Shown in pieces: positions 1 to 61,862 of a DNA stretch of 61,862 bases. The position numbers were made by a program, and so were the translations under genes. The stretch is taken from positions 1 through 61,862 of IMG/VR virus record IMGVR_UViG_3300037502_000606. One strand, written 5' to 3'. Position 1 is the stretch's first letter; the number at the start of each line of letters is the position of its first letter. The notes below the pieces were generated by a model, which saw nothing but the letters and a program-made list of their open reading frames with translations, did not search any database and had not been told where the DNA came from. This DNA comes from a virus. Its lineage: Duplodnaviria; Caudoviricetes.

Positions 1-89
1 TAAACCTGTGCCGCGATGAGTAGCCATTGAAAAACGTTGCCGTCTCTCTTTGGGTCATACACCGGGGCCTTGATCACTTATAACCGCCG
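1..89. repeat. Terminal overlap block A, identical to 61605-61693
   Basis: Direct sequence identity from taaacctgtgccg to cttataaccgccg at both ends; indicates a circular or circularly permuted assembly. Confidence 0.97.
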
Positions 90-535
90 TAACTTCCAAA
101 CATGTTTAAGTATTCGATGGCATTTTGCAAAATTTTTGGATCATCTTTGAACATGCCTAACGCCCTATTGCACTGCTTACACAAAACACCGCGAAACTCA
201 TCTGTATGGTGATTGTGATCAATTGCGCTATCAATCAACTCTATTTCTATTTTGCAAATTGCACAACACTCTTCTTGTCTTTCGTAAGCGTCTATTAACT
301 GTTCTGGTGTGATTCCTCTGCGGGCGCAACGCTTTGCTAATGTCCAACTATCTTTATCCCTGTACTCACGAACCCGGTCTGGATTTTGTTCTGTCCAGCG
401 TCTGTGTTCTTTGTATAGGCATGAATTGCACCTGCTTTTAAATAAATGTGTTTGGCTACCACCACGACTACGATAAGCCGTAAGTGGCTTTTCCTCGCCG
501 CACATAGTACAAACTTTAACTTCGGTATCCACCAC
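74..535 (-). CDS. Endonuclease VII-type (His-Me finger) free-standing homing endonuclease
   Basis: N-terminal CxxC...CxxC, then CAIC...IDHNH...RGVLCKQCNRALG, the EndoVII signature; absent from the allele at the other window end. Confidence 0.9.
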   Translation of the reverse strand: MVDTEVKVCTMCGEEKPLTAYRSRGGSQTHLFKSRCNSCLYKEHRRWTEQNPDRVREYRDKDSWTLAKRCARRGITPEQLIDAYERQEECCAICKIEIELIDSAIDHNHHTDEFRGVLCKQCNRALGMFKDDPKILQNAIEYLNMFGSYGGYK

Positions 536-576
536 CAGCAGCCTTATATTTCTTAGCTAAGAGTTGGCTTTTCCTC
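90..576 (-). mobile_element. Endonuclease insertion cassette with a recoded 3' end of its target gene
   Basis: 487 bp here replace 42 bp (61694-61735) in the empty allele. Confidence 0.85.
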
Positions 577-803
577 GCTGACCATTGGCCCGCAGCAGTC
601 CCTTGAGTCGCGGAACCTTTAATTTGCTCAAAGAGCTGCTTACGCATTGAAGGCTTCGTATAAACGCCTGCTTCATTGACGCGAGACTTAACCTTCCCAC
701 CGTCTTTGAAAGTAGTGAATTTATCGCCATCTTTCCGCCTTCCTATTTTGGCTTCTGGCATCTTTGAAGGGCGAATATCGCCCATTCCGCGAGACGGCCT
801 CAT
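516..803 (-). CDS. Small basic protein, endonuclease target gene
   Basis: K/R/G-rich ORF; FKDGGKV motif; ends GQWSARKSQLLAKKYKAAGGGYRS. Confidence 0.8.
   Translation of the reverse strand: MRPSRGMGDIRPSKMPEAKIGRRKDGDKFTTFKDGGKVKSRVNEAGVYTKPSMRKQLFEQIKGSATQGTAAGQWSARKSQLLAKKYKAAGGGYRS
577..703. repeat. Terminal overlap block B, identical to 61736-61862 (127 bp)
   Basis: Direct sequence identity. Confidence 0.97.
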
Positions 804-1157
804 TTAGCACTTACCACCATAGCGCATCTTGGTCATGCCGCCTTTGGCCATTTTGCCTTTACCGTCGGCAGCGAAAGCAGGAACAGACTTGCCGCCTTTC
901 ATAACCATGGGCATCTTTCCGCCTTCAGCCATCTTGATCATCTTGCCCTTGGTCTTGCCTTTGGTAGCAACACCGTCTTTGCTAGGAGCAGCGGTCTTAA
1001 CTTTTCCCATCTTAGAAGCACCCATACCACCCATTGACATCTTCTTCATCGTAAATTCCTTTCCAACAGATTGAGGGACACCAACTTTTTTGGCAAACGC
1101 TGGATTGTTCGCCACGGCCTGCATAAATCTTTCCTGCTTTTTTGTCTTGGCAGGCAT
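804..1157 (-). CDS. Small basic K/M/G-rich protein with several xxGG motifs
   Basis: Abuts neighbours in an operon; MSMGG, MAEGG, MAKGG, MRYGG. Confidence 0.8.
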   Translation of the reverse strand: MPAKTKKQERFMQAVANNPAFAKKVGVPQSVGKEFTMKKMSMGGMGASKMGKVKTAAPSKDGVATKGKTKGKMIKMAEGGKMPMVMKGGKSVPAFAADGKGKMAKGGMTKMRYGGKC

Positions 1158-1438
1158 TACACCATCCGACCTTTAGTCTTACCACGAACGGCGCATCCAT
1201 CTGCGCGTTTGGATGCTGAAGAAATTACTCCGCCGCTTGCTTTCTTTTCAGCTTCTTTTGGTGGTTCTTTGGATGCTTGCTTAGGACCGTAGTAATGCTC
1301 CTGGGTAAACCCAAGGCGATCACCAAGCTCGCTGGCTTTTACCGTAGCGGCTTTAATGCCACTCTTGATACCAAGAAAGTCATCTTCGATCTTGGCTTCT
1401 TTGATCTTCTTGGTACGGCTTGAGTCTTTGTTTTCCAT
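1157..1438 (-). CDS. Small basic protein
   Basis: Stop/start overlap; C-terminal KASGGVI...ASKRADGCAVRGKTKGRMV. Confidence 0.8.
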   Translation of the reverse strand: MENKDSSRTKKIKEAKIEDDFLGIKSGIKAATVKASELGDRLGFTQEHYYGPKQASKEPPKEAEKKASGGVISSASKRADGCAVRGKTKGRMV

Positions 1439-2073
1439 CAGATGATCCTTCCACGGGTTTTGCCGCGCTGGGCGATACCGTCTGCACGTTTAGATGCCAC
1501 CATGCCACCAGACTTCATGCCGGTAGCTTGCTCACGCATACGAGTTCTGAACGCCTCTGCCTTGCGGGCTAGACGCTGAGATCCAGTCTGAGTGTCTTCT
1601 TTCTTACGAGCCTGTTCTTTCATGTAAGACTCGCGCTCTTTGGCGGTTGCTGCGGCACGTTTAGCGGCTGCTGAAGCGTCCTTATCTTGCTCGTATGCCC
1701 TACGCTCATCCCGAATGTTGGAAGCGGTCAGAGCGGCTTCCATGCGGTCAATATCTTGTCCAGAAGGCCCCATTCCCATCTTTGGTTGGGCAGGCGCTCC
1801 ACGACGAGTTAATCCACGCTGAGCATTTAGATAGTCACGCAGGTTATCGAACCCTGCCTTCTTCATCTGCTCTTTGGTAACTACCGGGGCTTTGGCTGCG
1901 GGACGGCTTTTTGCCATCTCTGCCATGGCCATCTCACGACGGTCACGCTCATCAACCTGGTCGTTTCGACTAATTGCACCAGACGCGTTTCTAGCGCCGC
2001 TAAAGTAATCTACGTCGTCACCCTGATACGGGTTTAGACCACCAGCTTCAAAACGTTTGGTTTTACGTTTCAT
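1438..2073 (-). CDS. Basic, probably virion-associated protein
   Basis: N-terminal FEAGG; C-terminal MKSGGMVASKRADGIAQRGKTRGRII, paralogous to the 1157-1438 tail. Confidence 0.8.
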   Translation of the reverse strand: MKRKTKRFEAGGLNPYQGDDVDYFSGARNASGAISRNDQVDERDRREMAMAEMAKSRPAAKAPVVTKEQMKKAGFDNLRDYLNAQRGLTRRGAPAQPKMGMGPSGQDIDRMEAALTASNIRDERRAYEQDKDASAAAKRAAATAKERESYMKEQARKKEDTQTGSQRLARKAEAFRTRMREQATGMKSGGMVASKRADGIAQRGKTRGRII

Positions 2074-2318
2074 GGTTTCCTCTGCGCCATCGCGTCAAGT
2101 TTGGCCTCTAGTCTGCGGAAGCCATCGTCAAAGTGTTCACGGATCTTGTCCAGATCTTGCCGCACTTCAGCACGGGTAATGTGGTCACGGGCTACTTCCT
2201 CCCGAGTCCTGTTAAGCAGGATGCTCAAGCGGTTGAGTTCATCGAACTTGCCCTTAAGCATCATTCCCATAATCGCCACTATCGCGGATAAGGCGATATT
2301 CCAAAGCATCATCTCCAT
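2070..2318 (-). CDS. Membrane-anchored coiled-coil protein
   Basis: N-terminal hydrophobic helix followed by heptad-like region; ATGA overlap. Confidence 0.75.
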   Translation of the reverse strand: MEMMLWNIALSAIVAIMGMMLKGKFDELNRLSILLNRTREEVARDHITRAEVRQDLDKIREHFDDGFRRLEAKLDAMAQRKP

Positions 2319-2573
2319 TTAGCACTTCCATGCTCGTAAGGATTTGTTAATCCGAGAGTTCGGGTCGTTAGCTGTCTTGGCTGAAGTCAGCTTCTTCTTC
2401 ATGCCGGTCATTCTGGCGCAAAAAGACTTTTTACGAGCACCACCTTCAGGCTGCGGCGCTTTAAGACCAGGCTTGCCAGGATTGGCAGCGTTATAGGAAG
2501 CTCGACCCTTGGCGTTCAAACCGCCCTTGGGATTTTTGCCTTCTTTACGCTGCCAGGCTGGTGTCTTTGCCAT
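2319..2573 (-). CDS. Small basic phage protein (DUF6321-like)
   Basis: GKNPKGGLNAKGRAS...RKKSFCARM...SLRAWKC pattern. Confidence 0.7.
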   Translation of the reverse strand: MAKTPAWQRKEGKNPKGGLNAKGRASYNAANPGKPGLKAPQPEGGARKKSFCARMTGMKKKLTSAKTANDPNSRINKSLRAWKC

Positions 2574-2575
2574 GA

Positions 2576-3157
2576 TTAGCTACACAGAATGGTTGCTGAA
2601 CCGACCTGCGTCAGAGCTACCGTCGCATAGTCGTTGAGCGTATATGTCGCCACAATCCCCTCGCCAGGCACCCACACGTTAAACGCATTTGCTCCAGATC
2701 CAGCCGGGCTAAGGACGTTCAATACTTTGCGGGAATCACTGTACCGGGTAATGATCACTGACCCAGCCGTGGTTGCGCCGGTGTAGTACAAGCCACGAAT
2801 ACGACACTTAGGCAGAGCCAGGCCAGACAGGCCGATACTGACATTGTTAGCCGAAGTTGCGCTTGGAGTAATAGACGTTACTGAAGCAAAATAGTTGGTG
2901 CTAGTTACGGTATTTGAATCTACGCCCGTAATCACCTCAGTAAGTTGCTGCCCATCCATGCCTATACCAACCACCGTGAAATCGGTAATAGCGTCATCTC
3001 CATCTGAAGTCACTGTGACTTTTGCCCCAGCCCCGTTAAATGGAAGGTTCTCACTGGTCAATGTGAGCGCGGCAGCGACAGCAATAGGCCCAGCCGTTCT
3101 TAAAGCGGTTGCGCTATTGTTCCACGTAGCCGACCAAACATCAGACTGCATGCCCAT
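2576..3157 (-). CDS. Putative structural (beta-rich) protein
   Basis: T/S/A/V/G-rich; downstream of the capsid module. Confidence 0.65.
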   Translation of the reverse strand: MGMQSDVWSATWNNSATALRTAGPIAVAAALTLTSENLPFNGAGAKVTVTSDGDDAITDFTVVGIGMDGQQLTEVITGVDSNTVTSTNYFASVTSITPSATSANNVSIGLSGLALPKCRIRGLYYTGATTAGSVIITRYSDSRKVLNVLSPAGSGANAFNVWVPGEGIVATYTLNDYATVALTQVGSATILCS

Positions 3158-3362
3158 TTTGTATCTCCGAGATCGGCACTGGGTCAGGTAGACCTAAGTC
3201 CGAAAATTTCAATCCTTCTTCTTCAGGAAGATCAAGACGCGCCAACAAAGCCTGCATGGTGTCTATTGAAGCCTGGGAAGCAACGGCCACATCATGCGCG
3301 TGGTCACGTTGCTGTTCCATTTTCTTGATCTCGGCTAGAAGAAACTCTTTAGTAATTTCCAT
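3141..3362 (-). CDS. Hypothetical coiled-coil protein
   Basis: Coupled to both neighbours. Confidence 0.7.
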   Translation of the reverse strand: MEITKEFLLAEIKKMEQQRDHAHDVAVASQASIDTMQALLARLDLPEEEGLKFSDLGLPDPVPISEIQNGHAV

Positions 3363-3937
3363 TAGGCCGCGTTAGATACCATGAGGTAGTACGGGGTACC
3401 AGAGGCGTTCTTAATGGCAATAACGTGAGATACAGCGGCAGACGACTGAGTTGCGATCATGGCATTAGGCAGAACCGCAAACGTGCCAATCGTGCCCGTA
3501 CCAGAGTTCGTGCAACGAATGTACGAAGCATTGGTCCAGGTGCCACCAGAAGCAAAGTCAGAATCAAGCTGGAGAGCTGCAATGGTGCCGCCAGGATTCG
3601 TGGACGTTCCACCAAGGGTCAGACGCAGAGCATTACCGGCCCCGGAGATCGTTCCAGATCCATTAATGGACAGGGAGATATGAGCGCCGTTGATTGTGCC
3701 GCCGGTTGCGCCATTTGCACCAGTTACGCGGGTCAGGAACCGTGCAGTCTCACCAGAACCAGTAGAGGTAAAGGTCAGACGGCTGTAGTTCAGACGAACG
3801 TCACCAGTAGTATTCGAGGCCGAAACGTAGGAAGAGGAAACGTTTGATGCGGTGGTTACTGCAATCTCATCGGTTGCGGTACCAGAGATAAAGCCGTTAT
3901 CCGACGCGACTGGGCCGGAGAAGGTAGTGCGGGCCAT
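3362..3937 (-). CDS. Putative head fibre/decoration protein
   Basis: MARTTFSGPVAS start after AAGGAGG RBS (start revised from 3961); beta-rich, G/T/S-rich. Confidence 0.65.
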   Translation of the reverse strand: MARTTFSGPVASDNGFISGTATDEIAVTTASNVSSSYVSASNTTGDVRLNYSRLTFTSTGSGETARFLTRVTGANGATGGTINGAHISLSINGSGTISGAGNALRLTLGGTSTNPGGTIAALQLDSDFASGGTWTNASYIRCTNSGTGTIGTFAVLPNAMIATQSSAAVSHVIAIKNASGTPYYLMVSNAA

Positions 3938-3950
3938 TAAAGCCTCCTTG

Positions 3951-4022
3951 TGTAGTAGCACATTCCCATGCCGTCTCTACTAAGTCTGCTAGGCCAGTCT
4001 GCATGGGTGGTAAATCCTAGAC
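3951..4022 (-). ncRNA. Pseudoknotted RNA element, probably Mu-gpT-DE-like
   Basis: Minus strand has interleaved pairings CTAGG/CCTAG, CCCATGC/GCATGGG and TAGTAG/CTACTA; lies downstream of a Mu gpT-like capsid gene; family assignment from memory. Confidence 0.55.
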
Positions 4023-4035
4023 TTACCTCTTTGTA

Positions 4036-4617
4036 TCAGGGATTAGGGAGGGAGTCAAGGATCTTGTTTGACTTACGCAAGTTTTCATCTTGCGTCATGA
4101 TTTGTAAGTTCTTCAAAGTGTGTAGGCCGCACACCACGTCGCTTATTAACGGGTAAATATGATCCACGACATAACGGACCCCGGTAAGTTTGGTTAGTCG
4201 CTGCGCTTCCAGGTATAGCTGCCGAATAGCCTTCTTCTCTTCTGGCCCAACCCACTTTGGCGTAGCAGCTCTATGCCGACGCTTACGGACACTGGTGAGT
4301 GCTTTGTAAAGCTCGGGATTTGCCGCTTTGTATTTATCTTTATATGCACGTACCTCTTGGTGTGGCCTGGCCGCTGCCCTAGCCTTCACTGCCTCTTTGT
4401 TTTTCTCGTAATACCTACGACCAGCCGCTTTTGATGCCTCCGATTTAGGCTTCTCTTTGCGGCGTTCGTTATCAATCTCCCAGTCTTCTTTCATGCACTC
4501 AACGCACACGCCTTTTAGCTTACGAAGTGCTATGTGCCCTCTTACACAAGGCTTTCCTGTGAAGTAGTGTGTGGCGCCCTGGGATTTTGCATCTGCTCTG
4601 TTGATTGGGTAGTCCAT
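4036..4617 (-). CDS. HNH homing endonuclease
   Basis: YFTGKPCVRGH N-terminus; C-terminal VDHIYPL...CGLH...NLQ...N HNH motif. Confidence 0.88.
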   Translation of the reverse strand: MDYPINRADAKSQGATHYFTGKPCVRGHIALRKLKGVCVECMKEDWEIDNERRKEKPKSEASKAAGRRYYEKNKEAVKARAAARPHQEVRAYKDKYKAANPELYKALTSVRKRRHRAATPKWVGPEEKKAIRQLYLEAQRLTKLTGVRYVVDHIYPLISDVVCGLHTLKNLQIMTQDENLRKSNKILDSLPNP

Positions 4618-4656
4618 GATCTCTCCTGTTAATTACGACACGAGAAATAATAGCAC

Positions 4657-4682
4657 AAAACAAAGGGGGCCGAAGCCCCCTC
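4657..4682 (-). terminator. Rho-independent terminator after the major capsid gene
   Basis: AGGGGGC-TTCG-GCCCCCT followed by TTGTTTT on the minus strand. Confidence 0.8.
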
Positions 4683-4705
4683 TGCAACCCGCATAAATAC
4701 TGGGT

Positions 4706-5611
4706 TTAGCCCTGGGAACCGTACATCCCGAGTGGGTCACTCCAGCCAAAGCTGTAGCGCTCGCGGGACTTGTAACGAACGTTCCCTGTATCAAAATCCC
4801 CGTCCATTGAGTTCTGCAAAGGAACCCGAACGAAGTGCTTCATACCATTGGGTACGTCCGTGGTAAGGAACCAGGCGTTGGTATCCGTCAAGAAGTGGTT
4901 AATGGTGTATCCCTCGGGGATCGAACCATTGTTCTTGATGGCGTTGATGTCGTTGTCAGCCGTACCAACACGCAGCTCAGTCTCAAGGAGACGGGTAGCC
5001 ACGAACTGGAGTGCGGGGGGAACAACGAGCTTCTTGGGCCGAGCGGCAATCAGCAACCCGCGCTCATCCGTCCAAGCGGCGATCTGAATGACGGCGTTCT
5101 CAAGAGAAGTCTCGTTCAGGTCCGTGGGGGTGGTGGGGATGTTGCTGTTGGTGCCGCCAGATACCAGCGGGTGTGCGTTAGAGAACAGGGCAACTCCGTC
5201 ACCACCGGGGTAGTTGGAGTCAAAGCCGTTGTTCAGTACCGCAGCCGCTTTCACCTGCTTGGTGTAAGCCATAGCACGGGCCAGAGCTTTGGTGTAACGA
5301 GCAGACAGGCTGTCGTACAGGTTGTCCTCGATGGCCTCTTCGGTCAGCGAGAAACCCAGAGCAATGGTTTCGTGGTTATAGCGAGCCGTCCAGGCTTCCT
5401 GGGCATTGTCATAAGCGATGGCCGAACCTTCGTTCTTGACCGGCGCTGCTGAGAAGCCAGAGAGCTTGGTTTCCTCTTCGAAAGAACGCTCGGAAGTCTC
5501 GGTTTCGTAGACTTCTTTGTGCTCTTCGCCGTAGCGAGCATACTCCATACCGAACAGTGCGTTCAGGCCAGGGAGAAGCTCTTTCAGTAGTTGTGCGCGT
5601 GAAATAGCCAT
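4706..5611 (-). CDS. Major capsid protein (Mu gpT-like, HK97 fold)
   Basis: MAISRAQLLKELLPGLNALFG N-terminus and GDFDTGNVRYKSRERYSFGWSD C-terminus; position in head module; terminator follows. Confidence 0.9.
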   Translation of the reverse strand: MAISRAQLLKELLPGLNALFGMEYARYGEEHKEVYETETSERSFEEETKLSGFSAAPVKNEGSAIAYDNAQEAWTARYNHETIALGFSLTEEAIEDNLYDSLSARYTKALARAMAYTKQVKAAAVLNNGFDSNYPGGDGVALFSNAHPLVSGGTNSNIPTTPTDLNETSLENAVIQIAAWTDERGLLIAARPKKLVVPPALQFVATRLLETELRVGTADNDINAIKNNGSIPEGYTINHFLTDTNAWFLTTDVPNGMKHFVRVPLQNSMDGDFDTGNVRYKSRERYSFGWSDPLGMYGSQG

Positions 5612-5623
5612 TTAAATTTCTCC

Positions 5624-6244
5624 TTAAGCCGTGTAAGCAGTACCGGTCAGCGCCGTGTATTGCGGGTCGTTGATCTTGACGATCACTTCGGGGTAAAGGA
5701 CAACGCCACTTACCACCTTAGAGGTGTCAGGAACAACAGCAATCACACGGAACGGAAGCGTGGTAGCAGCACCAGCGCCGTTAGCCGGAAGCACAACAGA
5801 AGATCCAGAATCGCCAGTGGTGGCGGAACCGGTACCATAAACAGTCGCTACGTTGGCACCAACGATGGTCTGGTTCGCACCAGTAACCACGGCAGTGTCA
5901 CCAGAAGTGGTGATAGCAACTTTGAACGCTGCGAAGGGATCAACCACTACGTAGGCAATCGCTTCAGTAACAGCGGTGCCGGGATAGTATTGAGCCTGGA
6001 CAGTTTGTCCCTGAGAGTTCTTGTACTGGCAACCCATGAAGACACCAACGATGGTGCCGGAAGTGGTAGCGCCAGACAACTCGATAGAACCGCCCGCAAC
6101 AACTTTAACCGTGTCACCGAAGTAGATGGCCGTGTTGTAGGTGCCAGCAATACGAATTTGCTGCGTTGCACCTGCATACGGTAGACCATCGATCCGGTTA
6201 ACAGGCCTAAAGCCGTAGGGCTTACTAATAGTAGGATAAGCCAT
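5624..6244 (-). CDS. Capsid cement/decoration protein
   Basis: PYGFRPV...IYFGD...VGVFMGC; immediately upstream of the capsid gene. Confidence 0.65.
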   Translation of the reverse strand: MAYPTISKPYGFRPVNRIDGLPYAGATQQIRIAGTYNTAIYFGDTVKVVAGGSIELSGATTSGTIVGVFMGCQYKNSQGQTVQAQYYPGTAVTEAIAYVVVDPFAAFKVAITTSGDTAVVTGANQTIVGANVATVYGTGSATTGDSGSSVVLPANGAGAATTLPFRVIAVVPDTSKVVSGVVLYPEVIVKINDPQYTALTGTAYTA

Positions 6245-6261
6245 TTGTTAACTCCTAAGAT

Positions 6262-6714
6262 TTAAGTTCCTTTACCAAAGCTACTCGACGATTTCCGCTC
6301 TTTAAAGATTGGCATCCTCGGATCGCTTTGCCGCATAAGGGTGTTGTCAACAGCCTCCGTCTGAGCTTGGGTCTGGCCACGAAAGTGATTAGCTCTCTGC
6401 TCAACCAGCTCTTCAGGGGTTTTGCATAACAACAACCCGCCGATCTCAATGTTGTCCTTAAAACGACTATTGGGATCTAGTAACAGTTTGAATTTCGGTT
6501 GTTCCTCGATACGAACCGGCTCCCATCCCTCTCGCATTTTGGACGAAAGGTTACGTGGGTCAGCCTGATTCAACATGGAAACACGAATCCAACGATACGC
6601 ATACCCAGCTTCTTTGTCTGGCTCGGGGAGTAACTCCGCTGGCACCCACTGTTTTGGACGCTCGGTTGTTGCTCGGGTTGCTACATCGCGTGAAGCTCTA
6701 ATTTGTTCAGCCAT
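6262..6714 (-). CDS. Conserved head-module protein
   Basis: YRWIR...REGWEPV...IGGLLLCK; start revised to MAEQIR. Confidence 0.7.
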   Translation of the reverse strand: MAEQIRASRDVATRATTERPKQWVPAELLPEPDKEAGYAYRWIRVSMLNQADPRNLSSKMREGWEPVRIEEQPKFKLLLDPNSRFKDNIEIGGLLLCKTPEELVEQRANHFRGQTQAQTEAVDNTLMRQSDPRMPIFKERKSSSSFGKGT

Positions 6715-7672
6715 TTTGGGCCTCCAATTTACGTAGTTCAACGGCATACTGTTCAGGGGTCAATCCAAACTTCTTCGCCAGTGCTACTTGGCTCGCTTTC
6801 AGCCTGATCCTATTTGGGGCTGTGCTGCGAACTGCTGGGGCGACCACTGTGCTCGGTTTTGTACGATCAGTTTTTGCCTTTTGAACCTCCGGCTCCTCGG
6901 CACCGAAATGCTCTGGAAACCGTTTGCGAATTGTTCTGTCCAAAATCGCGTAATACTCGTCAGACCCAATCTCCACTTCCCCCGACTTCTTGAGCTTTTC
7001 GTGTAGCCCTAGAGCAGTCGCGGTCATTTCGTCATCCTCGCCATACCAAGGGTTGCGTTCTTGCCACGCAGTGAGCTTGGGATTAGGCCGGGCGACGGGC
7101 GCCTGGGTCTCATAATTATTTTGTACCTGAAAATTTTCTTCTTGTAAAGTAGGCATTTGGAAGTGCTGTGCTTGCATAGACCGAATATGGGCCTCTTGCA
7201 GTGCCTTTTGCGCCTCTAATACCTTGTCAGAATCACCAGAATCATAGGCTTCTTTATAAGCCTGTTCGGCCATTTTGAGCTTTAAACTGGCCGCTTCTTG
7301 AAGAGTTGTTGCGTATTCTTTGCCGCCTGTATCCAGCATCTGCTTGATACGCTTATTCTCATTCATTAGCTTCTGGGCAAATTGAATTGCTTCTTGTTGC
7401 TCACGATAAGCAGCCTCTTTCTCGCGGCGCTCGTCGTGCCAGACCTTTCGCATCTGCTTGAGTTTTTGTTTAACTTCCTCGTCGTATGCCTCAAGGTCAT
7501 CTTTCTCTAATTCTTCCTTAAGGGGCATAGGGAGAGGCTGTCGGCCCCGATCATCCGGTGGAGTATCGTCTTCTATTTCCACCTCGACTTTATCGTCAGA
7601 GGTTTCCATAGTGACGCTTAACTCTTGTTTTTCGTCGGGGAACTGAAAATCATTTTTCTCTAATTCAGGCAT
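6707..7672 (-). CDS. Capsid scaffolding protein
   Basis: Acidic coiled-coil; W...NPWYG; C-terminal ALAKKFGLTPEQYA; position between portal and capsid. Confidence 0.75.
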   Translation of the reverse strand: MPELEKNDFQFPDEKQELSVTMETSDDKVEVEIEDDTPPDDRGRQPLPMPLKEELEKDDLEAYDEEVKQKLKQMRKVWHDERREKEAAYREQQEAIQFAQKLMNENKRIKQMLDTGGKEYATTLQEAASLKLKMAEQAYKEAYDSGDSDKVLEAQKALQEAHIRSMQAQHFQMPTLQEENFQVQNNYETQAPVARPNPKLTAWQERNPWYGEDDEMTATALGLHEKLKKSGEVEIGSDEYYAILDRTIRKRFPEHFGAEEPEVQKAKTDRTKPSTVVAPAVRSTAPNRIRLKASQVALAKKFGLTPEQYAVELRKLEAQNG

Positions 7673-7684
7673 CTTGTCCTCCTG

Positions 7685-8101
7685 TTACTTGCGCTTTATG
7701 CCGCGCGGATCTTGAACAACCGCTTCTACCGAGTCATCGTTAATCAGGCGGAATTCTTTGCCATGAATAACAACTCTGGTTCCTGCATTGGGGCGGACGA
7801 GTACAAAGTCGCCTTGTTTGCACCAGGCACCAGTCGGGAAACGGGACGGGTCTTTATAACAATCTGGTCCCATCTCAACTACAAATAGGACCGTGGTCAA
7901 CAACTCTTCAAAATGAATCGTTGTATCTGCTTTTACTAAACCGCTTTCATACTCTTTCTCTATGTCTGGAATCGCGCACAAGATGCGGTATCCAGATGGT
8001 TTAGGTAACTGCCTTGCCTTCTCTTCGTTTGTTGCTTCCAGGTCAATCGAACCTACAACCTGGGGTTTATCGGGATTTGTACCGATAAGGATTTCACTCA
8101 T
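7685..8101 (-). CDS. groES: Co-chaperonin GroES-like protein
   Basis: P.GYRIL...VVEMGPDCY...GDFVL...GKEFRLINDDSVEAVV. Confidence 0.85.
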   Translation of the reverse strand: MSEILIGTNPDKPQVVGSIDLEATNEEKARQLPKPSGYRILCAIPDIEKEYESGLVKADTTIHFEELLTTVLFVVEMGPDCYKDPSRFPTGAWCKQGDFVLVRPNAGTRVVIHGKEFRLINDDSVEAVVQDPRGIKRK

Positions 8102-8282
8102 CCGAGTTCTCCATCTTTTGTTTGAGGTCTAATGTGTACCCCCTTGCGATGAGCAGACCCCGGATCTCACCGCAAATTCTTTTGTACTCTTCAAAAGACT
8201 CACACTTGCCATCTGCCAAGTGGTTCTTTAATTGCTCGACCTTCTCGTCGGTTTGTTCAACTATTACGTCGAGTGCATCCAT
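8094..8282 (-). CDS. Small helical head-module protein
   Basis: L.DG...FEEYKRICGEIRGL; coupled to the portal gene. Confidence 0.75.
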   Translation of the reverse strand: MDALDVIVEQTDEKVEQLKNHLADGKCESFEEYKRICGEIRGLLIARGYTLDLKQKMENSDE

Positions 8283-10795
8283 TACTTAGCCTTTGGTTGT
8301 TGTGGTTGACGCTGCAATTCTTTCTGATGCGCTTGGCTGGAGAGCTGTTTGGCAATATCAGCGCCAAGACGAATGATTTCTTTCTCTCGGCCATCACGCA
8401 TCTCTGCCGCAGCTTTAATGGCGTCCATCTGTTGATCAACCTGGAGCTTTTGTTTTGCCATTTCGTTCTGGGCAATGATGCGTCCAGCCTCGATCTCCTG
8501 CTGGCGTTTGCGTAGATCAATCTCTGCTTGATCTTTCTGGGCCTTGCGCTGTACCTCGGCCTGTTTAATTGCCAGCTCTTGTTGCTGCATTTGGATGATC
8601 GGATCTTGTGCCTGCTGCTGCGCTTGTTGTTGTGCAACTTGCGCCTGGTTTTGTGCCAGTAATCTTTGTGCGGCCTGAGCCAACATCGGGGCAAGACGGG
8701 CTTCAACTTCTGGGTTGATGTGAATATCCTCACCAGCTTCGTCTTGTGTGGCCGGCAGATTAAATCCAAGCTGCAACTCAATCTGTTTGCGATACTCCAT
8801 ACCAAGGTGCTCATTGATGTGGTTCATCATGGCCGCTTGTAACTGAGGCGTAGTCGGATTGTTCTTTAGCAACTCTTGAATCATCGGGTCTTGCATAGCC
8901 GCCATGTGAACAGTGATGTGCGCCCTGTGGTCCTGATACATAAACGCCTTGACGGGTTTATTGCGTAGGATGTTTTGATTCTCTGTAACAGGATCTTCTG
9001 GCTTCTGATCTTCGTCCATGGGGACTAACTTCTGCGCGTCTTTAATCCCTAGTACGTCGAGCATCTGCCTGTGAAGAAGCGGAAGGTTATAGAGATTGGG
9101 AGCCGCCTGCGCCAATTGCATGACCGCCTGATACTGAACGATCTTCTGCGCCATCGTTGACGCGTTTGGATCGGATACCGGGATGACATCAACATCGTCA
9201 TAGTCTGCTTTCTTCGCCCTGCGATGTCCGTCTACAGGTTCATAGCTGTATTCATCAGGTGTGTATGCCGCGATGATCTGCTTGAGTAGCCCAAGCTCCT
9301 GCTTCATCGAGTAATGAACGCGGGCCTGGACTGCCGACATGGTTTTGAGTGTGCGCTCAAGGATTGCCAGCGTAGTTCCTACCGGGGCTTGTGCAGACAT
9401 ATCGGAGATCTGAAGGTCTGCTGTATTTGCAAACCTACGGCCCTCTTCAATGATCGTATTGAACAACTGATACAGAGTCTGACTTGGCTCTTTGTATGGC
9501 AGCGGCATCAGGTTGTCTTTAATAGAACCTGACGGGACATCTACGTCACGGAATTCTCCTGGGGCTATCGGTGTGTCATCTCCCTTAACGCGCAGACCCC
9601 GCGCTTTAAAGCCTCCCGGCAGATTCGATAGTGTTCCAGCATCAACCAGCTGACGAATGAGAGAAGTACCAGACTTGGCAAAAGCACCAACAAGGTGAAT
9701 AAGACCGAAATAGTAAAACCCAAAGCCCGGAACGTATCCGTAATGAACAAAATGTTGTCGTTTTTGATACGTCTCATCATCAGGCTCCCAGTTACGGCGG
9801 ATTGCCAGGATTTGGTTCGATCCCTTCTCAATAGTTACAACATATGGAAGAGCAATACCCGTTAGTTCGCCTTTATCGTCACGGTGTTCGTGGCCAGGCA
9901 GATCTAATTCAACGTGCATCTCCAGGATCTTGTAGCGCGAGTCACTTGTCGCCCTAAACCCCAGCTTCTCAGCGATCTTCTTCTCTACTTCGTCAAGAAT
10001 ATTGTTGGGGGGTCCAAGATCTACGTCTACATAGAAGCCAGATACTTGAAGGCGCCGCAGTTCATTCTCGGTTTTCCGCATAACGTGGGTCACACGTTCG
10101 GCAGACTCAAGATCAGAAGCGCCATAAGGAACAACGATGTCTTCTGCCGGGACAAATAGAGAAATCTGCCGCTCTAAACTAGGGTCGTAGTAGACCTTTT
10201 TGAACGCATTACCAGAAAGTCCCAGGCCCCAAAGCATCCGCTCATGTTCTGGACGATATTCTTTCATTACGTCCATCAACTGATAGTTCATATCGTCTTG
10301 AACGCGCTTTGCAGCCTCTTTTTTTTCAGGCGTCTCTTTGCCGACGATCTGTGTCTTGACCGGACCCGAGGCAGGGAAGGTAGACATCATGGTTTCTGAC
10401 TGGAATTTCACCAGAGCTTCAGAAAGTAGGGGGTGATACACACCACACGCGCCTTCCCATGGCTCAGCCCGCTCTTCAATCTTCATTCCAAGAAGTTCTA
10501 GGCCGTCTACATAGGTCTGTATCCAGTCTTTCCTGGAGGCGATGTCGTCATCGTAGTCGCCAATAAGTTCTCCGGCGATAGTTGCTAAGACTTCTGAGTC
10601 CATAGACTCGGCCAGGTTGGCATTGAAGTCTTCATCGGACATTTCCTGCTTCTCAAATTCAATCTCCAGGTCTCCAATTCCGATTTTTACGGACTCAGGA
10701 TCTTCAATTTCAATCTCGATAGCCGGCTCTTGGTCTTCCATCATGTCCGTACCCATTCCAAGGGGCGCTTGGTTCAATGCTTTGTCGATAGCCAT
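8282..10795 (-). CDS. Portal protein
   Basis: 837 aa directly after the terminase; P22-like portal features with Q-rich helical C-terminal barrel. Confidence 0.88.
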   Translation of the reverse strand: MAIDKALNQAPLGMGTDMMEDQEPAIEIEIEDPESVKIGIGDLEIEFEKQEMSDEDFNANLAESMDSEVLATIAGELIGDYDDDIASRKDWIQTYVDGLELLGMKIEERAEPWEGACGVYHPLLSEALVKFQSETMMSTFPASGPVKTQIVGKETPEKKEAAKRVQDDMNYQLMDVMKEYRPEHERMLWGLGLSGNAFKKVYYDPSLERQISLFVPAEDIVVPYGASDLESAERVTHVMRKTENELRRLQVSGFYVDVDLGPPNNILDEVEKKIAEKLGFRATSDSRYKILEMHVELDLPGHEHRDDKGELTGIALPYVVTIEKGSNQILAIRRNWEPDDETYQKRQHFVHYGYVPGFGFYYFGLIHLVGAFAKSGTSLIRQLVDAGTLSNLPGGFKARGLRVKGDDTPIAPGEFRDVDVPSGSIKDNLMPLPYKEPSQTLYQLFNTIIEEGRRFANTADLQISDMSAQAPVGTTLAILERTLKTMSAVQARVHYSMKQELGLLKQIIAAYTPDEYSYEPVDGHRRAKKADYDDVDVIPVSDPNASTMAQKIVQYQAVMQLAQAAPNLYNLPLLHRQMLDVLGIKDAQKLVPMDEDQKPEDPVTENQNILRNKPVKAFMYQDHRAHITVHMAAMQDPMIQELLKNNPTTPQLQAAMMNHINEHLGMEYRKQIELQLGFNLPATQDEAGEDIHINPEVEARLAPMLAQAAQRLLAQNQAQVAQQQAQQQAQDPIIQMQQQELAIKQAEVQRKAQKDQAEIDLRKRQQEIEAGRIIAQNEMAKQKLQVDQQMDAIKAAAEMRDGREKEIIRLGADIAKQLSSQAHQKELQRQPQQPKAK

Positions 10796-10805
10796 GTCTT
10801 ATTCC

Positions 10806-12302
10806 TCAGTAATACGGCTCGTTTCGCCGTCTAAGTGTGGGAGGGTCGTCCTCTTGATCTAACAGTGTACGGATAAACCCGCCTTTACGAAACCTCATCA
10901 CGGCTAAAGACACTGCGTCTACATAGTCGTCATGATCTCCGGCAGGAAATGCCGCTACTTCATCTACAACTTCTTCGGCCCAACGCGTAGTCGGCGCCCA
11001 AACTCTCCCAGAAGCAAAAATATCTGATACGGCATTAAGTCTTGTTATCTTGTCGTTCCCCCGGACAGGGGTAAATTCTTGAACAGGGATACCCATGGCC
11101 CGTAATTCATAAATCAACGGGGCACCTGACGCCTTTTTCTCAATAATTACTGAGTCTGGCTCCCAATCTTTGTAATTCTGAATCGCCCTTTTCTTCAATT
11201 CAGGGAATTCCATCCTATCTCTGAAGGCGTTTAGAAGAATAATGTTCGACTGAGGGGTGCCAGTCTCGTCTGGATGATCAAATACGCCCCATAAAGTACA
11301 GGCCGAGTAGTCAGCCCGGTTGTTTGCTTCAAACGCCGTGTCCCAAGACATCAATGTGTAGTCACACGGAGGGGGATCATCGTGTATCCATGTCCTCCAC
11401 CACTCTCTTTTGATGATCGCAGCCGACTCAGATGTCGGATTTTGTTGGTACTGCGCCATCCATTTGGAGTTTGGCAGCTCATTTCTTAGTGCTTGTAGCT
11501 CTTCTAACGGCCAGAACTCAGGCCACAATGGCTTTTTAGAGGGAAGAATGGCCGGGAACTCGATAACTTCCCACTCATCCCCTTCTCTCTGGGCGCTTGC
11601 TTTCAATACTTGGCCGGTCAGATCTCTCTTTGACCAGCGCGTCATCACTATAACAATCGCACCACCAGGCTGAAGACGCTGCCGAGGACCAGAGGTAAAC
11701 CACTCATACGTCTTATCGTAGATCTCAGGATTCATCTCGGCTAAAGCAGCCTCTTGCTCCGAGTGTGGGTCGTCAATAATCAGTAGATCGGCACCTTTAC
11801 CTGTTACAGCACCGCCAATACCAATAGCAAAATACTCCCCGCTCTTATTAGTAGACCACCGTCCAGCCGCTTTGGAGTCATGCCGTAGGGCTACATTAGG
11901 GAAGACTTTTGCATACGCGTCGCTATCAACCAGGTTTCTCACTTTCCGACCAAATCCGACAGCAAGTTCTGCCGTATGGGAAGTCTGGATGATCTTCTTA
12001 TCTGGGAACCGTCCAAGAAACCACGCCGGCAATAAGAAGGAAGCAAACTCCGACTTCGTATGTCGAGGCGGCATATTGATGATTAGCCTCTTTAGCTTCC
12101 CCTCGGCGATCTCTTCAAACTTCTTCGCCATGACGGCATGATGTCGGCCACTAATAAACCCCGGCCACATTGTCTTCACAAAGGACAAAAACTTCTTCTG
12201 CCCCGCCTCCCTAGACATAGCCTCTTGATACTGTAGAGCCATCTGAACTAAAGACTCCCTCTCCCCTTCAGGAAGAGCATCAAGGATCTCTAGTATCTTC
12301 AC
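10806..12302 (-). CDS. terL: Terminase large subunit
   Basis: INMPPRHTKS Walker A, LLIIDDP Walker B, nuclease motifs SWDTA and HDDYVDA. Confidence 0.95.
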   Translation of the reverse strand: MKILEILDALPEGERESLVQMALQYQEAMSREAGQKKFLSFVKTMWPGFISGRHHAVMAKKFEEIAEGKLKRLIINMPPRHTKSEFASFLLPAWFLGRFPDKKIIQTSHTAELAVGFGRKVRNLVDSDAYAKVFPNVALRHDSKAAGRWSTNKSGEYFAIGIGGAVTGKGADLLIIDDPHSEQEAALAEMNPEIYDKTYEWFTSGPRQRLQPGGAIVIVMTRWSKRDLTGQVLKASAQREGDEWEVIEFPAILPSKKPLWPEFWPLEELQALRNELPNSKWMAQYQQNPTSESAAIIKREWWRTWIHDDPPPCDYTLMSWDTAFEANNRADYSACTLWGVFDHPDETGTPQSNIILLNAFRDRMEFPELKKRAIQNYKDWEPDSVIIEKKASGAPLIYELRAMGIPVQEFTPVRGNDKITRLNAVSDIFASGRVWAPTTRWAEEVVDEVAAFPAGDHDDYVDAVSLAVMRFRKGGFIRTLLDQEDDPPTLRRRNEPYY

Positions 12303-12526
12303 TTAACGACTTTATGAACTCGCATATACGATGGCCGTATAGACCTCGGCGCCCTAGGCCGCCCTTTCAAGTAGCCAGCCTTGAGCAACGCCTTGATCTT
12401 CCTATGCACATTCCCCCGACCCTTGTCCCCAGTCACAAGCATAATATTGTCTATAGACGGCCCATACCCAAACTTATTCCACCAGCCCTCTATCACTACA
12501 TATATCTCTCTCTGAGCATCCGTCAT
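12299..12526 (-). CDS. Stand-alone LexA-like winged-helix DNA-binding protein
   Basis: MTDAQREIY..I..WW...GYGPSIDNI...GNVHRKIKALLKAGYL...RSIR resembles the LexA N-domain; no peptidase domain. Confidence 0.7.
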   Translation of the reverse strand: MTDAQREIYVVIEGWWNKFGYGPSIDNIMLVTGDKGRGNVHRKIKALLKAGYLKGRPRAPRSIRPSYMRVHKVVK

Positions 12527-12540
12527 TTTCTATCCTTGCC

Positions 12541-12653
12541 GTAACAATGTTACTTGCACTGTAACATCATGTTACAGTACTCTTGCTCTGTATCACTGTT
12601 ACGCATACTATAACTTTGGTACATTTGCACTGTAACATAATGTTACAGTACTC
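12541..12653. promoter_or_regulatory. Cluster of TGTAACA/TGTTACA palindromes
   Basis: ACTGTAACATCATGTTACAGT (12558-12578) and ACTGTAACATAATGTTACAGT (12629-12649) within a 29-bp near-perfect direct repeat; GTAACAATGTTAC at 12541. Confidence 0.75.
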
Positions 12654-12673
12654 ACTTTTCGGGGGTACCCTTT

Positions 12674-13456
12674 TCATAAGGGGGGGGTGTTTTCTGTATC
12701 CTGCGTTACAGAGCTATCGGGAAAATTTTGGTCCCCCTCTGTAAAATTGGTACAGTCATTGGATGGGGTGTCTGTAACATTGGTACGGGATAGTGATTGG
12801 TTGTGCGGATTACTATGCGTATATATCCCCTCCTCATCGCTGGAATCTTGGGGGGTGCCGGTGCCGGGGTCTGCGTCTGCCGCGTTTTGCATGGGGGCGG
12901 GTGCCAGTTCTGCCAGCAAGTCGTTGGCGTCTACATCCACGGCCTGGGATTGCATGGCCATGCGTAGGCTTGCGAGCAGGCGCTCCCGTGCTTCGGTAGA
13001 GTCGGTGGACTTGATAACCTCCCGCCGTTCTGTGAAGGCCGCGACTTCTGTAACTGTGCCTAATGCTTTGAGTGCATTGACTCGAGTAGCCGGCGGAAAG
13101 TCCGGATTCAGCGCCGCCTCGGTCAATTGGTGGATGACTAATGCTCTTAAATGGGCAGGGGTTTGATACTTCTGCGCCTCGATTGCCCTTTGGAACGCCT
13201 CTACTTGTGTCTGCACTGTGGGATCCTTCAGCAACTTCTGCCCCATTCTTGACTGGTTCCCTTTGTTGGCCCTGCTATTCGGTCGGCTCTTACGGTATGC
13301 CCCAGCCTTAGATTCACCCAATGCTATCGCCCTGGCGAACTCTATCTCCTTCGGGCTGAGTCTTTTTTCCCCTGTTGCGCCGGCACTCCCTAGAAGGACG
13401 ACTTCCATGGGTACTGTGTCTAGTGCTTCTTTCATTGCCTTACGACTGAGTTTCAT
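12674..13456 (-). CDS. terS: Terminase small subunit (putative)
   Basis: LSPKEIEFARAIA.G.SKAGAYRKS HTH; RVNALKALG oligomerisation helix; upstream of terL. Confidence 0.7.
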   Translation of the reverse strand: MKLSRKAMKEALDTVPMEVVLLGSAGATGEKRLSPKEIEFARAIALGESKAGAYRKSRPNSRANKGNQSRMGQKLLKDPTVQTQVEAFQRAIEAQKYQTPAHLRALVIHQLTEAALNPDFPPATRVNALKALGTVTEVAAFTERREVIKSTDSTEARERLLASLRMAMQSQAVDVDANDLLAELAPAPMQNAADADPGTGTPQDSSDEEGIYTHSNPHNQSLSRTNVTDTPSNDCTNFTEGDQNFPDSSVTQDTENTPPL

Positions 13457-13642
13457 TTTTGCCTTCCGCCCTTCGGGCTAAACACCCGCCAGCGTCCGCC
13501 GCCGACCGGGTACAAACCAGGAATAGGCGAATCCTATCAATCGCCCGGAATCATTGCAACAAAGAATGGAACACCATCTTGTTTTTCAAGCCCTACGCAT
13601 AGACACTGTCGAATGTGTCATTAACCAATAGGAACCTGAACC

Positions 13643-13906
13643 ATGCTTAAAACAATCCACCAGTTCCGCGCGGGCGACATAGTCTGCTACCTGGGAGCAA
13701 AGTTTCTCATCCTGGAAGATGCAAAAGAATCGCAAGCCCACCGCCCAGGGCGTGACCACCTCATGACTGCCCATGGCCCGAGTGATTGCGCCTGGGCGCC
13801 TTCGGAGTGGATAGAAGGGCACATCGAGCCTGGATACTTCGGCCCGAAAGACCTCGACTGGACTTTCCAAGGGAACCACCGCGCTGGACTGTACAAAGTA
13901 ATCTAA
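13643..13906 (+). CDS. Early-region hypothetical protein
   Basis: First gene of the plus-strand island; followed by a UUCG hairpin. Confidence 0.7.
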   Translation: MLKTIHQFRAGDIVCYLGAKFLILEDAKESQAHRPGRDHLMTAHGPSDCAWAPSEWIEGHIEPGYFGPKDLDWTFQGNHRAGLYKVI

Positions 13907-13949
13907 CCCTGGGGGCTTCGGCCCCCTCTACCTGGAGCCTAACCACCAA

Positions 13950-14111
13950 ATGAAACTTTACATTTTCGCCATTCTGTCTGTTATCGCCGCGACAGTCGCC
14001 CTGGTACTCAGCGGAGACCTGCACCCATTCTATGCCCGCGCTATCACCGGGCTGGTAATCATCTTTTCCGTTTTTATTGCCTTCATGCCCTACCACACGA
14101 AAGGAAAGTAA
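13950..14111 (+). CDS. 53-aa two-helix membrane protein (not in ORF track)
   Basis: MKLYIFAILSVIAATVALVLSGDLHPFYARAITGLVIIFSVFIAFMPYHTKGK; GGAG RBS. Confidence 0.7.
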   Translation: MKLYIFAILSVIAATVALVLSGDLHPFYARAITGLVIIFSVFIAFMPYHTKGK

Positions 14112-14113
14112 CC

Positions 14114-14491
14114 ATGCTCCTAATAGACAAAACCTTCGAAATCGTCACCCATGAGAGCGCCGACCATGGCGAAATAGAGGACGGCGGATTTTCTAGCATC
14201 AATGAACCCATAACCTTCCGCGAACTGGTAACAGCCTTAAAACGCGACTTTATCCATGCGTCACAGTCACCAGTCACCCGTTCGACACGGGTCTGGTTCA
14301 CTACCGAGTCTGAGCAAGACTACAGGACAGGCGAATACCGAAACGAGTCAATCCACTTTAGCCCATCCAATCCCGCCCGGAAAGTTAAGTATTGGATTAA
14401 GGCAATGCAGGCCGCCGGATACCGCATATCCAAAGATCACAATATTCTTTTGAATCCTTCCCACCCCTTCACCAACACCAAAGGAGCCTAA
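14114..14491 (+). CDS. Hypothetical protein
   Basis: AAGGA RBS; operon spacing. Confidence 0.75.
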   Translation: MLLIDKTFEIVTHESADHGEIEDGGFSSINEPITFRELVTALKRDFIHASQSPVTRSTRVWFTTESEQDYRTGEYRNESIHFSPSNPARKVKYWIKAMQAAGYRISKDHNILLNPSHPFTNTKGA

Positions 14492-14494
14492 ACC

Positions 14495-14854
14495 ATGAAA
14501 GAATACTTAGAACTTTCCCCCACGCCCACCGATGAACCCTGCGCCATGGTCGGGTCAGCCGACTACGACCGCCGCGCCCGCCTGGAGTGCCGGGTTTTTA
14601 TCAAACAACTTGAGCGGACTTTCCCCCAGGCTATTGCCGCCGGGGTTACTTTCCGCGCCGCCAGCAACCCCCACGACTTCGGCCCGTACTATGAAGTCCG
14701 GGCAATATTCGACGACGAAAACGAAGACCAACTCGATTGGGCCTATATCGTCGAAGGTTCACTCCCGGAACATTGGGACGACGACGCCCGCTTGGAACTA
14801 TTAGCCGCCGGGTATGAAATCGTGCCCGCCTACTACGACACGAACCCCGCTTAA
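14495..14854 (+). CDS. Hypothetical protein
   Basis: AAGGAG RBS; P.DEPCA.VG...PHDFG.YYEV pattern. Confidence 0.75.
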   Translation: MKEYLELSPTPTDEPCAMVGSADYDRRARLECRVFIKQLERTFPQAIAAGVTFRAASNPHDFGPYYEVRAIFDDENEDQLDWAYIVEGSLPEHWDDDARLELLAAGYEIVPAYYDTNPA

Positions 14855-14897
14855 ACCACCCTTTGCCCCTTCGGGGGCATTTTCTGGAGCCTTTGCC

Positions 14898-15077
14898 ATG
14901 CGTTTATTTCAATACTTGCCAGACACGCCGCACAACGATGCCCGCGTCTACTGTTACGCCTGCAATCGCATTTTTGCCCTATCGCAGACAGTCGCAGACC
15001 TAGACGGCCCGGCTTATGCCGCCTACTACTGCCAACCCTGCGCCACCAAATTAATCAAAGAAACCACCGGAGCCTAA
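14898..15077 (+). CDS. Small zinc-finger protein
   Basis: CYAC...CQPC; start revised to MRLFQ after GGAG. Confidence 0.65.
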   Translation: MRLFQYLPDTPHNDARVYCYACNRIFALSQTVADLDGPAYAAYYCQPCATKLIKETTGA

Positions 15078-15081
15078 AACC

Positions 15082-15555
15082 ATGAACACAAACGAACTTG
15101 CAACCCTGATACACCAGACCAGCCACGCCCGCCTGTACGAATCGCGCTATTTTCACAACCCCGTGCATTTCGCCCAAGATCAATTAACCGGGCGGACGCA
15201 TTATGTAGACGATTCCACCCTTCGGTACTTTCACGCCCGCGTTATTGGAGCCCACGACGACGCCAACGGCCTTTTGTTCTGGATCGTGGAGAGTAGCGCC
15301 AAAGACCCAGACAACAACGCCAGAGGATTTAGGCCCGTCGTTTTTGATATTTTTGGAGAGGTCGTTTTTAAGCCTGATTTAGCGAACATGGTGAAAACCA
15401 GCGATAAAGCCCGCGCCCTTTATCGTGAATGGCTGGAGTCGTTCGACATAGTGGGCCACTACCGCGAAGCCCTGGAGAGCCGCGCCCGACGCCTGGAGAC
15501 CGAAGCCCACAAGTACCGCGAAGCCCTGCAAGCCCTGGAACCCGCAACCGCCTAG
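15082..15555 (+). CDS. Hypothetical protein
   Basis: GGAG RBS; ORF fills the operon. Confidence 0.75.
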   Translation: MNTNELATLIHQTSHARLYESRYFHNPVHFAQDQLTGRTHYVDDSTLRYFHARVIGAHDDANGLLFWIVESSAKDPDNNARGFRPVVFDIFGEVVFKPDLANMVKTSDKARALYREWLESFDIVGHYREALESRARRLETEAHKYREALQALEPATA

Positions 15556-15625
15556 AGCCCGGCCTCCAGCCCTTTGCGGAGGGTTGGGGGACGCGCTTTG
15601 CGTCATAACCAAGGAGAGTTAAAAC

Positions 15626-15898
15626 ATGAAAACCGAATTTTATTTATACACTGACCCAGGCCACGGCTGGCTGGAGGTGCCCCGCGCCCTATTGCATGAA
15701 CTCGGAATCGCTGACGAAATCAGCGAATTTTCCCGCCAGAGACTTGATAAGGTTTTTCTTGAGGAAGATTCCGACCTTCTGAGGTTTACGCGGGCAATGG
15801 GCGCCGCCGGTCGTGAGTTTAAGACCGCCGACATTCACACCGATGGCAATTCGTTCGTTCGTGGCCTGCCGCCCTATCAAGTCGAGGTGCAATCATGA
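15626..15898 (+). CDS. Hypothetical protein (DPGHGWL family)
   Basis: TDPGHGWLEV...LEEDSD motif, common in phage/plasmid early genes. Confidence 0.75.
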   Translation: MKTEFYLYTDPGHGWLEVPRALLHELGIADEISEFSRQRLDKVFLEEDSDLLRFTRAMGAAGREFKTADIHTDGNSFVRGLPPYQVEVQS

Positions 15899-16158
15899 GG
15901 AGCGATGCCAAAGCCCAATTTCAGGCGATTAGACGCGCTTACAGACTCGCCCGCAAGGTTTCCCCTCTTGCTCATGAAAACGCCGTGGTGCTCTATATGT
16001 CCACAGTGTCGGCAATGAGGGCATTCACCAACAAATGGGATTGTTGCGAACCCATAAACCTAGCCAGCACCTACGAGCGGGGGAAAAAACGCGGTAACCA
16101 TTGGACAAGACCGCTCCATGTCGCCGCCGCTTGCACTCGTTTTATGAAAGGGATTTGA
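15895..16158 (+). CDS. Hypothetical protein
   Basis: GAGG RBS, ATGA overlap. Confidence 0.6.
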   Translation: MRSDAKAQFQAIRRAYRLARKVSPLAHENAVVLYMSTVSAMRAFTNKWDCCEPINLASTYERGKKRGNHWTRPLHVAAACTRFMKGI

Positions 16159-16160
16159 TC

Positions 16161-16337
16161 ATGACCAAGACTTACGAAGTAGAGATATGCCGAACCTCAT
16201 ACATTACGCTGATTATCGAGGCCGACAACAAAGACGAGGCCGAGGAGAAAGCCTGGAAAGAAATCGAGGTCAGAGGGGACACGGGCGACGCCCATTGGGA
16301 CTGTGAACGCATCGAAGAAGTGGGGGCGCAGTCATGA
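16161..16337 (+). CDS. Small acidic protein
   Basis: MTKTYEVEI...IEADNKDEAEEKA; start revised. Confidence 0.7.
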   Translation: MTKTYEVEICRTSYITLIIEADNKDEAEEKAWKEIEVRGDTGDAHWDCERIEEVGAQS

Positions 16338-16672
16338 ACACGCGCGAGATTAAAACCGCCCTGGAGCGAGGCGACCGGGTTTTCTGGGTGCATAACGGCT
16401 ACGAGGTCGTGAAGGATGATCTGGGCCAATACCTCATCAAATGCCACGACAACGGGAGTTGCATCGGCCTCACCCACCAGGACGGGCAAACGCTGAACGG
16501 TAAAGAGAAGGAATTTTTCTCTATTCCCGCCCGGAAGAAACCGCCAGCACGGGCTTTTGTGGTCGTGAATGATGGCGACGCCGTGGGAGTTTTTGAGACC
16601 CACGGGGCCGCGATGCAATACGCAATGAAGCATTTCGACGATTTTGTCGTGAACGATTGCCCCCGATTCTGA
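16334..16672 (+). CDS. Hypothetical protein
   Basis: ATGA overlap; G.RVFW....YEV..D...YLI.C..NG..IGL. Confidence 0.7.
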   Translation: MNTREIKTALERGDRVFWVHNGYEVVKDDLGQYLIKCHDNGSCIGLTHQDGQTLNGKEKEFFSIPARKKPPARAFVVVNDGDAVGVFETHGAAMQYAMKHFDDFVVNDCPRF

Positions 16673-16684
16673 AAGGTACAAACG

Positions 16685-16924
16685 ATGACACTCACCAAAT
16701 GGGCTGAAATAGCCTCAAATCAACTCCTAGGCCGGCGCATTGTAGGGGTTCGGTATATGACCATTCCCGAGATGCAGGACTTCTTCTGGCAGTCCCGTGC
16801 CCTGGTCTTAGAACTTGACGATGGCTCGATGATCTTTCCCGCCGCTGATGATGAGGGCAACGACGCGGGCGTACTGTTCACGACCAGCAAGACGAACCCT
16901 GTAATCCCGGCTTGGAGGGAGTAA
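16685..16924 (+). CDS. Hypothetical protein
   Basis: L.GRRIVGVRYMT...LDDG...DDEGNDAGVLF. Confidence 0.75.
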   Translation: MTLTKWAEIASNQLLGRRIVGVRYMTIPEMQDFFWQSRALVLELDDGSMIFPAADDEGNDAGVLFTTSKTNPVIPAWRE

Positions 16925-16926
16925 CG

Positions 16927-17010
16927 ATGGGCCAAATTCTTTTCATTTTCTATTTTGTGATTCTCACCATCTGCGCGGGAATCATTTACTTAAATATTTT
17001 AGGAGTCTGA
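16927..17010 (+). CDS. 27-aa transmembrane peptide (not in ORF track)
   Basis: MGQILFIFYFVILTICAGIIYLNILGV; GGAG RBS; fills the gap exactly. Confidence 0.55.
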   Translation: MGQILFIFYFVILTICAGIIYLNILGV

Positions 17011-17011
17011 A

Positions 17012-17389
17012 ATGGGATTTTTCTCTAAGGTATGCGTAAAAACAAATAAGCCAGTCGTCCACAATATGCGCGGGTTTCCTGCGCTCTCCGAGGTGGTTGC
17101 CCTGTATCCAGACGGTCGGAAGATCACGGGTTCTTACGACGGATACGGGCGGGTTGATGGTGAGGAATTGTGCCCTGGCGGTTATGACGAGAAGACCTGG
17201 AACTCGATCAAGTTTGTTCTGATTAATGCCTACGAAGGCGAGGAGTGGAAAGATTTACCAAAATCCCGCGATGAACTAGCCCAAGGGCATTTCATGGACG
17301 ACAAATTCCTGCGGCACTGCCAGTCAATTACCGGGTTCAAAGACTACGCGGAGTACAAACGGGTTTTCAAAACGATGGCGAACTGGTAG
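17012..17389 (+). CDS. Hypothetical protein
   Basis: AGGAG RBS; MGFFSK.C...GSYDGYGRV. Confidence 0.75.
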   Translation: MGFFSKVCVKTNKPVVHNMRGFPALSEVVALYPDGRKITGSYDGYGRVDGEELCPGGYDEKTWNSIKFVLINAYEGEEWKDLPKSRDELAQGHFMDDKFLRHCQSITGFKDYAEYKRVFKTMANW

Positions 17390-17398
17390 GGGGAGATC

Positions 17399-17590
17399 AT
17401 GAGAACAGGACTTGCTGAGAAGTTGCTGACTATATGCACGGATGATGAAATTATCAGGTTTGCCGCGAGTGAGGGCTACACGCTATCAGAGGCCGATTGT
17501 GCCGAAATGCGGAAAACTCCCTTGTTCAGACTCCCTGCGGAAACCTTGGAGGAAGCACTAGAGGATTTTCTAAACGCGTATGAGCGATAA
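17399..17590 (+). CDS. Hypothetical protein
   Basis: GGAG RBS. Confidence 0.6.
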   Translation: MRTGLAEKLLTICTDDEIIRFAASEGYTLSEADCAEMRKTPLFRLPAETLEEALEDFLNAYER

Positions 17591-17608
17591 ATTGACGGAG
17601 GTTTGATC

Positions 17609-17746
17609 ATGAATTGGTTAAAAGACTTATTCTTCGCGGAGTCCTGGTCGGAGTTTGCCCAGAACTTGATCGTGAGTGCCGGCCTATTGGCTGGATTATG
17701 GGTTGGGTTGTGGGCGGTGATGATCTTTTTCGAGGTGGCGCCATGA
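17609..17746 (+). CDS. 45-aa membrane peptide (not in ORF track)
   Basis: MNWLKDLFFAESWSEFAQNLIVSAGLLAGLWVGLWAVMIFFEVAP; GGAGG RBS; ATGA overlap with next gene. Confidence 0.65.
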   Translation: MNWLKDLFFAESWSEFAQNLIVSAGLLAGLWVGLWAVMIFFEVAP

Positions 17747-18015
17747 ACTTAAAACAAGGCGGTGGCCGCGTACCTATCCGTGATAATGACGGTTACAGGC
17801 TGGTTCCGATGCCTGATCGTGAGGCGTTTGATGCCATGCTTCCCCGACAGACCCAAGAGATGCGCGACCGTATGTGGTCGATCATCAACATGAGACTATC
17901 GGGGCAGACCCTATCGGCGGTTTCTAAGGAACACGGGGTTTCGATTGAGAGAATCAGGCAGATTGAGTATTACTTTCAGCGGAAGCTCGACTCGCACTTA
18001 TCAAAACTTTCTTGA
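17743..18015 (+). CDS. Sigma-70 region 4-like HTH protein
   Basis: GQTLSAVSKEHGVSIERIRQIE; start revised from 17614. Confidence 0.7.
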   Translation: MNLKQGGGRVPIRDNDGYRLVPMPDREAFDAMLPRQTQEMRDRMWSIINMRLSGQTLSAVSKEHGVSIERIRQIEYYFQRKLDSHLSKLS

Positions 18016-18790
18016 GAGATTGTGAAACATGGAACACCCCCTCGACTTGGTGTGCGTCATTGAAGTCGTGCCCGGTTGTGGGGGCGAGCCAGTACGGTTT
18101 GCCTATCTCAAGGGCAAATCTCTCACCGGTGCCGCTGGCGTCATTGTCCGCGACGACGATGCCCCCGACGATGCCCCGCGCTACTTCCTTCATATTCCCT
18201 GCCGAAAAACAACAGTAGATTGTGTAGCGCATATTTATCGCCTGCATGACGGCGCGTATGGAGAGGGCGGTCGCATACCCCTCACAGAAGATGGGGATGC
18301 CTTTTGCGTCAATCATGAAGGATGCGCCTTTCGTGGCCTGACCATAGAGGAACTTTTTTTCCCCCTCTGCGCTTATCATCTGACATCCAACAAGTCTGCC
18401 CGCTCTCCGCATGGGGATAACTAAGAGACTCTTTCCTTCGGTCTCCCAGACATTGCCCCGGTCGTTCGGGAATCCCTTTTTCTCCAGGTACGGATGCGTC
18501 TTTAGTTCGCATTGATTGAGTATCCAGGCCGCTTTCTTTGCCGCCTTTGCCGCCAGCTCTGCGCGGTCATCTTTGATCATGACGGGACGAATGGCGACGG
18601 GTTTGTCTGACTTCCACATCGCCGGGCCATCCATGGTCGCCCAGTTCTGCACCCACCCAATATCCCCGATCAACTTGTATCTGCCGTTCCGTTTGTGAGG
18701 GTGATCTGTCGTGGGCGTCGCCACCCACCGATTGTGAATGGCTTGATTGATGACAAGACCATGAGCACGGGCGAAGTCTTCAAATGTCAT
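17954..18790 (-). CDS. Toprim-domain primase
   Basis: HPYLEKKG, LVIPM, FCEGYATALS, VVADNDASG, DFND. Confidence 0.88.
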   Translation of the reverse strand: MTFEDFARAHGLVINQAIHNRWVATPTTDHPHKRNGRYKLIGDIGWVQNWATMDGPAMWKSDKPVAIRPVMIKDDRAELAAKAAKKAAWILNQCELKTHPYLEKKGFPNDRGNVWETEGKSLLVIPMRRAGRLVGCQMISAEGEKKFLYGQATKGASFMIDAKGIPIFCEGYATALSIRAVMQAINMRYTIYCCFSAGNMKEVARGIVGGIVVADNDASGTGERFALEIGKPYWLAPTTGHDFNDAHQVEGVFHVSQSLKKVLISASRASAESNTQSA

Positions 18791-19572
18791 ACCGATACCC
18801 TGTAGTCATGGTGAATGAATCCCTCTGTCGGTATCTTGTGCCGATTGATTGTTGTTGGCCGAATGTAAACGACCTTGCCATTTTTGTATCGCCGCTGATG
18901 CCCTCGACGATCATGGGGCTTCGGGCTAGCGTGAGTCCCGCCTTGAGAGACCACCTCTTCGCATATTGATTTGGTATCGATCTCGACAGTTGTCCACTCA
19001 AAAAACTGCCGCTTACCTTTTGCTCTGCGCTTGGTGTTGTGGTGATGGTCTCGCAGTTTGGAACCAATTACCTTGTAGCCCTGGGCCGGGATGCCGTAAC
19101 ACAACATAAAGATTCTGGACATCAGGATTTCAGTTGATCTCAGCGTGTCTTCTCGGAGACTTGAGACATCTTTTTGATCTACACCCAAAGCCTTCAAATA
19201 CTTTGGGTGATATTTCAGAATGCAAGAATCTTTATAGTTAAAGTTTTCCTTGAACACCACCGAGATCGCTGGCTCTGTTAGACCTGCTATGTAACTCCTT
19301 ATAGTGATTTCTGAACCATTGCGATCAATCAAGTAGGGATACGGTATCCAGGTTGACCGATCTCCTTCTGGCTTTAGTGTGATGACCAGTCCGATTCGAT
19401 CAAAGGGCATGGGTATCTCGGTAATCTTCTTGTCCATGTTTTCTAATGGATTTTCCTTCATCCATTTGGCGAACATGAGTCTAAATCCAGACTCTTCTGT
19501 TACATCGAACCAAACATGAGACACGGGACTCACTGGCATTAGCGATATGTACTCAGCAACGATTGGACTCAT
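18787..19572 (-). CDS. Hypothetical protein with basic H..RGH.R C-terminal motif
   Basis: HASPKPHDRRGHQRRY; ATGA overlaps on both sides; start revised. Confidence 0.7.
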   Translation of the reverse strand: MSPIVAEYISLMPVSPVSHVWFDVTEESGFRLMFAKWMKENPLENMDKKITEIPMPFDRIGLVITLKPEGDRSTWIPYPYLIDRNGSEITIRSYIAGLTEPAISVVFKENFNYKDSCILKYHPKYLKALGVDQKDVSSLREDTLRSTEILMSRIFMLCYGIPAQGYKVIGSKLRDHHHNTKRRAKGKRQFFEWTTVEIDTKSICEEVVSQGGTHASPKPHDRRGHQRRYKNGKVVYIRPTTINRHKIPTEGFIHHDYRVSV

Positions 19573-21044
19573 GCTGTCCTCCGCTTGCTCTTGGCCCATG
19601 CAATCTGCCGGCTACGAATCCAGTTCATTGTCGTGAACTCTGGAACCTTGGTTACTTCCTCAAGACCACGGGGCCAGACACCGAACTTCTCTTTGTACTT
19701 GTGCGCTGCCCACCCTTTCGCGTATCCACGGTCATTGGCAATGTAGATCAATTGTGAATAGAAGGACTGCCGATCATCTCTCCTGACGGTCTGCCCTAGT
19801 TCCTGTAGTTCGCCTGGGATTTCAGAAACTAATGAGCGCCGTGGTTTCACATGACCACACGCCGGGCAACTGAGTGCTGCCTTGGGCCATAGATGCCCAC
19901 ACGCGGGGCACTTGGATTCTTTCTTCTCTTTCTCTGTCGGTTCCTTCCTGGCCTTTTCTTTTGAATCGTCCAGTTCTTTCACGCCGTCATTGAATACCTC
20001 GTCCCAGTCGTCACGGAACCGTAAGTAATTGCCCGAGTGATCAAGCCACAAGCCGTACTCTTTGCCAGGATACGAACGCATCACGCGGCCCATCTGTTGC
20101 ACATGGGAGGACAGAGACTTAGAGAACGGTCTTGCTGACACGCCAATCATCACATCGGGGACATCAAAACCGCGAGTTAGTATGTCGGTTGCGATCAGGC
20201 CGTGAATCGTTGTGTCTGGTTTACTGAAGTCCTCGATGGCCTGGCGCTTGAACTCGTCGTCGTCTTTGTAACTGATAGACACGAAGTTATAGCCGCGCTC
20301 TGCAAACTTTGCGACCAGATCCGCGCCGTGTTGAACTCCAGAACAGAAGACAATCGTCTTCCTGGGGCGTCCAAATACTTCATGAGTCTTGGTGATCCAT
20401 GACTCGACAATGTCGCCCGTGATCTTCATGCCGCGCTCGGTTGCAACATCCTGAGACCACTCGCCTGCTACCTTCTTGGCCCCGGTCATGTCGATCTCTT
20501 TGGCAATGTAGACCCGCAGCGGAGCCAGCCACTTATTCGTTACCAGAAAGTCTGTGGTGCTGCCGTTGACCACATGGGTATAGACATCCCCCAGACCTTT
20601 TGTGAATGGCGTAGCGGTCAATCCAATGACCTTCATCTCAGGGCGAGACTTGATGAACTCTAATGTCTGGCGACGCGCGACATGGCACTCGTCAACAATC
20701 AAGAGATCTGTCTGCGGGAAATTGTCTCTGCGCTCCAAAGTCTGAGCTGAACAGACTTGGAGTCTTTCTAGCGGGCGATACCGCCAATGATCTGCTTGGT
20801 AAACGCCATGCTCTAGGTTGTACTTCTGTAGCCTGGAGCTTGTCTGGTCTACGAGAACGATTCGATCCATCAACATCACGGCCCGCTTGTAGTTCTCTGC
20901 GGTTGCCTTCATGAGATATATCGAACACTCGGTCTTGCCATACCCGGTGGGCGCATAGAGTAACTGACATCTATGTCCCTTCTTAAATCCCTCCCGCAAT
21001 GCGTCGATAGCGCGCATCTGGTGATCGCGTAATGCTAGTTCCAT
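19569..21044 (-). CDS. Superfamily 2 (DEAD/DEAH) helicase with zinc ribbon
   Basis: APTGYGKT, DECH, LTATP, GFDVP, QQMGRVMR, CPAC..CPAC. Confidence 0.93.
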   Translation of the reverse strand: MELALRDHQMRAIDALREGFKKGHRCQLLYAPTGYGKTECSIYLMKATAENYKRAVMLMDRIVLVDQTSSRLQKYNLEHGVYQADHWRYRPLERLQVCSAQTLERRDNFPQTDLLIVDECHVARRQTLEFIKSRPEMKVIGLTATPFTKGLGDVYTHVVNGSTTDFLVTNKWLAPLRVYIAKEIDMTGAKKVAGEWSQDVATERGMKITGDIVESWITKTHEVFGRPRKTIVFCSGVQHGADLVAKFAERGYNFVSISYKDDDEFKRQAIEDFSKPDTTIHGLIATDILTRGFDVPDVMIGVSARPFSKSLSSHVQQMGRVMRSYPGKEYGLWLDHSGNYLRFRDDWDEVFNDGVKELDDSKEKARKEPTEKEKKESKCPACGHLWPKAALSCPACGHVKPRRSLVSEIPGELQELGQTVRRDDRQSFYSQLIYIANDRGYAKGWAAHKYKEKFGVWPRGLEEVTKVPEFTTMNWIRSRQIAWAKSKRRTA

Positions 21045-21088
21045 GTTTTCTCCTGCCGAGATTCCCCCTCGGCGTGGGCTTTAAGAAC

Positions 21089-21244
21089 TTATTTGTCCAG
21101 CAAAGATTGGACAAGTTCTGTAGATAAAATCTTTAAATCAACCGCTAGTTTTAATGCACCGTCCCTATCGCCCTCGTTCATCAGACGATAGAGTTCGGTG
21201 ATCTTTGCTTTGATCTCGGTACTGACTTCTGCGTAGTCCCTCAT
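21089..21244 (-). CDS. 51-aa helical protein (not in ORF track)
   Basis: MRDYAEVSTEIKAKITELYRLMNEGDRDGALKLAVDLKILSTELVQSLLDK; ATGA overlap. Confidence 0.6.
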   Translation of the reverse strand: MRDYAEVSTEIKAKITELYRLMNEGDRDGALKLAVDLKILSTELVQSLLDK

Positions 21245-22062
21245 CCTTCCACCTTTTTGAGTTTGGCCTGTAGTGATTTGATCGTGCGCTTGAGTTCTGC
21301 GTTCTCATTTTGATACATGTCACGGCTTTCTTTGAGAGCCAGGATCTCAACATCCTTGACCCGCAGCTGCTCCCGCAATTCTTTAATGGTGTCTTCAATG
21401 TCAACCTTCTCAATGTCGCTGACATCCAACTGACCGATGGCGATAGCATCCTTCAATCGTTCGTTCTCTTCCGATAGTTTATTTATTTCATCTATCAATT
21501 CCTCGGGGACATTGCTTTCTTCTATCGGATCGAACTCCTCGGGAGGCTTCTTTTTGGGCTTCTTAGGCGTCTTGCCTATCGCTGAGGTATCCATGGTCTT
21601 CTCTTCCCCGTTGCGGGTGTAGGAAACCTTTTTAGGGGCTTCCTCAAAGGAACTACGGATACGACTGACCGTCATGTGGGAGCAGCCGATATGCTCTGCG
21701 ATCTTTCTGGTAGACCAGGTGCTCCAGACCGGGTGCTTATTGATTCTACCGATGATCTCGGTGAGATCTGAGCGGGTGAACGATAGGCCGCGACGATTGG
21801 TGGCGCCGAAGGCATAAAGGGTAGCGTCGTCTACCGTCCCGCTGTGGACTTCTACTTCGATCTCTAACGCGCCGTTCTGCCGGTGGGCATAGTACCGGTG
21901 GAATCCATCAGCCAGCCAATTGTTTGAGCCGTCATTGAAGATCACGACAGGTGGGAAGACAACCCCGTCTTGCATCTGATTGGCGTACTCATTGACTACT
22001 TCTTGGTTCAGCTGCGCCCTGGCCTGGGTGCCGCCGTCGGTACGGATTTCGGTTAATTTCAT
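21241..22062 (-). CDS. ParB/Srx-like N-domain plus HTH and coiled coil
   Basis: FPPVVIF...WLADGFHRY; HTH WSTRKIAEHIGCSHMTVSRIR; start revised to MKLTEI after AAGGAG. Confidence 0.82.
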   Translation of the reverse strand: MKLTEIRTDGGTQARAQLNQEVVNEYANQMQDGVVFPPVVIFNDGSNNWLADGFHRYYAHRQNGALEIEVEVHSGTVDDATLYAFGATNRRGLSFTRSDLTEIIGRINKHPVWSTWSTRKIAEHIGCSHMTVSRIRSSFEEAPKKVSYTRNGEEKTMDTSAIGKTPKKPKKKPPEEFDPIEESNVPEELIDEINKLSEENERLKDAIAIGQLDVSDIEKVDIEDTIKELREQLRVKDVEILALKESRDMYQNENAELKRTIKSLQAKLKKVEG

Positions 22063-22213
22063 GGTGCTCTCCTTTTTGTGGTGGACTGTAACTGTGGTAC
22101 ACAATAACTATAACACTGTTACAGATGATTTTTGGGGGAGTTACCCCCCTTTGTTGTTTTTGACCTTGACTTCTTGCTGTTTCTACCTTGTTTATCACCA
22201 CCTGTCCGTTGGT

Positions 22214-22292
22214 GGGCAAGACTTAGCCATCCCCGAGCCGTGTACTGTAACAAATGTTACAGTGTACTCGGGTGCCTTTACAAAGTCTGTCC
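22214..22292 (-). other. Long hairpin with ACTGTAACAAATGTTACAGT at its apex
   Basis: Nested arms AGACTT/AAGTCT and CCCGAG/CTCGGG plus the palindrome at 22244-22263. Confidence 0.6.
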
Positions 22293-22453
22293 ATTGGAGC
22301 CGCTTTGACTCGCCAGTCGTTCGCTGCTAGGGCACTAGCTTCGCCACCCCGTTCCGATTCTTCCGCAGCTTTCCCCCAGTATCAGATCTTTGGTTCATGC
22401 GCTGGCGTTGAGACCCCGTCCACATGGACCGCAGCCGGAGACCCAAAAGAAAA

Positions 22454-22534
22454 ACCCCCTAGGGAGGACTTGGGCTTGACAGGCCAGCATCGGGCGAACA
22501 CCAAACGATGACTACAAGCCCTCTCTAGGAGGTT
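22454..22534 (-). ncRNA. c4/CI-like cloverleaf antisense RNA
   Basis: Closing stem AACCTCCTAG.GAGGGCTTG / CAAGTCCTC.CTAGGGGTT with two hairpins, CATCG-TTTGGTGTTCGCC-CGATG and GGC-CTGTCAA-GCC; followed by a T-run. Confidence 0.65.
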
Positions 22535-22546
22535 CTGGTACTACAA

Positions 22547-22572
22547 GGTGTTCGCCAAATGCCGGAGCGTCA
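22547..22572 (-). promoter_or_regulatory. Upstream target site of the antisense RNA
   Basis: TGAC...CCGGCAT..GGCGAACACC is complementary to GGTGTTCGCC, ATGCTGG and GTCA in the RNA. Confidence 0.65.
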
Positions 22573-22697
22573 CTTCCGACAGACATAGGATAGCACAACT
22601 GAGAAAAAGTTCCCTAAAAGGGTGGGGGCCGGAACATTTGCACCAAGAAGAGGTTACGGGCTATTTAAAGTCGCCGCGCCGACTCCCGGCCCCCATG

Positions 22698-22736
22698 AAA
22701 AAAAGACCCAGCTCCGGGAGGGAGAGTCTGGGTCTA
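22698..22736 (-). terminator. Rho-independent terminator
   Basis: AGACCCAG...CTGGGTCT followed by a T-run on the minus strand. Confidence 0.6.
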
Positions 22737-22799
22737 AGCCCTGTGAACAGGGAGGAGAGTTACACATGAAACATTAGGGAAAGTACCATCTCCCCACCC

Positions 22800-23084
22800 C
22801 TAAGACAAGACCTTGAATTTCTCGTTCTGGAACAACCAGCCGATGGTCTCGTTTAGTACAGATAACTCTGTCTTTTTCGTTATGTTCCACATGGCTTTTC
22901 GTCCGTGTATGCCGTTATGGCTACCCTGGTGACAGTCTTTGCACAATGGGATGCAGGTAAAGTGTAGCCCCTGTTCTATGTGATGTGCATCGCTTGGACC
23001 GCTTGCGCCGCACACCCCGCATTTCATAGATTTAATTTCAAAAAGATATTTTTTTTCTAATTTATTTAAATTTTTACTGTTCAA
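22800..23084 (-). CDS. Zn-binding HNH-like nuclease (Ref/DUF968-like)
   Basis: CGVCG...DAHH...CIPLCKDCH. Confidence 0.75.
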   Translation of the reverse strand: MNSKNLNKLEKKYLFEIKSMKCGVCGASGPSDAHHIEQGLHFTCIPLCKDCHQGSHNGIHGRKAMWNITKKTELSVLNETIGWLFQNEKFKVLS

Positions 23085-23670
23085 TTTGTTTTAGCTTTCC
23101 TTGCTTTAACCACCTTGAAGCAGAAGATTTGCTTATATTTAAAACTTTTGCCGCCTCAGACAAGATCATTTTTGTTCCATCAATCTCAACCCAAACGTTT
23201 GTTGATCTGTTTGCAGCTTGTTCCTTGTGGGTTGCCCATCTTACATTTCCAGGAAAATACCCTTTTAAATTATCAATTCTGTCGATGGTGTGATGTTCGC
23301 TTGGGGGGTGGCCAATGTACCTTGCAAAGTTTTCATAAACTTTCCACTCTTCAAAAACCGTTATCCCTCTTCCGCCGTATTTTTTGTAGTGCGAAGAGCT
23401 TGGTTTTGTGGTTCTTTCAACCATTGATTTCCAAGATTTCCAAAGTTTTGTATTTGTTTCTCCGTGTCTTAAGTTTAGCGTAGACATCCTGATTGAACAT
23501 GTTTTTCTTCTTGAACAGCCACAGCTGGTGCTATTTTTTCTCCTTAAATTTCCTGCTAAAACTTTTGTTTCGTTTCCACAATCGCATTTACACAAATAGA
23601 TTGTTTGCCCATCTTTTGCTTTCCCATAATTAGACAGGACGGTGAGTTTTCCAAAAATTAAACCAATCAT
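23074..23670 (-). CDS. HNH homing endonuclease
   Basis: FGKLTV...CKCDCG...SCGC; YGGRGI; TIDRIDN.KGY.PGNVRWAT...QAANR; AT-rich DNA. Confidence 0.88.
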   Translation of the reverse strand: MIGLIFGKLTVLSNYGKAKDGQTIYLCKCDCGNETKVLAGNLRRKNSTSCGCSRRKTCSIRMSTLNLRHGETNTKLWKSWKSMVERTTKPSSSHYKKYGGRGITVFEEWKVYENFARYIGHPPSEHHTIDRIDNLKGYFPGNVRWATHKEQAANRSTNVWVEIDGTKMILSEAAKVLNISKSSASRWLKQGKLKQIEQ

Positions 23671-23791
23671 TTAGGCGCCTCCAATTAAACTGATTGGAAG
23701 TATACATCGCCGTTCCGTCTTTGGCTCCGCACATCTGACAAGGAGACTCCCGGACAACCTCCAGGAGCGCCTTGTTGCGGTAGTTAGACAT
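23630..23791 (-). pseudogene. N-terminal fragment of a Zn-binding nuclease gene (DUF1364-like), truncated by the HNH cassette
   Basis: MSNYRNKALLEVVRESPCQMCGAKDGT...SNQ then runs into AT-rich cassette DNA; 53 codons. Confidence 0.6.
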
Positions 23792-24011
23792 ACTTCTGAA
23801 GAGCCTCGATAGCGTCTGACCTGACCTTGGATGCGTTTGTTTTAGGGATCATCTCTTCCCAAAGGAGAAGGGCGTTCAAAGCGATCTTCATAGCGTCGTC
23901 TTTGGGTTCACGGCTCAATCCATACATGGTAAACGGTGGGTCTTGTTCTTTGATCTCGACCTTGATGGTGTCTGCTGCGGAATACATACCTGTGAGTGGC
24001 GTGATGTTCAT
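23784..24011 (-). CDS. Hypothetical protein
   Basis: Operon context, AAGGA RBS. Confidence 0.65.
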   Translation of the reverse strand: MNITPLTGMYSAADTIKVEIKEQDPPFTMYGLSREPKDDAMKIALNALLLWEEMIPKTNASKVRSDAIEALQKYV

Positions 24012-24013
24012 GG

Positions 24014-24220
24014 CTAGTCCTTTATCTTGTATAGAAATGTAGTGCCGACCTGGATTCGATCCAGCACCTGCTTACGGGTCAAATCTCCGAGAACTCTTTG
24101 AACCGAGTCTTTGCTTACCAAGTAGTGATCTGCAATCTTGTCTTTGGTAACTGGCCTCTTGTGCTCGACCAGGTACGTCCAAACTTTGTCACTTACCGTT
24201 CTCACCTTCTGCCTCCGCAA
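24014..24220 (-). CDS. Winged-helix DNA-binding protein
   Basis: KVWTYL...PVTKDKIADHYLVSKDSVQRVLGDL. Confidence 0.7.
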   Translation of the reverse strand: MRRQKVRTVSDKVWTYLVEHKRPVTKDKIADHYLVSKDSVQRVLGDLTRKQVLDRIQVGTTFLYKIKD

Positions 24221-24428
24221 TTAAGTAACTGAGATACCAATGGGCCTTCTTCAAATCCTCCAGCGCGTCATCTTTGTAGCCAGTACGGCTGAGATATTTG
24301 ATGGCCGTCAATCTTAAATGACCCATGAACTCTTCGGGTGTGGATTTAGCCCGCATAAAGTCTATGGTTTCTATCCCGCCTACAGTGTAGTGGGGTGGGT
24401 GGTTAATCAGATCTACTTTCTTTCTCAT
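24189..24428 (-). CDS. DUF3310 (SaV / T7 gp1.7-like nucleotide kinase)
   Basis: DLINHPPHYT.GGIETIDF...KYLSR...EDLKKAHWYL. Confidence 0.88.
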   Translation of the reverse strand: MRKKVDLINHPPHYTVGGIETIDFMRAKSTPEEFMGHLRLTAIKYLSRTGYKDDALEDLKKAHWYLSYLIAEAEGENGK

Positions 24429-24446
24429 GGTCTCTCCTTAGTATAG

Positions 24447-24548
24447 GTGCGGGGTCACCTCCTGGAGCCAAGCCGGAACCCCTCGGTGCCGGATGAAGGC
24501 CCCCGCTGCCGGTGTTGTTTGGATGTCTAGGCCACGACACCTCCGGCT
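24447..24548 (-). ncRNA. Candidate structured intergenic RNA
   Basis: Stems GCCGG/CCGGC and GCGGGG.GCCTTC/GGAGGT.CCCCGC with an inner CCGG/CCGG stem; ends just before the RBS of the DUF3310 gene. Confidence 0.4.
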
Positions 24549-24553
24549 GGTCG

Positions 24554-24817
24554 CTATTCTTTAACTGGTTGTCTCTCTGCCCACATATTTAAGCATGTCT
24601 GCTCCAGCTCAAGCGAGGGCGGGTTTGTCTTCATGGCATCTTTAAGCCCCATGTTGTACGCCTGGACGACATCTTTTGGCATAGTCAACTGGCTGGGGTC
24701 TGGTTGCTGCGTCAGGCGGTCAAAGATCAGGACTGCCAGGAGCATGGAGAACATGCCGAAGGTGAAGCCAGCCCAGTAGGTGCCGTTCTGTATGCGTTGA
24801 TCAAGTAGTGAGTTCAT
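24554..24817 (-). CDS. Membrane-anchored protein
   Basis: One TM helix; ELEQTCLNMW. Confidence 0.7.
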   Translation of the reverse strand: MNSLLDQRIQNGTYWAGFTFGMFSMLLAVLIFDRLTQQPDPSQLTMPKDVVQAYNMGLKDAMKTNPPSLELEQTCLNMWAERQPVKE

Positions 24818-24969
24818 CTCATCTCCCTTATCGCTATTAAAGCTCTTACATAGTCTTCTTTTGAAATGCCAAGACGTTCAGCGGACTGCAACTCTGCAAA
24901 CGTTACCGTGATGACGCGTGCTTTCATGGTCGGTCGCACGGTGAGCCTGACTTTTTTTCTTACTTTCAT
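24814..24969 (-). CDS. 51-aa basic protein (not in ORF track)
   Basis: MKVRKKVRLTVRPTMKARVITVTFAELQSAERLGISKEDYVRALIAIREMR; ATGA overlaps at both ends. Confidence 0.65.
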   Translation of the reverse strand: MKVRKKVRLTVRPTMKARVITVTFAELQSAERLGISKEDYVRALIAIREMR

Positions 24970-25172
24970 GTATTTTTCTCCATCAGTCTTAATTCAATCT
25001 CCACGGCCAGGACTCGGGGGTCTTTGCCAAGTTCTTTGATTACCTCTTCAAACTCTTCATCGGTGAGGTGAACCCATTCACGCCTCTTTTCCATGGCTTG
25101 GCGTAACTCATTCCGCTGAGCCAGGATGCACTCTGGCCTATCGCAGTAGTAGCTGCATGTGTGTGTGCTCAT
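24966..25172 (-). CDS. Array gene 6 (WVxLTDEE...EKNT)
   Basis: HTCSYYCDRPEC N-domain; REWVHLTDEE; ends MEKNT. Confidence 0.8.
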   Translation of the reverse strand: MSTHTCSYYCDRPECILAQRNELRQAMEKRREWVHLTDEEFEEVIKELGKDPRVLAVEIELRLMEKNT

Positions 25173-25327
25173 GTGTTCTTCTCCCTTGATACTTCTTCAG
25201 GTATTTTTTCTAATCGCACGTAGGTAACTGGCTCCCATTTGTCGCTTCCGTCTCGCAGGACTTGTATGTCCCACTGTAACTTCTTGGCCTCGTCTACCCA
25301 CTCAACTACACGTATGTCTTTAATCAT
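25169..25327 (-). CDS. Array gene 5, 52 aa (not in ORF track)
   Basis: MIKDIRVVEWVDEAKKLQWDIQVLRDGSDKWEPVTYVRLEKIPEEVSREKNT; ATGA overlaps. Confidence 0.75.
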   Translation of the reverse strand: MIKDIRVVEWVDEAKKLQWDIQVLRDGSDKWEPVTYVRLEKIPEEVSREKNT

Positions 25328-25542
25328 GTGTTCTTCTCCTTTTCTGCGGCTTCGTAGCCCGCTTCAAACCCTTTATGCCATGCTTTCTCCCAACACTGAC
25401 ACCACATTTCGTAGTATCCCCGTTGTAGCGGAAATGAAAACTCTGGTTCTTTAAAATACTCCTTTACATCTTTGCGTTTGATGAACGCCGCCCATGCCTT
25501 GTCACGGTCTGAGTCGTTGACTGGTATGTTGTTTAGTTTCAT
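25324..25542 (-). CDS. Array gene 4
   Basis: Ends KEKNT; ATGA overlaps. Confidence 0.78.
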   Translation of the reverse strand: MKLNNIPVNDSDRDKAWAAFIKRKDVKEYFKEPEFSFPLQRGYYEMWCQCWEKAWHKGFEAGYEAAEKEKNT

Positions 25543-25736
25543 GTATTCTTCTCCTTTAGTTTGGCTTCGATCTGGTCAAACAACTTGCGGGTATAGCCCT
25601 TTATCGGAGTGGGACCCCAGGGGCCGATGATTTCTTTGATCTCCTCGTCGGTCAGCCCAACCCATTGTTTGGCGTTCTCTCGTTCACACCCAGACCTCTT
25701 ACAAAGACCACCGCAAGACGGGCATTGTCTATCCAC
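25539..25736 (-). CDS. Array gene 3
   Basis: CPSCGG.C N-domain; QWVGLTDEE; IEAKLKEKNT. Confidence 0.78.
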   Translation of the reverse strand: MDRQCPSCGGLCKRSGCERENAKQWVGLTDEEIKEIIGPWGPTPIKGYTRKLFDQIEAKLKEKNT

Positions 25737-26001
25737 CGTTCTTCTCCTTCAGTTTGGCTTCGATAGCAATATACAAATACAACATCATGGGCGCCCATAC
25801 TGGGCCAAGCTTTTCTTGAATCTCTTGCCATTCACGAATTCCATGCCGCTCCTCATCAGTCAGCCCAACCCATTCTTTTGATGGTGCGGGTGAATTAACC
25901 CTTGCAAACCTAACGCCAGCAAGAAAAGCAGCGTAGTTGTCGGACTGCTCCGCCGCAATTTCAACGTCACTTGATTCTGGCTCTCGCTTTATTTCTTTCA
26001 T
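25729..26001 (-). CDS. Array gene 2
   Basis: EWVGLTDEE; IEAKLKEKNGG. Confidence 0.78.
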   Translation of the reverse strand: MKEIKREPESSDVEIAAEQSDNYAAFLAGVRFARVNSPAPSKEWVGLTDEERHGIREWQEIQEKLGPVWAPMMLYLYIAIEAKLKEKNGG

Positions 26002-26687
26002 GAGTTCTTCTCCTTCAGTTTGGCTTCGATGGCTCGGGCAAACGATGTTGCAGGTCTTGATGTCGTTATAGGCAGCTCAGCCAATATTTCCTCGTCGGTC
26101 AGCCCAACCCATTCACGGGATGCGGCAACAATGGCGGCAAAGTTTTGAAGGTCCTCTACTTTGTTGATTCCGTACCCAGCACCGTTTAGTCCTTCTACCC
26201 AAGCAAGTCCTGCTTTTTTCGCCATGCGAATAAGTTCATTCTTTGTAAACACAGGCTCATGTCGATCTTTTGCCGTTTCATCGACACGTTCTTGCGATAT
26301 GTCGCTGGCGTGTACAGGTGCGGTTTTAGAACAAGCCCCAACGCATCCGTTTGTTGCTTGGCATTGTGGATATGTGCATTGAACCGCATGCACCACAGGT
26401 CTGGCGTGTACAGGTGCGGCATAAAAAGGTATTGCAGTTGATTTAAAGATTTCATTTGCTTCTTTGTGAACTTTAAATTGTCCCTTTTTGTTTGCCCACG
26501 CCACAGGTTGTGGTTCACGATGGCTTATTGGTTCGCCTTCTGAAAAGTAAACCTCACGCAATACCCACCCTTCTTGCTTCTCTGCCTGCTCTATGGCTTG
26601 GCGTAGGGCAACAGCAGCCCTCAATTGAATGCTTGGGTCATCGGAATCCAAAGCCTCCAATGCTTGCTTCATAGCCTCAATGCTCAT
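25998..26687 (-). CDS. Array gene 1, mosaic modular protein
   Basis: MSIEAMKQALEAL; QPVAW; duplicated APVHA; REWVGLTDEE; IEAKLKEKNS. Confidence 0.8.
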   Translation of the reverse strand: MSIEAMKQALEALDSDDPSIQLRAAVALRQAIEQAEKQEGWVLREVYFSEGEPISHREPQPVAWANKKGQFKVHKEANEIFKSTAIPFYAAPVHARPVVHAVQCTYPQCQATNGCVGACSKTAPVHASDISQERVDETAKDRHEPVFTKNELIRMAKKAGLAWVEGLNGAGYGINKVEDLQNFAAIVAASREWVGLTDEEILAELPITTSRPATSFARAIEAKLKEKNS

Positions 26688-26698
26688 CTCTCACCCCT

Positions 26699-26932
26699 TT
26701 AAGTTTCTAGTGCCTCGGTCTTAAGTTTGTAATCCTCGGCTTTGGGTTTACGGTTGATCAGATTAAAAGGGTCGTGCCACTTCATTTCCGGTGGTTTGTC
26801 AAAGTAGACGTACTTGTGGTCAGGCCCTCGCATACGCCGCATGTACCCGAGCTTGACCTTGCGCTCTAGCCTTTTCCGAGCACTGTTCTCCGATATCTTT
26901 TGTTTCTTAGCATACTGCGCCACGGTCATCAT
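26699..26932 (-). CDS. HTH DNA-binding protein
   Basis: MTVAQYAKKQKISENSARKRLE. Confidence 0.65.
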   Translation of the reverse strand: MMTVAQYAKKQKISENSARKRLERKVKLGYMRRMRGPDHKYVYFDKPPEMKWHDPFNLINRKPKAEDYKLKTEALET

Positions 26933-27246
26933 GTTCCACGTCCCCTGCGGCAGGGCCAGATCTGCTCGAGCTTATTCTTGATAAGGCTGTCTGCGGTGAA
27001 ATGACGACTAGACGGATTAGCCTCTAAATGTTGCTTGATGATGTCTTGCACTTGACCAGCGGTAACGTTGGCCGGTGGGCATATCGTTATGGTGGTAAAG
27101 GTATCTGACACCCCCATGATGTAGCCCAGAGCAAGCATCTGGTTCATGGCAGTCCCATTCATATCACTGAGCAATTGATTGCCTGACATGAACTCTGCGC
27201 TTGCCATCGTAGGTACCATCAGTAAGCCAGCTAAAATCTTTTTCAT
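26929..27246 (-). CDS. Rap1a/Tai-like secreted immunity protein
   Basis: Signal peptide; GNQLL...GYIMGVSD...CPP.NVT.GQ...HLEANP..RH...WPC. Confidence 0.8.
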   Translation of the reverse strand: MKKILAGLLMVPTMASAEFMSGNQLLSDMNGTAMNQMLALGYIMGVSDTFTTITICPPANVTAGQVQDIIKQHLEANPSSRHFTADSLIKNKLEQIWPCRRGRGT

Positions 27247-27255
27247 ATCATCCCC

Positions 27256-27648
27256 TTATTTAATGCGAAGCAGAGTTGTTGCAGTCTTATCTTCGGTCTG
27301 CTCGGTCATATATCCACCATCACCCCATAAATTACGCGCGAGGTTGCACACGACTGATCGCATGGTGCCGTAGTGGTATTTGTTCGGTATTGTCACCATT
27401 TGCCCAGGCTCTAGGTCTTTGATAAACGGCATGACATACCCTGTTGGCTCGCCGCGCTTAACGCCAGGATTGCGTGATTCTCCTCGTTTCCACTTGACTC
27501 CAGATTTCGTTGGCTCTAATAAGTTGTTGGGGTCATACACGATGACTTCACCATCGGCAAGGATTACTTTGAACGACGCTCCGATGTTACGCAGGAAAGT
27601 CAGTTGCGTGTCAGTTGCTTTTCTAACTATGTTCATTGTGCGCTCCAA
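27256..27648 (-). CDS. Hypothetical protein
   Basis: Operon context. Confidence 0.7.
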   Translation of the reverse strand: MERTMNIVRKATDTQLTFLRNIGASFKVILADGEVIVYDPNNLLEPTKSGVKWKRGESRNPGVKRGEPTGYVMPFIKDLEPGQMVTIPNKYHYGTMRSVVCNLARNLWGDGGYMTEQTEDKTATTLLRIK

Positions 27649-27926
27649 TCTTTGAGAAGTTTCCTGCCGCTATTAGTTATCTGAATGTAGGTGCACCTCT
27701 GATCGCTTACCTCATCAATCTCCTCAACAAATTTTCTGTCTTTGAGTTTGAGTAGGTACTTGAACACGGTGGCCTGAGATGCAAAAGCGGAGCTGGTCGT
27801 CGCGTCTGTAACCATCTGGCCCGTCATGATTGGCCGGTTGTAGAAATCCAACCGTTCAAGGATCATCATGGCCTTTAGGTCTACATCTTTTTTATTTAGG
27901 AATCTAAACGTTTCAATCGGTGTCAT
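27633..27926 (-). CDS. MarR-like winged-helix protein
   Basis: SQATVFKYLLKL...DQRCTYIQITNSGRKLL. Confidence 0.72.
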   Translation of the reverse strand: MTPIETFRFLNKKDVDLKAMMILERLDFYNRPIMTGQMVTDATTSSAFASQATVFKYLLKLKDRKFVEEIDEVSDQRCTYIQITNSGRKLLKDWSAQ

Positions 27927-27936
27927 CTATCTCTCC

Positions 27937-28473
27937 TTATTTCTGTACAAACCAGGACTGAAACAAACTCGCCCAGTCTTCCCCTTTGTCACACTGAGTT
28001 ACATATAGTTCACGGTTTACGTTCTTCACAAACGTGTTGACCGCAGTGGTTGTCTCTGGCCATTGAACGTCGTAGTCATCCCCACCAAAGAGCCCGCCAG
28101 GCTTTACCTTCGGCCACCAGTCATAGAAGGTCTTGCCCCGCTCCTGACCGGTATGGGCGTAGCCATCGACGTAGATGAAATCAAAGTATTCATCCGGGAA
28201 TAACTTGACCGCCACGGAGAAGTCGCACCGCAGCAGGGTGAACCGATGCTTGAATCGCTCCAGTCTATTAAGAGCCTTCAGGTACTCATCATCCGTATGC
28301 CCGCGCTCCCCGGTGTAGCGATCCACCCCGTAGTGATAGGAGGCCCGCCCCTTAACGAGTATGGCTTCCGAAAACCCGCCTTCAGCTACGCCTAACTCAA
28401 TAGAAATGCCATGAAAAGGAATGAGATTAGGGAGGTCATACCGACTCTTGATTGCTGCAATTTTGTCTTTCAT
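27937..28473 (-). CDS. Class I SAM methyltransferase (Methyltransf_24-like)
   Basis: IELGVAEG; DFIYVDGYAH; WWPKVKPGGLFGGDDY. Confidence 0.88.
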   Translation of the reverse strand: MKDKIAAIKSRYDLPNLIPFHGISIELGVAEGGFSEAILVKGRASYHYGVDRYTGERGHTDDEYLKALNRLERFKHRFTLLRCDFSVAVKLFPDEYFDFIYVDGYAHTGQERGKTFYDWWPKVKPGGLFGGDDYDVQWPETTTAVNTFVKNVNRELYVTQCDKGEDWASLFQSWFVQK

Positions 28474-28751
28474 TTCTTTTCCTTTATTAGCATCTCAATC
28501 TGTTCAGATAAGTAGACCCCAATGTCTCTGCCTTTGACTGCCACCAGCTGCGCCTCGGGGCACTCATAAACAACCTGGGCTGCGTCTTTGATTCCCTTCT
28601 CATAGCCAGCATCGAATACTTCTTTGTTATCCAGGATGATTGATAGCCCGTCACGAACGATTGTTGCTGCGCCGCGAGACTTGGCTGCGTCCTTCAGTTT
28701 TTTGTAGTGCTCCTCGGGTATGAAGACCGAGTACGAAACTAACTTTCCCAT
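28470..28751 (-). CDS. Ribbon-helix-helix-like protein
   Basis: YSVFIPEEHYKKLK...ATIVRDGL. Confidence 0.6.
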   Translation of the reverse strand: MGKLVSYSVFIPEEHYKKLKDAAKSRGAATIVRDGLSIILDNKEVFDAGYEKGIKDAAQVVYECPEAQLVAVKGRDIGVYLSEQIEMLIKEKK

Positions 28752-29155
28752 GCTTGAAAGTCCTTGTAGATGATGTCGAGCTTTATCCTCGCCGCGTCAT
28801 TAGTCTTGAGATCCGACCGGGACTGAACCTCCAGGTGCATACGCAAGAACTCGGTAGCCTCTTCTTCTGTGGCTTCCATAATCTCGTTCTTCTCTTCCAG
28901 GTATTCCCAGAACTTAGGATTCCGGCATAGCATCCCGGCAATACGGACAGCCTTGTCACCTTCAAACTCTTGCTGCCGATCCATAGGTTCTTCGACTAGG
29001 TTCAGGCGAACCATGACTACCTGATACCTAGCCCCTATGTAATCCCGCAGCAGGTTCTCTGGAACATCGTCAGGGTGGACGCCAAGAGTCAGGACATAAC
29101 CATTCTTGTCCTGCTTCAAGGCGATCTTTACTCCCTCAAATTTAAGTACGTCCAT
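28739..29155 (-). CDS. Hypothetical protein
   Basis: AGMLCRNPKFWEYL...SRSDL; recombination module. Confidence 0.7.
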   Translation of the reverse strand: MDVLKFEGVKIALKQDKNGYVLTLGVHPDDVPENLLRDYIGARYQVVMVRLNLVEEPMDRQQEFEGDKAVRIAGMLCRNPKFWEYLEEKNEIMEATEEEATEFLRMHLEVQSRSDLKTNDAARIKLDIIYKDFQAWES

Positions 29156-29157
29156 GG

Positions 29158-29460
29158 CTAGAAGGGAAAGTCATCTTCTACTGGTTCTTGTGGTTCCGGC
29201 TTTGGCTCAGGCTTAGGCTCGGGCTTTTCTTTGGCTGGCCTGGGGGCCTGGATTTTGAGACCAAGGTATTCTTTGCCGGTAGCACTAATGTTTTCCCACG
29301 CGGTTATTTCTACGACGACAAGCTCGTCTGTCTGTTCAAGCATCTTGGCAAGGAACTCACGATCCAGATAAAGACTTCCCTTCCTATCTGGGTGGCTGTC
29401 TTTCTCTTTGTATTCGTTGATAAACAGTTTGCCAGTATTGGGTTTGTTCTGATAAGTCAT
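29158..29460 (-). CDS. Putative single-stranded DNA-binding protein
   Basis: G.LF.N..K....PD.KG; PEPK linker; acidic DDFPF tail. Confidence 0.7.
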   Translation of the reverse strand: MTYQNKPNTGKLFINEYKEKDSHPDRKGSLYLDREFLAKMLEQTDELVVVEITAWENISATGKEYLGLKIQAPRPAKEKPEPKPEPKPEPQEPVEDDFPF

Positions 29461-30173
29461 GCTGCCTCCTGGAACTTGTTCTTAGCGTTGGTAAAGACTG
29501 CCATTAGATCTTTGTGGAACACCGCGTCAACGTTCTTCACAGCCTCAAAGAGCGTCTTGTTATTGCGGTAGATAGACATGACGTCGTCTTGCGAACCAGC
29601 CGCTTCTAAGGCGATATGAGAGGCTCTCTTAACCAACTCCAGCCACTCAGTAGGATCTCCCTCTGGCTCAGCCGGGGCAACGATCTGCCAGGCCCCTTCT
29701 CTGCCTACGATCTTCTTTGGCGCCTCTTTGACTTCTGCCTTTGGCTCGACCTTTGGTTCAGGCTTAGGCGTGGGCTTAGGAGTAGGTTTAACTTCCTCTC
29801 CCGTCGTGGCATCCAGGGCATCGTGCTCGACGATCTCAAAGGCGTTCGTCCACAGATACCGACGGAGATAAGTCTGTACGGCTCCAAGGTTCTGGACGGC
29901 ATGACAGCCCTTCAGTTCAGCCGATGACATGGGAGAACTAAAGACTATGCACTCGCTATTGGTCGTGTCATAGATGTTCAGGAAGGCGTTGTTCGCGGTG
30001 TAGGAGACAACCCCGCAGAGACCCACTTCGTTACAGATCTCTTGGATAGCTGGAAGGAAGTCTCCCAGTTCAAAGTATTCGTACCCTGCAAACTTGTTCT
30101 TCCCTGACTTGGTAAGTTTGCGACCCTGTAACTTGACTCGGGCTTGTTGTAGTTTTGCGTAGACAGTCATCAA
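29457..30173 (-). CDS. erf: ERF-family ssDNA annealing protein
   Basis: KSGKNKFAGYEYFELGDF...QNLGAVQTYLRRYL. Confidence 0.85.
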   Translation of the reverse strand: MMTVYAKLQQARVKLQGRKLTKSGKNKFAGYEYFELGDFLPAIQEICNEVGLCGVVSYTANNAFLNIYDTTNSECIVFSSPMSSAELKGCHAVQNLGAVQTYLRRYLWTNAFEIVEHDALDATTGEEVKPTPKPTPKPEPKVEPKAEVKEAPKKIVGREGAWQIVAPAEPEGDPTEWLELVKRASHIALEAAGSQDDVMSIYRNNKTLFEAVKNVDAVFHKDLMAVFTNAKNKFQEAA

Positions 30174-30322
30174 GAAATCCTTTTGTAGTATTCATCAACC
30201 AACGCCGTAGCGCAGTTCGCTAGGTCTTTTGTGAACTCTGGATCGCCTAGCCAATCCATGACCTCCGCGTTAGACGCTAAGGCCAACATGAACTTAAGCA
30301 GCAGTTCCTGTCTTGTTTCCAT
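30170..30322 (-). CDS. Small hypothetical protein
   Basis: METRQELLLKFMLALASN after AGGAG RBS; start revised from 30583. Confidence 0.65.
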   Translation of the reverse strand: METRQELLLKFMLALASNAEVMDWLGDPEFTKDLANCATALVDEYYKRIS

Positions 30323-31193
30323 TGATACTCTCCTGATAGTCCCGCCATTGTTGGCAGTACATGTTGACTGGGCAGAATGATTCACAACGGGTCCGACTGC
30401 CCGGACGGACCTCCAACTCTTGCGTCTTGGGATCGAGCGCAGCCTCCGCTTCCTCCTTGACTTCATATACCTTGATAGCCCGGACGCCACCCTTCTTCTT
30501 GATAGCGTAGGTTGTAGGCCGCTCCCACATCTCATCAGGGGTGCATGGGGGTAGATCCTCATCTGTCTCCATGGCAAACTCACAGGCCGAGTGCAAGGCC
30601 AACCGCTTGGCTATGTACTCCTCTCGATCCTGATAGGGCCATAGCTTGATAGGGATCTCTTTGATGGGGGCTTGAGGATAGTCTGGGTTCTTTGCTGCCT
30701 CCCGCCGCGACCAGTCCCGGATGATGGCTACGATGCCCAGGTTACTCACATGATGGTCATGCTTAACCGTCTCAACCAGCCAGGCGTAGATGTTCAACTG
30801 GTTTTCCCAGTCTATCTTCTCGTTCATCACCGCCCATGCCGAAGTGGTCTTGTAGTCCCGTATGGCAATCCCACCCTGGTCATCCAGGATCTGTAGGTCT
30901 ACGGCACCAGAGATCCGCCAGCCCTCCAGGGTAGCGTGTAGCCGCTCCTCAACGATATGGTTGTCTGCCTTGCCATGCTCCAGTACGCCATGAACGGCTG
31001 TACCAAAGATACTCCATACCATGTCAGCTACGTCCTGTTCCAACTCGTCTTCAAATTTCTTGGTCAGAGCCACAATCTTCGGGCTGTTGAGTAGCTGCGT
31101 AGCCGAGAGGTGGGCCTTACCTTTTGAATAAGTCGGGCGCTTCAAGACATTGATGAACGTCTCTGGTATGTTGTGCTTGTTCGTTAGCTTCAT
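30294..31193 (-). CDS. PD-(D/E)XK exonuclease (Cas4/RecB-like)
   Basis: GTAVH, ISGAVD, DYKTT, QLNIY, C-terminal Cys cluster; start revised to MKLTNKH. Confidence 0.87.
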   Translation of the reverse strand: MKLTNKHNIPETFINVLKRPTYSKGKAHLSATQLLNSPKIVALTKKFEDELEQDVADMVWSIFGTAVHGVLEHGKADNHIVEERLHATLEGWRISGAVDLQILDDQGGIAIRDYKTTSAWAVMNEKIDWENQLNIYAWLVETVKHDHHVSNLGIVAIIRDWSRREAAKNPDYPQAPIKEIPIKLWPYQDREEYIAKRLALHSACEFAMETDEDLPPCTPDEMWERPTTYAIKKKGGVRAIKVYEVKEEAEAALDPKTQELEVRPGSRTRCESFCPVNMYCQQWRDYQESINGNKTGTAA

Positions 31194-31281
31194 GTGCTCT
31201 CCTGTTATATCGTTCCTATGCAATATACTAGCTTCTGATCGTGCATATAGCAACTAAGTTCCAAAAATATTTCTGTCCGTC

Positions 31282-31308
31282 TGTACTGTAACATTATGTT
31301 ACAGTACA
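31282..31308. promoter_or_regulatory. Perfect palindrome between divergent genes
   Basis: TGTACTGTAACA-TTA-TGTTACAGTACA. Confidence 0.75.
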
Positions 31309-31333
31309 ACATATTGATTTATAAGGAAAAATT

Positions 31334-31783
31334 ATGCTCTACCTTGGAATTGACCCTGGATTCACCGGTGCATGGGGCCTTGTAAATCATCGAGGAGACT
31401 TCGTTGCCTGCGGGGATATGAAGCATAACGACCGCTGGATAGACACCAATCAAGTGTCCCGAGACATCATGCAGGCCAGGCAATTAGACGATGTGATGGT
31501 GGTGGTGGAGGCCGTACACGCTATGCCCAAGCAGGGCGTATCAAGCTCCTTCAAGTTTGGGATGGCCTATGGCGCTGCCATTGCAATCGCAACGCGGTTC
31601 TCTCAGTTTGAACTTGTTCCGCCCAGGGTCTGGAAGAAGGATATGGGACTGACGGCAGACAAGAAGGACAGCCTGGTCATGGCCCGAGAGCTATGGCCAG
31701 ACTCCCCTCTTGAAAGAGTGAAGGATAACGGCAGGGCAGAAGCCCTTCTCCTAGCTGAGTGGCTACGGAGAGCTTATCTCTGA
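31334..31783 (+). CDS. RuvC-like Holliday junction resolvase
   Basis: LGIDPGFTGA, VVEAV, SSFKFG, P.VWKK, GRAEALLLA. Confidence 0.88.
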   Translation: MLYLGIDPGFTGAWGLVNHRGDFVACGDMKHNDRWIDTNQVSRDIMQARQLDDVMVVVEAVHAMPKQGVSSSFKFGMAYGAAIAIATRFSQFELVPPRVWKKDMGLTADKKDSLVMARELWPDSPLERVKDNGRAEALLLAEWLRRAYL

Positions 31784-34700
31784 GCTGCCGCTACCCTGTC
31801 GTTGAACCGCTTCATCTGGACAGCGATCTGATTCTCTACCGCCTTGACCTGCTCCTTCGGGGCATCCTTCTCTAACAGAGCATCCCGGCGCTTACGGAGG
31901 GCCTGGAGGTTACGCTCGACCTGATTGGCGTAAGAGAAGAGCCTGGCGTCTGGATTGTCCATCAGGTACTCCTGGACGTTCTCCCGGTTCTCGCGTCTAC
32001 CTTTGATCTCCCGCTCATGTTTATTGAGCTGCATGATGTTGTTGTAGAAGCGGTTACGCTCGGCAGCAAGACCCTGGGTGTCGCCAACAAAGCGTCCAAT
32101 CAGGGGCACCTTATAGATCGGCAGATCTTCGCCTGTAACTTGGCTACGAAGAGTCTGTTCAACCTTCATAACCTCACGGCCAACACCACCAGTAAACTGA
32201 CCTATCAGGTAGTCAATCTGATCTGGGGTGGGACTCACTACTCCAGGGGTGTACTTTGTTCCACCAGAGGCATAGTTCAGGAACTCAGACAGGCCCTTGC
32301 CAACAATGCTGGCCGTCTCTCTAGCCCGTGTATACCCAGGGGTAGGATCAAGCCCAGAGATGTCTTCCTTGGCAATCGGCTTACCAGTCCAATCTACGTT
32401 CTCCGTAAGAGCAATAACAGGATCTAGGGCGGTAGGGGTTATCGTTTGAGCCGACCACCCGGCATTGCCAAGCGGGTTGAACATATCCAACGTTGCCGAG
32501 AGGATGCTGCTAATCCGCTTGGGCGTATCTTTGAACCCAGAAATCGCCCACTCTGTAGCAATTCGGCTTGTGTTAGGGATAACGTTGTATCCCAAAGGCA
32601 TTGGAATGGTAATGTACTTTGATCCGCCAATCGGCAGAACAATGTTCCGCTCTTTCACAAACTCCGGTGGCTCATCTTCATCAAAACCTGCCGCTGCAAG
32701 CGCCATGGCTTGAAGTATTCCAAGGATAATACCGCCCCCAATAATTTTTATTCCAGCCGGGCCTTTGAGCGTGTCATACATCCTGACTGTACCCTGGACG
32801 GAGGCATTGAAGAACGCATACAGAGCACCCATCTGCCGGCCAATCTGTCCCTTGCGGTTAAAGTTCACCGTAAGGTTCTTGGCCACTGACGCTGCCTGCT
32901 GCTTGGTCATGCCTTGGTCGAGCGCTACCTTATACGCAGAGAGACGAACCGCGTTCTCCATCGTCTGGTTATAGTCAGACAACCAGTCAAAGAGTGGGGT
33001 GGCTGCTTTACGAGCTATCTCTGCGGGAACTTTGAGTGTTCCGCCAGCCGTAAAGATTTTCCCAAGTTTGCTTTTCGTCCAAGATGATGGGTCGAGGATG
33101 CGTTGCAATGCCTCTGCCCGCTCTTGACTACGGCTAAACATATCTCTAAAGCCGGTCTGCGCCCCTTCTTTCTGGAACTCTTCCCAGAGCTGCGCCCAGG
33201 GACGATTCGTAGAAGGCTGACCCTTACGCTTAGCTCTTTCTTCTCCGTAGATTCCGCGAAGAGCGGGCATAACACCAGCAAGAACTTGCTTTTGCTTCCC
33301 GGCAATTGGCGTAGTGCTGAGCTGTAGCATTGCACCTTGAACGTCGCGCAAGAAGTTGATGCCGCCGAAAATTGGGTTGTACTGCGTGTTGATCTTGGCG
33401 AAATATTGAGTAAACGCCTGAGAAATACTCAGAGCTTTACTGAGCTGATCAACGTCCAGATTCTTCAACGACTCCACCATCCTCACTGCCCGAGGATCTT
33501 TGGAGTTAAAAATTAGAAACTTCTCTTCTCCGTTGATGCGGATAGGCAAAGACAGTGCGCTTGTGATCAACCGCTCGTTTGGAACCTCTTTGACTGTATT
33601 TGTTGCCGGATCAACATCCCTGCGGGTCGGCGTGTTGGCAATGTTTTGCGCGTCAGACGGGTTGATCCCCATCGAGATAAGATCATTGATTAGCTGCTGC
33701 GGATCTTTCTTGATGTAAGGATCGTATGGCAACCAGAACCCAGGATTGGGATTAGTCACCGCCAGAGCATAGACAGCCTTGGCCACACGGAGCTTCTCTG
33801 CCCGGATGATGGCCCGCTCCCGCTGCATAGCAACGTTAGCCAAGATGTCTACAACCTTACGTCCAGATCCTACAGATGCCCTGCTGAACGGTCCTTTGAT
33901 AGCAAAACCAGACCCAACGCCGACACCAACGTTCTTGACATCGTAGTCAGCTTCTTCCCGGTTTAGCGGAACATAGTGCTTGTAAGCCTTGTTCCAATTG
34001 TCAATTACCTCTTGCTTCTCTTGGCCGCTGGAGACAATAAGATCTTGCGTCCCCTTGACGATGTCATCAACCATCTTGGCAACGTCATCAAAGGCTTTCT
34101 TCTGCTGCGGGGTAAGAGCTGCTAGATACTTCTTAGCGTCTGCCGTGAGGATTCCTGATCCCCCGTCAGGCATGGTCGGATCACGTTTAGCGTTTTGGAT
34201 ATTGCGCTCTTCAGCATGGCGATTCTGTAGGTACTCTTCTACCTGATCCATGGTTAGCTTGCGATCACGCAGCGCCTTCATCAATGGCTCAAGCTCATCC
34301 TTCAAGAAGTCTTCTGTCTGTTTGGCCGTCCTGCCGTGATACAACTCCTCTTGGAGATACGGGTTCCAGGAATCAATCAGGCTCTTACGTTGCGCCGTAA
34401 TCTTTTGAACAACCCGCTTTGTATCAATGTTCTTGTCTTGGAGAACGTAGAGAATGTCATCGATCTTCGACTCATCAGGAGATCCCCAGGTCGCCTTGGG
34501 CATGGGCTGGCCAAAGATATTCTTGCTGACATTTTGGGGAACCATCGCCCGAACACCCGTCTCTGTAACAAAGTCTACGAGAGACTTGTTATCCATGCGC
34601 TCTGGCTGATCTTTCATCAGGCGATCAAAGACTTTGTGTACGCCAAGACGATTGTCGAATCCAAAGACCTTCTTCATGGACTCTATGAGCTTACGCACCG

Positions 34701-37700
34701 CAGACTTAAACCGCTCCCACTGAGTACCTAGCTTGGCAGCAAAGAGCTTCTCAGCATTGATCGCCCAATATTCTGATGGACTGAGGTACTGATAGAAGTC
34801 ATAAGACGGCATGGATTGGACAGCCGCAGCAAAGGACGCATCACTAGGAGTATCTAAGAACTCGATGACATTCTTAAAAAACGCCTGTGACTGAGCATCT
34901 TTGTTCTTTTTGACCGCCGCATCAAAGGCGCTTCTCCAGGAATCCAAGACAACCTTCTTCTGTTCAGCGGTCATCATCTGCTCAAGCGAGTGCATGATTT
35001 CGTGACGGACAGTAGAAGGATCTTCAATCCCCGACGTTCCATTCCATAGAGTCACCACCCTAGCAAACGGCTGGAAGTTTCCTGAAGACTTGTCTTCCTT
35101 TGGTTTCCTGACAGACAGACGCAGACCGTTGAGAACCCACGGCGTCTTAACATACGCATCACGGATAGTCGCTAACACCTCTGGGCTGAGATCACCCTTC
35201 TCATAGGCATCAAGAGCACGACGCAGGAAGTTCTCAGGACTACGGGAAGGTTCAGCGGTGGCATCAATGTCTTCTTTGAGCTGCTTGGCAAGCTCATCTG
35301 TAAGAGCAATGTTGCGCTGCAATTCAATGCTTGGACCCTGGGCTACGTATTCTTTGACTAGCTGGCTGCGCTTAGCACGGAGACGGGTGTACTCAACAAT
35401 CTGCTCGTCCCTTGATGCAATACGTCCAGCATCAACTTCAACCTCTGTTACAGGAGTCGTAGCATCAATGTTGTAGAGGAAGTTCTGCTTGGAACCATAC
35501 TCAACACCACGGGCCAAGATCATGTTACCGATCTGGAGAACTGCATCAGCCTTGACCACTGGAAGAGTAGTGGCCCTATCAAAGAAGTAGGCATGTCTTG
35601 TCGGATCAAAACCTAACTGGACATACCGTGGATCTTTAATAGCCTGCTGCGCCATTTGATAGGCTTCGGCTGGAGATACGTTGACGTACTCCCCTTCCAT
35701 GGTCTGAAGGGCATCTTTGGCCTGGCCAGCGGCAATCTCTAGGGCTTTGGCCTGATTGCTCAGAGCAAACGTAACATTCTTTACCATCGCTACGCTGCGG
35801 TATCCAATGGCTAAACCAGGCTTTGCCGACGTTGATTTAGGCCGGCCCTCATGTATGGATACAACGAACGTCTTGTGATTGTTCCAGGCTGGTATGTCTA
35901 AGCGCAGACCAACCTTGGTTCCATCGGGGATAGATACGTTCGCCTTGGGCTTCTTGTCTGAGGACAGGGCATTGACTACCTGCTCATCGGTCGCAGGGAC
36001 AAGCGGCTCTGTATAGACGGGGATAGGACGATACTTGTTGACCGCTGCGTCGTATTCCTCTTTGGTAAGCAGGCCAGCCTGGAGCTGTTCAGCCATAGCA
36101 GCAAGCTCAGGTGAACGCCCAGGAGGTAGCTTCTTCTTAGCCTTGGGGAGTTCTTCGTTTATCTGGTTAAGAGTCTTGGCGTCATCACCAAAGAGATCTG
36201 TCTGGGGGCTGGCTACGTCTATGGTAATAGTTTCTTTAGCCTCCACAGATCTTGGGCTTACCTTGGTTCTTCCAAGCTCTCTCAAATCTTTATCTAGCTC
36301 GACCAACGGACTAGAAAGCAACTTATCTGAGGTGCTAACAAGAGCTTCAAGCGCAGATAAAGTGTTTGTCGGAAGACCAAGTATGCGACGAGCAATATCT
36401 ACCAGCTTGCCAAAAGCTGTAAATTGTTTACTTACTTGGATGTCTTTTAAGTAATTTTGAACATCACCCTCAGACATCCCCATTGCCATCAATTCATCTA
36501 TGTTTGATAGCGTGTACGTAACTTTAAAAATGAATTTTTCATCTTTAACCGGATCGTACTTGTTTGCTTTTAATTCTTCTCTAAACTTGGTTCTCAGTTC
36601 TTGACGAAGACTTTCAAGTTCTTTTATTCGTGGATCTGATTTTTTTAGCCCCGCTGTCTGGATAACTGTTGCCGCATGAATCAGCTCATGCAAAATAGTT
36701 TGATACTCCAGCCCATTGCCGCGAGGCGCCTTTTTTCCTTGCACCAAACCATTCAGGCGATAGTCAAACTTGAATCCATCTATGTTCAGTCTGTAAGTTA
36801 CCTTGCCCTTATATCCTTGGACACGACGGCTGTCGTTAAGGATGATTGGGCCATTCATCTCTATACCGCGAGAAGAAAAATCCTTGATTCTGTTTTTAAT
36901 CTTGGATGCTATTTCTTTCGCTAGTTCGTTTGGCGCGTTATCAACTGCCCACTTAGCCAACCCAGGTACATCTAGTTTTTTTATCTCGTCATAAATCTGT
37001 TCCGCAGATTTTTCTATCTCCGCTTTAAATTCTTTTGGAGCTGGTGGCTCGGGTGGCTTGACCTCTGTAGGTTCACCAAATAAATCTGGCTCTTGTTCTA
37101 TTTCTTTGAGAGACTCAAATACCTGATCTAGCGTAGGCCGAGGAGGAACCTGCCCAAACATATCTGGCTCTTGCGATACCTGGCTTGCATCCATGGCCGC
37201 ATCGGCAAGACGAGATAGTCCTTCAGCAATGCGCTTGGTAGAACGCCCACTGTCAGCAATGAACTCCATGATCTTCTGGGCATATGGGTCTAATCCAATA
37301 GCGCCCTGCTTCACAAAGGTGGGCATTTCCTTGATAGGAACGCCCTGGCGTACAGCAGATACAAGGTTCTCAATACCCTCTACAACCTTGGAGCGAATGT
37401 CGTAATCGCCCGCCCCTGATAGTTTGACCATCTTTGGAGCAACCTTAGCCAGACTGTTGAGATACATCTTTGCGTCTGGGTTTGTGGTTGCTGCGTACAG
37501 ATCTATAAGCGCATCATTCTCATAGGCGCCGTAGAAGATGGCGTTTAACAGTCGAGCACTAGCCTCCGGGGTTGGAAGCCCGGTGGACTTGTTAATTAAC
37601 TCTGACTGCTCACTCTCCGGCATGGCCTGGATGAACTGTCTCAGAGTAGAGAGCTGCGGGACTCCCTCTTCGGTGAATTGCAAACCAGTAAGGTCGAACT

Positions 37701-39846
37701 TACCAGCAAGCCTATTGAGGTCGTTCTTCGCCCTGTCTACAGGTTCAAGTCCAGCGATACCAGATACGTTTGATAAGTCGCCAATGTTTTCCGGTACCAG
37801 CCCTTTCGGCATGATCCGAACGAGGACTGGGTTTGGTATGGCAGCGATGACCTCTTGACTGACACCATGAGAAGGATCGTTGATTAGTTCATTACGATAC
37901 TTATCTGTCGTCTTGCGGTTGTATGCCTCTTGTATTCCAGCGATACGACCATTGCCAGCGACGGCCCTGATACCAGGGACACTTAAGTCTCCGTAAAATG
38001 GATTGACTGTTCCATCTGCAAGGTTAGACGTAAACACTTCTGTTGCCGGTACGACTGCATAGCGAACTGGGAATCTCTGCCCATTAGACGCCGTGGCCAT
38101 ATCAGTACGTCCAAGAAACTCACTTGGGATGTTTATGTCACTGATGATTACAGGAGCACCTTCAGCCAAAACCTTGGACGGGCCAACGAGTGAGTAGTCT
38201 GGTGCTGATGCAATCTTCTGCATCTGAGCAACCGACCCTTTCCCAGACCTATCGCGGTTCTGGAATATCGTCTGAGCATTTGGTACCTGCCCCTGAAAAT
38301 AGTTATCCAGAGCTTGCTGTTCTTCCGGCGTGAACTCCGTCGGCTTTATCGTAGGTGGAACACCAGGCGTCGTGCCTGTTGGGATGGATGGAGGAGTCAA
38401 TCCAGAAGTAGGAGGAACACCGGTCGGTGGTGTCGGCGTAGTACCAACAGGAACCATGGGCGGCGTAGGCGTCGTTGAAACCGGCGTTGTTGGTGGAGTG
38501 GGAGTTGCAGGAGGAGTGGGCGCCGTTGGCGGAGCAAAGGTGGCTGGATTTACACCAACGAGCATTGCCGCCGTTGAATTGGCGCCATCAAAGTCATCGA
38601 ATATACCGGCATCAGAAGACTGCCCAGAGTTCCCATCTACGTATATGACCTGGAACCTCCCATCTGGTGTTGGAGTTATCCTCACCTCGACGTTGTTTCC
38701 AGCGTCTGCATATCCACCAAGAAGGTCTGGCCCTGGAGAAAGAGGTACGACTGGAGCGGCCCCAGGAGCAGCGCCCGTGGGAGTTACAGGAGTAACTGCG
38801 GCTGGTGGTGCAGCAGGCGTCGGTGCAGCGGCAGCTGGCGGAGTTGCGGTAGGAGGGATAGGAGGAGCGGCAGGACCAGCTTCACCAGCAGCTCCAATAC
38901 CAGCACCCAGAGCACCACCTGCAATAGCCTCTAATGCAGCCTGACCAGCTACGCCTCGAAATGTCGGTACATCAAGCCCTTCTCTTTGAGCAGCAATGTT
39001 AGCCGCCAATTGTTCCTGTCCAGCCTGAATAGCCTCTGGAACAGCCTCTGTCACGCCGGTTTCTACCGCCTGACGAACAGCGCCCTTTTGAGCAGCCTGT
39101 TGAGCCGCTTGCTTTGCCGCGATCTTTCCAAGAATGTATTTCTCAACACCAGTCCTACCAGCAACAGCACCAAGAGCCGTGCCGGCAAGAATCATGTCAA
39201 GGTTTTCACCGCCGTACTCTTGAGCAGCTATAGCCCGCTCTTCAGCTTCCTTCTCTGATGCGCCGGCCTTCTTAAGTTCTTCTTTGACGGTGTCATATAT
39301 CGTGCCTTTGACTACGCCAGCGCCCGTCAATCCAGCGGTGGTAACTAAGCCTGGCAAACCAGCAACGGCGCCCAACAGAATAGGAACGGACGATCCAGCA
39401 GCTTGAGCAAGGAAGTCAACCGGAGCCGTGGCAAATGCAGATAGCGCGGCTTTAAGTTGTTCACCAAGTCCCTTGTCTTCCGCATCCTTCATGATGGCGG
39501 CAATCGCCTGAGAGTCCTGTTTGGACTGTGCAGACGCTAGTTCAGCAAGGTACTTCTCTACGCCACGAATGTTTTGAGCAGCAGCATTGTTGGCACCAAA
39601 TGCTTCCGTAATAGCGCGGGTCGTTGATACAGTCCCTTCAGCAATTTTAAGAGGAACGTCAAGAACTTCCCTGGTAAAAGACTCTGGCTTGGCCGCTTCA
39701 GCAAACTGTTTCGGCGTTACTCCAAAGACGGACTCAAGGAATCCTTTTTCTTCTGGCGGCTTAATCCCAATGCCAGTTAGATACTTGTCTGGATCAAATT
39801 CTGTCGAACTAATCCCCCGCAGGTATGCGTCTGGATCGAAAGCCAT
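31774..39846 (-). CDS. Large polyvalent ejected protein (ddrB-like ParB, two HExxH zincin-like domains, LPD38-like C-terminus)
   Basis: FDPDxYL x2 at N-terminus, hydrophobic G/A region, P/T linker, QNRDRS...AGNGR, HELIH, HEIMH, NLTVNFNRKG...LYAFFNAS. Confidence 0.8.
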   Translation of the reverse strand: MAFDPDAYLRGISSTEFDPDKYLTGIGIKPPEEKGFLESVFGVTPKQFAEAAKPESFTREVLDVPLKIAEGTVSTTRAITEAFGANNAAAQNIRGVEKYLAELASAQSKQDSQAIAAIMKDAEDKGLGEQLKAALSAFATAPVDFLAQAAGSSVPILLGAVAGLPGLVTTAGLTGAGVVKGTIYDTVKEELKKAGASEKEAEERAIAAQEYGGENLDMILAGTALGAVAGRTGVEKYILGKIAAKQAAQQAAQKGAVRQAVETGVTEAVPEAIQAGQEQLAANIAAQREGLDVPTFRGVAGQAALEAIAGGALGAGIGAAGEAGPAAPPIPPTATPPAAAAPTPAAPPAAVTPVTPTGAAPGAAPVVPLSPGPDLLGGYADAGNNVEVRITPTPDGRFQVIYVDGNSGQSSDAGIFDDFDGANSTAAMLVGVNPATFAPPTAPTPPATPTPPTTPVSTTPTPPMVPVGTTPTPPTGVPPTSGLTPPSIPTGTTPGVPPTIKPTEFTPEEQQALDNYFQGQVPNAQTIFQNRDRSGKGSVAQMQKIASAPDYSLVGPSKVLAEGAPVIISDINIPSEFLGRTDMATASNGQRFPVRYAVVPATEVFTSNLADGTVNPFYGDLSVPGIRAVAGNGRIAGIQEAYNRKTTDKYRNELINDPSHGVSQEVIAAIPNPVLVRIMPKGLVPENIGDLSNVSGIAGLEPVDRAKNDLNRLAGKFDLTGLQFTEEGVPQLSTLRQFIQAMPESEQSELINKSTGLPTPEASARLLNAIFYGAYENDALIDLYAATTNPDAKMYLNSLAKVAPKMVKLSGAGDYDIRSKVVEGIENLVSAVRQGVPIKEMPTFVKQGAIGLDPYAQKIMEFIADSGRSTKRIAEGLSRLADAAMDASQVSQEPDMFGQVPPRPTLDQVFESLKEIEQEPDLFGEPTEVKPPEPPAPKEFKAEIEKSAEQIYDEIKKLDVPGLAKWAVDNAPNELAKEIASKIKNRIKDFSSRGIEMNGPIILNDSRRVQGYKGKVTYRLNIDGFKFDYRLNGLVQGKKAPRGNGLEYQTILHELIHAATVIQTAGLKKSDPRIKELESLRQELRTKFREELKANKYDPVKDEKFIFKVTYTLSNIDELMAMGMSEGDVQNYLKDIQVSKQFTAFGKLVDIARRILGLPTNTLSALEALVSTSDKLLSSPLVELDKDLRELGRTKVSPRSVEAKETITIDVASPQTDLFGDDAKTLNQINEELPKAKKKLPPGRSPELAAMAEQLQAGLLTKEEYDAAVNKYRPIPVYTEPLVPATDEQVVNALSSDKKPKANVSIPDGTKVGLRLDIPAWNNHKTFVVSIHEGRPKSTSAKPGLAIGYRSVAMVKNVTFALSNQAKALEIAAGQAKDALQTMEGEYVNVSPAEAYQMAQQAIKDPRYVQLGFDPTRHAYFFDRATTLPVVKADAVLQIGNMILARGVEYGSKQNFLYNIDATTPVTEVEVDAGRIASRDEQIVEYTRLRAKRSQLVKEYVAQGPSIELQRNIALTDELAKQLKEDIDATAEPSRSPENFLRRALDAYEKGDLSPEVLATIRDAYVKTPWVLNGLRLSVRKPKEDKSSGNFQPFARVVTLWNGTSGIEDPSTVRHEIMHSLEQMMTAEQKKVVLDSWRSAFDAAVKKNKDAQSQAFFKNVIEFLDTPSDASFAAAVQSMPSYDFYQYLSPSEYWAINAEKLFAAKLGTQWERFKSAVRKLIESMKKVFGFDNRLGVHKVFDRLMKDQPERMDNKSLVDFVTETGVRAMVPQNVSKNIFGQPMPKATWGSPDESKIDDILYVLQDKNIDTKRVVQKITAQRKSLIDSWNPYLQEELYHGRTAKQTEDFLKDELEPLMKALRDRKLTMDQVEEYLQNRHAEERNIQNAKRDPTMPDGGSGILTADAKKYLAALTPQQKKAFDDVAKMVDDIVKGTQDLIVSSGQEKQEVIDNWNKAYKHYVPLNREEADYDVKNVGVGVGSGFAIKGPFSRASVGSGRKVVDILANVAMQRERAIIRAEKLRVAKAVYALAVTNPNPGFWLPYDPYIKKDPQQLINDLISMGINPSDAQNIANTPTRRDVDPATNTVKEVPNERLITSALSLPIRINGEEKFLIFNSKDPRAVRMVESLKNLDVDQLSKALSISQAFTQYFAKINTQYNPIFGGINFLRDVQGAMLQLSTTPIAGKQKQVLAGVMPALRGIYGEERAKRKGQPSTNRPWAQLWEEFQKEGAQTGFRDMFSRSQERAEALQRILDPSSWTKSKLGKIFTAGGTLKVPAEIARKAATPLFDWLSDYNQTMENAVRLSAYKVALDQGMTKQQAASVAKNLTVNFNRKGQIGRQMGALYAFFNASVQGTVRMYDTLKGPAGIKIIGGGIILGILQAMALAAAGFDEDEPPEFVKERNIVLPIGGSKYITIPMPLGYNVIPNTSRIATEWAISGFKDTPKRISSILSATLDMFNPLGNAGWSAQTITPTALDPVIALTENVDWTGKPIAKEDISGLDPTPGYTRARETASIVGKGLSEFLNYASGGTKYTPGVVSPTPDQIDYLIGQFTGGVGREVMKVEQTLRSQVTGEDLPIYKVPLIGRFVGDTQGLAAERNRFYNNIMQLNKHEREIKGRRENRENVQEYLMDNPDARLFSYANQVERNLQALRKRRDALLEKDAPKEQVKAVENQIAVQMKRFNDRVAAAQR

Positions 39847-41399
39847 TATTTAACTCCAAGATGTTCTTTAATCTGCTTTGCCCTTGGGTCATTCGGATTT
39901 GAGTTTGCCCACGCTAATGCTTGTTGATCTTGCGTAGATAAGGCAGTTTTTCCAGGGGCGCCTCGTTGAGCTGCCCTGTATCTCCGGTCGTCTTCCACCA
40001 TCTGACGGGCACGGCTTTCTATAGTGCCTTCAGCGCCTATGTCTTGTCTGGCGGCAGCTAGAGCGTCCTTCATGGTCAACGGACGATCTCCAATAGCAGT
40101 CTGGAATCCTGTGAACGTTGGCTCTTCACCTTTAGCTTTAGCCTCACGTGAGTACAGTTTCCACTGTTTATCGAAGTCTGTAAGTTTTGAACCATATGCC
40201 GCCCGAGCCAAACGCTCCTGCGCCTCGGTGGTAAGCATCGTCTTGGCAAGATCTGCTTTGAGTTGGTCAAACTTCTCAGCCTTCTTGTCAGCCCGCTCTT
40301 GAGCCTTATCAATGGTGCCTTGAGTGATCTTGGCTTTACCCATGGCAGCTTCATTCTGCTTGAGCATAAGGTTCTGCTCGGCCAGTTTGAACTCACGCTC
40401 AGCCTTCTGTAGATCCTTGATGTCAGAGGCGAGTCCCTTCAAGCCAGGTGCTGCGCCCTTGCCAATGTTCTCAAAGGCGTTAGGCGATGTGCCAGCCATG
40501 ATCCCAAGGCCCATCTCAAGGAGACGGAAGTTACGTGCCTCGACCTTATCTTTGGCCAGAGATTCACGCTGCGATGCAATCTCTCTCTGAATGTTTCCAA
40601 GAACATTCTCGTCATATCCAGATGCTTTGAGAAGGTCGCTTGTCTGCTTACCAGCCTGTTCAATGGTCGGAATCGGGGTGGCTTCTTCAGTCCCACGGAG
40701 GGCCGTAGCCATCTCACCAGCCCGCTTAATGATCGGGGAGATAGGAATAGACGAGATACCAGCATCAGGCATGGCTTTCTCTTCATCCATCTCGGGGGCA
40801 ATGCCTGTGTCTTTGGGCGGAGTGCCTGGTACGCCTGTACCCTGCCGAGCAAACTTAGCTGCTTCCCTATCCATGTCTGCGCCGGCAATACCCTGATTGG
40901 GAGTCATTGGAACGCCTGTTCCTTGACGCGCAAACTTTGCCGCCTCGCTGTCTCTTAACTGAGCAAGGAGTTGCTCTCGTCTTTCAGGTGGCGCACTTGC
41001 ATATGCCTGCCGAATAAAGTTGGCATTGATAGATGGATCGCGCTGCACCAAAGAATTAATGGCTTGCTCCAGGAGCATCTCATCGGACTGAACCTTATCT
41101 CCTGCACTGAACGCTACGATGCCACCACCTGCGAACTCTGGTGTCTCGATGGGGATCTGGTCTATGCCGCCATCAACCATCTGGGCCTGGTCCATGACCT
41201 GTTCGGCAATGGTGGGCTGCTGACCCTGAGCCATGCGGGCTGCTGCGGCTGAACGCATCCTCTGTTCAAACTGGATCTTCTCTTCCAGGAGAGGAACGCC
41301 CATATAGGCCGGGATAGTCCCAGACTGAATGGCCTGCTGAAGCTGCGGGATGCTGAGCTTTTCTGCCGTCTGAACACGGCTGAGTGTGCTTCCGATCAT
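39846..41399 (-). CDS. Internal virion/ejection protein
   Basis: PTIAEQV, FAGGGIVAF, helical; duplicated EAAKFARQGTGVP. Confidence 0.72.
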   Translation of the reverse strand: MIGSTLSRVQTAEKLSIPQLQQAIQSGTIPAYMGVPLLEEKIQFEQRMRSAAAARMAQGQQPTIAEQVMDQAQMVDGGIDQIPIETPEFAGGGIVAFSAGDKVQSDEMLLEQAINSLVQRDPSINANFIRQAYASAPPERREQLLAQLRDSEAAKFARQGTGVPMTPNQGIAGADMDREAAKFARQGTGVPGTPPKDTGIAPEMDEEKAMPDAGISSIPISPIIKRAGEMATALRGTEEATPIPTIEQAGKQTSDLLKASGYDENVLGNIQREIASQRESLAKDKVEARNFRLLEMGLGIMAGTSPNAFENIGKGAAPGLKGLASDIKDLQKAEREFKLAEQNLMLKQNEAAMGKAKITQGTIDKAQERADKKAEKFDQLKADLAKTMLTTEAQERLARAAYGSKLTDFDKQWKLYSREAKAKGEEPTFTGFQTAIGDRPLTMKDALAAARQDIGAEGTIESRARQMVEDDRRYRAAQRGAPGKTALSTQDQQALAWANSNPNDPRAKQIKEHLGVK

Positions 41400-42967
41400 G
41401 CTGCCACCTTTTTCATAGCTTTCTTCAGTGCTAGGGAGTCTATACCTTCTTTAATCTCGCCTCCCTTCTTCTTTCCGGTTGCCATGCCGTATGCTGCCGC
41501 ACCTGTAAGTCCGAGACCAGCAAGTTGAGAGACGGGGCTTGGGGAAGCCTGGTACTGAGATACCGTAGTGACCGGCGTCTGGTATCCGCGTAGTAAGGCG
41601 TTGTATGCGGCAAGCTGCTGCTGCGGGTACTGCTGCGCCATCGCATAGTTTTGGATTGCCTGATTGATCATCTGTTGCTGCTGCTCTTGCTGCGTTGCAC
41701 CTACCTGCTGCTGGAACTGCATCCGAGCCAAGTCTGCTGCCTGTTGCTGCTGAGCAATATCTGCGAGTGACCGGCCCATCTGACCCATAAGGCCGTATCC
41801 AGCCTGAGCACCAGATACCCCTTGAAGGCCAACACCCGCCCCTTGCATACCTGCTTGAGCACCTTGGATGCCAACACCAGCACCTTGCATACCAAGTCCA
41901 TAAAGTTGACCGGCCTGTCCAAGCCCACGAAGCCCAGCCTCTTGACCACTTATTGCCTGGCCAATACCAGAGAGTCCTAGCTGACCACCCTGAAGAGCGG
42001 TTCCAAGTCCTGCCTGGGCACCTTGGAGTCCCTGCATACCAGCCGTAACACCAAACTGTTGTGCCTGCTGAGCTTGTTCAAACGCCCGCTGGAGTCCTTG
42101 AGCTTGAATGTCGCTGAGCTGTTGTTGTAGGCCGGCCTCCCTCTGTCCTTGGAGAAGCGCCTGACGAGCGCCACCGTATGTACCCGTCCTAACCGCTCCA
42201 AGGTTCTGACCTAGTTGAGCACGTTGAGCGTCATCAATCGCCTTGCGTTTAGCAACCTCTGTGACACCTTGTTGATACGGAGACATGTAGGCTTGGATAG
42301 ACCGTGGGTCTGTTGCCATGCGCTCATAGGTACCACTCATACTTGCTGCTTGACGAGCATACTGGCGAGCTTCTTCGCCTACGTCACGGCCAAGCTCTTC
42401 TGCACGGAGACCCATCGAACCAATGTCTGCTGCGGTACGGCCATATAACTGAGCTTCAGGAGCCATGCCGGCGCCCATCATTCCGTATCCAGCACCTAGG
42501 CCGCCAAACCGAGATCCTTGAGCGCCGTATCCAGCACCCATCTGGCCGTAGTCATATGCTGCACCAGCACTACCCATGCCGCCCATACCAGCACCACCAA
42601 CCATTTGTTGGCCAACACCAAACCCACCAGGCCGTTGCATCTGGGATGCTTCATACATTACCTGTTGTTGCTGTGGGCTAAACGGGGCAAAGTAATCTCG
42701 GGGATCTGCGCTATACGGAACGAATGGTTTGACACCAGTGATCTCATAAGTGCCCTCTGGAGTCTTCTGAGTCTGGAAGGTCTCTTGTGTTGCAGCACCA
42801 AGAAGCGCTTCAGTCTGAGGTCTTAACCAATCAGGGATGGAAGATTGAGTGACCGTGCTAGTCGTGTGACCGCCGCCACCACTACCGCCACCCTCTAGGG
42901 TCATGCCGCCAAATGGCCGCTTTTGGAAAGCCCGTTCGGGCAGCATTGAAAAGTGATCGTATCTCAT
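41396..42967 (-). CDS. Internal virion/DNA-transfer protein
   Basis: Leader then GGGSGGGG; YMSPYQQ; G/Q/A-rich; C-terminal hydrophobic stretch then KKKGG. Confidence 0.75.
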   Translation of the reverse strand: MRYDHFSMLPERAFQKRPFGGMTLEGGGSGGGGHTTSTVTQSSIPDWLRPQTEALLGAATQETFQTQKTPEGTYEITGVKPFVPYSADPRDYFAPFSPQQQQVMYEASQMQRPGGFGVGQQMVGGAGMGGMGSAGAAYDYGQMGAGYGAQGSRFGGLGAGYGMMGAGMAPEAQLYGRTAADIGSMGLRAEELGRDVGEEARQYARQAASMSGTYERMATDPRSIQAYMSPYQQGVTEVAKRKAIDDAQRAQLGQNLGAVRTGTYGGARQALLQGQREAGLQQQLSDIQAQGLQRAFEQAQQAQQFGVTAGMQGLQGAQAGLGTALQGGQLGLSGIGQAISGQEAGLRGLGQAGQLYGLGMQGAGVGIQGAQAGMQGAGVGLQGVSGAQAGYGLMGQMGRSLADIAQQQQAADLARMQFQQQVGATQQEQQQQMINQAIQNYAMAQQYPQQQLAAYNALLRGYQTPVTTVSQYQASPSPVSQLAGLGLTGAAAYGMATGKKKGGEIKEGIDSLALKKAMKKVAA

Positions 42968-43395
42968 AGTTGTACTTCCACTAAAGTAGTTCGTGGCTCA
43001 AAGCCGTATCTCTTCCACAATCGAACGATAGATTCTCTACCGTACCCTTGGACTTTTGTCGCCCCGCGCTGCTTTAGAATCATCTTCAGCTGCTCAAACG
43101 TGTTGCTATTGGAGATCATCCGACCTCCTATCAGTGTGATGAACGCTACCCTGGCCATCGGATAGTTCGCAAATGACACTGTTGCGGCACCGTGGATCTT
43201 TCCTTCCTCATCTACCGCTACCAACAACAACCACATACCGCTAGTCAGAAACCCCTGGACATGATGAATGTTGTAACAGTTACTCCAGTCAGGGGCGTCG
43301 TTATCTTTTATTAGTGCATCTATTAAATACTGGTCTACCTGATTCCAAATCTGGCTGATGTAGTTTGTATCTACAACCTGGATGTTTAGGTTCAT
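42964..43395 (-). CDS. GNAT-fold-like morphogenesis protein
   Basis: AFITLIGG...GATKVQGYGRESIVRLW..YGF; upstream of ejection genes. Confidence 0.6.
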   Translation of the reverse strand: MNLNIQVVDTNYISQIWNQVDQYLIDALIKDNDAPDWSNCYNIHHVQGFLTSGMWLLLVAVDEEGKIHGAATVSFANYPMARVAFITLIGGRMISNSNTFEQLKMILKQRGATKVQGYGRESIVRLWKRYGFEPRTTLVEVQL

Positions 43396-44186
43396 TTTCT
43401 AAGAAGAGCGTCTATACCACCATAGTTCTGCTTTCTTACCCGACCTCCGCCTTTGAACACTCCTGCTCCATCGCTATCGGCGCCCATTCCAACGCCAACA
43501 CCACTATCTCCTGGACCCATGCCACCAGTTGATGTTGCCCCTTCTGGTCCTACGCTACCTGGACCGCTATATCCACCACCAACAGCAGCAGAAGATGGTC
43601 CCCCACCAATGCCGCCGTCTCCGTATCCGCCACCACCACCGTCAGATGGCGTTGCGCCAATCGACCCACCAGGATTCCCAAACATATTTTGTCTTGCATC
43701 AATCTGAGATTGAGTCATGTATGGAATAGGCCGATATTGAGTCTGCACCGGCATGGGGGGTCTCATGGGTTGGAACGTTGCTTCTGGTCCAGTTGGAAGT
43801 TCATAGTTAATAGGCGCCCCACCGAGCATTCCGTGGTCCATTGCTCGCGGCTCTGTCAGGTACGTTGCTTGGCCACCAAACATGTCCCCGTAGTTGGTAA
43901 ACATGCCTCTAGGCGCCATGCCCATTCGCTGGCCACCCATTTGAAGCCCTCTGCCACGCCCCATCATCCCCATCATCGGCGGTTGATAAAACCCACCAAA
44001 GGGCGCTTGGCCGTAACCAAACGGGGAGAACTGAGCATAGCTAGGCTGATAGATCGGCTGATAAAACTGTTGGTTTGGACCAAACGGCATGTAGTCAGGC
44101 CGGCGTGAAGCGGTGTATGGGTCGTAATAAGGACTTTGTGGCTGGTACATTTGGTTAGATATTGCCCCGGCTGAAATTCCGCCCAT
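43392..44186 (-). CDS. Low-complexity Y/Q/P/G/M-rich protein
   Basis: GGAG RBS; ATGA overlap; ends FKGGGRV...GGIDALLRK. Confidence 0.7.
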   Translation of the reverse strand: MGGISAGAISNQMYQPQSPYYDPYTASRRPDYMPFGPNQQFYQPIYQPSYAQFSPFGYGQAPFGGFYQPPMMGMMGRGRGLQMGGQRMGMAPRGMFTNYGDMFGGQATYLTEPRAMDHGMLGGAPINYELPTGPEATFQPMRPPMPVQTQYRPIPYMTQSQIDARQNMFGNPGGSIGATPSDGGGGGYGDGGIGGGPSSAAVGGGYSGPGSVGPEGATSTGGMGPGDSGVGVGMGADSDGAGVFKGGGRVRKQNYGGIDALLRK

Positions 44187-44195
44187 CTCTATCTC

Positions 44196-45116
44196 CTAGG
44201 CTGGCATGTACTTATTGGGGTTGATCTCCTTGCCCTGACGCTTGGTTCCTGTACGAGCTTTGCGAACCTTGTCCATCATGGCGTAGAGCTTACGAGCACC
44301 AGCATCGGTTGACCCGTTGCCAATTCCTGAGACGACATCGGCAGGCACTACAAACTCACCGTCTGCTAAACGAGCGGGCTGCTTAGCCCCAATACGTGCC
44401 GGGATGTTGTCTGACATGCCATCGCCTGGTCCTTTGAGCAACCGTCCACCATCTGAGTAGGAACCAAGATGCCCGCCCCTCATGTAGCGCTGAGCTACTG
44501 CGGAGTCTGCCAGGCCACCACCGGCCATGGCTGAACGATATTTGTCCGGGTCGTAACGGAATCGACTTAGAGGGCCGCTGTATTTTTCTGGCTCAGGAAG
44601 CCCCTCTACGTCATAAGACTGCCCAATCGCTGTAGTAGCTGCGCCCAAACCAGCAGGCATCAATACCGGGTTCCTAGCGTAGAACGAGTTAATCGACGGG
44701 AAAGTAGGAGATCCTGCCGCTGGAGCTTGGGCTGCATTTATTCCCATCTCACCTGGAGTTAAAACACTTAGGTCACTATAAAACGTCGGTGTTGCTGCTG
44801 CCGTACCACCTACATTTCCAGCCCCAACTACTGCTGCCTCTGGAGCCATAGAAGTGGTAATCGGCGCTGCTGAACCTGCTGTAGCTCCGGTTGTTGCACC
44901 CGTGGTGCTTGCTGTGGTTATCGGAGCTGCTGCACTTCCCGCTCCACCAGCTGCCCCAGATGCCGCCCCTGTACCAGCACCGGCAATCCCGGCTCCTACG
45001 CCACCCCCGGCAGCACCAAGAAGCGCCCCTTTGAGTGGATCTCCACCTGTAATGGCAGAAGTACCGGCGCCAGTTACAGCACCAATGATCATTGCCTCGC
45101 CTACGCCCGTACCCAT
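44196..45116 (-). CDS. Ejection-type protein with C-terminal putative peptidase module
   Basis: G/A-rich membrane-like N-terminus; YSDGG.LLKGPGDGMSDNIPA...ARLADGEFVVPADVV. Confidence 0.72.
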   Translation of the reverse strand: MGTGVGEAMIIGAVTGAGTSAITGGDPLKGALLGAAGGGVGAGIAGAGTGAASGAAGGAGSAAAPITTASTTGATTGATAGSAAPITTSMAPEAAVVGAGNVGGTAAATPTFYSDLSVLTPGEMGINAAQAPAAGSPTFPSINSFYARNPVLMPAGLGAATTAIGQSYDVEGLPEPEKYSGPLSRFRYDPDKYRSAMAGGGLADSAVAQRYMRGGHLGSYSDGGRLLKGPGDGMSDNIPARIGAKQPARLADGEFVVPADVVSGIGNGSTDAGARKLYAMMDKVRKARTGTKRQGKEINPNKYMPA

Positions 45117-45171
45117 AAAAGCCTCCTAAATGCTTGACTAACCGTATTATCCGTGATTTAGCTACTGTTGA

Positions 45172-46062
45172 CTAGGTTGTAACCGTGGGTAAAGAACCAG
45201 AAAGCAGGACTGCTTTTACCCCAGGTTTTACGCTTACGCTCTCTACTGCTGATACAAAACTGATTGATCCTATTGCCGACGGTATGGCTGGACGAACATA
45301 CGGGGTTGTCTGTGCGACATCGTGGAACATATATACCCCATCGACAGGCCCGGTCGAGTTATAAGCTTGATCTGTGGCCCAGTAAAGCTCTACTTCATCG
45401 CCAATCTGAACCGTAAAAGTGGCTTCAGAATAGGCTGCTAAATAACCTTCTTCGTTAGGGGATGCACTTTTTCGTGCAGGTATTGTGAAGATTGTTGCTG
45501 AATTAGCTACATCACTACCATTTACCTTCAACCATACGGTAGCGTAGTGAATGGCGTTTGCGGTATTGATGAACTGCAAGCTATACCGAATGGTAAATAC
45601 CCCAGCATAATCCGCTGTTGCAGAACCTGGCGAGTTAAGCGTCCATCCAAAACCTGAGTCCAGGGTATTCCACTTAACCACCGTCGGCGTATCGTTCCCA
45701 CCGGCGATCTGGTCTGTACTATCTGATGCGGAAATGTGTGGAAATACAAGCCTTCTTCCCTGGCCGGCAAAGACTCCACCGTTAAATTGATCCCCGTTGA
45801 AGTTTCCACCATTGAAGTAGTCACCGTTGAAGCTGTCGCCAGTAAAAACCGTTCCAGTAAATGTCCCACCGGTATAGGCTGAACCGGAGAAAATCCCTCC
45901 TATGAACTCGTCTGCTCGATAGGAGTTGGCCTGCTGCGGGGTGAGGGAGTCTAGTTGGTTGAAGTACAGGCGCAGCGCATTGATAAGCTGGTCCATCTGC
46001 TGACGGTCATACTGCTCCCTTGGCAGAGGAAGAGCTGGTGCCCGGAATCCAATAAGCGCCAT
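45172..46062 (-). CDS. Tail needle/spike-like protein with pentapeptide repeats
   Basis: N-terminal helix LRLYFNQLD; (GxxFx) repeats; C1q/TNF-like C-terminal domain. Confidence 0.6.
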   Translation of the reverse strand: MALIGFRAPALPLPREQYDRQQMDQLINALRLYFNQLDSLTPQQANSYRADEFIGGIFSGSAYTGGTFTGTVFTGDSFNGDYFNGGNFNGDQFNGGVFAGQGRRLVFPHISASDSTDQIAGGNDTPTVVKWNTLDSGFGWTLNSPGSATADYAGVFTIRYSLQFINTANAIHYATVWLKVNGSDVANSATIFTIPARKSASPNEEGYLAAYSEATFTVQIGDEVELYWATDQAYNSTGPVDGVYMFHDVAQTTPYVRPAIPSAIGSISFVSAVESVSVKPGVKAVLLSGSLPTVTT

Positions 46063-48279
46063 TTATCTCTTGCCGTCTTCTCGGGCGTCGATCCTGGGCA
46101 TACCAAGTTGCCATTGAACCCCTAGACCATCTGAGCTGATCCGCATAGCCATCTGTCTGCCTCGGGCACGAATGAATACCTGTTCCGTATACTGATCGAC
46201 AGTCGTCTGAATGACCGGTTTTTCGTTCAAAGCATTGTTGGTAAACGCCGCGCCAGGGAAGTTCCTAGCCCGTATGGCCATGGTTACTTCTGGGTTTGCT
46301 GCCGTAGACCCACGGAAATTTACGTCCGGGATCATCCGTTTGGTCAGCATCAGCTTCTCGCCGTCCTCGATGTCAAAGTCTGAAGACTGGATAAACGCCT
46401 CCATCGGGAGATCACCGTCGTTCACTCCTACCTCATGGGTGTAGAGAATCCCTGGGTTTTGATTCTCATCGGTGTAAGTCGCTGTTGGATAGTCCCTGGA
46501 GGACACATCGAGCCAGGACGTTCTGACCATGTTCCCGTAGTACCAGACTTTCTCTAGGTGGTTGAAGACTACATAACGGTCAATCCAGTTGGAGTTTGCG
46601 CTGCAATAGAACCACCAGACTTCGTTGTATCCCTCGTTCGTCCCGCAGATAACCTGGTCTGCTTGATTCAGGTTAATGTCTTTGAAGACGTACTCTCTGA
46701 GAGTACAAGGAAGAGTCTGCACCCGACCATCATAGGCATAGAATTTATCCATCCCCATCCAGTAGGTTACGTTGTTTACGGAGATACAAGACCGTGGGGA
46801 CATGATCGAAATGTTGTCTGCCAGCTCCTGGAGGCCAAATACCTCAATAGTGCCTAGGAACTGGAAGCTATAAACGTGCGTATCTGTGAAGACAATAATC
46901 TCTTGCCTGGTCGGCAGCGCTCGGACAATCCTCGATCCACGGGATACCCGAATGAATCCAGCCGAGTTAGTCAGTAGCGGCGTCCATACGTTTGGCTGAT
47001 CCTGGGTGGCCCAACGAATCAGAAGAGGATCAAATTCGCCTGTAGATCCTGCATATGGCTGACATCCAAAAGCCAGAAGATGCTTATCATTCTGGGATAC
47101 AAGTATTTGGTAAGCGGATTCAGGAACATCGGCCGGGGCCACTCCATCAAGGGTTAGTCCAGACAACAAGACAGCCCTAGTGCTCAGCTCAGCCTGGGCG
47201 TTAACCGTCGTACCACGAACCCAGTAATAGATCGGACCACCGGTAGCTATTCCAGAACCGGTAGTAACCGCCCTAATGTTCATCACCAGGTCATTGTCAA
47301 AGTTATCAAAGAACCAGTCACGCTGAGGTAGATATACGGGCAACGGACTAGCCAGGCCCCATCCAGTTGGAGATGCTACAAGTTGAGCACTATGGGTACC
47401 GCTCTGTGTTCCGCTGGTGTTGATTGCTGCGCCGGCCTGAGTCAACGACAGGCTGCATGTACTACCAGAAGCATTGACAATGTAATAAGCAACACCTGCC
47501 GTCAGCCCAGTTGGAAGGGCGCCGGTCGTGCTCAGAATGATGACTGTGTTATCTACTGGAGTGTGTGTAGCAAAGGTAAGAACAGCCGGGGATGCGATGG
47601 TAACGGTGAACGTTCCGATGGCAGATAAGCCTGTTGTGCCACCAAATCCACCAGTGCCCCAGCCATAACCTGCGGTCTGCAAAGGAAAGCCTGGGTGTAT
47701 CTGACAGCCTACGAATATGGCCGTGCCACCGCCCGTAGTTGTAGAAGTAGCCGCTGTAGATACAACGATCTTAAAGTTGTCGTTATTCGGGACTTCTGTA
47801 ACTTTGTGCTCGGCATTAAGAATTGCACTGGGTATACCGCCTACGTCCGATGCACCAGCTATTGTGATGTAGTCACCTACCAAGCATCCATGCCCAGTGA
47901 TGTTGATATTGACCGTAGTTGAACCATTGGTCGTGTCGATACAGTTATCTGTAGTGGGGGTCTTAAATGTGTATTCCTGATCTGGAGAGGCAAGCGGATT
48001 ACGGATGGGCGTAATGTCGTAGAAGATCCCGCCTACCTCGATGTAGACCTTCTGGTCTGTACCAACCGCTAACAGATTGTCCGTGTAGGACGTAACCCAG
48101 TTCCAGAGCTGACGGCAAGTCCCTAGGAATCTTTCTGACGTTGCCTCAACCCAGCCGCCTAGCTTCTGTGGATACCCTGAGTAGAAACGGATCTTGTCGC
48201 ACTCATAGTAGCCGCCCTCGTTGGCATAGTTCGTTGTATCTCTGTTGATGCCTGGGCGAAGAGTGACTTTTCTTAACAT
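46063..48279 (-). CDS. Tail nozzle/stabilisation protein (P22 gp10-like)
   Basis: PGINR, PQKLGGW, IRWATQD, YWMG..FYAYDG, EVWWFY; inserted beta domains. Confidence 0.75.
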   Translation of the reverse strand: MLRKVTLRPGINRDTTNYANEGGYYECDKIRFYSGYPQKLGGWVEATSERFLGTCRQLWNWVTSYTDNLLAVGTDQKVYIEVGGIFYDITPIRNPLASPDQEYTFKTPTTDNCIDTTNGSTTVNINITGHGCLVGDYITIAGASDVGGIPSAILNAEHKVTEVPNNDNFKIVVSTAATSTTTGGGTAIFVGCQIHPGFPLQTAGYGWGTGGFGGTTGLSAIGTFTVTIASPAVLTFATHTPVDNTVIILSTTGALPTGLTAGVAYYIVNASGSTCSLSLTQAGAAINTSGTQSGTHSAQLVASPTGWGLASPLPVYLPQRDWFFDNFDNDLVMNIRAVTTGSGIATGGPIYYWVRGTTVNAQAELSTRAVLLSGLTLDGVAPADVPESAYQILVSQNDKHLLAFGCQPYAGSTGEFDPLLIRWATQDQPNVWTPLLTNSAGFIRVSRGSRIVRALPTRQEIIVFTDTHVYSFQFLGTIEVFGLQELADNISIMSPRSCISVNNVTYWMGMDKFYAYDGRVQTLPCTLREYVFKDINLNQADQVICGTNEGYNEVWWFYCSANSNWIDRYVVFNHLEKVWYYGNMVRTSWLDVSSRDYPTATYTDENQNPGILYTHEVGVNDGDLPMEAFIQSSDFDIEDGEKLMLTKRMIPDVNFRGSTAANPEVTMAIRARNFPGAAFTNNALNEKPVIQTTVDQYTEQVFIRARGRQMAMRISSDGLGVQWQLGMPRIDAREDGKR

Positions 48280-48747
48280 TTACGCAACCAATCCTGGTAG
48301 GTATACGGTCTTTCCGTCTTTCCTGGTGGCCGTCAGAACCTGTTTCTTCAGATCCTGCTCATCGTAACTAACATGAACCCAACCACTGTCAGGTACGCCA
48401 GGAATATAGAATTCCAAAATAAGCTGTGTGTAAGCCAGGTTGTCTCTAATATAAGTAGCAAGCTCTGCATTGGGCACCCCCGGTATCTCTATGTCAGCAG
48501 CCATACCACGGGTATGGTCCGACGTTCTTGACCCGCCCACTTTAGCATTTACATCTGGCGAGCGATAGCCCGAGTTGACCTTCACACCTTTCTGGTAGTG
48601 GTCACGGATAGGCTGGAGGACATTGGCGCAGAGTTGCAATAGGTTGTTCAGTTCGTCCGGGCCGGGGTTATTCTCCATGCCATGCCGCAGCGCAGTCTCA
48701 GATTTAATCATCTCCGCCAGGGAGAAATTCTTTGTTAGTTGGGTCAT
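48280..48747 (-). CDS. Endolysin, peptidase M15 family
   Basis: SGYRS..VN..VGG...SDH..G.AAD...WVHVS. Confidence 0.92.
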   Translation of the reverse strand: MTQLTKNFSLAEMIKSETALRHGMENNPGPDELNNLLQLCANVLQPIRDHYQKGVKVNSGYRSPDVNAKVGGSRTSDHTRGMAADIEIPGVPNAELATYIRDNLAYTQLILEFYIPGVPDSGWVHVSYDEQDLKKQVLTATRKDGKTVYLPGLVA

Positions 48748-49181
48748 TTCTTCTCCAATAGATCGTCAATCTGCTTGGACTTTTCTTTGCTGCCAGCCGA
48801 CGAGCCGAAGTAGTACCCGAGAACCATCGTCACGGCAGAGGTCAGTGCCCCCAGAACGTAGATCAAAATGTCTTTGGACTGCTCATCCACATCTACAAAG
48901 ATAATCACAGCATAGAGCAAGAAGGTTAGGGTTACGGTGCCTAGGGCCAGCAGGGGGGTCACAATCTTGTTCAGAGTCGGTGCAAACTCGCTGGTGGCAA
49001 TCTGCACCTCACGGTCACGTGCAGAGTCCATCTCTTTGGCCTGGAAGTCTAACTGCGCTAACTCGCCCTTCTGAGCCATTTCCATAAGTTTGGCCTGGGC
49101 CTCGGCTTTAGCAGCAGGGTCGGGAATGACTTTATCGAGAACCTTTTCCCCGATAGATAGTAGTGCGGCTATGGGTAGCAT
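48744..49181 (-). CDS. Holin (3TM, GTA-holin-like)
   Basis: DKVIPDP, SARDRE, TM helices, YYFGSS. Confidence 0.8.
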   Translation of the reverse strand: MLPIAALLSIGEKVLDKVIPDPAAKAEAQAKLMEMAQKGELAQLDFQAKEMDSARDREVQIATSEFAPTLNKIVTPLLALGTVTLTFLLYAVIIFVDVDEQSKDILIYVLGALTSAVTMVLGYYFGSSAGSKEKSKQIDDLLEKK

Positions 49182-49594
49182 TACTTCCCCTTTCCGGTAG
49201 TAACTACATCGTCGCCTTTCCGTACCGTTACTCGCTCACCGTCAACTGTAACAGCCATAGGCTCGGCCTTGTCAGCCAACTTGTCCAGCCGGTCTATCAG
49301 GGTCTTGATGACTTCAAACTCAGGGCGTTCTTGTTTAGGTGCGGTACCGGCGATGCCGTTCATCATGGAGATTAGGGCCGTGAGAGAGGCGCCAAGTAGC
49401 CCCATGACCGCAGCCATCTTGCCTTCTTCTAGGAAGATACTGGCAACAACACCAATGATGACTATGACCGTGATGTACGGAAGGCCATGTTTGCCGATCG
49501 CCTTACCAGCAACATCTTTTGCTGCGGCCTGGGCTTCTAACTTATCTAACTCTATCCGGGCCTGAATCTTTAAGAGTTCGATGTCTGCGCTCAT
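49181..49594 (-). CDS. Two-TM membrane protein, lysis module
   Basis: Two hydrophobic helices; coupled to the holin gene. Confidence 0.65.
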   Translation of the reverse strand: MSADIELLKIQARIELDKLEAQAAAKDVAGKAIGKHGLPYITVIVIIGVVASIFLEEGKMAAVMGLLGASLTALISMMNGIAGTAPKQERPEFEVIKTLIDRLDKLADKAEPMAVTVDGERVTVRKGDDVVTTGKGK

Positions 49595-49905
49595 TACCAG
49601 GGTACCCCTTGGGCGGTTTTGATTTTTCGTTCATCCAGTGACATCTGTAGGGCACGTTGATATTTTGCTATTTGTTCTGGGCCAAGCTGCTCTTGAACCC
49701 ATTGAATAGTTTCAGCTTCGGTAAGCTGGTCAAACGGAATAAAACCAGGGTCTGATGGTGACTTATATGGAACCTCTTGATTGACATTCCCGCTGACTTT
49801 AGTTTGCCCATCAACCATAGAAAGATTGCAACAGACCGTAATAACAACCCCCTCTGGTACCGTGCGAATTAGGTTATACACAGACCAGATAATCTGGTTA
49901 TCCAT
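49594..49905 (-). CDS. Tail fibre-associated protein
   Basis: FIPFDQLTE..TIQWV...GVPW. Confidence 0.7.
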   Translation of the reverse strand: MDNQIIWSVYNLIRTVPEGVVITVCCNLSMVDGQTKVSGNVNQEVPYKSPSDPGFIPFDQLTEAETIQWVQEQLGPEQIAKYQRALQMSLDERKIKTAQGVPW

Positions 49906-51550
49906 TTAACTTCTCCTTGAGTGCATTGATTTCTGCACGTAGCGTCTGAATCTCTTTAAGCATGGGAGCAATAAGTTGTTCGTAATTGATACCTGATACT
50001 TTGCCATTGACCATCACGCAAAGCTCTGGGCGAACACCAACAACATCATCAGCAATAAGACCAAACTCAGTATTTGTGTTGTACTGATCTGTATAGCCCC
50101 CGTCTTCATTGCGCTCACGACGGTTGTAAGACACCGGCTCTAAAGACATCAACCAACTTGCGTCAGTGATAGGGGCGATGTTCGTCTTTGACTCACGGGT
50201 AGAAGACAGGCCACCTATATCTCCAGTGCTGTCTATGTACAACGTGCGATTCGTAGCGCCTACGGTAAAACTATACGCATCATTAAACTTGACTCTGTTA
50301 TCCGCTTGTAACGAATAAGTGCGCCCATTAGATGCAATCTTAAGCGATGTTGTTGATATTGGGGTGTCGTTAATGCTAACCTCCCCAGTCGGTGTAATTG
50401 TTATTCGCTCAAAATCGTCTGTATCAATACGTATTTTTGTAGTAACCCCCGTACCAACAGAATTTGAATCTATTTTTACCTGAGTATTGTCTGCATATAA
50501 AAATCCGTAGTTGCAATTTAACGCATCTGTTGATGATGTATAAGCATAAAACCCTGTACCTTTATTTGTTCCATTGGGAATAATTCCAAAAACAGTACCA
50601 GCATCAGTGGTTGAGTTTTGTACTGAAAAAGCGTTGGCGTTCTGGTGAGCACCATCAAAAGGCGCTATAAGTCTTCGACTGTTACCCGTAAATGTAAGAT
50701 TTGCACCAATAGTCTGATTGGCTGTGAACGTCTGAATCTCTTCTAAAAACGCAAATGTTCTGTTACCGGTCACTGCTGGAATCGTAAGCGTCCTGGCTGT
50801 GTTGGTCGTGTAGCTAATCGTAGCTTTGTTAAGCTGGGTGCCGACGTTCAACGTACCAATATTGCCGGTTGTCATGCCAATCGTTGTAGCTTCAAATCCG
50901 CCCAACGAATCCCTAGCTACAATCGTTGATGCTGTACTAGCAGATGCCGTAGTGATTGCGTGAGTGTGGGTTGATCCAGATACGTTGTTAGTCGTTGTTG
51001 TGTTGAGCGTACTAGGCGTACCAAGCGTTACAGATCCTGACGTCGTAATCGTCGAGAAGCTCATCCCGTTGCCAGCGGCCACGGAAGATACCGTTCCAGA
51101 TGCGCTAGAAATTGGAGATCCACCAATCGTTGATCCAGCAGGAAGATTGGTTACGGCGTTTACTACGTCCGTTCCATTGTTATAAAGGTGCATCGTGGCA
51201 CCGTTTGGAACCGATACACCAGTCTGGCCAGAGACTTTAACCGTTACCGCAAATCCCCCAGTGGTACCGTTTTTAACTATGTAGGCTTTCTGAACCGCCG
51301 GGACATTAAGAGTCGCAGCTCCGCCTGGCGTACCAGTGAGATTGAGATACAAGGCCCGAGCATCTTGAAGCGCATTGGTATCGGTAAGGGTTAAAGTCTC
51401 AGATGTGCTGGACATCGTGACATCTGCTTTGCCACCTATGGCCTGCTCGATGGTTGTGCCCAGGTTGGTATTGGTGGTCTGGCCCCAGGTAGCTACTTGT
51501 TCGCCAGTGCCAATGAGTTCGATCTTAAGCGGGCTGTACGTACTTGCCAT
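49898..51550 (-). CDS. Tail fibre with C-terminal intramolecular chaperone (peptidase S74-like)
   Basis: MASTYS.LKIELIGTGEQ..TWG.TTNTN; SSTRESKTNI...L.PVSY...GLIA...INY..L..coiled coil. Confidence 0.85.
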   Translation of the reverse strand: MASTYSPLKIELIGTGEQVATWGQTTNTNLGTTIEQAIGGKADVTMSSTSETLTLTDTNALQDARALYLNLTGTPGGAATLNVPAVQKAYIVKNGTTGGFAVTVKVSGQTGVSVPNGATMHLYNNGTDVVNAVTNLPAGSTIGGSPISSASGTVSSVAAGNGMSFSTITTSGSVTLGTPSTLNTTTTNNVSGSTHTHAITTASASTASTIVARDSLGGFEATTIGMTTGNIGTLNVGTQLNKATISYTTNTARTLTIPAVTGNRTFAFLEEIQTFTANQTIGANLTFTGNSRRLIAPFDGAHQNANAFSVQNSTTDAGTVFGIIPNGTNKGTGFYAYTSSTDALNCNYGFLYADNTQVKIDSNSVGTGVTTKIRIDTDDFERITITPTGEVSINDTPISTTSLKIASNGRTYSLQADNRVKFNDAYSFTVGATNRTLYIDSTGDIGGLSSTRESKTNIAPITDASWLMSLEPVSYNRRERNEDGGYTDQYNTNTEFGLIADDVVGVRPELCVMVNGKVSGINYEQLIAPMLKEIQTLRAEINALKEKLNG

Positions 51551-51553
51551 GAT

Positions 51554-51925
51554 TTACTCCGTAGTTTCGGTCTGTACCTCAACCCATGATGTAGTTGCTT
51601 CGTCCCATGAGTACATTTTCTCACCTTCAGGTCTTGGAACCGGTGCTTCCCATTGGGCTGTTTCATTATTCAAAAACCAACTCGCAAAGGGTTTGGGCGG
51701 TACAAACGCATCAATGTCAGCGTTGTAGGTGTAGCCAATACCAGCATAGTTCTTGCGGACATTGCCGTTGTAGCTGGTCTGCTTCCATTCACCGCCGAAT
51801 AGACGCTCGCAGAACGCAGCACCGATATGCTCTTTTTCTACGCCAGCAGCATCGGCTGTGTCTTTGTTGTCTACTACGATGACCTGAGTCACCACTCCAT
51901 CTTCAATCTTAGCGAAATGCGCCAT
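51554..51925 (-). CDS. Tail fibre-associated protein
   Basis: MAHFAKI...WKQTSYN...RKNYAGIGYTY...DAF..PKPF.SW. Confidence 0.8.
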   Translation of the reverse strand: MAHFAKIEDGVVTQVIVVDNKDTADAAGVEKEHIGAAFCERLFGGEWKQTSYNGNVRKNYAGIGYTYNADIDAFVPPKPFASWFLNNETAQWEAPVPRPEGEKMYSWDEATTSWVEVQTETTE

Positions 51926-52529
51926 CTAGTTCTCCAATCTGTAATCCAGTTAGGCTTACTTCTTCACCGATACTTCCTACAGGGAAGGTGTTAAACGACA
52001 GGCTTATGCGGGTCTGGTTGCCCTGCACCGTCTCTACCATATGCTCCAGGCTAGAAGGAAACAGAACAAGATCACCTGTGCCGACTTCAAACCACCAGGA
52101 CTCTGAGTTGTAGATATTCCAGTTCTCAGGTGGAAACTTGATCTGCTGGAACCCCGCACGATAGAAGTAAATCTTGTCCGTCTCTCTGTTGGCCTGGGGA
52201 TAGAACACGCCAGATACGAACGAGTTAGGGTGTGCGTGTTTGTGATGCCATTGGCCTGGCTCTGTGTAGTTAGTCCATGACTGCGTGATCTTGAGGTCTA
52301 CCTTGTGCTTGGGGTTATGGACAGTCGTAAAGTAATCCGCAACAGAAGTCTCGATAAAGTCTCTGAGTTTCGTTAGTTCCTTGTTCCGCAAAATCGTGTT
52401 GTCTACAGAAGTTGTGTTGCCCATGTTCGGGCGAGTCTCTTGGCCTTTGATAAACGACAGTTCTTTTGCGGTCAGATCACGGTCTAGTTTGTAGATGCCA
52501 ACAGGTTGAGGGAAAAGGTTATGCAGCAT
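51909..52529 (-). CDS. Putative 2OG-Fe(II) oxygenase (TIGR02466-like)
   Basis: SWTN...HKHAHPNSFVSGVFY...GDLVLFPS.LEH.V...RISLSFN; start revised. Confidence 0.87.
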   Translation of the reverse strand: MLHNLFPQPVGIYKLDRDLTAKELSFIKGQETRPNMGNTTSVDNTILRNKELTKLRDFIETSVADYFTTVHNPKHKVDLKITQSWTNYTEPGQWHHKHAHPNSFVSGVFYPQANRETDKIYFYRAGFQQIKFPPENWNIYNSESWWFEVGTGDLVLFPSSLEHMVETVQGNQTRISLSFNTFPVGSIGEEVSLTGLQIGELDGAFR

Positions 52530-52779
52530 TGATAGCATCCTCAATCATCTTCTGCTGGCCTGTGATCTGTTCTATTTGCTCCGGCAACCAGATGGTGTTG
52601 ATAGAGTCCTCAAATGCTTTAATCTTCTCTATCGTCTCTTGTACTTCTTCCCATGTAGGGCAAGGCCGAGGGTCTTCCCACCGTGTAAACATGGTGTTGC
52701 TGATCTCCCACTTAGCCCCAGGACGAAGCAAGTGCATTGCAGTATCAATGCCTACGAGTCGGTATATTTTTGTATCCAT
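52519..52779 (-). CDS. Tail-associated small protein (XkdW-like)
   Basis: LRPGAKW...W.DPRPCPT.EEV. Confidence 0.65.
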   Translation of the reverse strand: MDTKIYRLVGIDTAMHLLRPGAKWEISNTMFTRWEDPRPCPTWEEVQETIEKIKAFEDSINTIWLPEQIEQITGQQKMIEDAINAA

Positions 52780-54560
52780 TATTGATTGATCTTTATGATT
52801 ACGATTCCAGAGCCGCCTGCTGCGCCGTTTCCATTTCCACCTGATCCACTTCCACCGCCACCACCTGTATTAACTGTGCCTGGTGTTCCATTTTTAGCAG
52901 TTGAACTTGGTGAAAAGAAATAACTATTTGCGCCAGCACCACCACCGCCAGCACCACCAGGACCACCAGTCGTGCCACCTGTGTTGTTGAATCCACATCC
53001 ACCACCACCACCGGCATAAGTTACTGATGAGCCAGAAATAGATGAGGCTGTTCCATCACCACCCGTAGGGCCAACCGTTGTACCTCCTGTTGTTCCTGCC
53101 GCAGATGCGCCACCACCACTTCCAACTCTGTCTACTCCCCCTGCTCCACCATTAGTTCCTTGCGACGGAGTTGTTGATGGGGTATTTCCAGTTCCAGCAG
53201 CACCCCCAGTAGTTCCTCCTGCGCCACCTCCACCACCTGATCCACCGTTAAGACCGGCCGTTCCATTGTTAGGGGAAGTCCCATAGCCGTTACCACCCCC
53301 ACCACCGCCATACGCTTTCAAAGTATTTGTTCCAGCACCAGCAGGGTTTTCAGAAATAGGCGATCCAGCAATAGAAGAAAACCCACCAGTTGTGCCGTTG
53401 GATGATGGGGAGCCTGTACCACCAGCACCACCAGCACCAACGGTAATTGTGTAATTAGTTCCAGCAGTTACAGAAAGACCAGCGCCTGTGCGAAAACCTC
53501 CTGCTCCACCGCCACCACCAGCATTGCGAGCGCCACCACCCCCACCCGCCACAACGAGGTAGTCAACAGAACTCACCCCTGTCGGGCAAGTCCAACTTGT
53601 AGAAGTTGTAAAGGTAAAGACAGTCTGAGAAGGTACGTTGTACTTTAGGATGACAATTCCAGAACCGCCTGCACCTCCAAAGTTGGTTGATGCGCTAGGA
53701 TTAAAACCACCCCCACCCCCACCACCACCAGTATTGACAGTTCCCGCACTACCATTTGCAGAGGGCGATGTGCCAGAACCGCCATTACCACCACCACCAG
53801 AACCACCAGTCCCGCCAGTAGTTCCATTTGGGTTTCGGCTATCACACCCACCCCCACCGCCACCAGCATAGGTTACTGAAGTACCAGAAATAGATGATGC
53901 CGTCCCTGCTCCACCATTACCTCCAGTTGGAGACGATGATGTTACTGTTGCGCCGGTAGCACTAGCACCACCACCACCCGCTCCAATACCATATGACCCA
54001 CCTACAAACACTCCATTTCCGCCATTAGATCCTTGTGATGGGGATGTCGATGGTGTATTTCCAGTTCCTCCAGTACCATTAGCAGCAGGAGTATTTTGTC
54101 CACCTCCACCACCACCAGAACCACCACTTGCTCCGTTAATAATTGATGACCCACCGGCAGGCCCACTAGAAACAAATGACCCGCCACCGCCACCACCATA
54201 TGCCTTAAATGTATTGGTTCCAGCACCAGAAGGATTTTCAGTAATCGGCGAACCAGCAATAGACGAATCACTTCCTGAAGTACCTCTAGACTCAGAAGTT
54301 GAACCAGCTCCACCACCACCAATGGTAATCGTATAGGTTGTGCCAGCAGTAACGCTTAGGCCTGTTCCTGTTCTAAAGCCACCAGCACCGCCACCGCCTG
54401 CATCAATATGACCACCCCCACCCCCACCAGCAACAACCAAGTATTCAACCTCAGTCACACCCGCAGGGCAGATCCATGTGGTCGAAGCAGTAAACGTCTG
54501 GATGACGGTGTATCTCGCAGGGCGTAAGAACCCTAAAAGAGCATTAAGTATTCCGGTCAT
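52779..54560 (-). CDS. Glycine-rich tail/receptor-binding protein with two tandem domains
   Basis: Two copies of TFT.ST.W.CP.GV..V.YLVVAGGGGG...GGSGIVI; start revised. Confidence 0.8.
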   Translation of the reverse strand: MTGILNALLGFLRPARYTVIQTFTASTTWICPAGVTEVEYLVVAGGGGGGHIDAGGGGAGGFRTGTGLSVTAGTTYTITIGGGGAGSTSESRGTSGSDSSIAGSPITENPSGAGTNTFKAYGGGGGGSFVSSGPAGGSSIINGASGGSGGGGGGQNTPAANGTGGTGNTPSTSPSQGSNGGNGVFVGGSYGIGAGGGGASATGATVTSSSPTGGNGGAGTASSISGTSVTYAGGGGGGCDSRNPNGTTGGTGGSGGGGNGGSGTSPSANGSAGTVNTGGGGGGGGFNPSASTNFGGAGGSGIVILKYNVPSQTVFTFTTSTSWTCPTGVSSVDYLVVAGGGGGARNAGGGGGAGGFRTGAGLSVTAGTNYTITVGAGGAGGTGSPSSNGTTGGFSSIAGSPISENPAGAGTNTLKAYGGGGGGNGYGTSPNNGTAGLNGGSGGGGGAGGTTGGAAGTGNTPSTTPSQGTNGGAGGVDRVGSGGGASAAGTTGGTTVGPTGGDGTASSISGSSVTYAGGGGGCGFNNTGGTTGGPGGAGGGGAGANSYFFSPSSTAKNGTPGTVNTGGGGGSGSGGNGNGAAGGSGIVIIKINQ

Positions 54561-55807
54561 GTAAGTCCATTCCCCGATATAACCCAAGTGGTCGAAGCAA
54601 CCTTCACCGCTGATGCCACACCATAAGCTGCAAGCGTCCGTGACCCCGTAGTGCCTGGGCCAGCTAAGTACATAGTGTCCGAGGTAATCGCAATCGTCAC
54701 TGTATTAATCAGGTTCACAAACGTGATTACCGTTCCTATCGGATACACCACACTTGAGTTGGCAGGAATTGTGAATGTCCTAGCATTGTTATCAGAAGCA
54801 GGGTGCAGAATCGTTTTGCCAGCATCAGCAAGCACCAACGTATAAGCCGCTGACTGTGAATTGACCGGCGTATTCCTGAACCCCACCGCATCCGTACCAT
54901 CGACCGTACAGTTGGACAAAGTGCCGGATGTTGGGGTGCCAAGAACAGGAGTTACAAGCGTCGGAGAGGTGGCAAAGACGAGAGCGCCTGAACCTGTCTC
55001 GTCCGTAACAGCCGCTGCTAGGTTTGCAGACGAAGGGGTTCCTAGCCAGGTGGCTACACCTGTACCAAACGACGTTATGCCCGTACCGCCGTTAGCAACC
55101 GGGAGAGTGCCCGTGATAGCCGCCGACTGAGCAAGGTTTACTGCACCAAACGCTACAGTAGTTCCTGATCTACGAAGAACCTGATGATCTGTGCCCGCCG
55201 CAATACTTGCGTTATCTGCTGTAGCGTTACCCGTTACACCCAGTACGGAAAGAGCAGAACCCTGAGCAAGATTAGAGAAGGGGAGATCGCCAGTAACCGC
55301 ATCAGAAGACGCTAGGTTTACCGCACCAAAACTTAAAGACGTACCAGACCTACGAAGAACTTGATTGTCTGTAGCGGCTGCGATACTGGCGTTGTCTGCT
55401 GTTGAATTTCCTGTTACTCCAAGGACTGACAGAGCAGATCCTTGAGCAAGATTAGCGAACCCAAGCCTAGCGGATATGGCTGGAGTAATTGTCGTTCCAT
55501 CAACGTACATAGACCGTTCAGCAGGGTACGTACAAAAGATCTCTTTAGTTCCTGCGCCCCAGTTAACGGCATTGCCAGAGTTTGAGGACTCTAGGATCGT
55601 ATCTCGACTAAGCGTGGTGCCAGACGCTGTATAGGTTCCAATACCAACTTCCCAGTCCGTGCCGTTGGTTACAGCGTAATAGGTCGTGTTGGCGTTTCCT
55701 ATTACAGAAAATGATTGGTATCCACCAACTGCACCGGCCAGTGTATAGGCCCCCGTGCTAGTCGTGGTCGTAGTTTCTTTAACTCTGTCTTTGAGAACTA
55801 ATGCCAT
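54557..55807 (-). CDS. Tail fibre protein
   Basis: LKDRVKETTTT...WEVGIGT; internal duplication; LPVANGGTG; DETGSGALVFATSPTL. Confidence 0.8.
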   Translation of the reverse strand: MALVLKDRVKETTTTTSTGAYTLAGAVGGYQSFSVIGNANTTYYAVTNGTDWEVGIGTYTASGTTLSRDTILESSNSGNAVNWGAGTKEIFCTYPAERSMYVDGTTITPAISARLGFANLAQGSALSVLGVTGNSTADNASIAAATDNQVLRRSGTSLSFGAVNLASSDAVTGDLPFSNLAQGSALSVLGVTGNATADNASIAAGTDHQVLRRSGTTVAFGAVNLAQSAAITGTLPVANGGTGITSFGTGVATWLGTPSSANLAAAVTDETGSGALVFATSPTLVTPVLGTPTSGTLSNCTVDGTDAVGFRNTPVNSQSAAYTLVLADAGKTILHPASDNNARTFTIPANSSVVYPIGTVITFVNLINTVTIAITSDTMYLAGPGTTGSRTLAAYGVASAVKVASTTWVISGNGLT

Positions 55808-55817
55808 AATCTATCCT

Positions 55818-56786
55818 CTATGCGGCAATCGGTATCCAATTAGGATCTTGCGTGTCGTTTATTACAACCCAATTTGGACTCTGCCGTTTGGGAGCAAAAG
55901 TCACGATAACTAAATTTGCGGTTCCTGGTGTGACAACAGAACTTTGGAAAACATCAGGAGCACTTGTTGCTATAGACAAAGCCCCCGAGCCTGGTGAAGA
56001 AATACTTCCTACTGCGGTTGATGGCGCAGCTCCAGCAAGACTTAATGCTGCCCCGGCGGGTGTCGTAACAACAGACTGACCAACGTCTGGCAATTGCCCT
56101 TGAAAAGATACCGCTCCAGCAGGGACAAATATAGAAACGTTTGTTTCTGGTGCCTGCGAACCAATATTTACAAAACCAGTACCAGGTACAGTAATCTGTC
56201 CAGCCACCACTACGCTTGGCGCCGAACCTACTATTACAGTGCCGCCTGATGGCGCTATGATTGTTTCTCTAATGATAAATGGAACTTGGCCATCTATCAC
56301 CAACGAACCTACATTTGGAGTAACTACTACTCCAGACACTACGCTTGGTGCATATCCTTGTAGTGAAATTGATCCAGATGCGGTCTCAACAAACCCACCC
56401 TCAACAACCAGCGGAACATTTCCTTGTAACGCTAGAGACCCAACTGGAACAGGAATAACAAACGTGCGCTCTAAAGTTGGAGCATATCCTTGAAGACTTA
56501 AAAGCGCAGTTGTTGGAGCTATCTGACCTTCGCCAGTTATGGTTGGCACAAACCCAGCAAAATTTAATGCCCCCGTATTGGGAGTTATTGCTGTTGCTAA
56601 AAAGAGTTCTGGTGCAGCGCCAACTATTGTTAGCTGTCCAACACCTGGAGTGATAAAAGAATCTACCCTTACCGCAGGAGCTAACCCCGCAGCGACAACG
56701 GCCCCTGTAGCCGGTGTGACTACATACTCGAATATCCCCTCTTCAGATGCAAAAGGGGCACCCGAAAATGGGGCCTGAGCAAACAT
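55818..56786 (-). CDS. Repetitive beta-strand structural protein
   Basis: MF...PF...PFAS start; about 14 degenerate TP..G.L...G.AP units. Confidence 0.7.
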   Translation of the reverse strand: MFAQAPFSGAPFASEEGIFEYVVTPATGAVVAAGLAPAVRVDSFITPGVGQLTIVGAAPELFLATAITPNTGALNFAGFVPTITGEGQIAPTTALLSLQGYAPTLERTFVIPVPVGSLALQGNVPLVVEGGFVETASGSISLQGYAPSVVSGVVVTPNVGSLVIDGQVPFIIRETIIAPSGGTVIVGSAPSVVVAGQITVPGTGFVNIGSQAPETNVSIFVPAGAVSFQGQLPDVGQSVVTTPAGAALSLAGAAPSTAVGSISSPGSGALSIATSAPDVFQSSVVTPGTANLVIVTFAPKRQSPNWVVINDTQDPNWIPIAA

Positions 56787-56802
56787 CTTGCCCCCTTACT
56801 GT

Positions 56803-57270
56803 TTAGGTAAGGGTGAAGACGCCAGTTGCAGCAGGCAGTACCGTAAGAGTATTGGGCGACGTAACAGTAAACTGTGCACTCGATAGCTGGCAGAAGCAGA
56901 CCAGCTTACGGGCAGAAGCTACCGCAGCCGAAGCACCATACGTGATTACCGCGTACCGAATGTTTGTCAGAGATGCGCCTGAAGCCGTGAAGGTCAAGCC
57001 CACTGTGGAGTAGGTGAACTTCATCTGCTTAGCAGAAGCGCCGGTGGTCCACTGGCCCGTAGCGGGAACCAGGGCTTTACCACCACTCACGTATCCGCCG
57101 GTCGCAGAAATCTGAGCAGTCAAAGAAGCAAACGTGCTCAGGGTAAAAGTCGAAGCATTACTAGAAGTACGGAACAATGCCATTTTGAAGTTACCAGCAC
57201 CGAGTTCAATCGTCCCGTTGCCGATGTAGCGTTTGGCAGTGTTATACAGTTGCCATGCGGTTGCAGCCAT
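56803..57270 (-). CDS. Structural protein
   Basis: FKMALF...GGYVSGGKAL; paralogous to 58138-58554. Confidence 0.72.
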   Translation of the reverse strand: MAATAWQLYNTAKRYIGNGTIELGAGNFKMALFRTSSNASTFTLSTFASLTAQISATGGYVSGGKALVPATGQWTTGASAKQMKFTYSTVGLTFTASGASLTNIRYAVITYGASAAVASARKLVCFCQLSSAQFTVTSPNTLTVLPAATGVFTLT

Positions 57271-57271
57271 T

Positions 57272-58138
57272 TTAAATCTCCTCTAAGTCTGCGCGAGAAG
57301 CGCCAGTTTCCAAAATTTGACGGAGTAACCCGCCGTAGATTTCCAGCTCCATTACGTCACCCATACAGGCAATCAAGTCAATAAACTCTTTGGCCTGAGA
57401 AACCATCCACGGATTACAGTGAAAAACTTTGCCGCCGACACGCACAGGAATGACCATCTGGTCATCGTTTTCTTGCTGCTCGTAAGCATGGTGCGCCCCA
57501 TCCTCCAAACAAGAATCACACCCGAAGATGTGAAAACGCTTGAATCCCAACATTCTAAACAAAGGCAGCGCCCGCAACAAGACAGTAGATCCACCTGGAA
57601 CCGGATACCAATTGGCGTATTCCGTGGCCAGTAGATCGCTTATCTCTTCCGCGCTGGTATGCCAAATGTACGTCCTGTCTTTTGGCAAGTTATCAAAGAC
57701 CGATGGGTCACATTGTGACGCTATAAAGTATTTGCAGTCCGAGACAACGTTCTGCACAAACCGAACATTAAACGGCCTGGCATCGACCATAACCATGGCA
57801 GATGGCATGACCCCAGCATCAATACAGTATTGGTAAGCATTGTTTAGCGTAATCAGCTTCACGCCATTGCGGCGCAGCATCTTAATTTCGTGGATGTATT
57901 CTTTGAGGGACGGCCCACCCCCAACAATCATCGCGTCTACCTCGTTGGTAGGGTGAGGGGCAATCTGCTGAAAGCCCCGCTTGATGTTGGTTGAGACGTT
58001 GTTTTTCAGTAGATCCAGGTCAATGTTCAGCGAACCGCACATCTCAAAATCCTCTGCCGGCATCCAAGTCTCATGCTCAGTAGGCGGGATCTGGGATACC
58101 ACGACAGTAGGCGGCTCAGAGAAGAAAGAAGCGAACAT
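57272..58138 (-). CDS. DUF115/MptE-like (MAF flagellin-glycosylation family) protein
   Basis: IVGGGPSL, LNNA, VDAR, ASQCDP, GGSTV, LGFKRFHIFGCDSC...HAY. Confidence 0.8.
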   Translation of the reverse strand: MFASFFSEPPTVVVSQIPPTEHETWMPAEDFEMCGSLNIDLDLLKNNVSTNIKRGFQQIAPHPTNEVDAMIVGGGPSLKEYIHEIKMLRRNGVKLITLNNAYQYCIDAGVMPSAMVMVDARPFNVRFVQNVVSDCKYFIASQCDPSVFDNLPKDRTYIWHTSAEEISDLLATEYANWYPVPGGSTVLLRALPLFRMLGFKRFHIFGCDSCLEDGAHHAYEQQENDDQMVIPVRVGGKVFHCNPWMVSQAKEFIDLIACMGDVMELEIYGGLLRQILETGASRADLEEI

Positions 58139-58554
58139 TAGGTTGACCTTATCAGGGCGGTTGTGGCCGTGTTGGCAGGCATAGTTACTGTAAAAGTACC
58201 GTTGGCTACGATCTTGTCGGAACCAAAATTGATGACCGCAATTGAGCGGTTTGCCTTACTAGCGTTGTAGAGCAAAGCCCCACGGGTAGTAAACGAGGCG
58301 CCAGGCCACTGGACATTGTCAAAATTGACGTATGCAGTAGTCCCAGACGATTGCACTGTAACATTTGTTACAGTAACGCCCCCGGCTGTATACCCGGTTC
58401 CAGATACCTCTTGGTCTGTCGTGTAGACGGTTGTGGCAGCGTTTAGATCTGCGTTGGCCGTATACAGAGCCATCTTCAAAGTATCCGTCAAAAGGTTGTG
58501 GATTCCTTCGTAGAGTTCCTCTTTGAAAGAGGTTGTCTGCGTCTGAACGATCAT
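58138..58554 (-). CDS. Structural protein
   Basis: SFKEEL..G.H...LKMALYT...GTGYTAGG...GALLYN...NFGSDK. Confidence 0.78.
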   Translation of the reverse strand: MIVQTQTTSFKEELYEGIHNLLTDTLKMALYTANADLNAATTVYTTDQEVSGTGYTAGGVTVTNVTVQSSGTTAYVNFDNVQWPGASFTTRGALLYNASKANRSIAVINFGSDKIVANGTFTVTMPANTATTALIRST

Positions 58555-59207
58555 TTAATTGGAACCCTAATCTGCCCGTTTCTGTAGGCGTCAGACCTGT
58601 TCTTGCCTTCGCTGAGCTGTTTGAGCACATCCATGGCTTCACCGTAACGAGCCGTATAGTTGGCTATTGTATCTGGATCGCTCTTCATGAACGCCGCAGC
58701 TTCTAGCAAAGCCCCGTACAGAAGGACAGAGTCAAAGTTATCCCCTAGCCAGGACGTTCCAGCCGTCACAATCGACTCGGGATAATAGAAGTAGTGCAGC
58801 TCCATCGTGTAGTTAGCATCCGGCGTAGGCCCGAGAATGAACGTATTCTCATCCCATAACCCGTAGTACAGAGGCTTGCCTGATGTCGTTGGGTACGGAT
58901 ACGCCTGGCGGATGAAGTTCACATCCTTGTCCAGGAGATACTCGTACTCTCCCGTGACCGGATCAATCACGGCCAAGGAAAAGGTTGCCAACCAATCTAC
59001 AGGGGCGGTCAGATACTGGTTTCCAGACGACACCGTACCGGTCGAGTTCTTCCGCAGGGCAAGAATCTGGATGGAATTGTAGATCCGCTGCTCAGCCTCT
59101 TTGACAAACGTGGCTATCTGGGATGCAGAAGTAAAACTCCCCACAGTCTCTGGGAAATCATTTTCTGCGTAGCCCTTAATTGCAGCGGTCAGTTCCGTAT
59201 AGTTCAC
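58551..59207 (-). CDS. Head-tail adaptor-like protein
   Basis: MNYTEL...AEQRI...GKPLYY...LGPTPD..Y..ELHY...LLYGALLEA. Confidence 0.78.
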   Translation of the reverse strand: MNYTELTAAIKGYAENDFPETVGSFTSASQIATFVKEAEQRIYNSIQILALRKNSTGTVSSGNQYLTAPVDWLATFSLAVIDPVTGEYEYLLDKDVNFIRQAYPYPTTSGKPLYYGLWDENTFILGPTPDANYTMELHYFYYPESIVTAGTSWLGDNFDSVLLYGALLEAAAFMKSDPDTIANYTARYGEAMDVLKQLSEGKNRSDAYRNGQIRVPIK

Positions 59208-59494
59208 GCCATCGGCCCCCGAGCCATTACACCTTTAGTAGCTGCGCCAGTCCCACGGATTTTGATCCCGTCGGTCTTTACATAGTCACGGCCAGGATCA
59301 CCAAAGCTCACACGCCCAGCCGGGGTGTTGCAGGTGAAATCTTTGGCAGCGAGAGTGTTGGGATCTGGAGGGCGACTGACAGCCTTCATAGCCTCTTTGG
59401 GGCCAATGTCTTTGCCGGTCATCGTATGGGGAGGAGCATAAAGAGCGCCGTCTCCGACCTCTTTGCCCATCACCTTTTTGCTGTATTTAGCCAT
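59204..59494 (-). CDS. Small basic protein
   Basis: C-terminal KTDGIKIRGTGAATKGVMARGP. Confidence 0.75.
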   Translation of the reverse strand: MAKYSKKVMGKEVGDGALYAPPHTMTGKDIGPKEAMKAVSRPPDPNTLAAKDFTCNTPAGRVSFGDPGRDYVKTDGIKIRGTGAATKGVMARGPMA

Positions 59495-59496
59495 GA

Positions 59497-59694
59497 TTAG
59501 ATCCCCGTAGCACGTACTTTACGAACCGGCGAGCGCTGATTCATCACCTTAGCCATTCCACGGCCATACTTCTTCATGTCCATAGAGGTGGGGCCACCAG
59601 CCTTCATTTTCTTGGCCTTGTGCATGGTTGCCTCATGGCCCTTAACGGCCTTCATGGCTTCCCGCTTTGCAACGCCGCGCATTTGTTTCATCAT
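59497..59694 (-). CDS. Small basic protein
   Basis: MKAGGPT...KKYGRGMAK. Confidence 0.72.
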   Translation of the reverse strand: MMKQMRGVAKREAMKAVKGHEATMHKAKKMKAGGPTSMDMKKYGRGMAKVMNQRSPVRKVRATGI

Positions 59695-59703
59695 TTTAAA
59701 CTC

Positions 59704-60132
59704 CTAGGATATTGAGATTGATACAGTTCCTACGGCTGTTGTAGCCACTAAATCGTTTGGCGTCAACCCCGCATCTTCAGCGCTGGCCCCGCCTATTGGG
59801 TACCATCCCCATTGGAACACTCTACTGCCTTCTGCCGGAAAACCAAAGCCCAGCGGCGCCGTGCTATTGGTCGTAAGCTCCTGCAATCCTGTCGTTCCAG
59901 ACTGCCTATAACTGACGTCTGGGCGCGGCTCTCTAACGGCTTGTGGATCGTTAACCGGGTACATGCCAAGCTGCAACTGGGGCTGATCAGGGTCCCAACA
60001 GGCCCGGCACACTTTGATCTTAAATGGCCTGGTCTTAACCGTCTGGATACGTAACTCTTTGAGCATGAACCGCTGGTCGCAGCGATCACACTCCGCGATT
60101 GCAAACTTACCAGAGGCGAACCTGTTAGACAT
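59704..60132 (-). CDS. Zinc-finger protein, head-tail module
   Basis: CDRC...VCRACWDPDQPQL...DPQA..PRPD. Confidence 0.78.
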   Translation of the reverse strand: MSNRFASGKFAIAECDRCDQRFMLKELRIQTVKTRPFKIKVCRACWDPDQPQLQLGMYPVNDPQAVREPRPDVSYRQSGTTGLQELTTNSTAPLGFGFPAEGSRVFQWGWYPIGGASAEDAGLTPNDLVATTAVGTVSISIS

Positions 60133-60135
60133 GGC

Positions 60136-61068
60136 TTACCCGTAATAGAACATGTTCCTGGGGACGATACGCAATGGTGCTGTATCTCTGTCCTCAGCCG
60201 ATGCCAAAGTCCACTGCTCTTCGTAGTCCATCTTCAGCATCTGAATCCTGGTGGGGTCTATGCCTGGCAGCTTCATGCCTAAGTAGTAAGACAAGCCGGC
60301 CACCATGCACGGAATAAGACGGAAAGGAATGTCCTGTACCGTCGTTCCATTACCTGCATCCTGCATCCTACGAAGTCTCCAGTAGACAAACGTGTACTGG
60401 TCTCCCGGTGGGTTTGGCGTCGGCCATATGTTCACGCACGGAATGTTTTGGACCGTGATAACAGGGGTGCCAATAACGTTGTGACCTACTGCCGTGGTGC
60501 CATTCTGTCCACGGGCGCAGTTGATTAGCGAGTTACCGGATATGTTCGGGTAGCTGATCGTCTCGTTGTTGATCTTAATGAATCCTGCCGCAGCCAGGCC
60601 CGTAGTCGTTGAAAGGGGAATGGTCGTATCCGTGGCCGTAATGTCCTGGGCCAGAAGGATCGTCGTAGGATTGTCGTTCCCAGACTGCCGGTTGAACCAA
60701 TACTGAATCGGCCTGCCCTGGGTTAGTTTATTGGGTATCGAGGAGTACGTTGGTTCCGCGATGTTGCTGATGTTGATGTCGATCTGGTTCAGTGTTCCAG
60801 GATTCTGCCGGATGACCGTATCGAGGATCTGAATGGTATCTACGGGGATTGGATAGATTGCCTGGCCTGTAACCAGCGGGAAAGATCCCTGCTCCATCGT
60901 CCAAAGGTTGATGCCTCTATTGGCCCACTCGATGGTCAACAGGTTCAGAGAGCGCCTTGCCGTCCGTAAGTCATACCCTGAACGCAGCTCACCACCGACG
61001 CGCTCAAACGCCTCTTCAATCAGATTAGAGAGGTCTAGGTTAAATGCTACGGTGCCGGACGTTGGCAT
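60136..61068 (-). CDS. Head-tail adaptor/tail tubular A-like protein
   Basis: IEEAFER...ARRSLNL...WANRGINLW...GRP.QY...WPTP...PFR..PCMVAGL.YY. Confidence 0.78.
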   Translation of the reverse strand: MPTSGTVAFNLDLSNLIEEAFERVGGELRSGYDLRTARRSLNLLTIEWANRGINLWTMEQGSFPLVTGQAIYPIPVDTIQILDTVIRQNPGTLNQIDINISNIAEPTYSSIPNKLTQGRPIQYWFNRQSGNDNPTTILLAQDITATDTTIPLSTTTGLAAAGFIKINNETISYPNISGNSLINCARGQNGTTAVGHNVIGTPVITVQNIPCVNIWPTPNPPGDQYTFVYWRLRRMQDAGNGTTVQDIPFRLIPCMVAGLSYYLGMKLPGIDPTRIQMLKMDYEEQWTLASAEDRDTAPLRIVPRNMFYYG

Positions 61069-61069
61069 A

Positions 61070-61342
61070 TTACTTTCCTAGCTTTTTCAATGTCTGGGCT
61101 AAACGTGCTCGTTGACCCATCTTTCCAGGCTTTTTGGCAGCGGCAGCAAGTTTCCCAGCAGGACTCTTTTCACCTTTTTTGACGCCAAGAGACGAGCGAA
61201 GGGCGCCAGGTTTCTTGATGGCATCTTTGATCCAACCACCAGACTTGGCTATGACCGTTTTGCCCTTGGCCTTCTTGATCTGGTCAATCGGGTCTTTGCT
61301 CATCTGGTCTTCTTTGGCTGGACTAGGAGTAACCGTTTTCAT
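61070..61342 (-). CDS. Small basic protein
   Basis: AKSGGWIKDAIKKPGALR...GQRARLAQTL. Confidence 0.75.
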   Translation of the reverse strand: MKTVTPSPAKEDQMSKDPIDQIKKAKGKTVIAKSGGWIKDAIKKPGALRSSLGVKKGEKSPAGKLAAAAKKPGKMGQRARLAQTLKKLGK

Positions 61343-61578
61343 CTGAACCTCGCTGTCTTTGCTGCAATTGACTTTGGTTGTTTAACGAATTGCTTTCCAC
61401 CAGCTTTACCAGCTCTTTTCGCTCTAGTCGTCGCTGCATACTCAGCTGGAGATAGTGCGTTGATCGCCTTCTCTGGGAGATAGCGTTCGCCAGTAACGGA
61501 AGACGGTTTGCCACTTTTAGTTCTCCACTTCTGGGTTCCCCAGTCTTTTAAGCTCTGCTGTGGCTTCTTTAGCGGCAT
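61339..61578 (-). CDS. Small basic protein (DUF5872-like)
   Basis: QQSLKDW..QKWRTKSGK...GERYLP...KQFVKQP. Confidence 0.75.
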   Translation of the reverse strand: MPLKKPQQSLKDWGTQKWRTKSGKPSSVTGERYLPEKAINALSPAEYAATTRAKRAGKAGGKQFVKQPKSIAAKTARFR

Positions 61579-61681
61579 TTGACTCTACCTGTTTCCGTTG
61601 TCTGTAAACCTGTGCCGCGATGAGTAGCCATTGAAAAACGTTGCCGTCTCTCTTTGGGTCATACACCGGGGCCTTGATCAC
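61517..61681 (-). CDS. 54-aa hypothetical protein (not in ORF track)
   Basis: MIKAPVYDPKRDGNVFQWLLIAAQVYRQRKQVESNAAKEATAELKRLGNPEVEN; GTG start overlaps the upstream TGA. Confidence 0.5.
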   Translation of the reverse strand: MIKAPVYDPKRDGNVFQWLLIAAQVYRQRKQVESNAAKEATAELKRLGNPEVEN

Positions 61682-61862
61682 TTATAACCGCCGCCTTTGG
61701 CTTTGTACTTCTTGGCTAAGAGTTGGGCTTTTCTGGCTGACCATTGGCCCGCAGCAGTCCCTTGAGTCGCGGAACCTTTAATTTGCTCAAAGAGCTGCTT
61801 ACGCATTGAAGGCTTCGTATAAACGCCTGCTTCATTGACGCGAGACTTAACCTTCCCACCGT
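61678..61862 (-). CDS. 3' part of the 516-803 gene, endonuclease-free allele
   Basis: Reads ...GQWSARKAQLLAKKYKAKGGGYK-stop. Confidence 0.85.
   Translation of the reverse strand, partial: GGKVKSRVNEAGVYTKPSMRKQLFEQIKGSATQGTAAGQWSARKAQLLAKKYKAKGGGYK

Follow-up and report, generated by a model that had tools for sequence, protein, structure and literature searches.

An Endonuclease VII-motif cassette, probably spread by intron-less homing, that brings a substitute 3' end to the phage gene it invades

How can a single phage contig end the same gene in two ways, once in front of a nuclease gene and once without it? The question is raised by IMG/VR record IMGVR_UViG_3300037502_000606, whose entire 61,862 nt form the window analysed here; the record is labelled "linear" and has a CheckV completeness of 98%. 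It derives from a tailed phage, encoding a large terminase, a portal protein and a helicase, and its genes lie almost all on the minus strand. The two ends of the window repeat each other with zero mismatches, positions 1-89 being equal to 61605-61693 and positions 577-703 to 61736-61862. Between these identical flanks stand 487 nt at the window start (90-576, minus strand), the cassette specific to the occupied allele, and 42 nt at the window end (61694-61735, minus strand), the segment that the cassette has swapped out and the predicted recognition or cleavage region. The change is thus not a simple insertion but an exchange, in which a foreign tail plus a nuclease gene took the place of 42 nt. 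A sequence-only reading of the window had given the codon strings and peptides of both alleles with their positions, and had put the net insertion at 445 bp; the strings, peptides and coordinates are right on the minus strand, and 487 nt against 42 nt yields exactly that figure.

Both alleles concern the end of one host gene. On the minus strand, the copy at the window end finishes with WSARKAQLLAKKYKAKGGGYK and a stop, and the copy at the window start with WSARKSQLLAKKYKAAGGGYRS and a stop, after which an ORF of 153 aa follows. In its occupied form (516-803, minus strand), the host gene encodes 95 aa and belongs to phrog_17747, a family listed as of unknown function; in its empty form (61678-61862, minus strand), whose 5' part lies off the contig end and whose product has 94 aa, it ends in SARKAQLLAKKYKAKGGGYK. 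The last stretch of the occupied form is a substitute, foreign 3' tail (516-576, minus strand) ending in SARKSQLLAKKYKAAGGGYRS, of which positions 516-535 overlap the start of the endonuclease gene in another frame. The two tails, set between identical flanks, are unlike at 16 of 54 positions. What is left of the original host tail is a remnant of 16 nt (74-89, minus strand) that includes its TGA and overlaps the GTG start of the next gene. In this downstream gene (61517-61681, minus strand; 54 aa), the GTG start overlaps the TGA of the host gene; the occupied allele retains the same junction behind its endonuclease (window 1-77), so that the two alleles do not differ there. Homologues of the host gene number 7564 at E<=1e-3; no Pfam family matches it at E<=0.1, and blastn of positions 1-1200 against cultured phages returned just short conserved pieces. 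Pelagiphage DNA matches the 3' part of the gene at 81.5% over 80 nt, and the homologue in pelagiphage HTVC035P (gp26) represents an empty site.

The relation between the two window ends is given by a 39.6-kb contig from a different sample (L084), which runs continuously from window position 1049 down to 1 and then on through 61693-60130. Because this contig crosses the join, position 1 comes directly after 61604, in a genome that closes on itself. Such a genome is circular or permuted, and the assembly, having gone round once, continued beyond its starting point along the alternative branch of a polymorphism in the population, so that 61605-61862 traverses window 1-703 again via the empty branch. 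The two "alleles" are branches of this polymorphism rather than two sites in one molecule. The polymorphism made the contig ends unequal, and the record was consequently classed as "linear" although its genome closes on itself, a point of practical interest.

Both branches occur in metagenome runs, for which allele shares were taken from the depth of Logan contigs and not from read mapping. Run X1 contains 0.97 of the sampled words and is probably the window's own source sample, hence not independent of it. Here, the occupied branch is a 540-nt contig over 60-599 at depth 8.8 with 0 mismatches, and the empty branch is a joint from 89 to 550, carrying the empty allele's own 15 letters, at depth 32.6. 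The flank contigs over 577-959 and 1050-2000 have depths of 44.9 and 42.9, each with 0 variant letters, and the depth over 1-89 is 34.5. Since the two branch depths sum to about the flank depth (~43-45), the invaded form makes up about one fifth of the X1 population, in which the two alleles coexist. Run X1 also has other joints, at depths of 5.6 and 12.9, which reflect many related strains. In X2, from the same study, the occupied form lies on a single continuous 1174-nt contig, and X4, from another study, contains pieces of the cassette with 0-1 mismatches. A contig of run X3 has 446 unlike letters where the cassette sits, which may be a different insert.

These data bear on two accounts in which the repeated ends would have another origin. 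A chimeric contig end, joined to an unrelated phage that has the same conserved gene, would imply no polymorphism within a population; the DNA-level conservation of the host gene's 3' part even in pelagiphages, the many related strains in X1 and the short flank that the empty allele has in the window (just 89 + 127 nt) all leave room for such an artefact. We nevertheless regard it as very unlikely, given that the flanks are 100% identical, that the X1 flank contigs are invariant with depths near the sum of 8.8 and 32.6, and that the contig from the other sample proves the join between 1 and 61604 to be genuine. Alternatively, the virion DNA could carry a genuine direct terminal repeat of which only one copy was invaded, as the mutual repetition of the two ends of a linear record would suggest. 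In T7-type replication, both terminal repeats derive from a single template when the DNA is packaged, and they should accordingly be identical, which the window ends are not; nor is the depth doubled over 1-89 or 577-959 relative to 1050-2000, and L084 runs straight through the join. A terminal repeat is thus extremely improbable.

The ORF that occupies the site (74-535, minus strand; 153 aa, GTG start) had been proposed from its letters to encode a homing endonuclease, and it is indeed a nuclease gene, of the Endonuclease VII type and DHHRN/F-CphI-like. It matches Pfam Endonuclease_7 (PF02945) at E 2.6e-19 with 69.4 bits (cut-off 23.6) over residues 73-144, and the PHROGs family phrog_2633, "endonuclease VII", at E 2.5e-31. 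A zinc-ribbon-like region with a CxxC...CxxC pattern lies in its N-terminal part, and the catalytic domain (residues 73-144) in its C-terminal part. The catalytic and zinc motif CxxC..DHxH..R..CxxCN (167-265, minus strand) is intact, and it is retained in 70/70 ORFs of relatives at the same site. The motif fits the published pattern of CX2-4C, DHxH, R and CX2C-N, which defines the DHHRN/F-CphI family of homing endonucleases (PMC6083498). The nearest solved structure is the catalytic end of the restriction enzyme Hpy99I (E 2.8e-8); the match to T4 Endonuclease VII is weak (E 0.033) and covers the catalytic core only, with residues 82-131 aligned to chain residues 14-70, and full-length similarity of the T4 gp49 type, including the C-terminal dimerisation part, was not found. 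The best matches in cultured phages are ~38% identical.

The GTG start of this ORF sits within the new tail of the host gene, in a different frame and with a 20-nt overlap, and its final five codons and stop are the last 16 nt of the host gene's original tail. The GC content of the cassette is 41.7%, compared with 50.6% for the genome, and 2.2% of same-sized windows are equally low. The nuclease ORF lies outside any self-splicing intron or intein: the host ORF is complete unspliced, the nuclease is separate and in another frame, and an Rfam search of 1-1500 gave no intron family, the one match at E<=1 being a chance IRES match. Within 1-1500, no sigma-70-like promoter and no terminator were found on the gene strand. 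On account of the 20-nt overlap and this lack of a promoter-like site, the nuclease is probably expressed by translational coupling to the host gene, at a low level. The possibility that a programmed frameshift joins the host gene to the nuclease was dropped because one class of relatives starts the nuclease at an ATG past the host stop, where there is no overlap.

Mobility of the cassette is indicated by the contrast between its own similarity and that of its surroundings. Relative to L084, positions 90-576 are identical at 487/487 positions, whereas the flanks agree at 98.7% (577-803), 97.8% (1-89) and 91.5% (804-1500), and at 95-96% further out. Among 67 occupied loci, 50 pairs of cassettes are at least 97% identical, and in 21 of these 50 a flank falls below 96%. 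For example, the cassettes of L094 and L095 are 99.4% identical between flanks of 82.9 and 87.6%, those of L097 and L099 are 100% identical with a flank of 79.7%, and those of L114 and L117 are 100% identical with flanks of 95.0 and 77.2%. The remaining 29/50 pairs are near-identical throughout and probably represent one phage sampled twice. The element is thus more alike between genomes than the DNA around it, and its presence or absence at one site distinguishes near-identical genomes, both being features of intronless homing. Horizontal spread of the cassette is shown by these comparisons of sequence, and the earlier description of the element as mobile and intron-less holds, given the absence of an Rfam intron, the 487/487 identity and the 21/50 pairs.

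The direction of the exchange can be read from the tails. The empty tail together with 26 nt downstream is identical to that of an empty relative, L004, and a tail ending in GGGYK is typical of the lineage: of the nine nearest relatives in terms of the host protein (L004-L012, 76-88% identical), 8/9 have a tail ending in K. The ninth, L007, has another Endo VII nuclease (32% identical), with an ORF that terminates in a remnant reading GGGYK; remnants of the native tail are longer in L007 and in L029 than the 16 nt of the window. The occupied tail is of a type ending in GGGYR and then D or S, known from distant lineages. Its ten nearest tails all come from occupied loci (10/10), with host proteins 44-100% identical, and 9/10 of the tails nearest the empty tail come from empty loci. 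Because the empty tail is lineage-typical and the neighbours of the occupied tail are all occupied loci, the empty allele is ancestral in this lineage. By the same comparisons, the occupied tail arrived together with the nuclease from outside, in the manner of a donor flank carried along by co-conversion. The notion of a tail recoded in place does not stand, a foreign homologous tail of the GGGYRD type having been brought into a lineage whose own tails end in GGGYK.

How closely the tail and the nuclease travel together was assessed across relatives of both genes. A host-protein search of viral contigs returned 576 relatives, of which the best 80 were used, and a nuclease search gave 70 loci. 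Local tblastn detected the two genes together in 72 loci; 74 loci had only the host gene and 3 only the nuclease. In 66 loci, a host-gene homologue is followed immediately on its 3' side by a member of the nuclease family. This position holds without exception for nucleases that share at least 65% identity with that of the window, which either overlap the homologue by 5-20 nt or start at an ATG just past its stop with an N-terminal extension. In the best 80 of the 576 host-selected loci, an Endo VII ORF is present at the site in 4 and absent in 76, and a Ser-type tail occurs in 3, one of them (L038) empty. For a comparison of the tails themselves, 75 unique empty tails were set against 49 unique occupied ones, two loci (L107, L128) being dropped for want of an anchor. 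The total-variation distance between the two sets is 0.88, 0.86 and 0.74 at the Ala/Ser codon (GCN to AGT), 0.74 at the change from TAC to TAT, and 0.4-0.6 at six more wobble or first positions up to the stop; across the 15 upstream codons it is at most 0.36. The peak of the association between tail and nuclease therefore falls inside 61694-61735, and the G and the C of the Ala codon have an invariance of 0.99 among empty alleles.

Two scans blind to the nuclease led to a similar picture. Among the matches listed, there were at least 120 Ser-type tails, of which 115 were informative and 75/115 had an ORF with the Endo VII motif behind them; the other scan, with at least 121 Ala-type tails among its listed matches, gave 114 informative loci, with such an ORF behind 1/114. 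The corresponding Fisher p of 2.5e-29 for the matches listed overstates the evidence, as the loci are related and partly redundant and the scans cover no more than the matches listed. This strong linkage bears out the idea that the invaded gene receives a new 3' end from the endonuclease element. The further suggestion that the new tail is tied to the endonuclease in relatives holds in part: the contrast of 75/115 with 1/114 supports it, and 40/115 Ser-type tails among the matches listed have no Endo VII ORF and speak against it. No Endo VII remnant was detected behind these 40 tails (0/40; tblastn, E<=0.01). TAT is present in 70/75 Ser-type tails with the nuclease and 22/40 without it, again among the matches listed. 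The 40 nuclease-free tails imply that the tail can persist or arise without the nuclease, and they may represent the resistant empty sites that a homing cycle predicts. Conversely, the Ala codon is kept in 6/66 occupied loci (L086, L097-L100, L152), five of which have Met two codons later, so that Ser is neither the sole route to tolerance nor the whole determinant of the predicted immunity.

These distributions also allow two further accounts of the nuclease to be weighed. According to one, the nuclease has long been resident, was passed down vertically and is now only being lost, the empty allele is a deletion derivative, and no homing takes place at present. The separability of tail and nuclease, seen in the empty alleles with a Ser-type tail, would accord with such a history, as would the minority status of the occupied form in X1. 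A deletion, on the other hand, would have to recreate exactly the 42 nt of a lineage-typical tail ending in K, identical to that of L004; loss in place is at odds with a cassette identical at 487/487 positions between genomes 2-8% diverged nearby, and with the like contrast in 21/50 pairs; and a gene under loss should show decayed copies, whereas the nuclease motif is intact in 70/70. Loss alone is for these reasons unlikely. According to the other account, the ORF encodes a domesticated phage enzyme, for example a T4 gp49-like Holliday-junction resolvase or an HNH protein involved in packaging, and its position is functional and not selfish. The Pfam family does take its name from the T4 resolvase, and HNH proteins do serve in phage packaging. 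Yet the nuclease is missing from about four fifths of the X1 population and from the site in 76 of the best 80 host-selected loci, the terminase lies ~10 kb away from it, and its similarity to T4 Endonuclease VII, weak and confined to the catalytic core, is exceeded by that to Hpy99I. The published tree also sets homing and restriction enzymes apart from resolvases (PMC6083498). Domestication is accordingly a highly improbable explanation.

The explanation that we favour, and consider quite probable from the patterns in the DNA, is a free-standing homing endonuclease cassette spreading by intron-less homing through a family of uncultured freshwater/subsurface tailed phages. In terms of content, the cassette combines three elements. 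The first is the nuclease gene with its Endonuclease VII motif. Upstream of this gene stands a foreign, homologous version of the neighbouring small gene's final ~15-19 codons, which ends the host gene properly and holds the GTG of the nuclease. Downstream lies the short remnant of the resident tail, which terminates the nuclease ORF so that the overlapping start of the next gene survives. In a co-infected cell, the nuclease would recognise the conserved end of the uninvaded gene and cut that allele in or beside the 42-nt tail segment. Repair of the break from the invaded genome would draw on homology in the gene body on one side and in the tail remnant and the next gene on the other, and would copy in the nuclease along with the foreign tail. 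The invaded allele would thereafter escape recognition, as its tail departs from uninvaded alleles at positions invariant in them (Ala GCN to Ser AGY) and also at a number of wobble positions. Over a span of 2 kb to one side and 89 nt to the other, the alleles differ only in 61694-61735, and discrimination between them must therefore use this segment. Whether the cut itself falls within 61694-61735 is an evenly balanced matter, because free-standing T4 endonucleases may cut far from their genes, at distances of hundreds of bp (PMC2988022). Cleavage of the empty allele by the nuclease and immunity of the occupied allele are both predicted by this scheme.

Several known systems offer points of comparison. 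Intronless homing by the Seg and Mob enzymes of T4-like phages likewise involves a nuclease outside any intron or intein, a presence/absence polymorphism and spread together with flanking DNA. The nuclease start overlaps the upstream ORF by ~20 bp in these systems too, with overlaps of 20 bp for segC, 11 for segF, 23 for mobA and 24 for mobC (PMC2988022). The nuclease of the window differs in having an Endo VII motif and not a GIY-YIG or HNH_3 one, and in belonging to an uncultured phage; moreover, its cassette visibly replaces coding sequence and brings a foreign gene end. With F-CphI of the DHHRN family, from cyanophage S-PM2, it shares a free-standing, phage-encoded state, a catalytic domain in the C-terminal half and all parts of the motif, a likeness taken from the published description of the motif (PMC6083498); F-CphI, however, targets psbA at an intron insertion site. 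The mobE-type arrangement in nrdA of phage Aeh1 similarly places a free-standing endonuclease within a coding region with retention of host function (PMC2988022), but there nrdA is split into two polypeptides, while the gene in the window stays whole through the new end supplied by the cassette.

For the imported gene end, the closest analogue is the mORF of fungal mitochondria. In Allomyces and Glomus, a foreign in-phase C-terminal has been put into atp6, atp9, cox2 or nad3 (PMC3630166, citing Paquin 1994). As in the window, an endonuclease ORF lies near the 3' end of the gene and the foreign C-terminal is in phase; the C-terminals are similar as protein and diverged as DNA, and the native end matches close relatives (PMC3630166). 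The mORFs, however, are LAGLIDADG/GIY-YIG elements in organelles, and behind them the native C-terminal survives intact as a second copy, whereas the window keeps 16 nt of it, reused as the end of the nuclease. Since the native end is kept just as these 16 nt and 42 nt are replaced, the window cassette is an analogue of the fungal mORFs and not a member of the group. A full-text search covering the main text of openly available papers turned up no phage paper that describes a nuclease-borne substitute C-terminal, which argues only weakly against the existence of one; in the literature searched, "carboxy-terminal duplication" led to the fungal mORF work only, and the main text of PMC10448857 contains no passage on recoded or synonymous tails.

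On the favoured reading, the locus is an exceptionally clear instance, found in nature, of a type of gene drive already described, and the mechanism itself is not new. The site is contested by several nuclease lineages. With both states of the site known to the base, and several hundred natural variants of target, resistant and invaded type in hand, it provides a well-resolved natural substrate for studying target definition and self-protection by a free-standing endonuclease. It further exemplifies endonuclease-driven mosaicism in an abundant uncultured freshwater/subsurface phage family, as reflected in the thousands of host-gene homologues, and the enzyme, from a catalytic family that has received little study, is a candidate long-site nuclease.

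A broader reading, which we offer tentatively and with less than even confidence, is that the position behind this small conserved gene is a contested homing hot spot, where metagenomes may show the whole homing cycle. On this reading, the one site is occupied by at least four deep Endo VII-type lineages (32-41% identical to each other's type) and by an unrelated, opposite-strand HNH_3/NUMOD4 nuclease. Each cassette would be "wrapped" in substitute coding ends for both neighbours, with a 3' tail for the upstream gene and, in most relatives, an ATG for the downstream one. The nuclease-free Ser-type tails could, again speculatively, be immunised survivors in which a cut was repaired with the nearby resistant tail only. 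If true, the hot spot would parallel, in phages, the mORFs of fungal mitochondria, and it would document in nature the target, the resistant and the invaded state of one site. Six of the 40 nuclease-free Ser-type tails have one downstream sequence in common; the four of these six that were examined carry an unrelated nuclease on the opposite strand, and one of the four, L220:2540-3064(-), combines the Pfam domains HNH_3 and NUMOD4 with an HTH.

At the 3' end of the host gene, one and the same junction harbours nucleases of two or more families. On the related viral locus L220, a nuclease with HNH_3, NUMOD4 and HTH_38 domains (Pfam; 2540-3064, minus strand), unrelated to the Endo VII-type enzyme, lies on the opposite strand at exactly this junction, where the host gene has a tail of the Ser type; L159, L162, L164, L243 and L250 share the sequence that follows this tail. 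Further Endo VII-type nucleases with 32-41% identity to that of the window occupy the same site at L007 (3269-3706), L029 (3269-3763) and L075 (3284-3733). In two of these three divergent nucleases the ORF closes with what is left of the resident tail (...GGGYK* and ...GGGYRG*), and this suggests separate invasions with the same architecture. In sequencing run X3, a 4042-nt assembled contig matches both flanks, while 446 unlike letters replace the cassette (window 85-556); this segment may be a different nuclease variant. Among the 114 informative Ala-type matches listed, L315 is the sole Ala-type tail accompanied by an Endo VII ORF. Here, two host-gene paralogues stand in tandem (oriented 5800-6339), with a distant Endo VII ORF behind the second.

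The cassette also seems to provide the start of the next gene downstream, a member of the QQSLK family (window 61339-61578). In most relatives, the predicted in-frame ATG of this gene (MALK...) falls within the end of the nuclease ORF, namely in its last 11-17 nt at L085, L094 and some 44 further loci of the occupied form. At empty sites, the predicted start is GTG, TTG or ATG and overlaps the host-gene stop codon. The nuclease polymorphism also leaves the two contig ends (window 1-703 and 61605-61862) unequal, which is why the record is labelled 'linear'; despite this label, closure of the genome is shown by L084, a locus that runs across the end-to-start join. More generally, where polymorphic mobile genes lie at the wrap point, circularity may escape end-repeat checks.

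Elsewhere in the genome, a 198-aa ORF (window 23074-23670, minus strand) is probably another free-standing homing endonuclease of the same phage; it matches phrog_374 'HNH endonuclease' (E 1.7e-62) and carries a helix-turn-helix at its C-terminus. GC content around this ORF, at 37-40%, is the minimum of the genome (50.6% overall). The minus strand also carries a 2690-aa ORF ('large polyvalent protein'; window 31774-39846) with LPD38 and ddrB-like ParB domains, as well as two adjacent small Lys/Gly-rich genes (window 1157-1438 and 1438-2073) with the common terminal motif KRADG.A.RGKT.GR. Finally, contig depth spikes at window 939-1005 in all four runs, and this position therefore holds a short element that is present across many co-occurring phages.

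What the first reader, a model, noticed from the sequence alone, without database searches (positions are those of the whole stretch)
44230..44530. Stand-alone tape-measure-type processing domain: candidate enzyme for the xxGG tags
Seen: three tags (MAGGG, YMRGG, YSDGG) lead into GPGDGMSDNIPA...ARLADGEFVVPADVV..IG.G. From memory, siphophage tape measure C-termini contain A.GG...GPGT..SD.IPA.LS.GE.V, and lambda gpH has FATGG...HRGEFVF in the region removed during tail maturation. This phage has no tape measure gene. Inference: the module has been redeployed as a trans-acting maturation protease or tag receptor for ejection proteins and basic peptides, with conserved S/D/E residues as catalytic candidates. 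No other head-maturation protease was recognised.
Basis: partly seen in the sequence, partly recalled or inferred. Interest (0 to 1): 0.8.

Follow-up and report, generated by a model that had tools for sequence, protein, structure and literature searches.

The report
Tape-measure end module in a short-tailed phage
The flagged stretch is the very conserved tail end of a floppy, glycine-rich phage protein, and it carries the same short module found near the end of tape measure proteins of long-tailed phages; nothing shows that it is an enzyme.

Summary
Window 44199-44528 (- strand) encodes MAGGG, YMRGG and YSDGG, then GPGDGMSDNIPA...ARLADGEFVVPADVV, and these positions are invariant or nearly so in relatives. 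It is not a stand-alone domain. It is the last ~90 residues of a 306-aa Gly/Ala-rich protein (44196-45116, -), lying between tail-type genes and a 2690-aa polyvalent protein in a 61.9-kb phage record.

The module has no Pfam, PHROG or PDB match, yet it is very common: 10,241 cluster representatives match at E<=0.001. It is better conserved than its neighbours.

A ~35-residue core recurs in true tape measure proteins (Mycobacterium, Gordonia, Burkholderia phages) and in proteins beside the portal gene of HMO-2011 and a pelagiphage. Lambda gpH has a degenerate copy inside the cut-off fragment gpHC.

The protease or tag-receptor idea has no support. AlphaFold gives mostly disorder, there is no Cys and no conserved His, and lambda lacks the Ser-Asp. 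My best reading is a free-standing gpHC-like, non-enzymatic module of an ejected protein. Its function remains inferred.

The parts
44196..45116 (-). Gene X: 306-aa Gly/Ala-rich protein carrying the module (TAG stop at 44196-44198)
   Evidence: ORF list and translation. No Pfam or PHROG family. The full-length AlphaFold model has mean pLDDT 51.7.
44976..45116 (-). Conserved N-terminal Gly/Ala-rich, moderately hydrophobic segment (residues 1-47)
   Evidence: Nearly invariant G2...G50 columns in 72 relatives. Kyte-Doolittle 19-residue maximum is 1.2, G+A fraction 0.55. It resembles the Gly-rich hydrophobic stretch just before the module in lambda gpH and in the phi1026b TMP.
44607..44975 (-). 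Variable low-complexity Ala/Gly/Thr/Ser/Pro linker (residues 48-170)
   Evidence: No consensus in this span of A2. pLDDT is below 50. The N-terminal 196 residues find no tblastn match in 11 of 12 related loci.
44535..44582 (-). Conserved middle motif Y-x-GPLS-x-F-x-Y-x-P-x-x-Y (residues 179-194)
   Evidence: Y179, G181, P182, L183, S184, F186, Y188, P190 and Y193 are nearly invariant. It also appears in the A1 consensus.
44514..44528 (-). MAGGG, first hydrophobic-x-x-G-G motif (residues 197-201)
   Evidence: A198, G200 and G201 are invariant.
44472..44486 (-). YMRGG, second motif (residues 211-215)
   Evidence: G214 and G215 are nearly invariant.
44445..44459 (-). YSDGG, third motif (residues 220-224), which starts the most conserved stretch
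   Evidence: Y220, S221, D222, G223 and G224 are invariant. Strong matches of the cluster representatives mostly begin at query residues ~19-20.
44319..44450 (-). Core module shared with tape measure proteins: GG-RLLK-GPGDGMSDNIPA-(8-residue insert)-RLADGEFVVPADVVSGIG (residues 223-266)
   Evidence: Profile search: 8 distinct proteins carrying the core score 17-85 bits, against at most 3.9 bits for the remaining ORFs among the 776 sequences searched. The core is visible in the TMP translations.
44199..44318 (-). Family-specific C-terminal extension: GNGST-AGA-helix, basic tail, conserved end ...(Y/F)MPA (residues 267-306)
   Evidence: The only confident AlphaFold element is the helix at 75-93 of the 110-aa query. 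pI is 10.4. In 14 of 16 related loci the frame stops right after this end.
43392..44186 (-). Next gene, 264 aa, Gly/Pro/Gln/Tyr-rich; starts MGGISAG, ends ...NYGGIDALLRK; fused to X-like proteins in some metagenomic relatives
   Evidence: Fused forms are P0069, P0082, P0099 and P0119. It lies in frame with X across the TAG stop.
45172..48279 (-). Upstream neighbours: a 296-aa protein and a 738-aa virion structural protein (phrog_3287)
   Evidence: The same gene order is seen in MinM2, Caulobacter GB2A and DSL-LC04.
31774..42967 (-). Downstream cassette: 523-aa Gly/Gln-rich protein, 517-aa protein, and a 2690-aa polyvalent protein (ddrB-ParB, LPD38, DarB-like)

Best explanation
Gene X (44196-45116, -) encodes a largely unstructured protein of the internal/ejection-protein cassette of a ~62-kb phage that has no tape measure gene. 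Its last ~90 residues are an unnamed, very abundant module. The ~35-residue core of that module (GG, GPG-x-G-x-SD-x-IPA, L-A/S-D/N-GEF-V-V-x-A-x-V-V-S) also sits in the C-terminal part of true tape measure proteins (TMPs). There it is flanked by hydrophobic-A-x-G-G motifs and follows a Gly-rich hydrophobic stretch. In lambda this is the part cut off as gpHC.

X is therefore best read as a free-standing 'gpHC-like' protein. I think the module is a non-enzymatic interaction element that takes up structure only on a partner. I would expect a short hairpin around IPA...GEFVV, then a basic amphipathic helix and a conserved ...MPA end. It would belong to a protein that lies in, or is expelled through, the DNA exit channel ahead of the genome. 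On this reading the xxGG motifs are flexible boundary motifs of the same unit, not tags that the module reads.

Shown: the sequence relationships, abundance, conservation, gene context, and the absence of a fold or enzyme signature. Inferred: presence in the virion, ejection, the hairpin, and the partner, which may be a channel protein, the cell wall or a membrane.
For: 1. Core shared with TMPs. A 79-column profile built from the window's family, searched against 776 sequences (6 named proteins plus all ORFs of at least 60 aa in six frames of 9 loci), gave E<=2.4e-4 to 8 distinct proteins. These are MinM2, GB2A, DSL-LC04, the MiniMac TMP (two copies), the Gordonia Nina TMP, the phi1026b TMP, HMO-2011 gp49 and HTVC115P gp72. 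The best other ORF scored 3.9 bits.
2. tblastn of the 110 aa against 50,697 phage records at E<=10 hit 178 records. Of 60 rows sampled evenly, 29 are annotated as tape measure; 28 if the X-like GB2A protein is set aside.
3. Same order of parts as in TMPs. In the phi1026b TMP the module (~1221-1281) follows Tape_meas_lam_C (1112-1185) and a Gly-rich hydrophobic stretch, and it is flanked by LATGG and FAAGG. Lambda has Tape_meas_lam_C at 627-701, FATGG at 733, GEFVF at 754-758 and YATGG at 778.
4. Lambda gpH is cut in its Gly-rich C-terminal region into gpH* and a ~14-kDa gpHC. The site and the enzyme are unknown (PMC12617516, passages read).
5. Gene context. X lies after holin, endolysin and two virion-protein genes, and before Gly-rich proteins and a giant polyvalent protein. 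Three cultured phage groups share this order.
6. Selection. The module is 71-75% identical in loci where the 738-aa virion protein is 43-49% identical. There are 10,241 representatives at E<=0.001 and 1,592 at E<=1e-30. Among the best 150, the matched stretch is 62-90% identical on proteins of 142-913 aa.
7. No enzyme signature. No Pfam, PHROG or PDB match. AlphaFold mean pLDDT is 58.8 and 51.7, with only one confident helix. Foldseek found only sequence relatives of unknown function. The protein has 0 Cys and 1 His.
Against: - No experiment or proteome places X in a virion, and I found no paper on its cultured relatives that gives one.
- If the module docked rigidly in the tail tip it should be visible, yet gpH ~690-817 is unresolved in the lambda maps.
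- The module's position varies: C-terminal in X, N-terminal in HMO-2011 gp49, and twice inside the MiniMac TMP. That argues against one fixed docking site.
- Siphophages and short-tailed phages share no obvious common partner protein.
- Lambda gpH itself was not picked up by the family profile at E<=10. Profile-profile alignment gave only E 0.0024 and probability 12% over 25 columns, so the lambda link rests on motif order.
- The TMP matches are individually weak in a whole-database sense (tblastn E 0.08-9).
- A disordered prediction does not exclude a fold that forms only in an oligomer.
Confidence: 0.45

Rival explanations
1. Processing element in cis. The module with its flanking hydrophobic-A-x-G-G motifs marks, or itself catalyses, a cut that separates segments of channel-forming ejected proteins, as in gpH -> gpH* + gpHC. 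X would be the already-separated product encoded as its own gene.
For: - Lambda is cut in the Gly-rich region just before the module, by an unknown enzyme at an unknown site (PMC12617516). A cut after FATGG would leave 116 aa, 12.2 kDa, against the ~14 kDa reported.
- Gene borders fall at these motifs. X ends at ...YMPA and the next gene starts MGGISAG. In fused relatives a hydrophobic-A-x-G-G motif follows the module within 1-6 residues.
- In the MiniMac TMP two module copies bracket a segment holding an NlpC/P60 domain. T5 pb2 is cut so as to free its muralytic end (PMC10038345).
- Lambdoid tail clusters encode gpK, which has a JAB peptidase domain of the kind predicted to cut after a terminal Gly (PMC1779556). 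The link from gpK to gpH is my inference, not the paper's.
Against: - T5 pb2 is cut after R1127, not after GG.
- Lambda lacks the Ser-Asp of the core.
- There is no predicted fold.
- The window holds no JAB, Prok-JAB, NlpC/P60 or C39 match in six frames.
- A mere cleavage site would not need ~90 residues at 75-90% identity.
- No cleavage data exist for any protein of the X family.
Confidence: 0.2
2. Host-envelope element. After ejection the module binds a universal host structure, such as peptidoglycan or the cytoplasmic membrane, and helps the leading end of the ejected protein to cross or anchor in the envelope.
For: - Carriers infect very different hosts (Mycobacterium, Gordonia, Burkholderia, Pseudomonas, Caulobacter, Pelagibacter, cyanobacteria). 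A phage-side partner is therefore hard to name, while the cell wall and membrane are common to all.
- The module is basic: pI 9.9, and 10.4 for the tail.
- In the MiniMac TMP it directly follows an NlpC/P60 wall-hydrolase domain.
- The region is unresolved in lambda virions, which fits a role outside the particle.
- X has a Gly-rich hydrophobic N-terminus.
Against: - No similarity to any known wall-binding family.
- No direct evidence of binding.
- N-terminal hydrophobicity (Kyte-Doolittle 1.2) is below that usual for a membrane helix.
Confidence: 0.2
3. One reading: a trans-acting maturation protease, or a receptor that recognises xxGG tags on other virion proteins and basic peptides.
For: - Several other proteins of the window carry xxGG motifs. 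Examples are MAEGG, MAKGG and RYGG in the 117-aa basic protein at 804-1157; the C-terminus GGIDALLRK of the 264-aa protein; and GGEIKEGIDSL of the 523-aa protein.
- No head protease was found.
- Conserved Ser, Asp and Glu exist.
Against: - No catalytic fold or family.
- No Cys and no conserved His.
- The Ser-Asp is absent in lambda, and D260 (D64 of the 110-aa query) is not kept in TMP copies.
- In TMPs and fused relatives the motifs sit on the same chain as the module.
- Many short-tailed phages (T7, P22; recalled) need no head protease, so a missing protease creates no vacancy to fill.
Confidence: 0.07

Closest known systems
Lambda gpH C-terminal fragment (gpHC, about residues 690-853)
   Same: Same order of parts: Gly-rich hydrophobic stretch, hydrophobic-A-x-G-G, GEFV strand plus a short LY-x-x-M helix, then a second hydrophobic-A-x-G-G. 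gpHC is a separate polypeptide in the mature particle (PMC12617516), as X is by gene.
   Different: Lambda lacks the GPG-x-G-x-SD-x-IPA half. The family profile does not detect it and hhalign gives only 12% probability. gpHC is made by cleavage of an 853-aa tape measure and ends in a coiled coil on gpI. X has its own gene, a long low-complexity linker and a basic ...YMPA end.
Tape measure proteins carrying the full core (Burkholderia phage phi1026b gp14; Mycobacterium phage MiniMac gp17; Gordonia phage Nina gp17)
   Same: The core GPG-x-G-x-SD-S-I-x-A ... S-D/N-GEF-V is aligned by the profile at 14-22 bits per copy. Flanking hydrophobic-A-x-G-G motifs are present.
   Different: These are 1350-1750-aa proteins with TMP_3, TMP_4 and Tape_meas_lam_C or NlpC/P60 domains, set in long-tail gene clusters. 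They lack the 8-residue insert and the GNGST-helix-basic extension of the X family.
X-like proteins of cultured phages (Synechococcus MinM2 / Planktothrix Pag-Yong1 and Pra-JY27; Caulobacter RW/RLK/KcrB/GB2A; DSL-LC04)
   Same: Same gene position and the same module, including the helix (84, 39 and 32 bits).
   Different: They are annotated variously as calcium-binding protein, solute-binding protein, tape measure protein or hypothetical. They are 294, 580 and 759 aa long.
Proteins encoded beside the portal gene in HMO-2011 (gp49) and Pelagibacter phage HTVC115P (gp72)
   Same: They carry the IPA...GEFV core with nearby xxGG motifs.
   Different: They sit in the head gene block, between portal and capsid genes. 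In gp49 the module is at the N-terminus.
Ejection (internal virion) proteins of short-tailed phages such as T7 gp14/15/16 and P22 gp7/16/20
   Same: A comparable gene position after the tail genes, and a comparable presumed job of building the DNA conduit (review PMC8954989, passages read).
   Different: No sequence or family match to them. Virion location and ejection of X are untested.

Membership tests
Unnamed module of tape measure C-terminal regions (no Pfam entry found) | Core GPG-x-G-x-SD-x-I-x-A followed by L/V-S/A-D/N-GE-F/Y-V and a V-V-S-type strand | tested here: met
   The window's family profile aligns this core in 8 distinct proteins at 17-85 bits, against at most 3.9 bits for the remaining ORFs among the 776 sequences searched.
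Unnamed module of tape measure C-terminal regions (no Pfam entry found) | Flanked by hydrophobic-A-x-G-G motifs | tested here: met
   MAGGG, YMRGG and YSDGG lie upstream in X. LATGG/FAAGG in phi1026b and FATGG/YATGG in lambda. 381 such motifs in 150 representatives. In X the downstream motif is missing because the gene ends; fused relatives have it.
Unnamed module of tape measure C-terminal regions (no Pfam entry found) | Preceded by a Gly-rich hydrophobic stretch | tested here: met
   X residues 1-47, though separated from the module by a ~150-residue linker. Compare lambda 690-720 and phi1026b.
Tape measure protein | Recognised TMP family domain (TMP_2, TMP_3, PhageMin_Tail, Tape_meas_lam_C) | tested here: not met
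   No Pfam hit on X at E<=1. PF10145 and PF20155 are absent from the six frames of the record. TMP_2 and Tape_meas_lam_C were checked only through the Pfam scan of X.
Tape measure protein | Long protein in a long-tail gene cluster (tube protein, frameshifted chaperone pair, distal tail and hub proteins) | tested here: not met
   X has 306 aa. Its neighbours are holin, endolysin, virion structural proteins and a giant polyvalent protein. One weak, sub-threshold tail-chaperone hit (Phage_TAC_12, E 0.026) occurs at 49181-49594.
Ejection / internal virion protein of short-tailed phages | Gene lies in the block after the tail genes, beside large ejected proteins | tested here: met
Ejection / internal virion protein of short-tailed phages | Present in the particle and expelled at infection | not testable with these tools
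   No proteome or structure of a relative was found.
Maturation protease (prohead S78/ClpP type, or Gly-Gly-directed JAB/C39 type) | Catalytic fold or family signature with conserved catalytic residues | tested here: not met
   No Pfam, PHROG or PDB match. AlphaFold mean pLDDT 58.8. 0 Cys and 1 variable His. The Ser-Asp is absent in lambda gpH.
Crassvirus cargo protein 1 (PF25725) | Match to the family model | tested here: not met
   Only a feature-space neighbour at 0.84, below the tool's 0.9 lead level. No Pfam hit at E<=1.

The most novel reading that the evidence does not exclude
The hydrophobic-A-x-G-G / GEFV module is a self-contained processing unit. It would direct, or itself catalyse, the cut that matures channel-forming ejected proteins in both long-tailed and short-tailed phages. 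That would explain how lambda gpH becomes gpH*, which the 2025 Ur-lambda paper still lists as unknown. It would also show that tape measure ends and podophage ejection proteins share one ancestral part.
Probability: 0.12. Interest if true: 0.8.

Novelty: new variant of a known kind. Interest (0 to 1): 0.5.

Why it matters
The module is one of the most conserved and most common pieces of sequence in this large group of environmental phages, yet it has no name, family or known function. It links, at sequence level, the far end of tape measure proteins with proteins of phages that have no tape measure. This suggests that this end piece does a job unrelated to measuring tail length. It also lies in exactly the part of lambda gpH that no map resolves, and whose cleavage site and enzyme are still unknown. 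The idea can be tested in lambda itself with standard genetics. A family model of the module would also correct scattered annotations of the same protein ('calcium-binding', 'solute-binding', 'tape measure').

Tried and rejected
- Sequence search of X and of a 53-row profile against PDB chains gave only chance-level rows: colicin E3 at E 0.38 and moesin at E 1.7.
- Foldseek with the low-confidence model found no PDB match at E<=0.001. In BFVD it found only uncharacterised sequence relatives with TM<=0.29.
- A homotrimer prediction of the 110-aa module ended with the verdict 'no answer'. It is not used as evidence either way.
- ESM Atlas returned only unnamed viral clusters, plus a sub-threshold crAss cargo lead.
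- Scanning 185,579 species genomes with two strict peptide patterns found 19 loci, all close relatives on MAG contigs and no prophage TMP. This follows from how strict the patterns were.
- A search of 401 genomes with the 110 aa gave only the known relative plus 9 weak hits. Five of those have internal stops, and none was followed up.
- Searching 5.8 billion proteins with the phi1026b module returned 120 listed rows, all 97-100% identical in the searched stretch and all carrying the same three Pfam TMP domains; those with names are Burkholderia tape measure proteins. This was useless for diversity.
- TAG read-through or recoding joining X to the next ORF is rejected as a general feature. All three stop codons are used in the window. 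In 16 of 16 related loci the frame ends in TGA or TAA, and further stops follow in the same frame.
- Resemblances to the S24/S26 Ser-Lys peptidase motif and to AbrB-type hairpins were considered from memory only. There is no Pfam support, so they were dropped.
- Literal motif strings found no relevant paper.
- Co-occurrence of the module with tag-bearing small proteins was not tested. tblastn of the 117-aa basic protein matched only its first 36 residues, in jumbo phages, which says nothing about the tags.
Full report
WHAT IS THERE

Translating 44199-44528 gives MAGGG, YMRGG and YSDGG. These are followed by GPGDGMSDNIPARIGAKQPARLADGEFVVPADVVSGIGNG, a helix-like stretch and a basic tail ending KYMPA.

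The protein is not a stand-alone domain. In 72 near-length relatives it shows four regions:
- a nearly invariant Gly/Ala-rich, moderately hydrophobic N-terminus (residues 1-47);
- a variable low-complexity linker;
- a conserved Y-x-GPLS-x-F-x-Y-x-P-x-x-Y motif (179-194);
- the invariant C-terminal block.

Hydropathy peaks at 1.2 over the N-terminus. The module is basic, with pI 9.9. The protein has no Cys and one His, and that His is not kept in wider relatives.

THE PHAGE

The window is a whole virus record of 61,862 bases, rated 98% complete. The genes identified are:
- large terminase (10806-12302), portal (8282-10795) and an HK97-type capsid protein (4706-5611);
- M15 endolysin and holin (48280-49181);
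- tail-fibre-like proteins;
- a 738-aa virion structural protein (46063-48279);
- a 2690-aa polyvalent protein with ddrB-ParB, LPD38 and DarB-like parts (31774-39846).

Six-frame family searches of the record found none of the following: PhageMin_Tail, TMP_3, Peptidase_S78, ClpP, Prok-JAB, JAB, NlpC/P60 or C39. Absence rests on these families only.

Gene X sits after the holin, endolysin, 738-aa and 296-aa genes. It sits before a 264-aa Gly/Pro/Gln-rich protein, a 143-aa protein, proteins of 523 and 517 aa, and the giant protein. The same order is seen in Synechococcus phage MinM2, Caulobacter phage GB2A and phage DSL-LC04.

HOW COMMON AND HOW CONSERVED

The last 110 residues match 10,241 representatives of 50%-identity clusters at E<=0.001, and 1,592 at E<=1e-30. 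In the best 150, the matched ~92 residues are 62-90% identical, on proteins of 142 to 913 aa.

In the 5.8-billion-protein set, all 8,000 scored candidates of 168-536 aa passed E<=0.001. Every named row among the 120 listed is 'hypothetical protein', and none has a Pfam domain.

Across related loci the module is 71-75% identical where the 738-aa virion protein is 43-49% identical. The N-terminal 196 residues of X are undetectable in 11 of 12 of these loci.

In 14 of 16 related loci the frame stops directly after a ...(Y/F/M/L)(M/L)P(A/K/R) end. The extreme C-terminus is thus conserved too.

NO KNOWN FAMILY OR FOLD

- Pfam (E<=1) and PHROGs gave nothing for X.
- PDB chains gave nothing, by sequence or by profile.
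- AlphaFold with a 53-row alignment gave mean pLDDT 58.8, with one confident helix at 75-93 of the 110 residues.
- The full protein with 72 rows gave mean pLDDT 51.7.
- Foldseek found only uncharacterised sequence relatives in BFVD, and nothing in the PDB.

THE TAPE MEASURE LINK IS REAL

tblastn of the 110 aa against 50,697 phage records at E<=10 hit 178 records. In a sample of 60 rows spread evenly over the ranking, 29 lie under features annotated as tape measure. The count is 28 if the X-like GB2A protein is left out.

Reading three of them shows the same core:
- Mycobacterium phage MiniMac: ...YAAGGLLRGPGNGTSDSILARLSDGEFV...
- Burkholderia phage phi1026b: ...LATGGAVWGPGTSTSDSIPAQLSNGEFVV...FAAGG...
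- Gordonia phage Nina: ...GGQLIRGPGTGTSDSITA...SNGE...

I built a 79-column profile from the window's family only. I searched it against 776 sequences: 6 named proteins plus every ORF of at least 60 aa in six frames of 9 loci. It gave 17-85 bits to 8 distinct proteins that carry the core, and at most 3.9 bits to the other ORFs in the set. The loci had been chosen through tblastn hits, so this shows specificity within them. It is not an unbiased database-wide significance.

In the phi1026b tape measure protein (TMP) the module follows TMP_3, TMP_4 and Tape_meas_lam_C (1112-1185) and a Gly-rich hydrophobic stretch. The MiniMac TMP has two copies (834-870 and 1334-1369), with an NlpC/P60 domain just before the second.

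The core also occurs outside TMPs, in proteins encoded next to the portal gene. In Pelagibacter phage HTVC115P it is near the C-terminus of gp72. In Puniceispirillum phage HMO-2011 it is near the N-terminus of gp49.

LAMBDA

gpH has Tape_meas_lam_C at 627-701, a Gly-rich hydrophobic stretch, FATGG at 733, HRGEFVF at 752-758, LYRLM, and YATGG at 778. This copy is degenerate. It lacks the GPG...SD...IPA half, the family profile misses it, and hhalign aligns only 25 columns (E 0.0024, probability 12%).

According to the passages I read in PMC12617516:
- gpH loses a ~14-kDa piece from its Gly-rich C-terminal region;
- this piece, gpHC, partly stays in the particle;
- residues ~690-817 are unresolved;
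- only 818-849 are seen, as a trimer on gpI;
- the cleavage site and the enzyme are unknown.

PMC10721106 models the same helix. 'Removed' needs one qualification, because part of gpHC remains in the virion.

WHAT I THINK IT IS

X has the same order of parts as the cut-off end of a lambda-type tape measure: Gly-rich hydrophobic stretch, hydrophobic-x-x-G-G motifs, core module. But it is encoded on its own, in a phage without a tape measure. I read it as a free-standing gpHC-like protein of the ejection-protein set. I read the module as a non-enzymatic interaction element that is unstructured alone.

I give this 0.45. The identity of the module is well supported. Its mode of action is inferred. 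Three things weigh against a fixed docking role: the unresolved state in lambda, the variable position of the module, and the lack of a shared phage partner.

RIVALS

1. A cis processing element (0.2). It fits the position of the lambda cut. A cut after FATGG would leave 12.2 kDa. It also fits gene borders that fall at the motifs and the bracketing of an enzyme domain in MiniMac. Lambdoid tail clusters encode gpK with a JAB peptidase domain (PMC1779556); that it might cut gpH is my inference. Against it: T5 pb2 is cut after an Arg (PMC10038345), the window has no such peptidase, and there is no fold.
2. A host-envelope binding element (0.2). It fits the wide host range of the carriers and the basic charge.
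3. It has no positive evidence. The xxGG motifs sit on the same chain as the module in TMPs and in fused relatives.

COMPARISON AND NOVELTY

The closest known things are lambda gpHC and the C-terminal regions of TMPs that carry the full core. X fails the tests for being a tape measure: it has no TMP domain, it is short, and it is not in a long-tail gene cluster.

I found no Pfam or PHROG family covering the module. I found no paper containing its literal motifs together with 'tape measure'. That search covers only the open library.

I class it as a new variant of a known kind: a tape-measure end module living as a separate protein in phages without a tape measure.

LIMITS

- The list of 10,241 matches could be seen only for its best 150.
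- No unbiased count of TMP against non-TMP carriers was possible.
- No virion proteome of a relative was found.
- Supplements were not consulted.

Noticed in passing
window 44184-44201 (- strand): The TAG stop of X lies in frame with the next ORF (43392-44186), four codons upstream of its ATG. An AGGAG sits ~8 nt before that ATG. Read-through would recreate the module-then-xxGG arrangement seen in fused metagenomic relatives. However, 16 of 16 related loci end in TGA or TAA with no open continuation.
   Followed up: partly
window 516-2573 (- strand): A run of five small Lys/Gly-rich basic proteins (95, 117, 93, 211 and 84 aa) with many xxGG motifs. Two of them end in near-identical SKRADG-x-A-x-RGKT-x-GR tails. 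The first 36 residues of the 117-aa protein are 72% identical to small ORFs of phiKZ-like jumbo phages.
   Followed up: partly
window 31774-39846 (- strand): A 2690-aa polyvalent protein with ddrB-ParB (526-678), LPD38 (2391-2583), DarB-like and weak virion-RNA-polymerase PHROG matches. It is presumably ejected with the DNA.
   Followed up: partly
window 42964-43395 (- strand): A 143-aa protein with no family match sits inside the Gly-rich protein cassette. It is conserved in 5 of 12 related loci (31-64% identity).
   Followed up: no
window 51909-54587 and 57272-58138 (- strand): A 2OG-Fe(II) oxygenase, a 602-aa protein that is 34% glycine (Gly_rich_2 domain), and an MptE-like protein lie among the tail-fibre genes.
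   Followed up: no
L025 (Mycobacterium phage MiniMac tape measure gene): The tape measure protein holds two copies of the module (residues 834-870 and 1334-1369 of the 1626 aa held). An NlpC/P60 domain at 1217-1254 lies just before the second copy.
   Followed up: partly
window 7685-8101 (- strand): A GroES-like protein (phrog_3188; Cpn10 below the Pfam cut-off) is encoded directly after the portal gene. It is followed by proteins of 321 and 161 aa of unknown function, where a scaffold would be expected.
   Followed up: no
L001, L002, L003 (public phage records): The same X-like protein is annotated as 'calcium-binding protein', 'extracellular solute-binding protein', 'tail length tape measure protein' or 'hypothetical' in different records.
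   Followed up: yes
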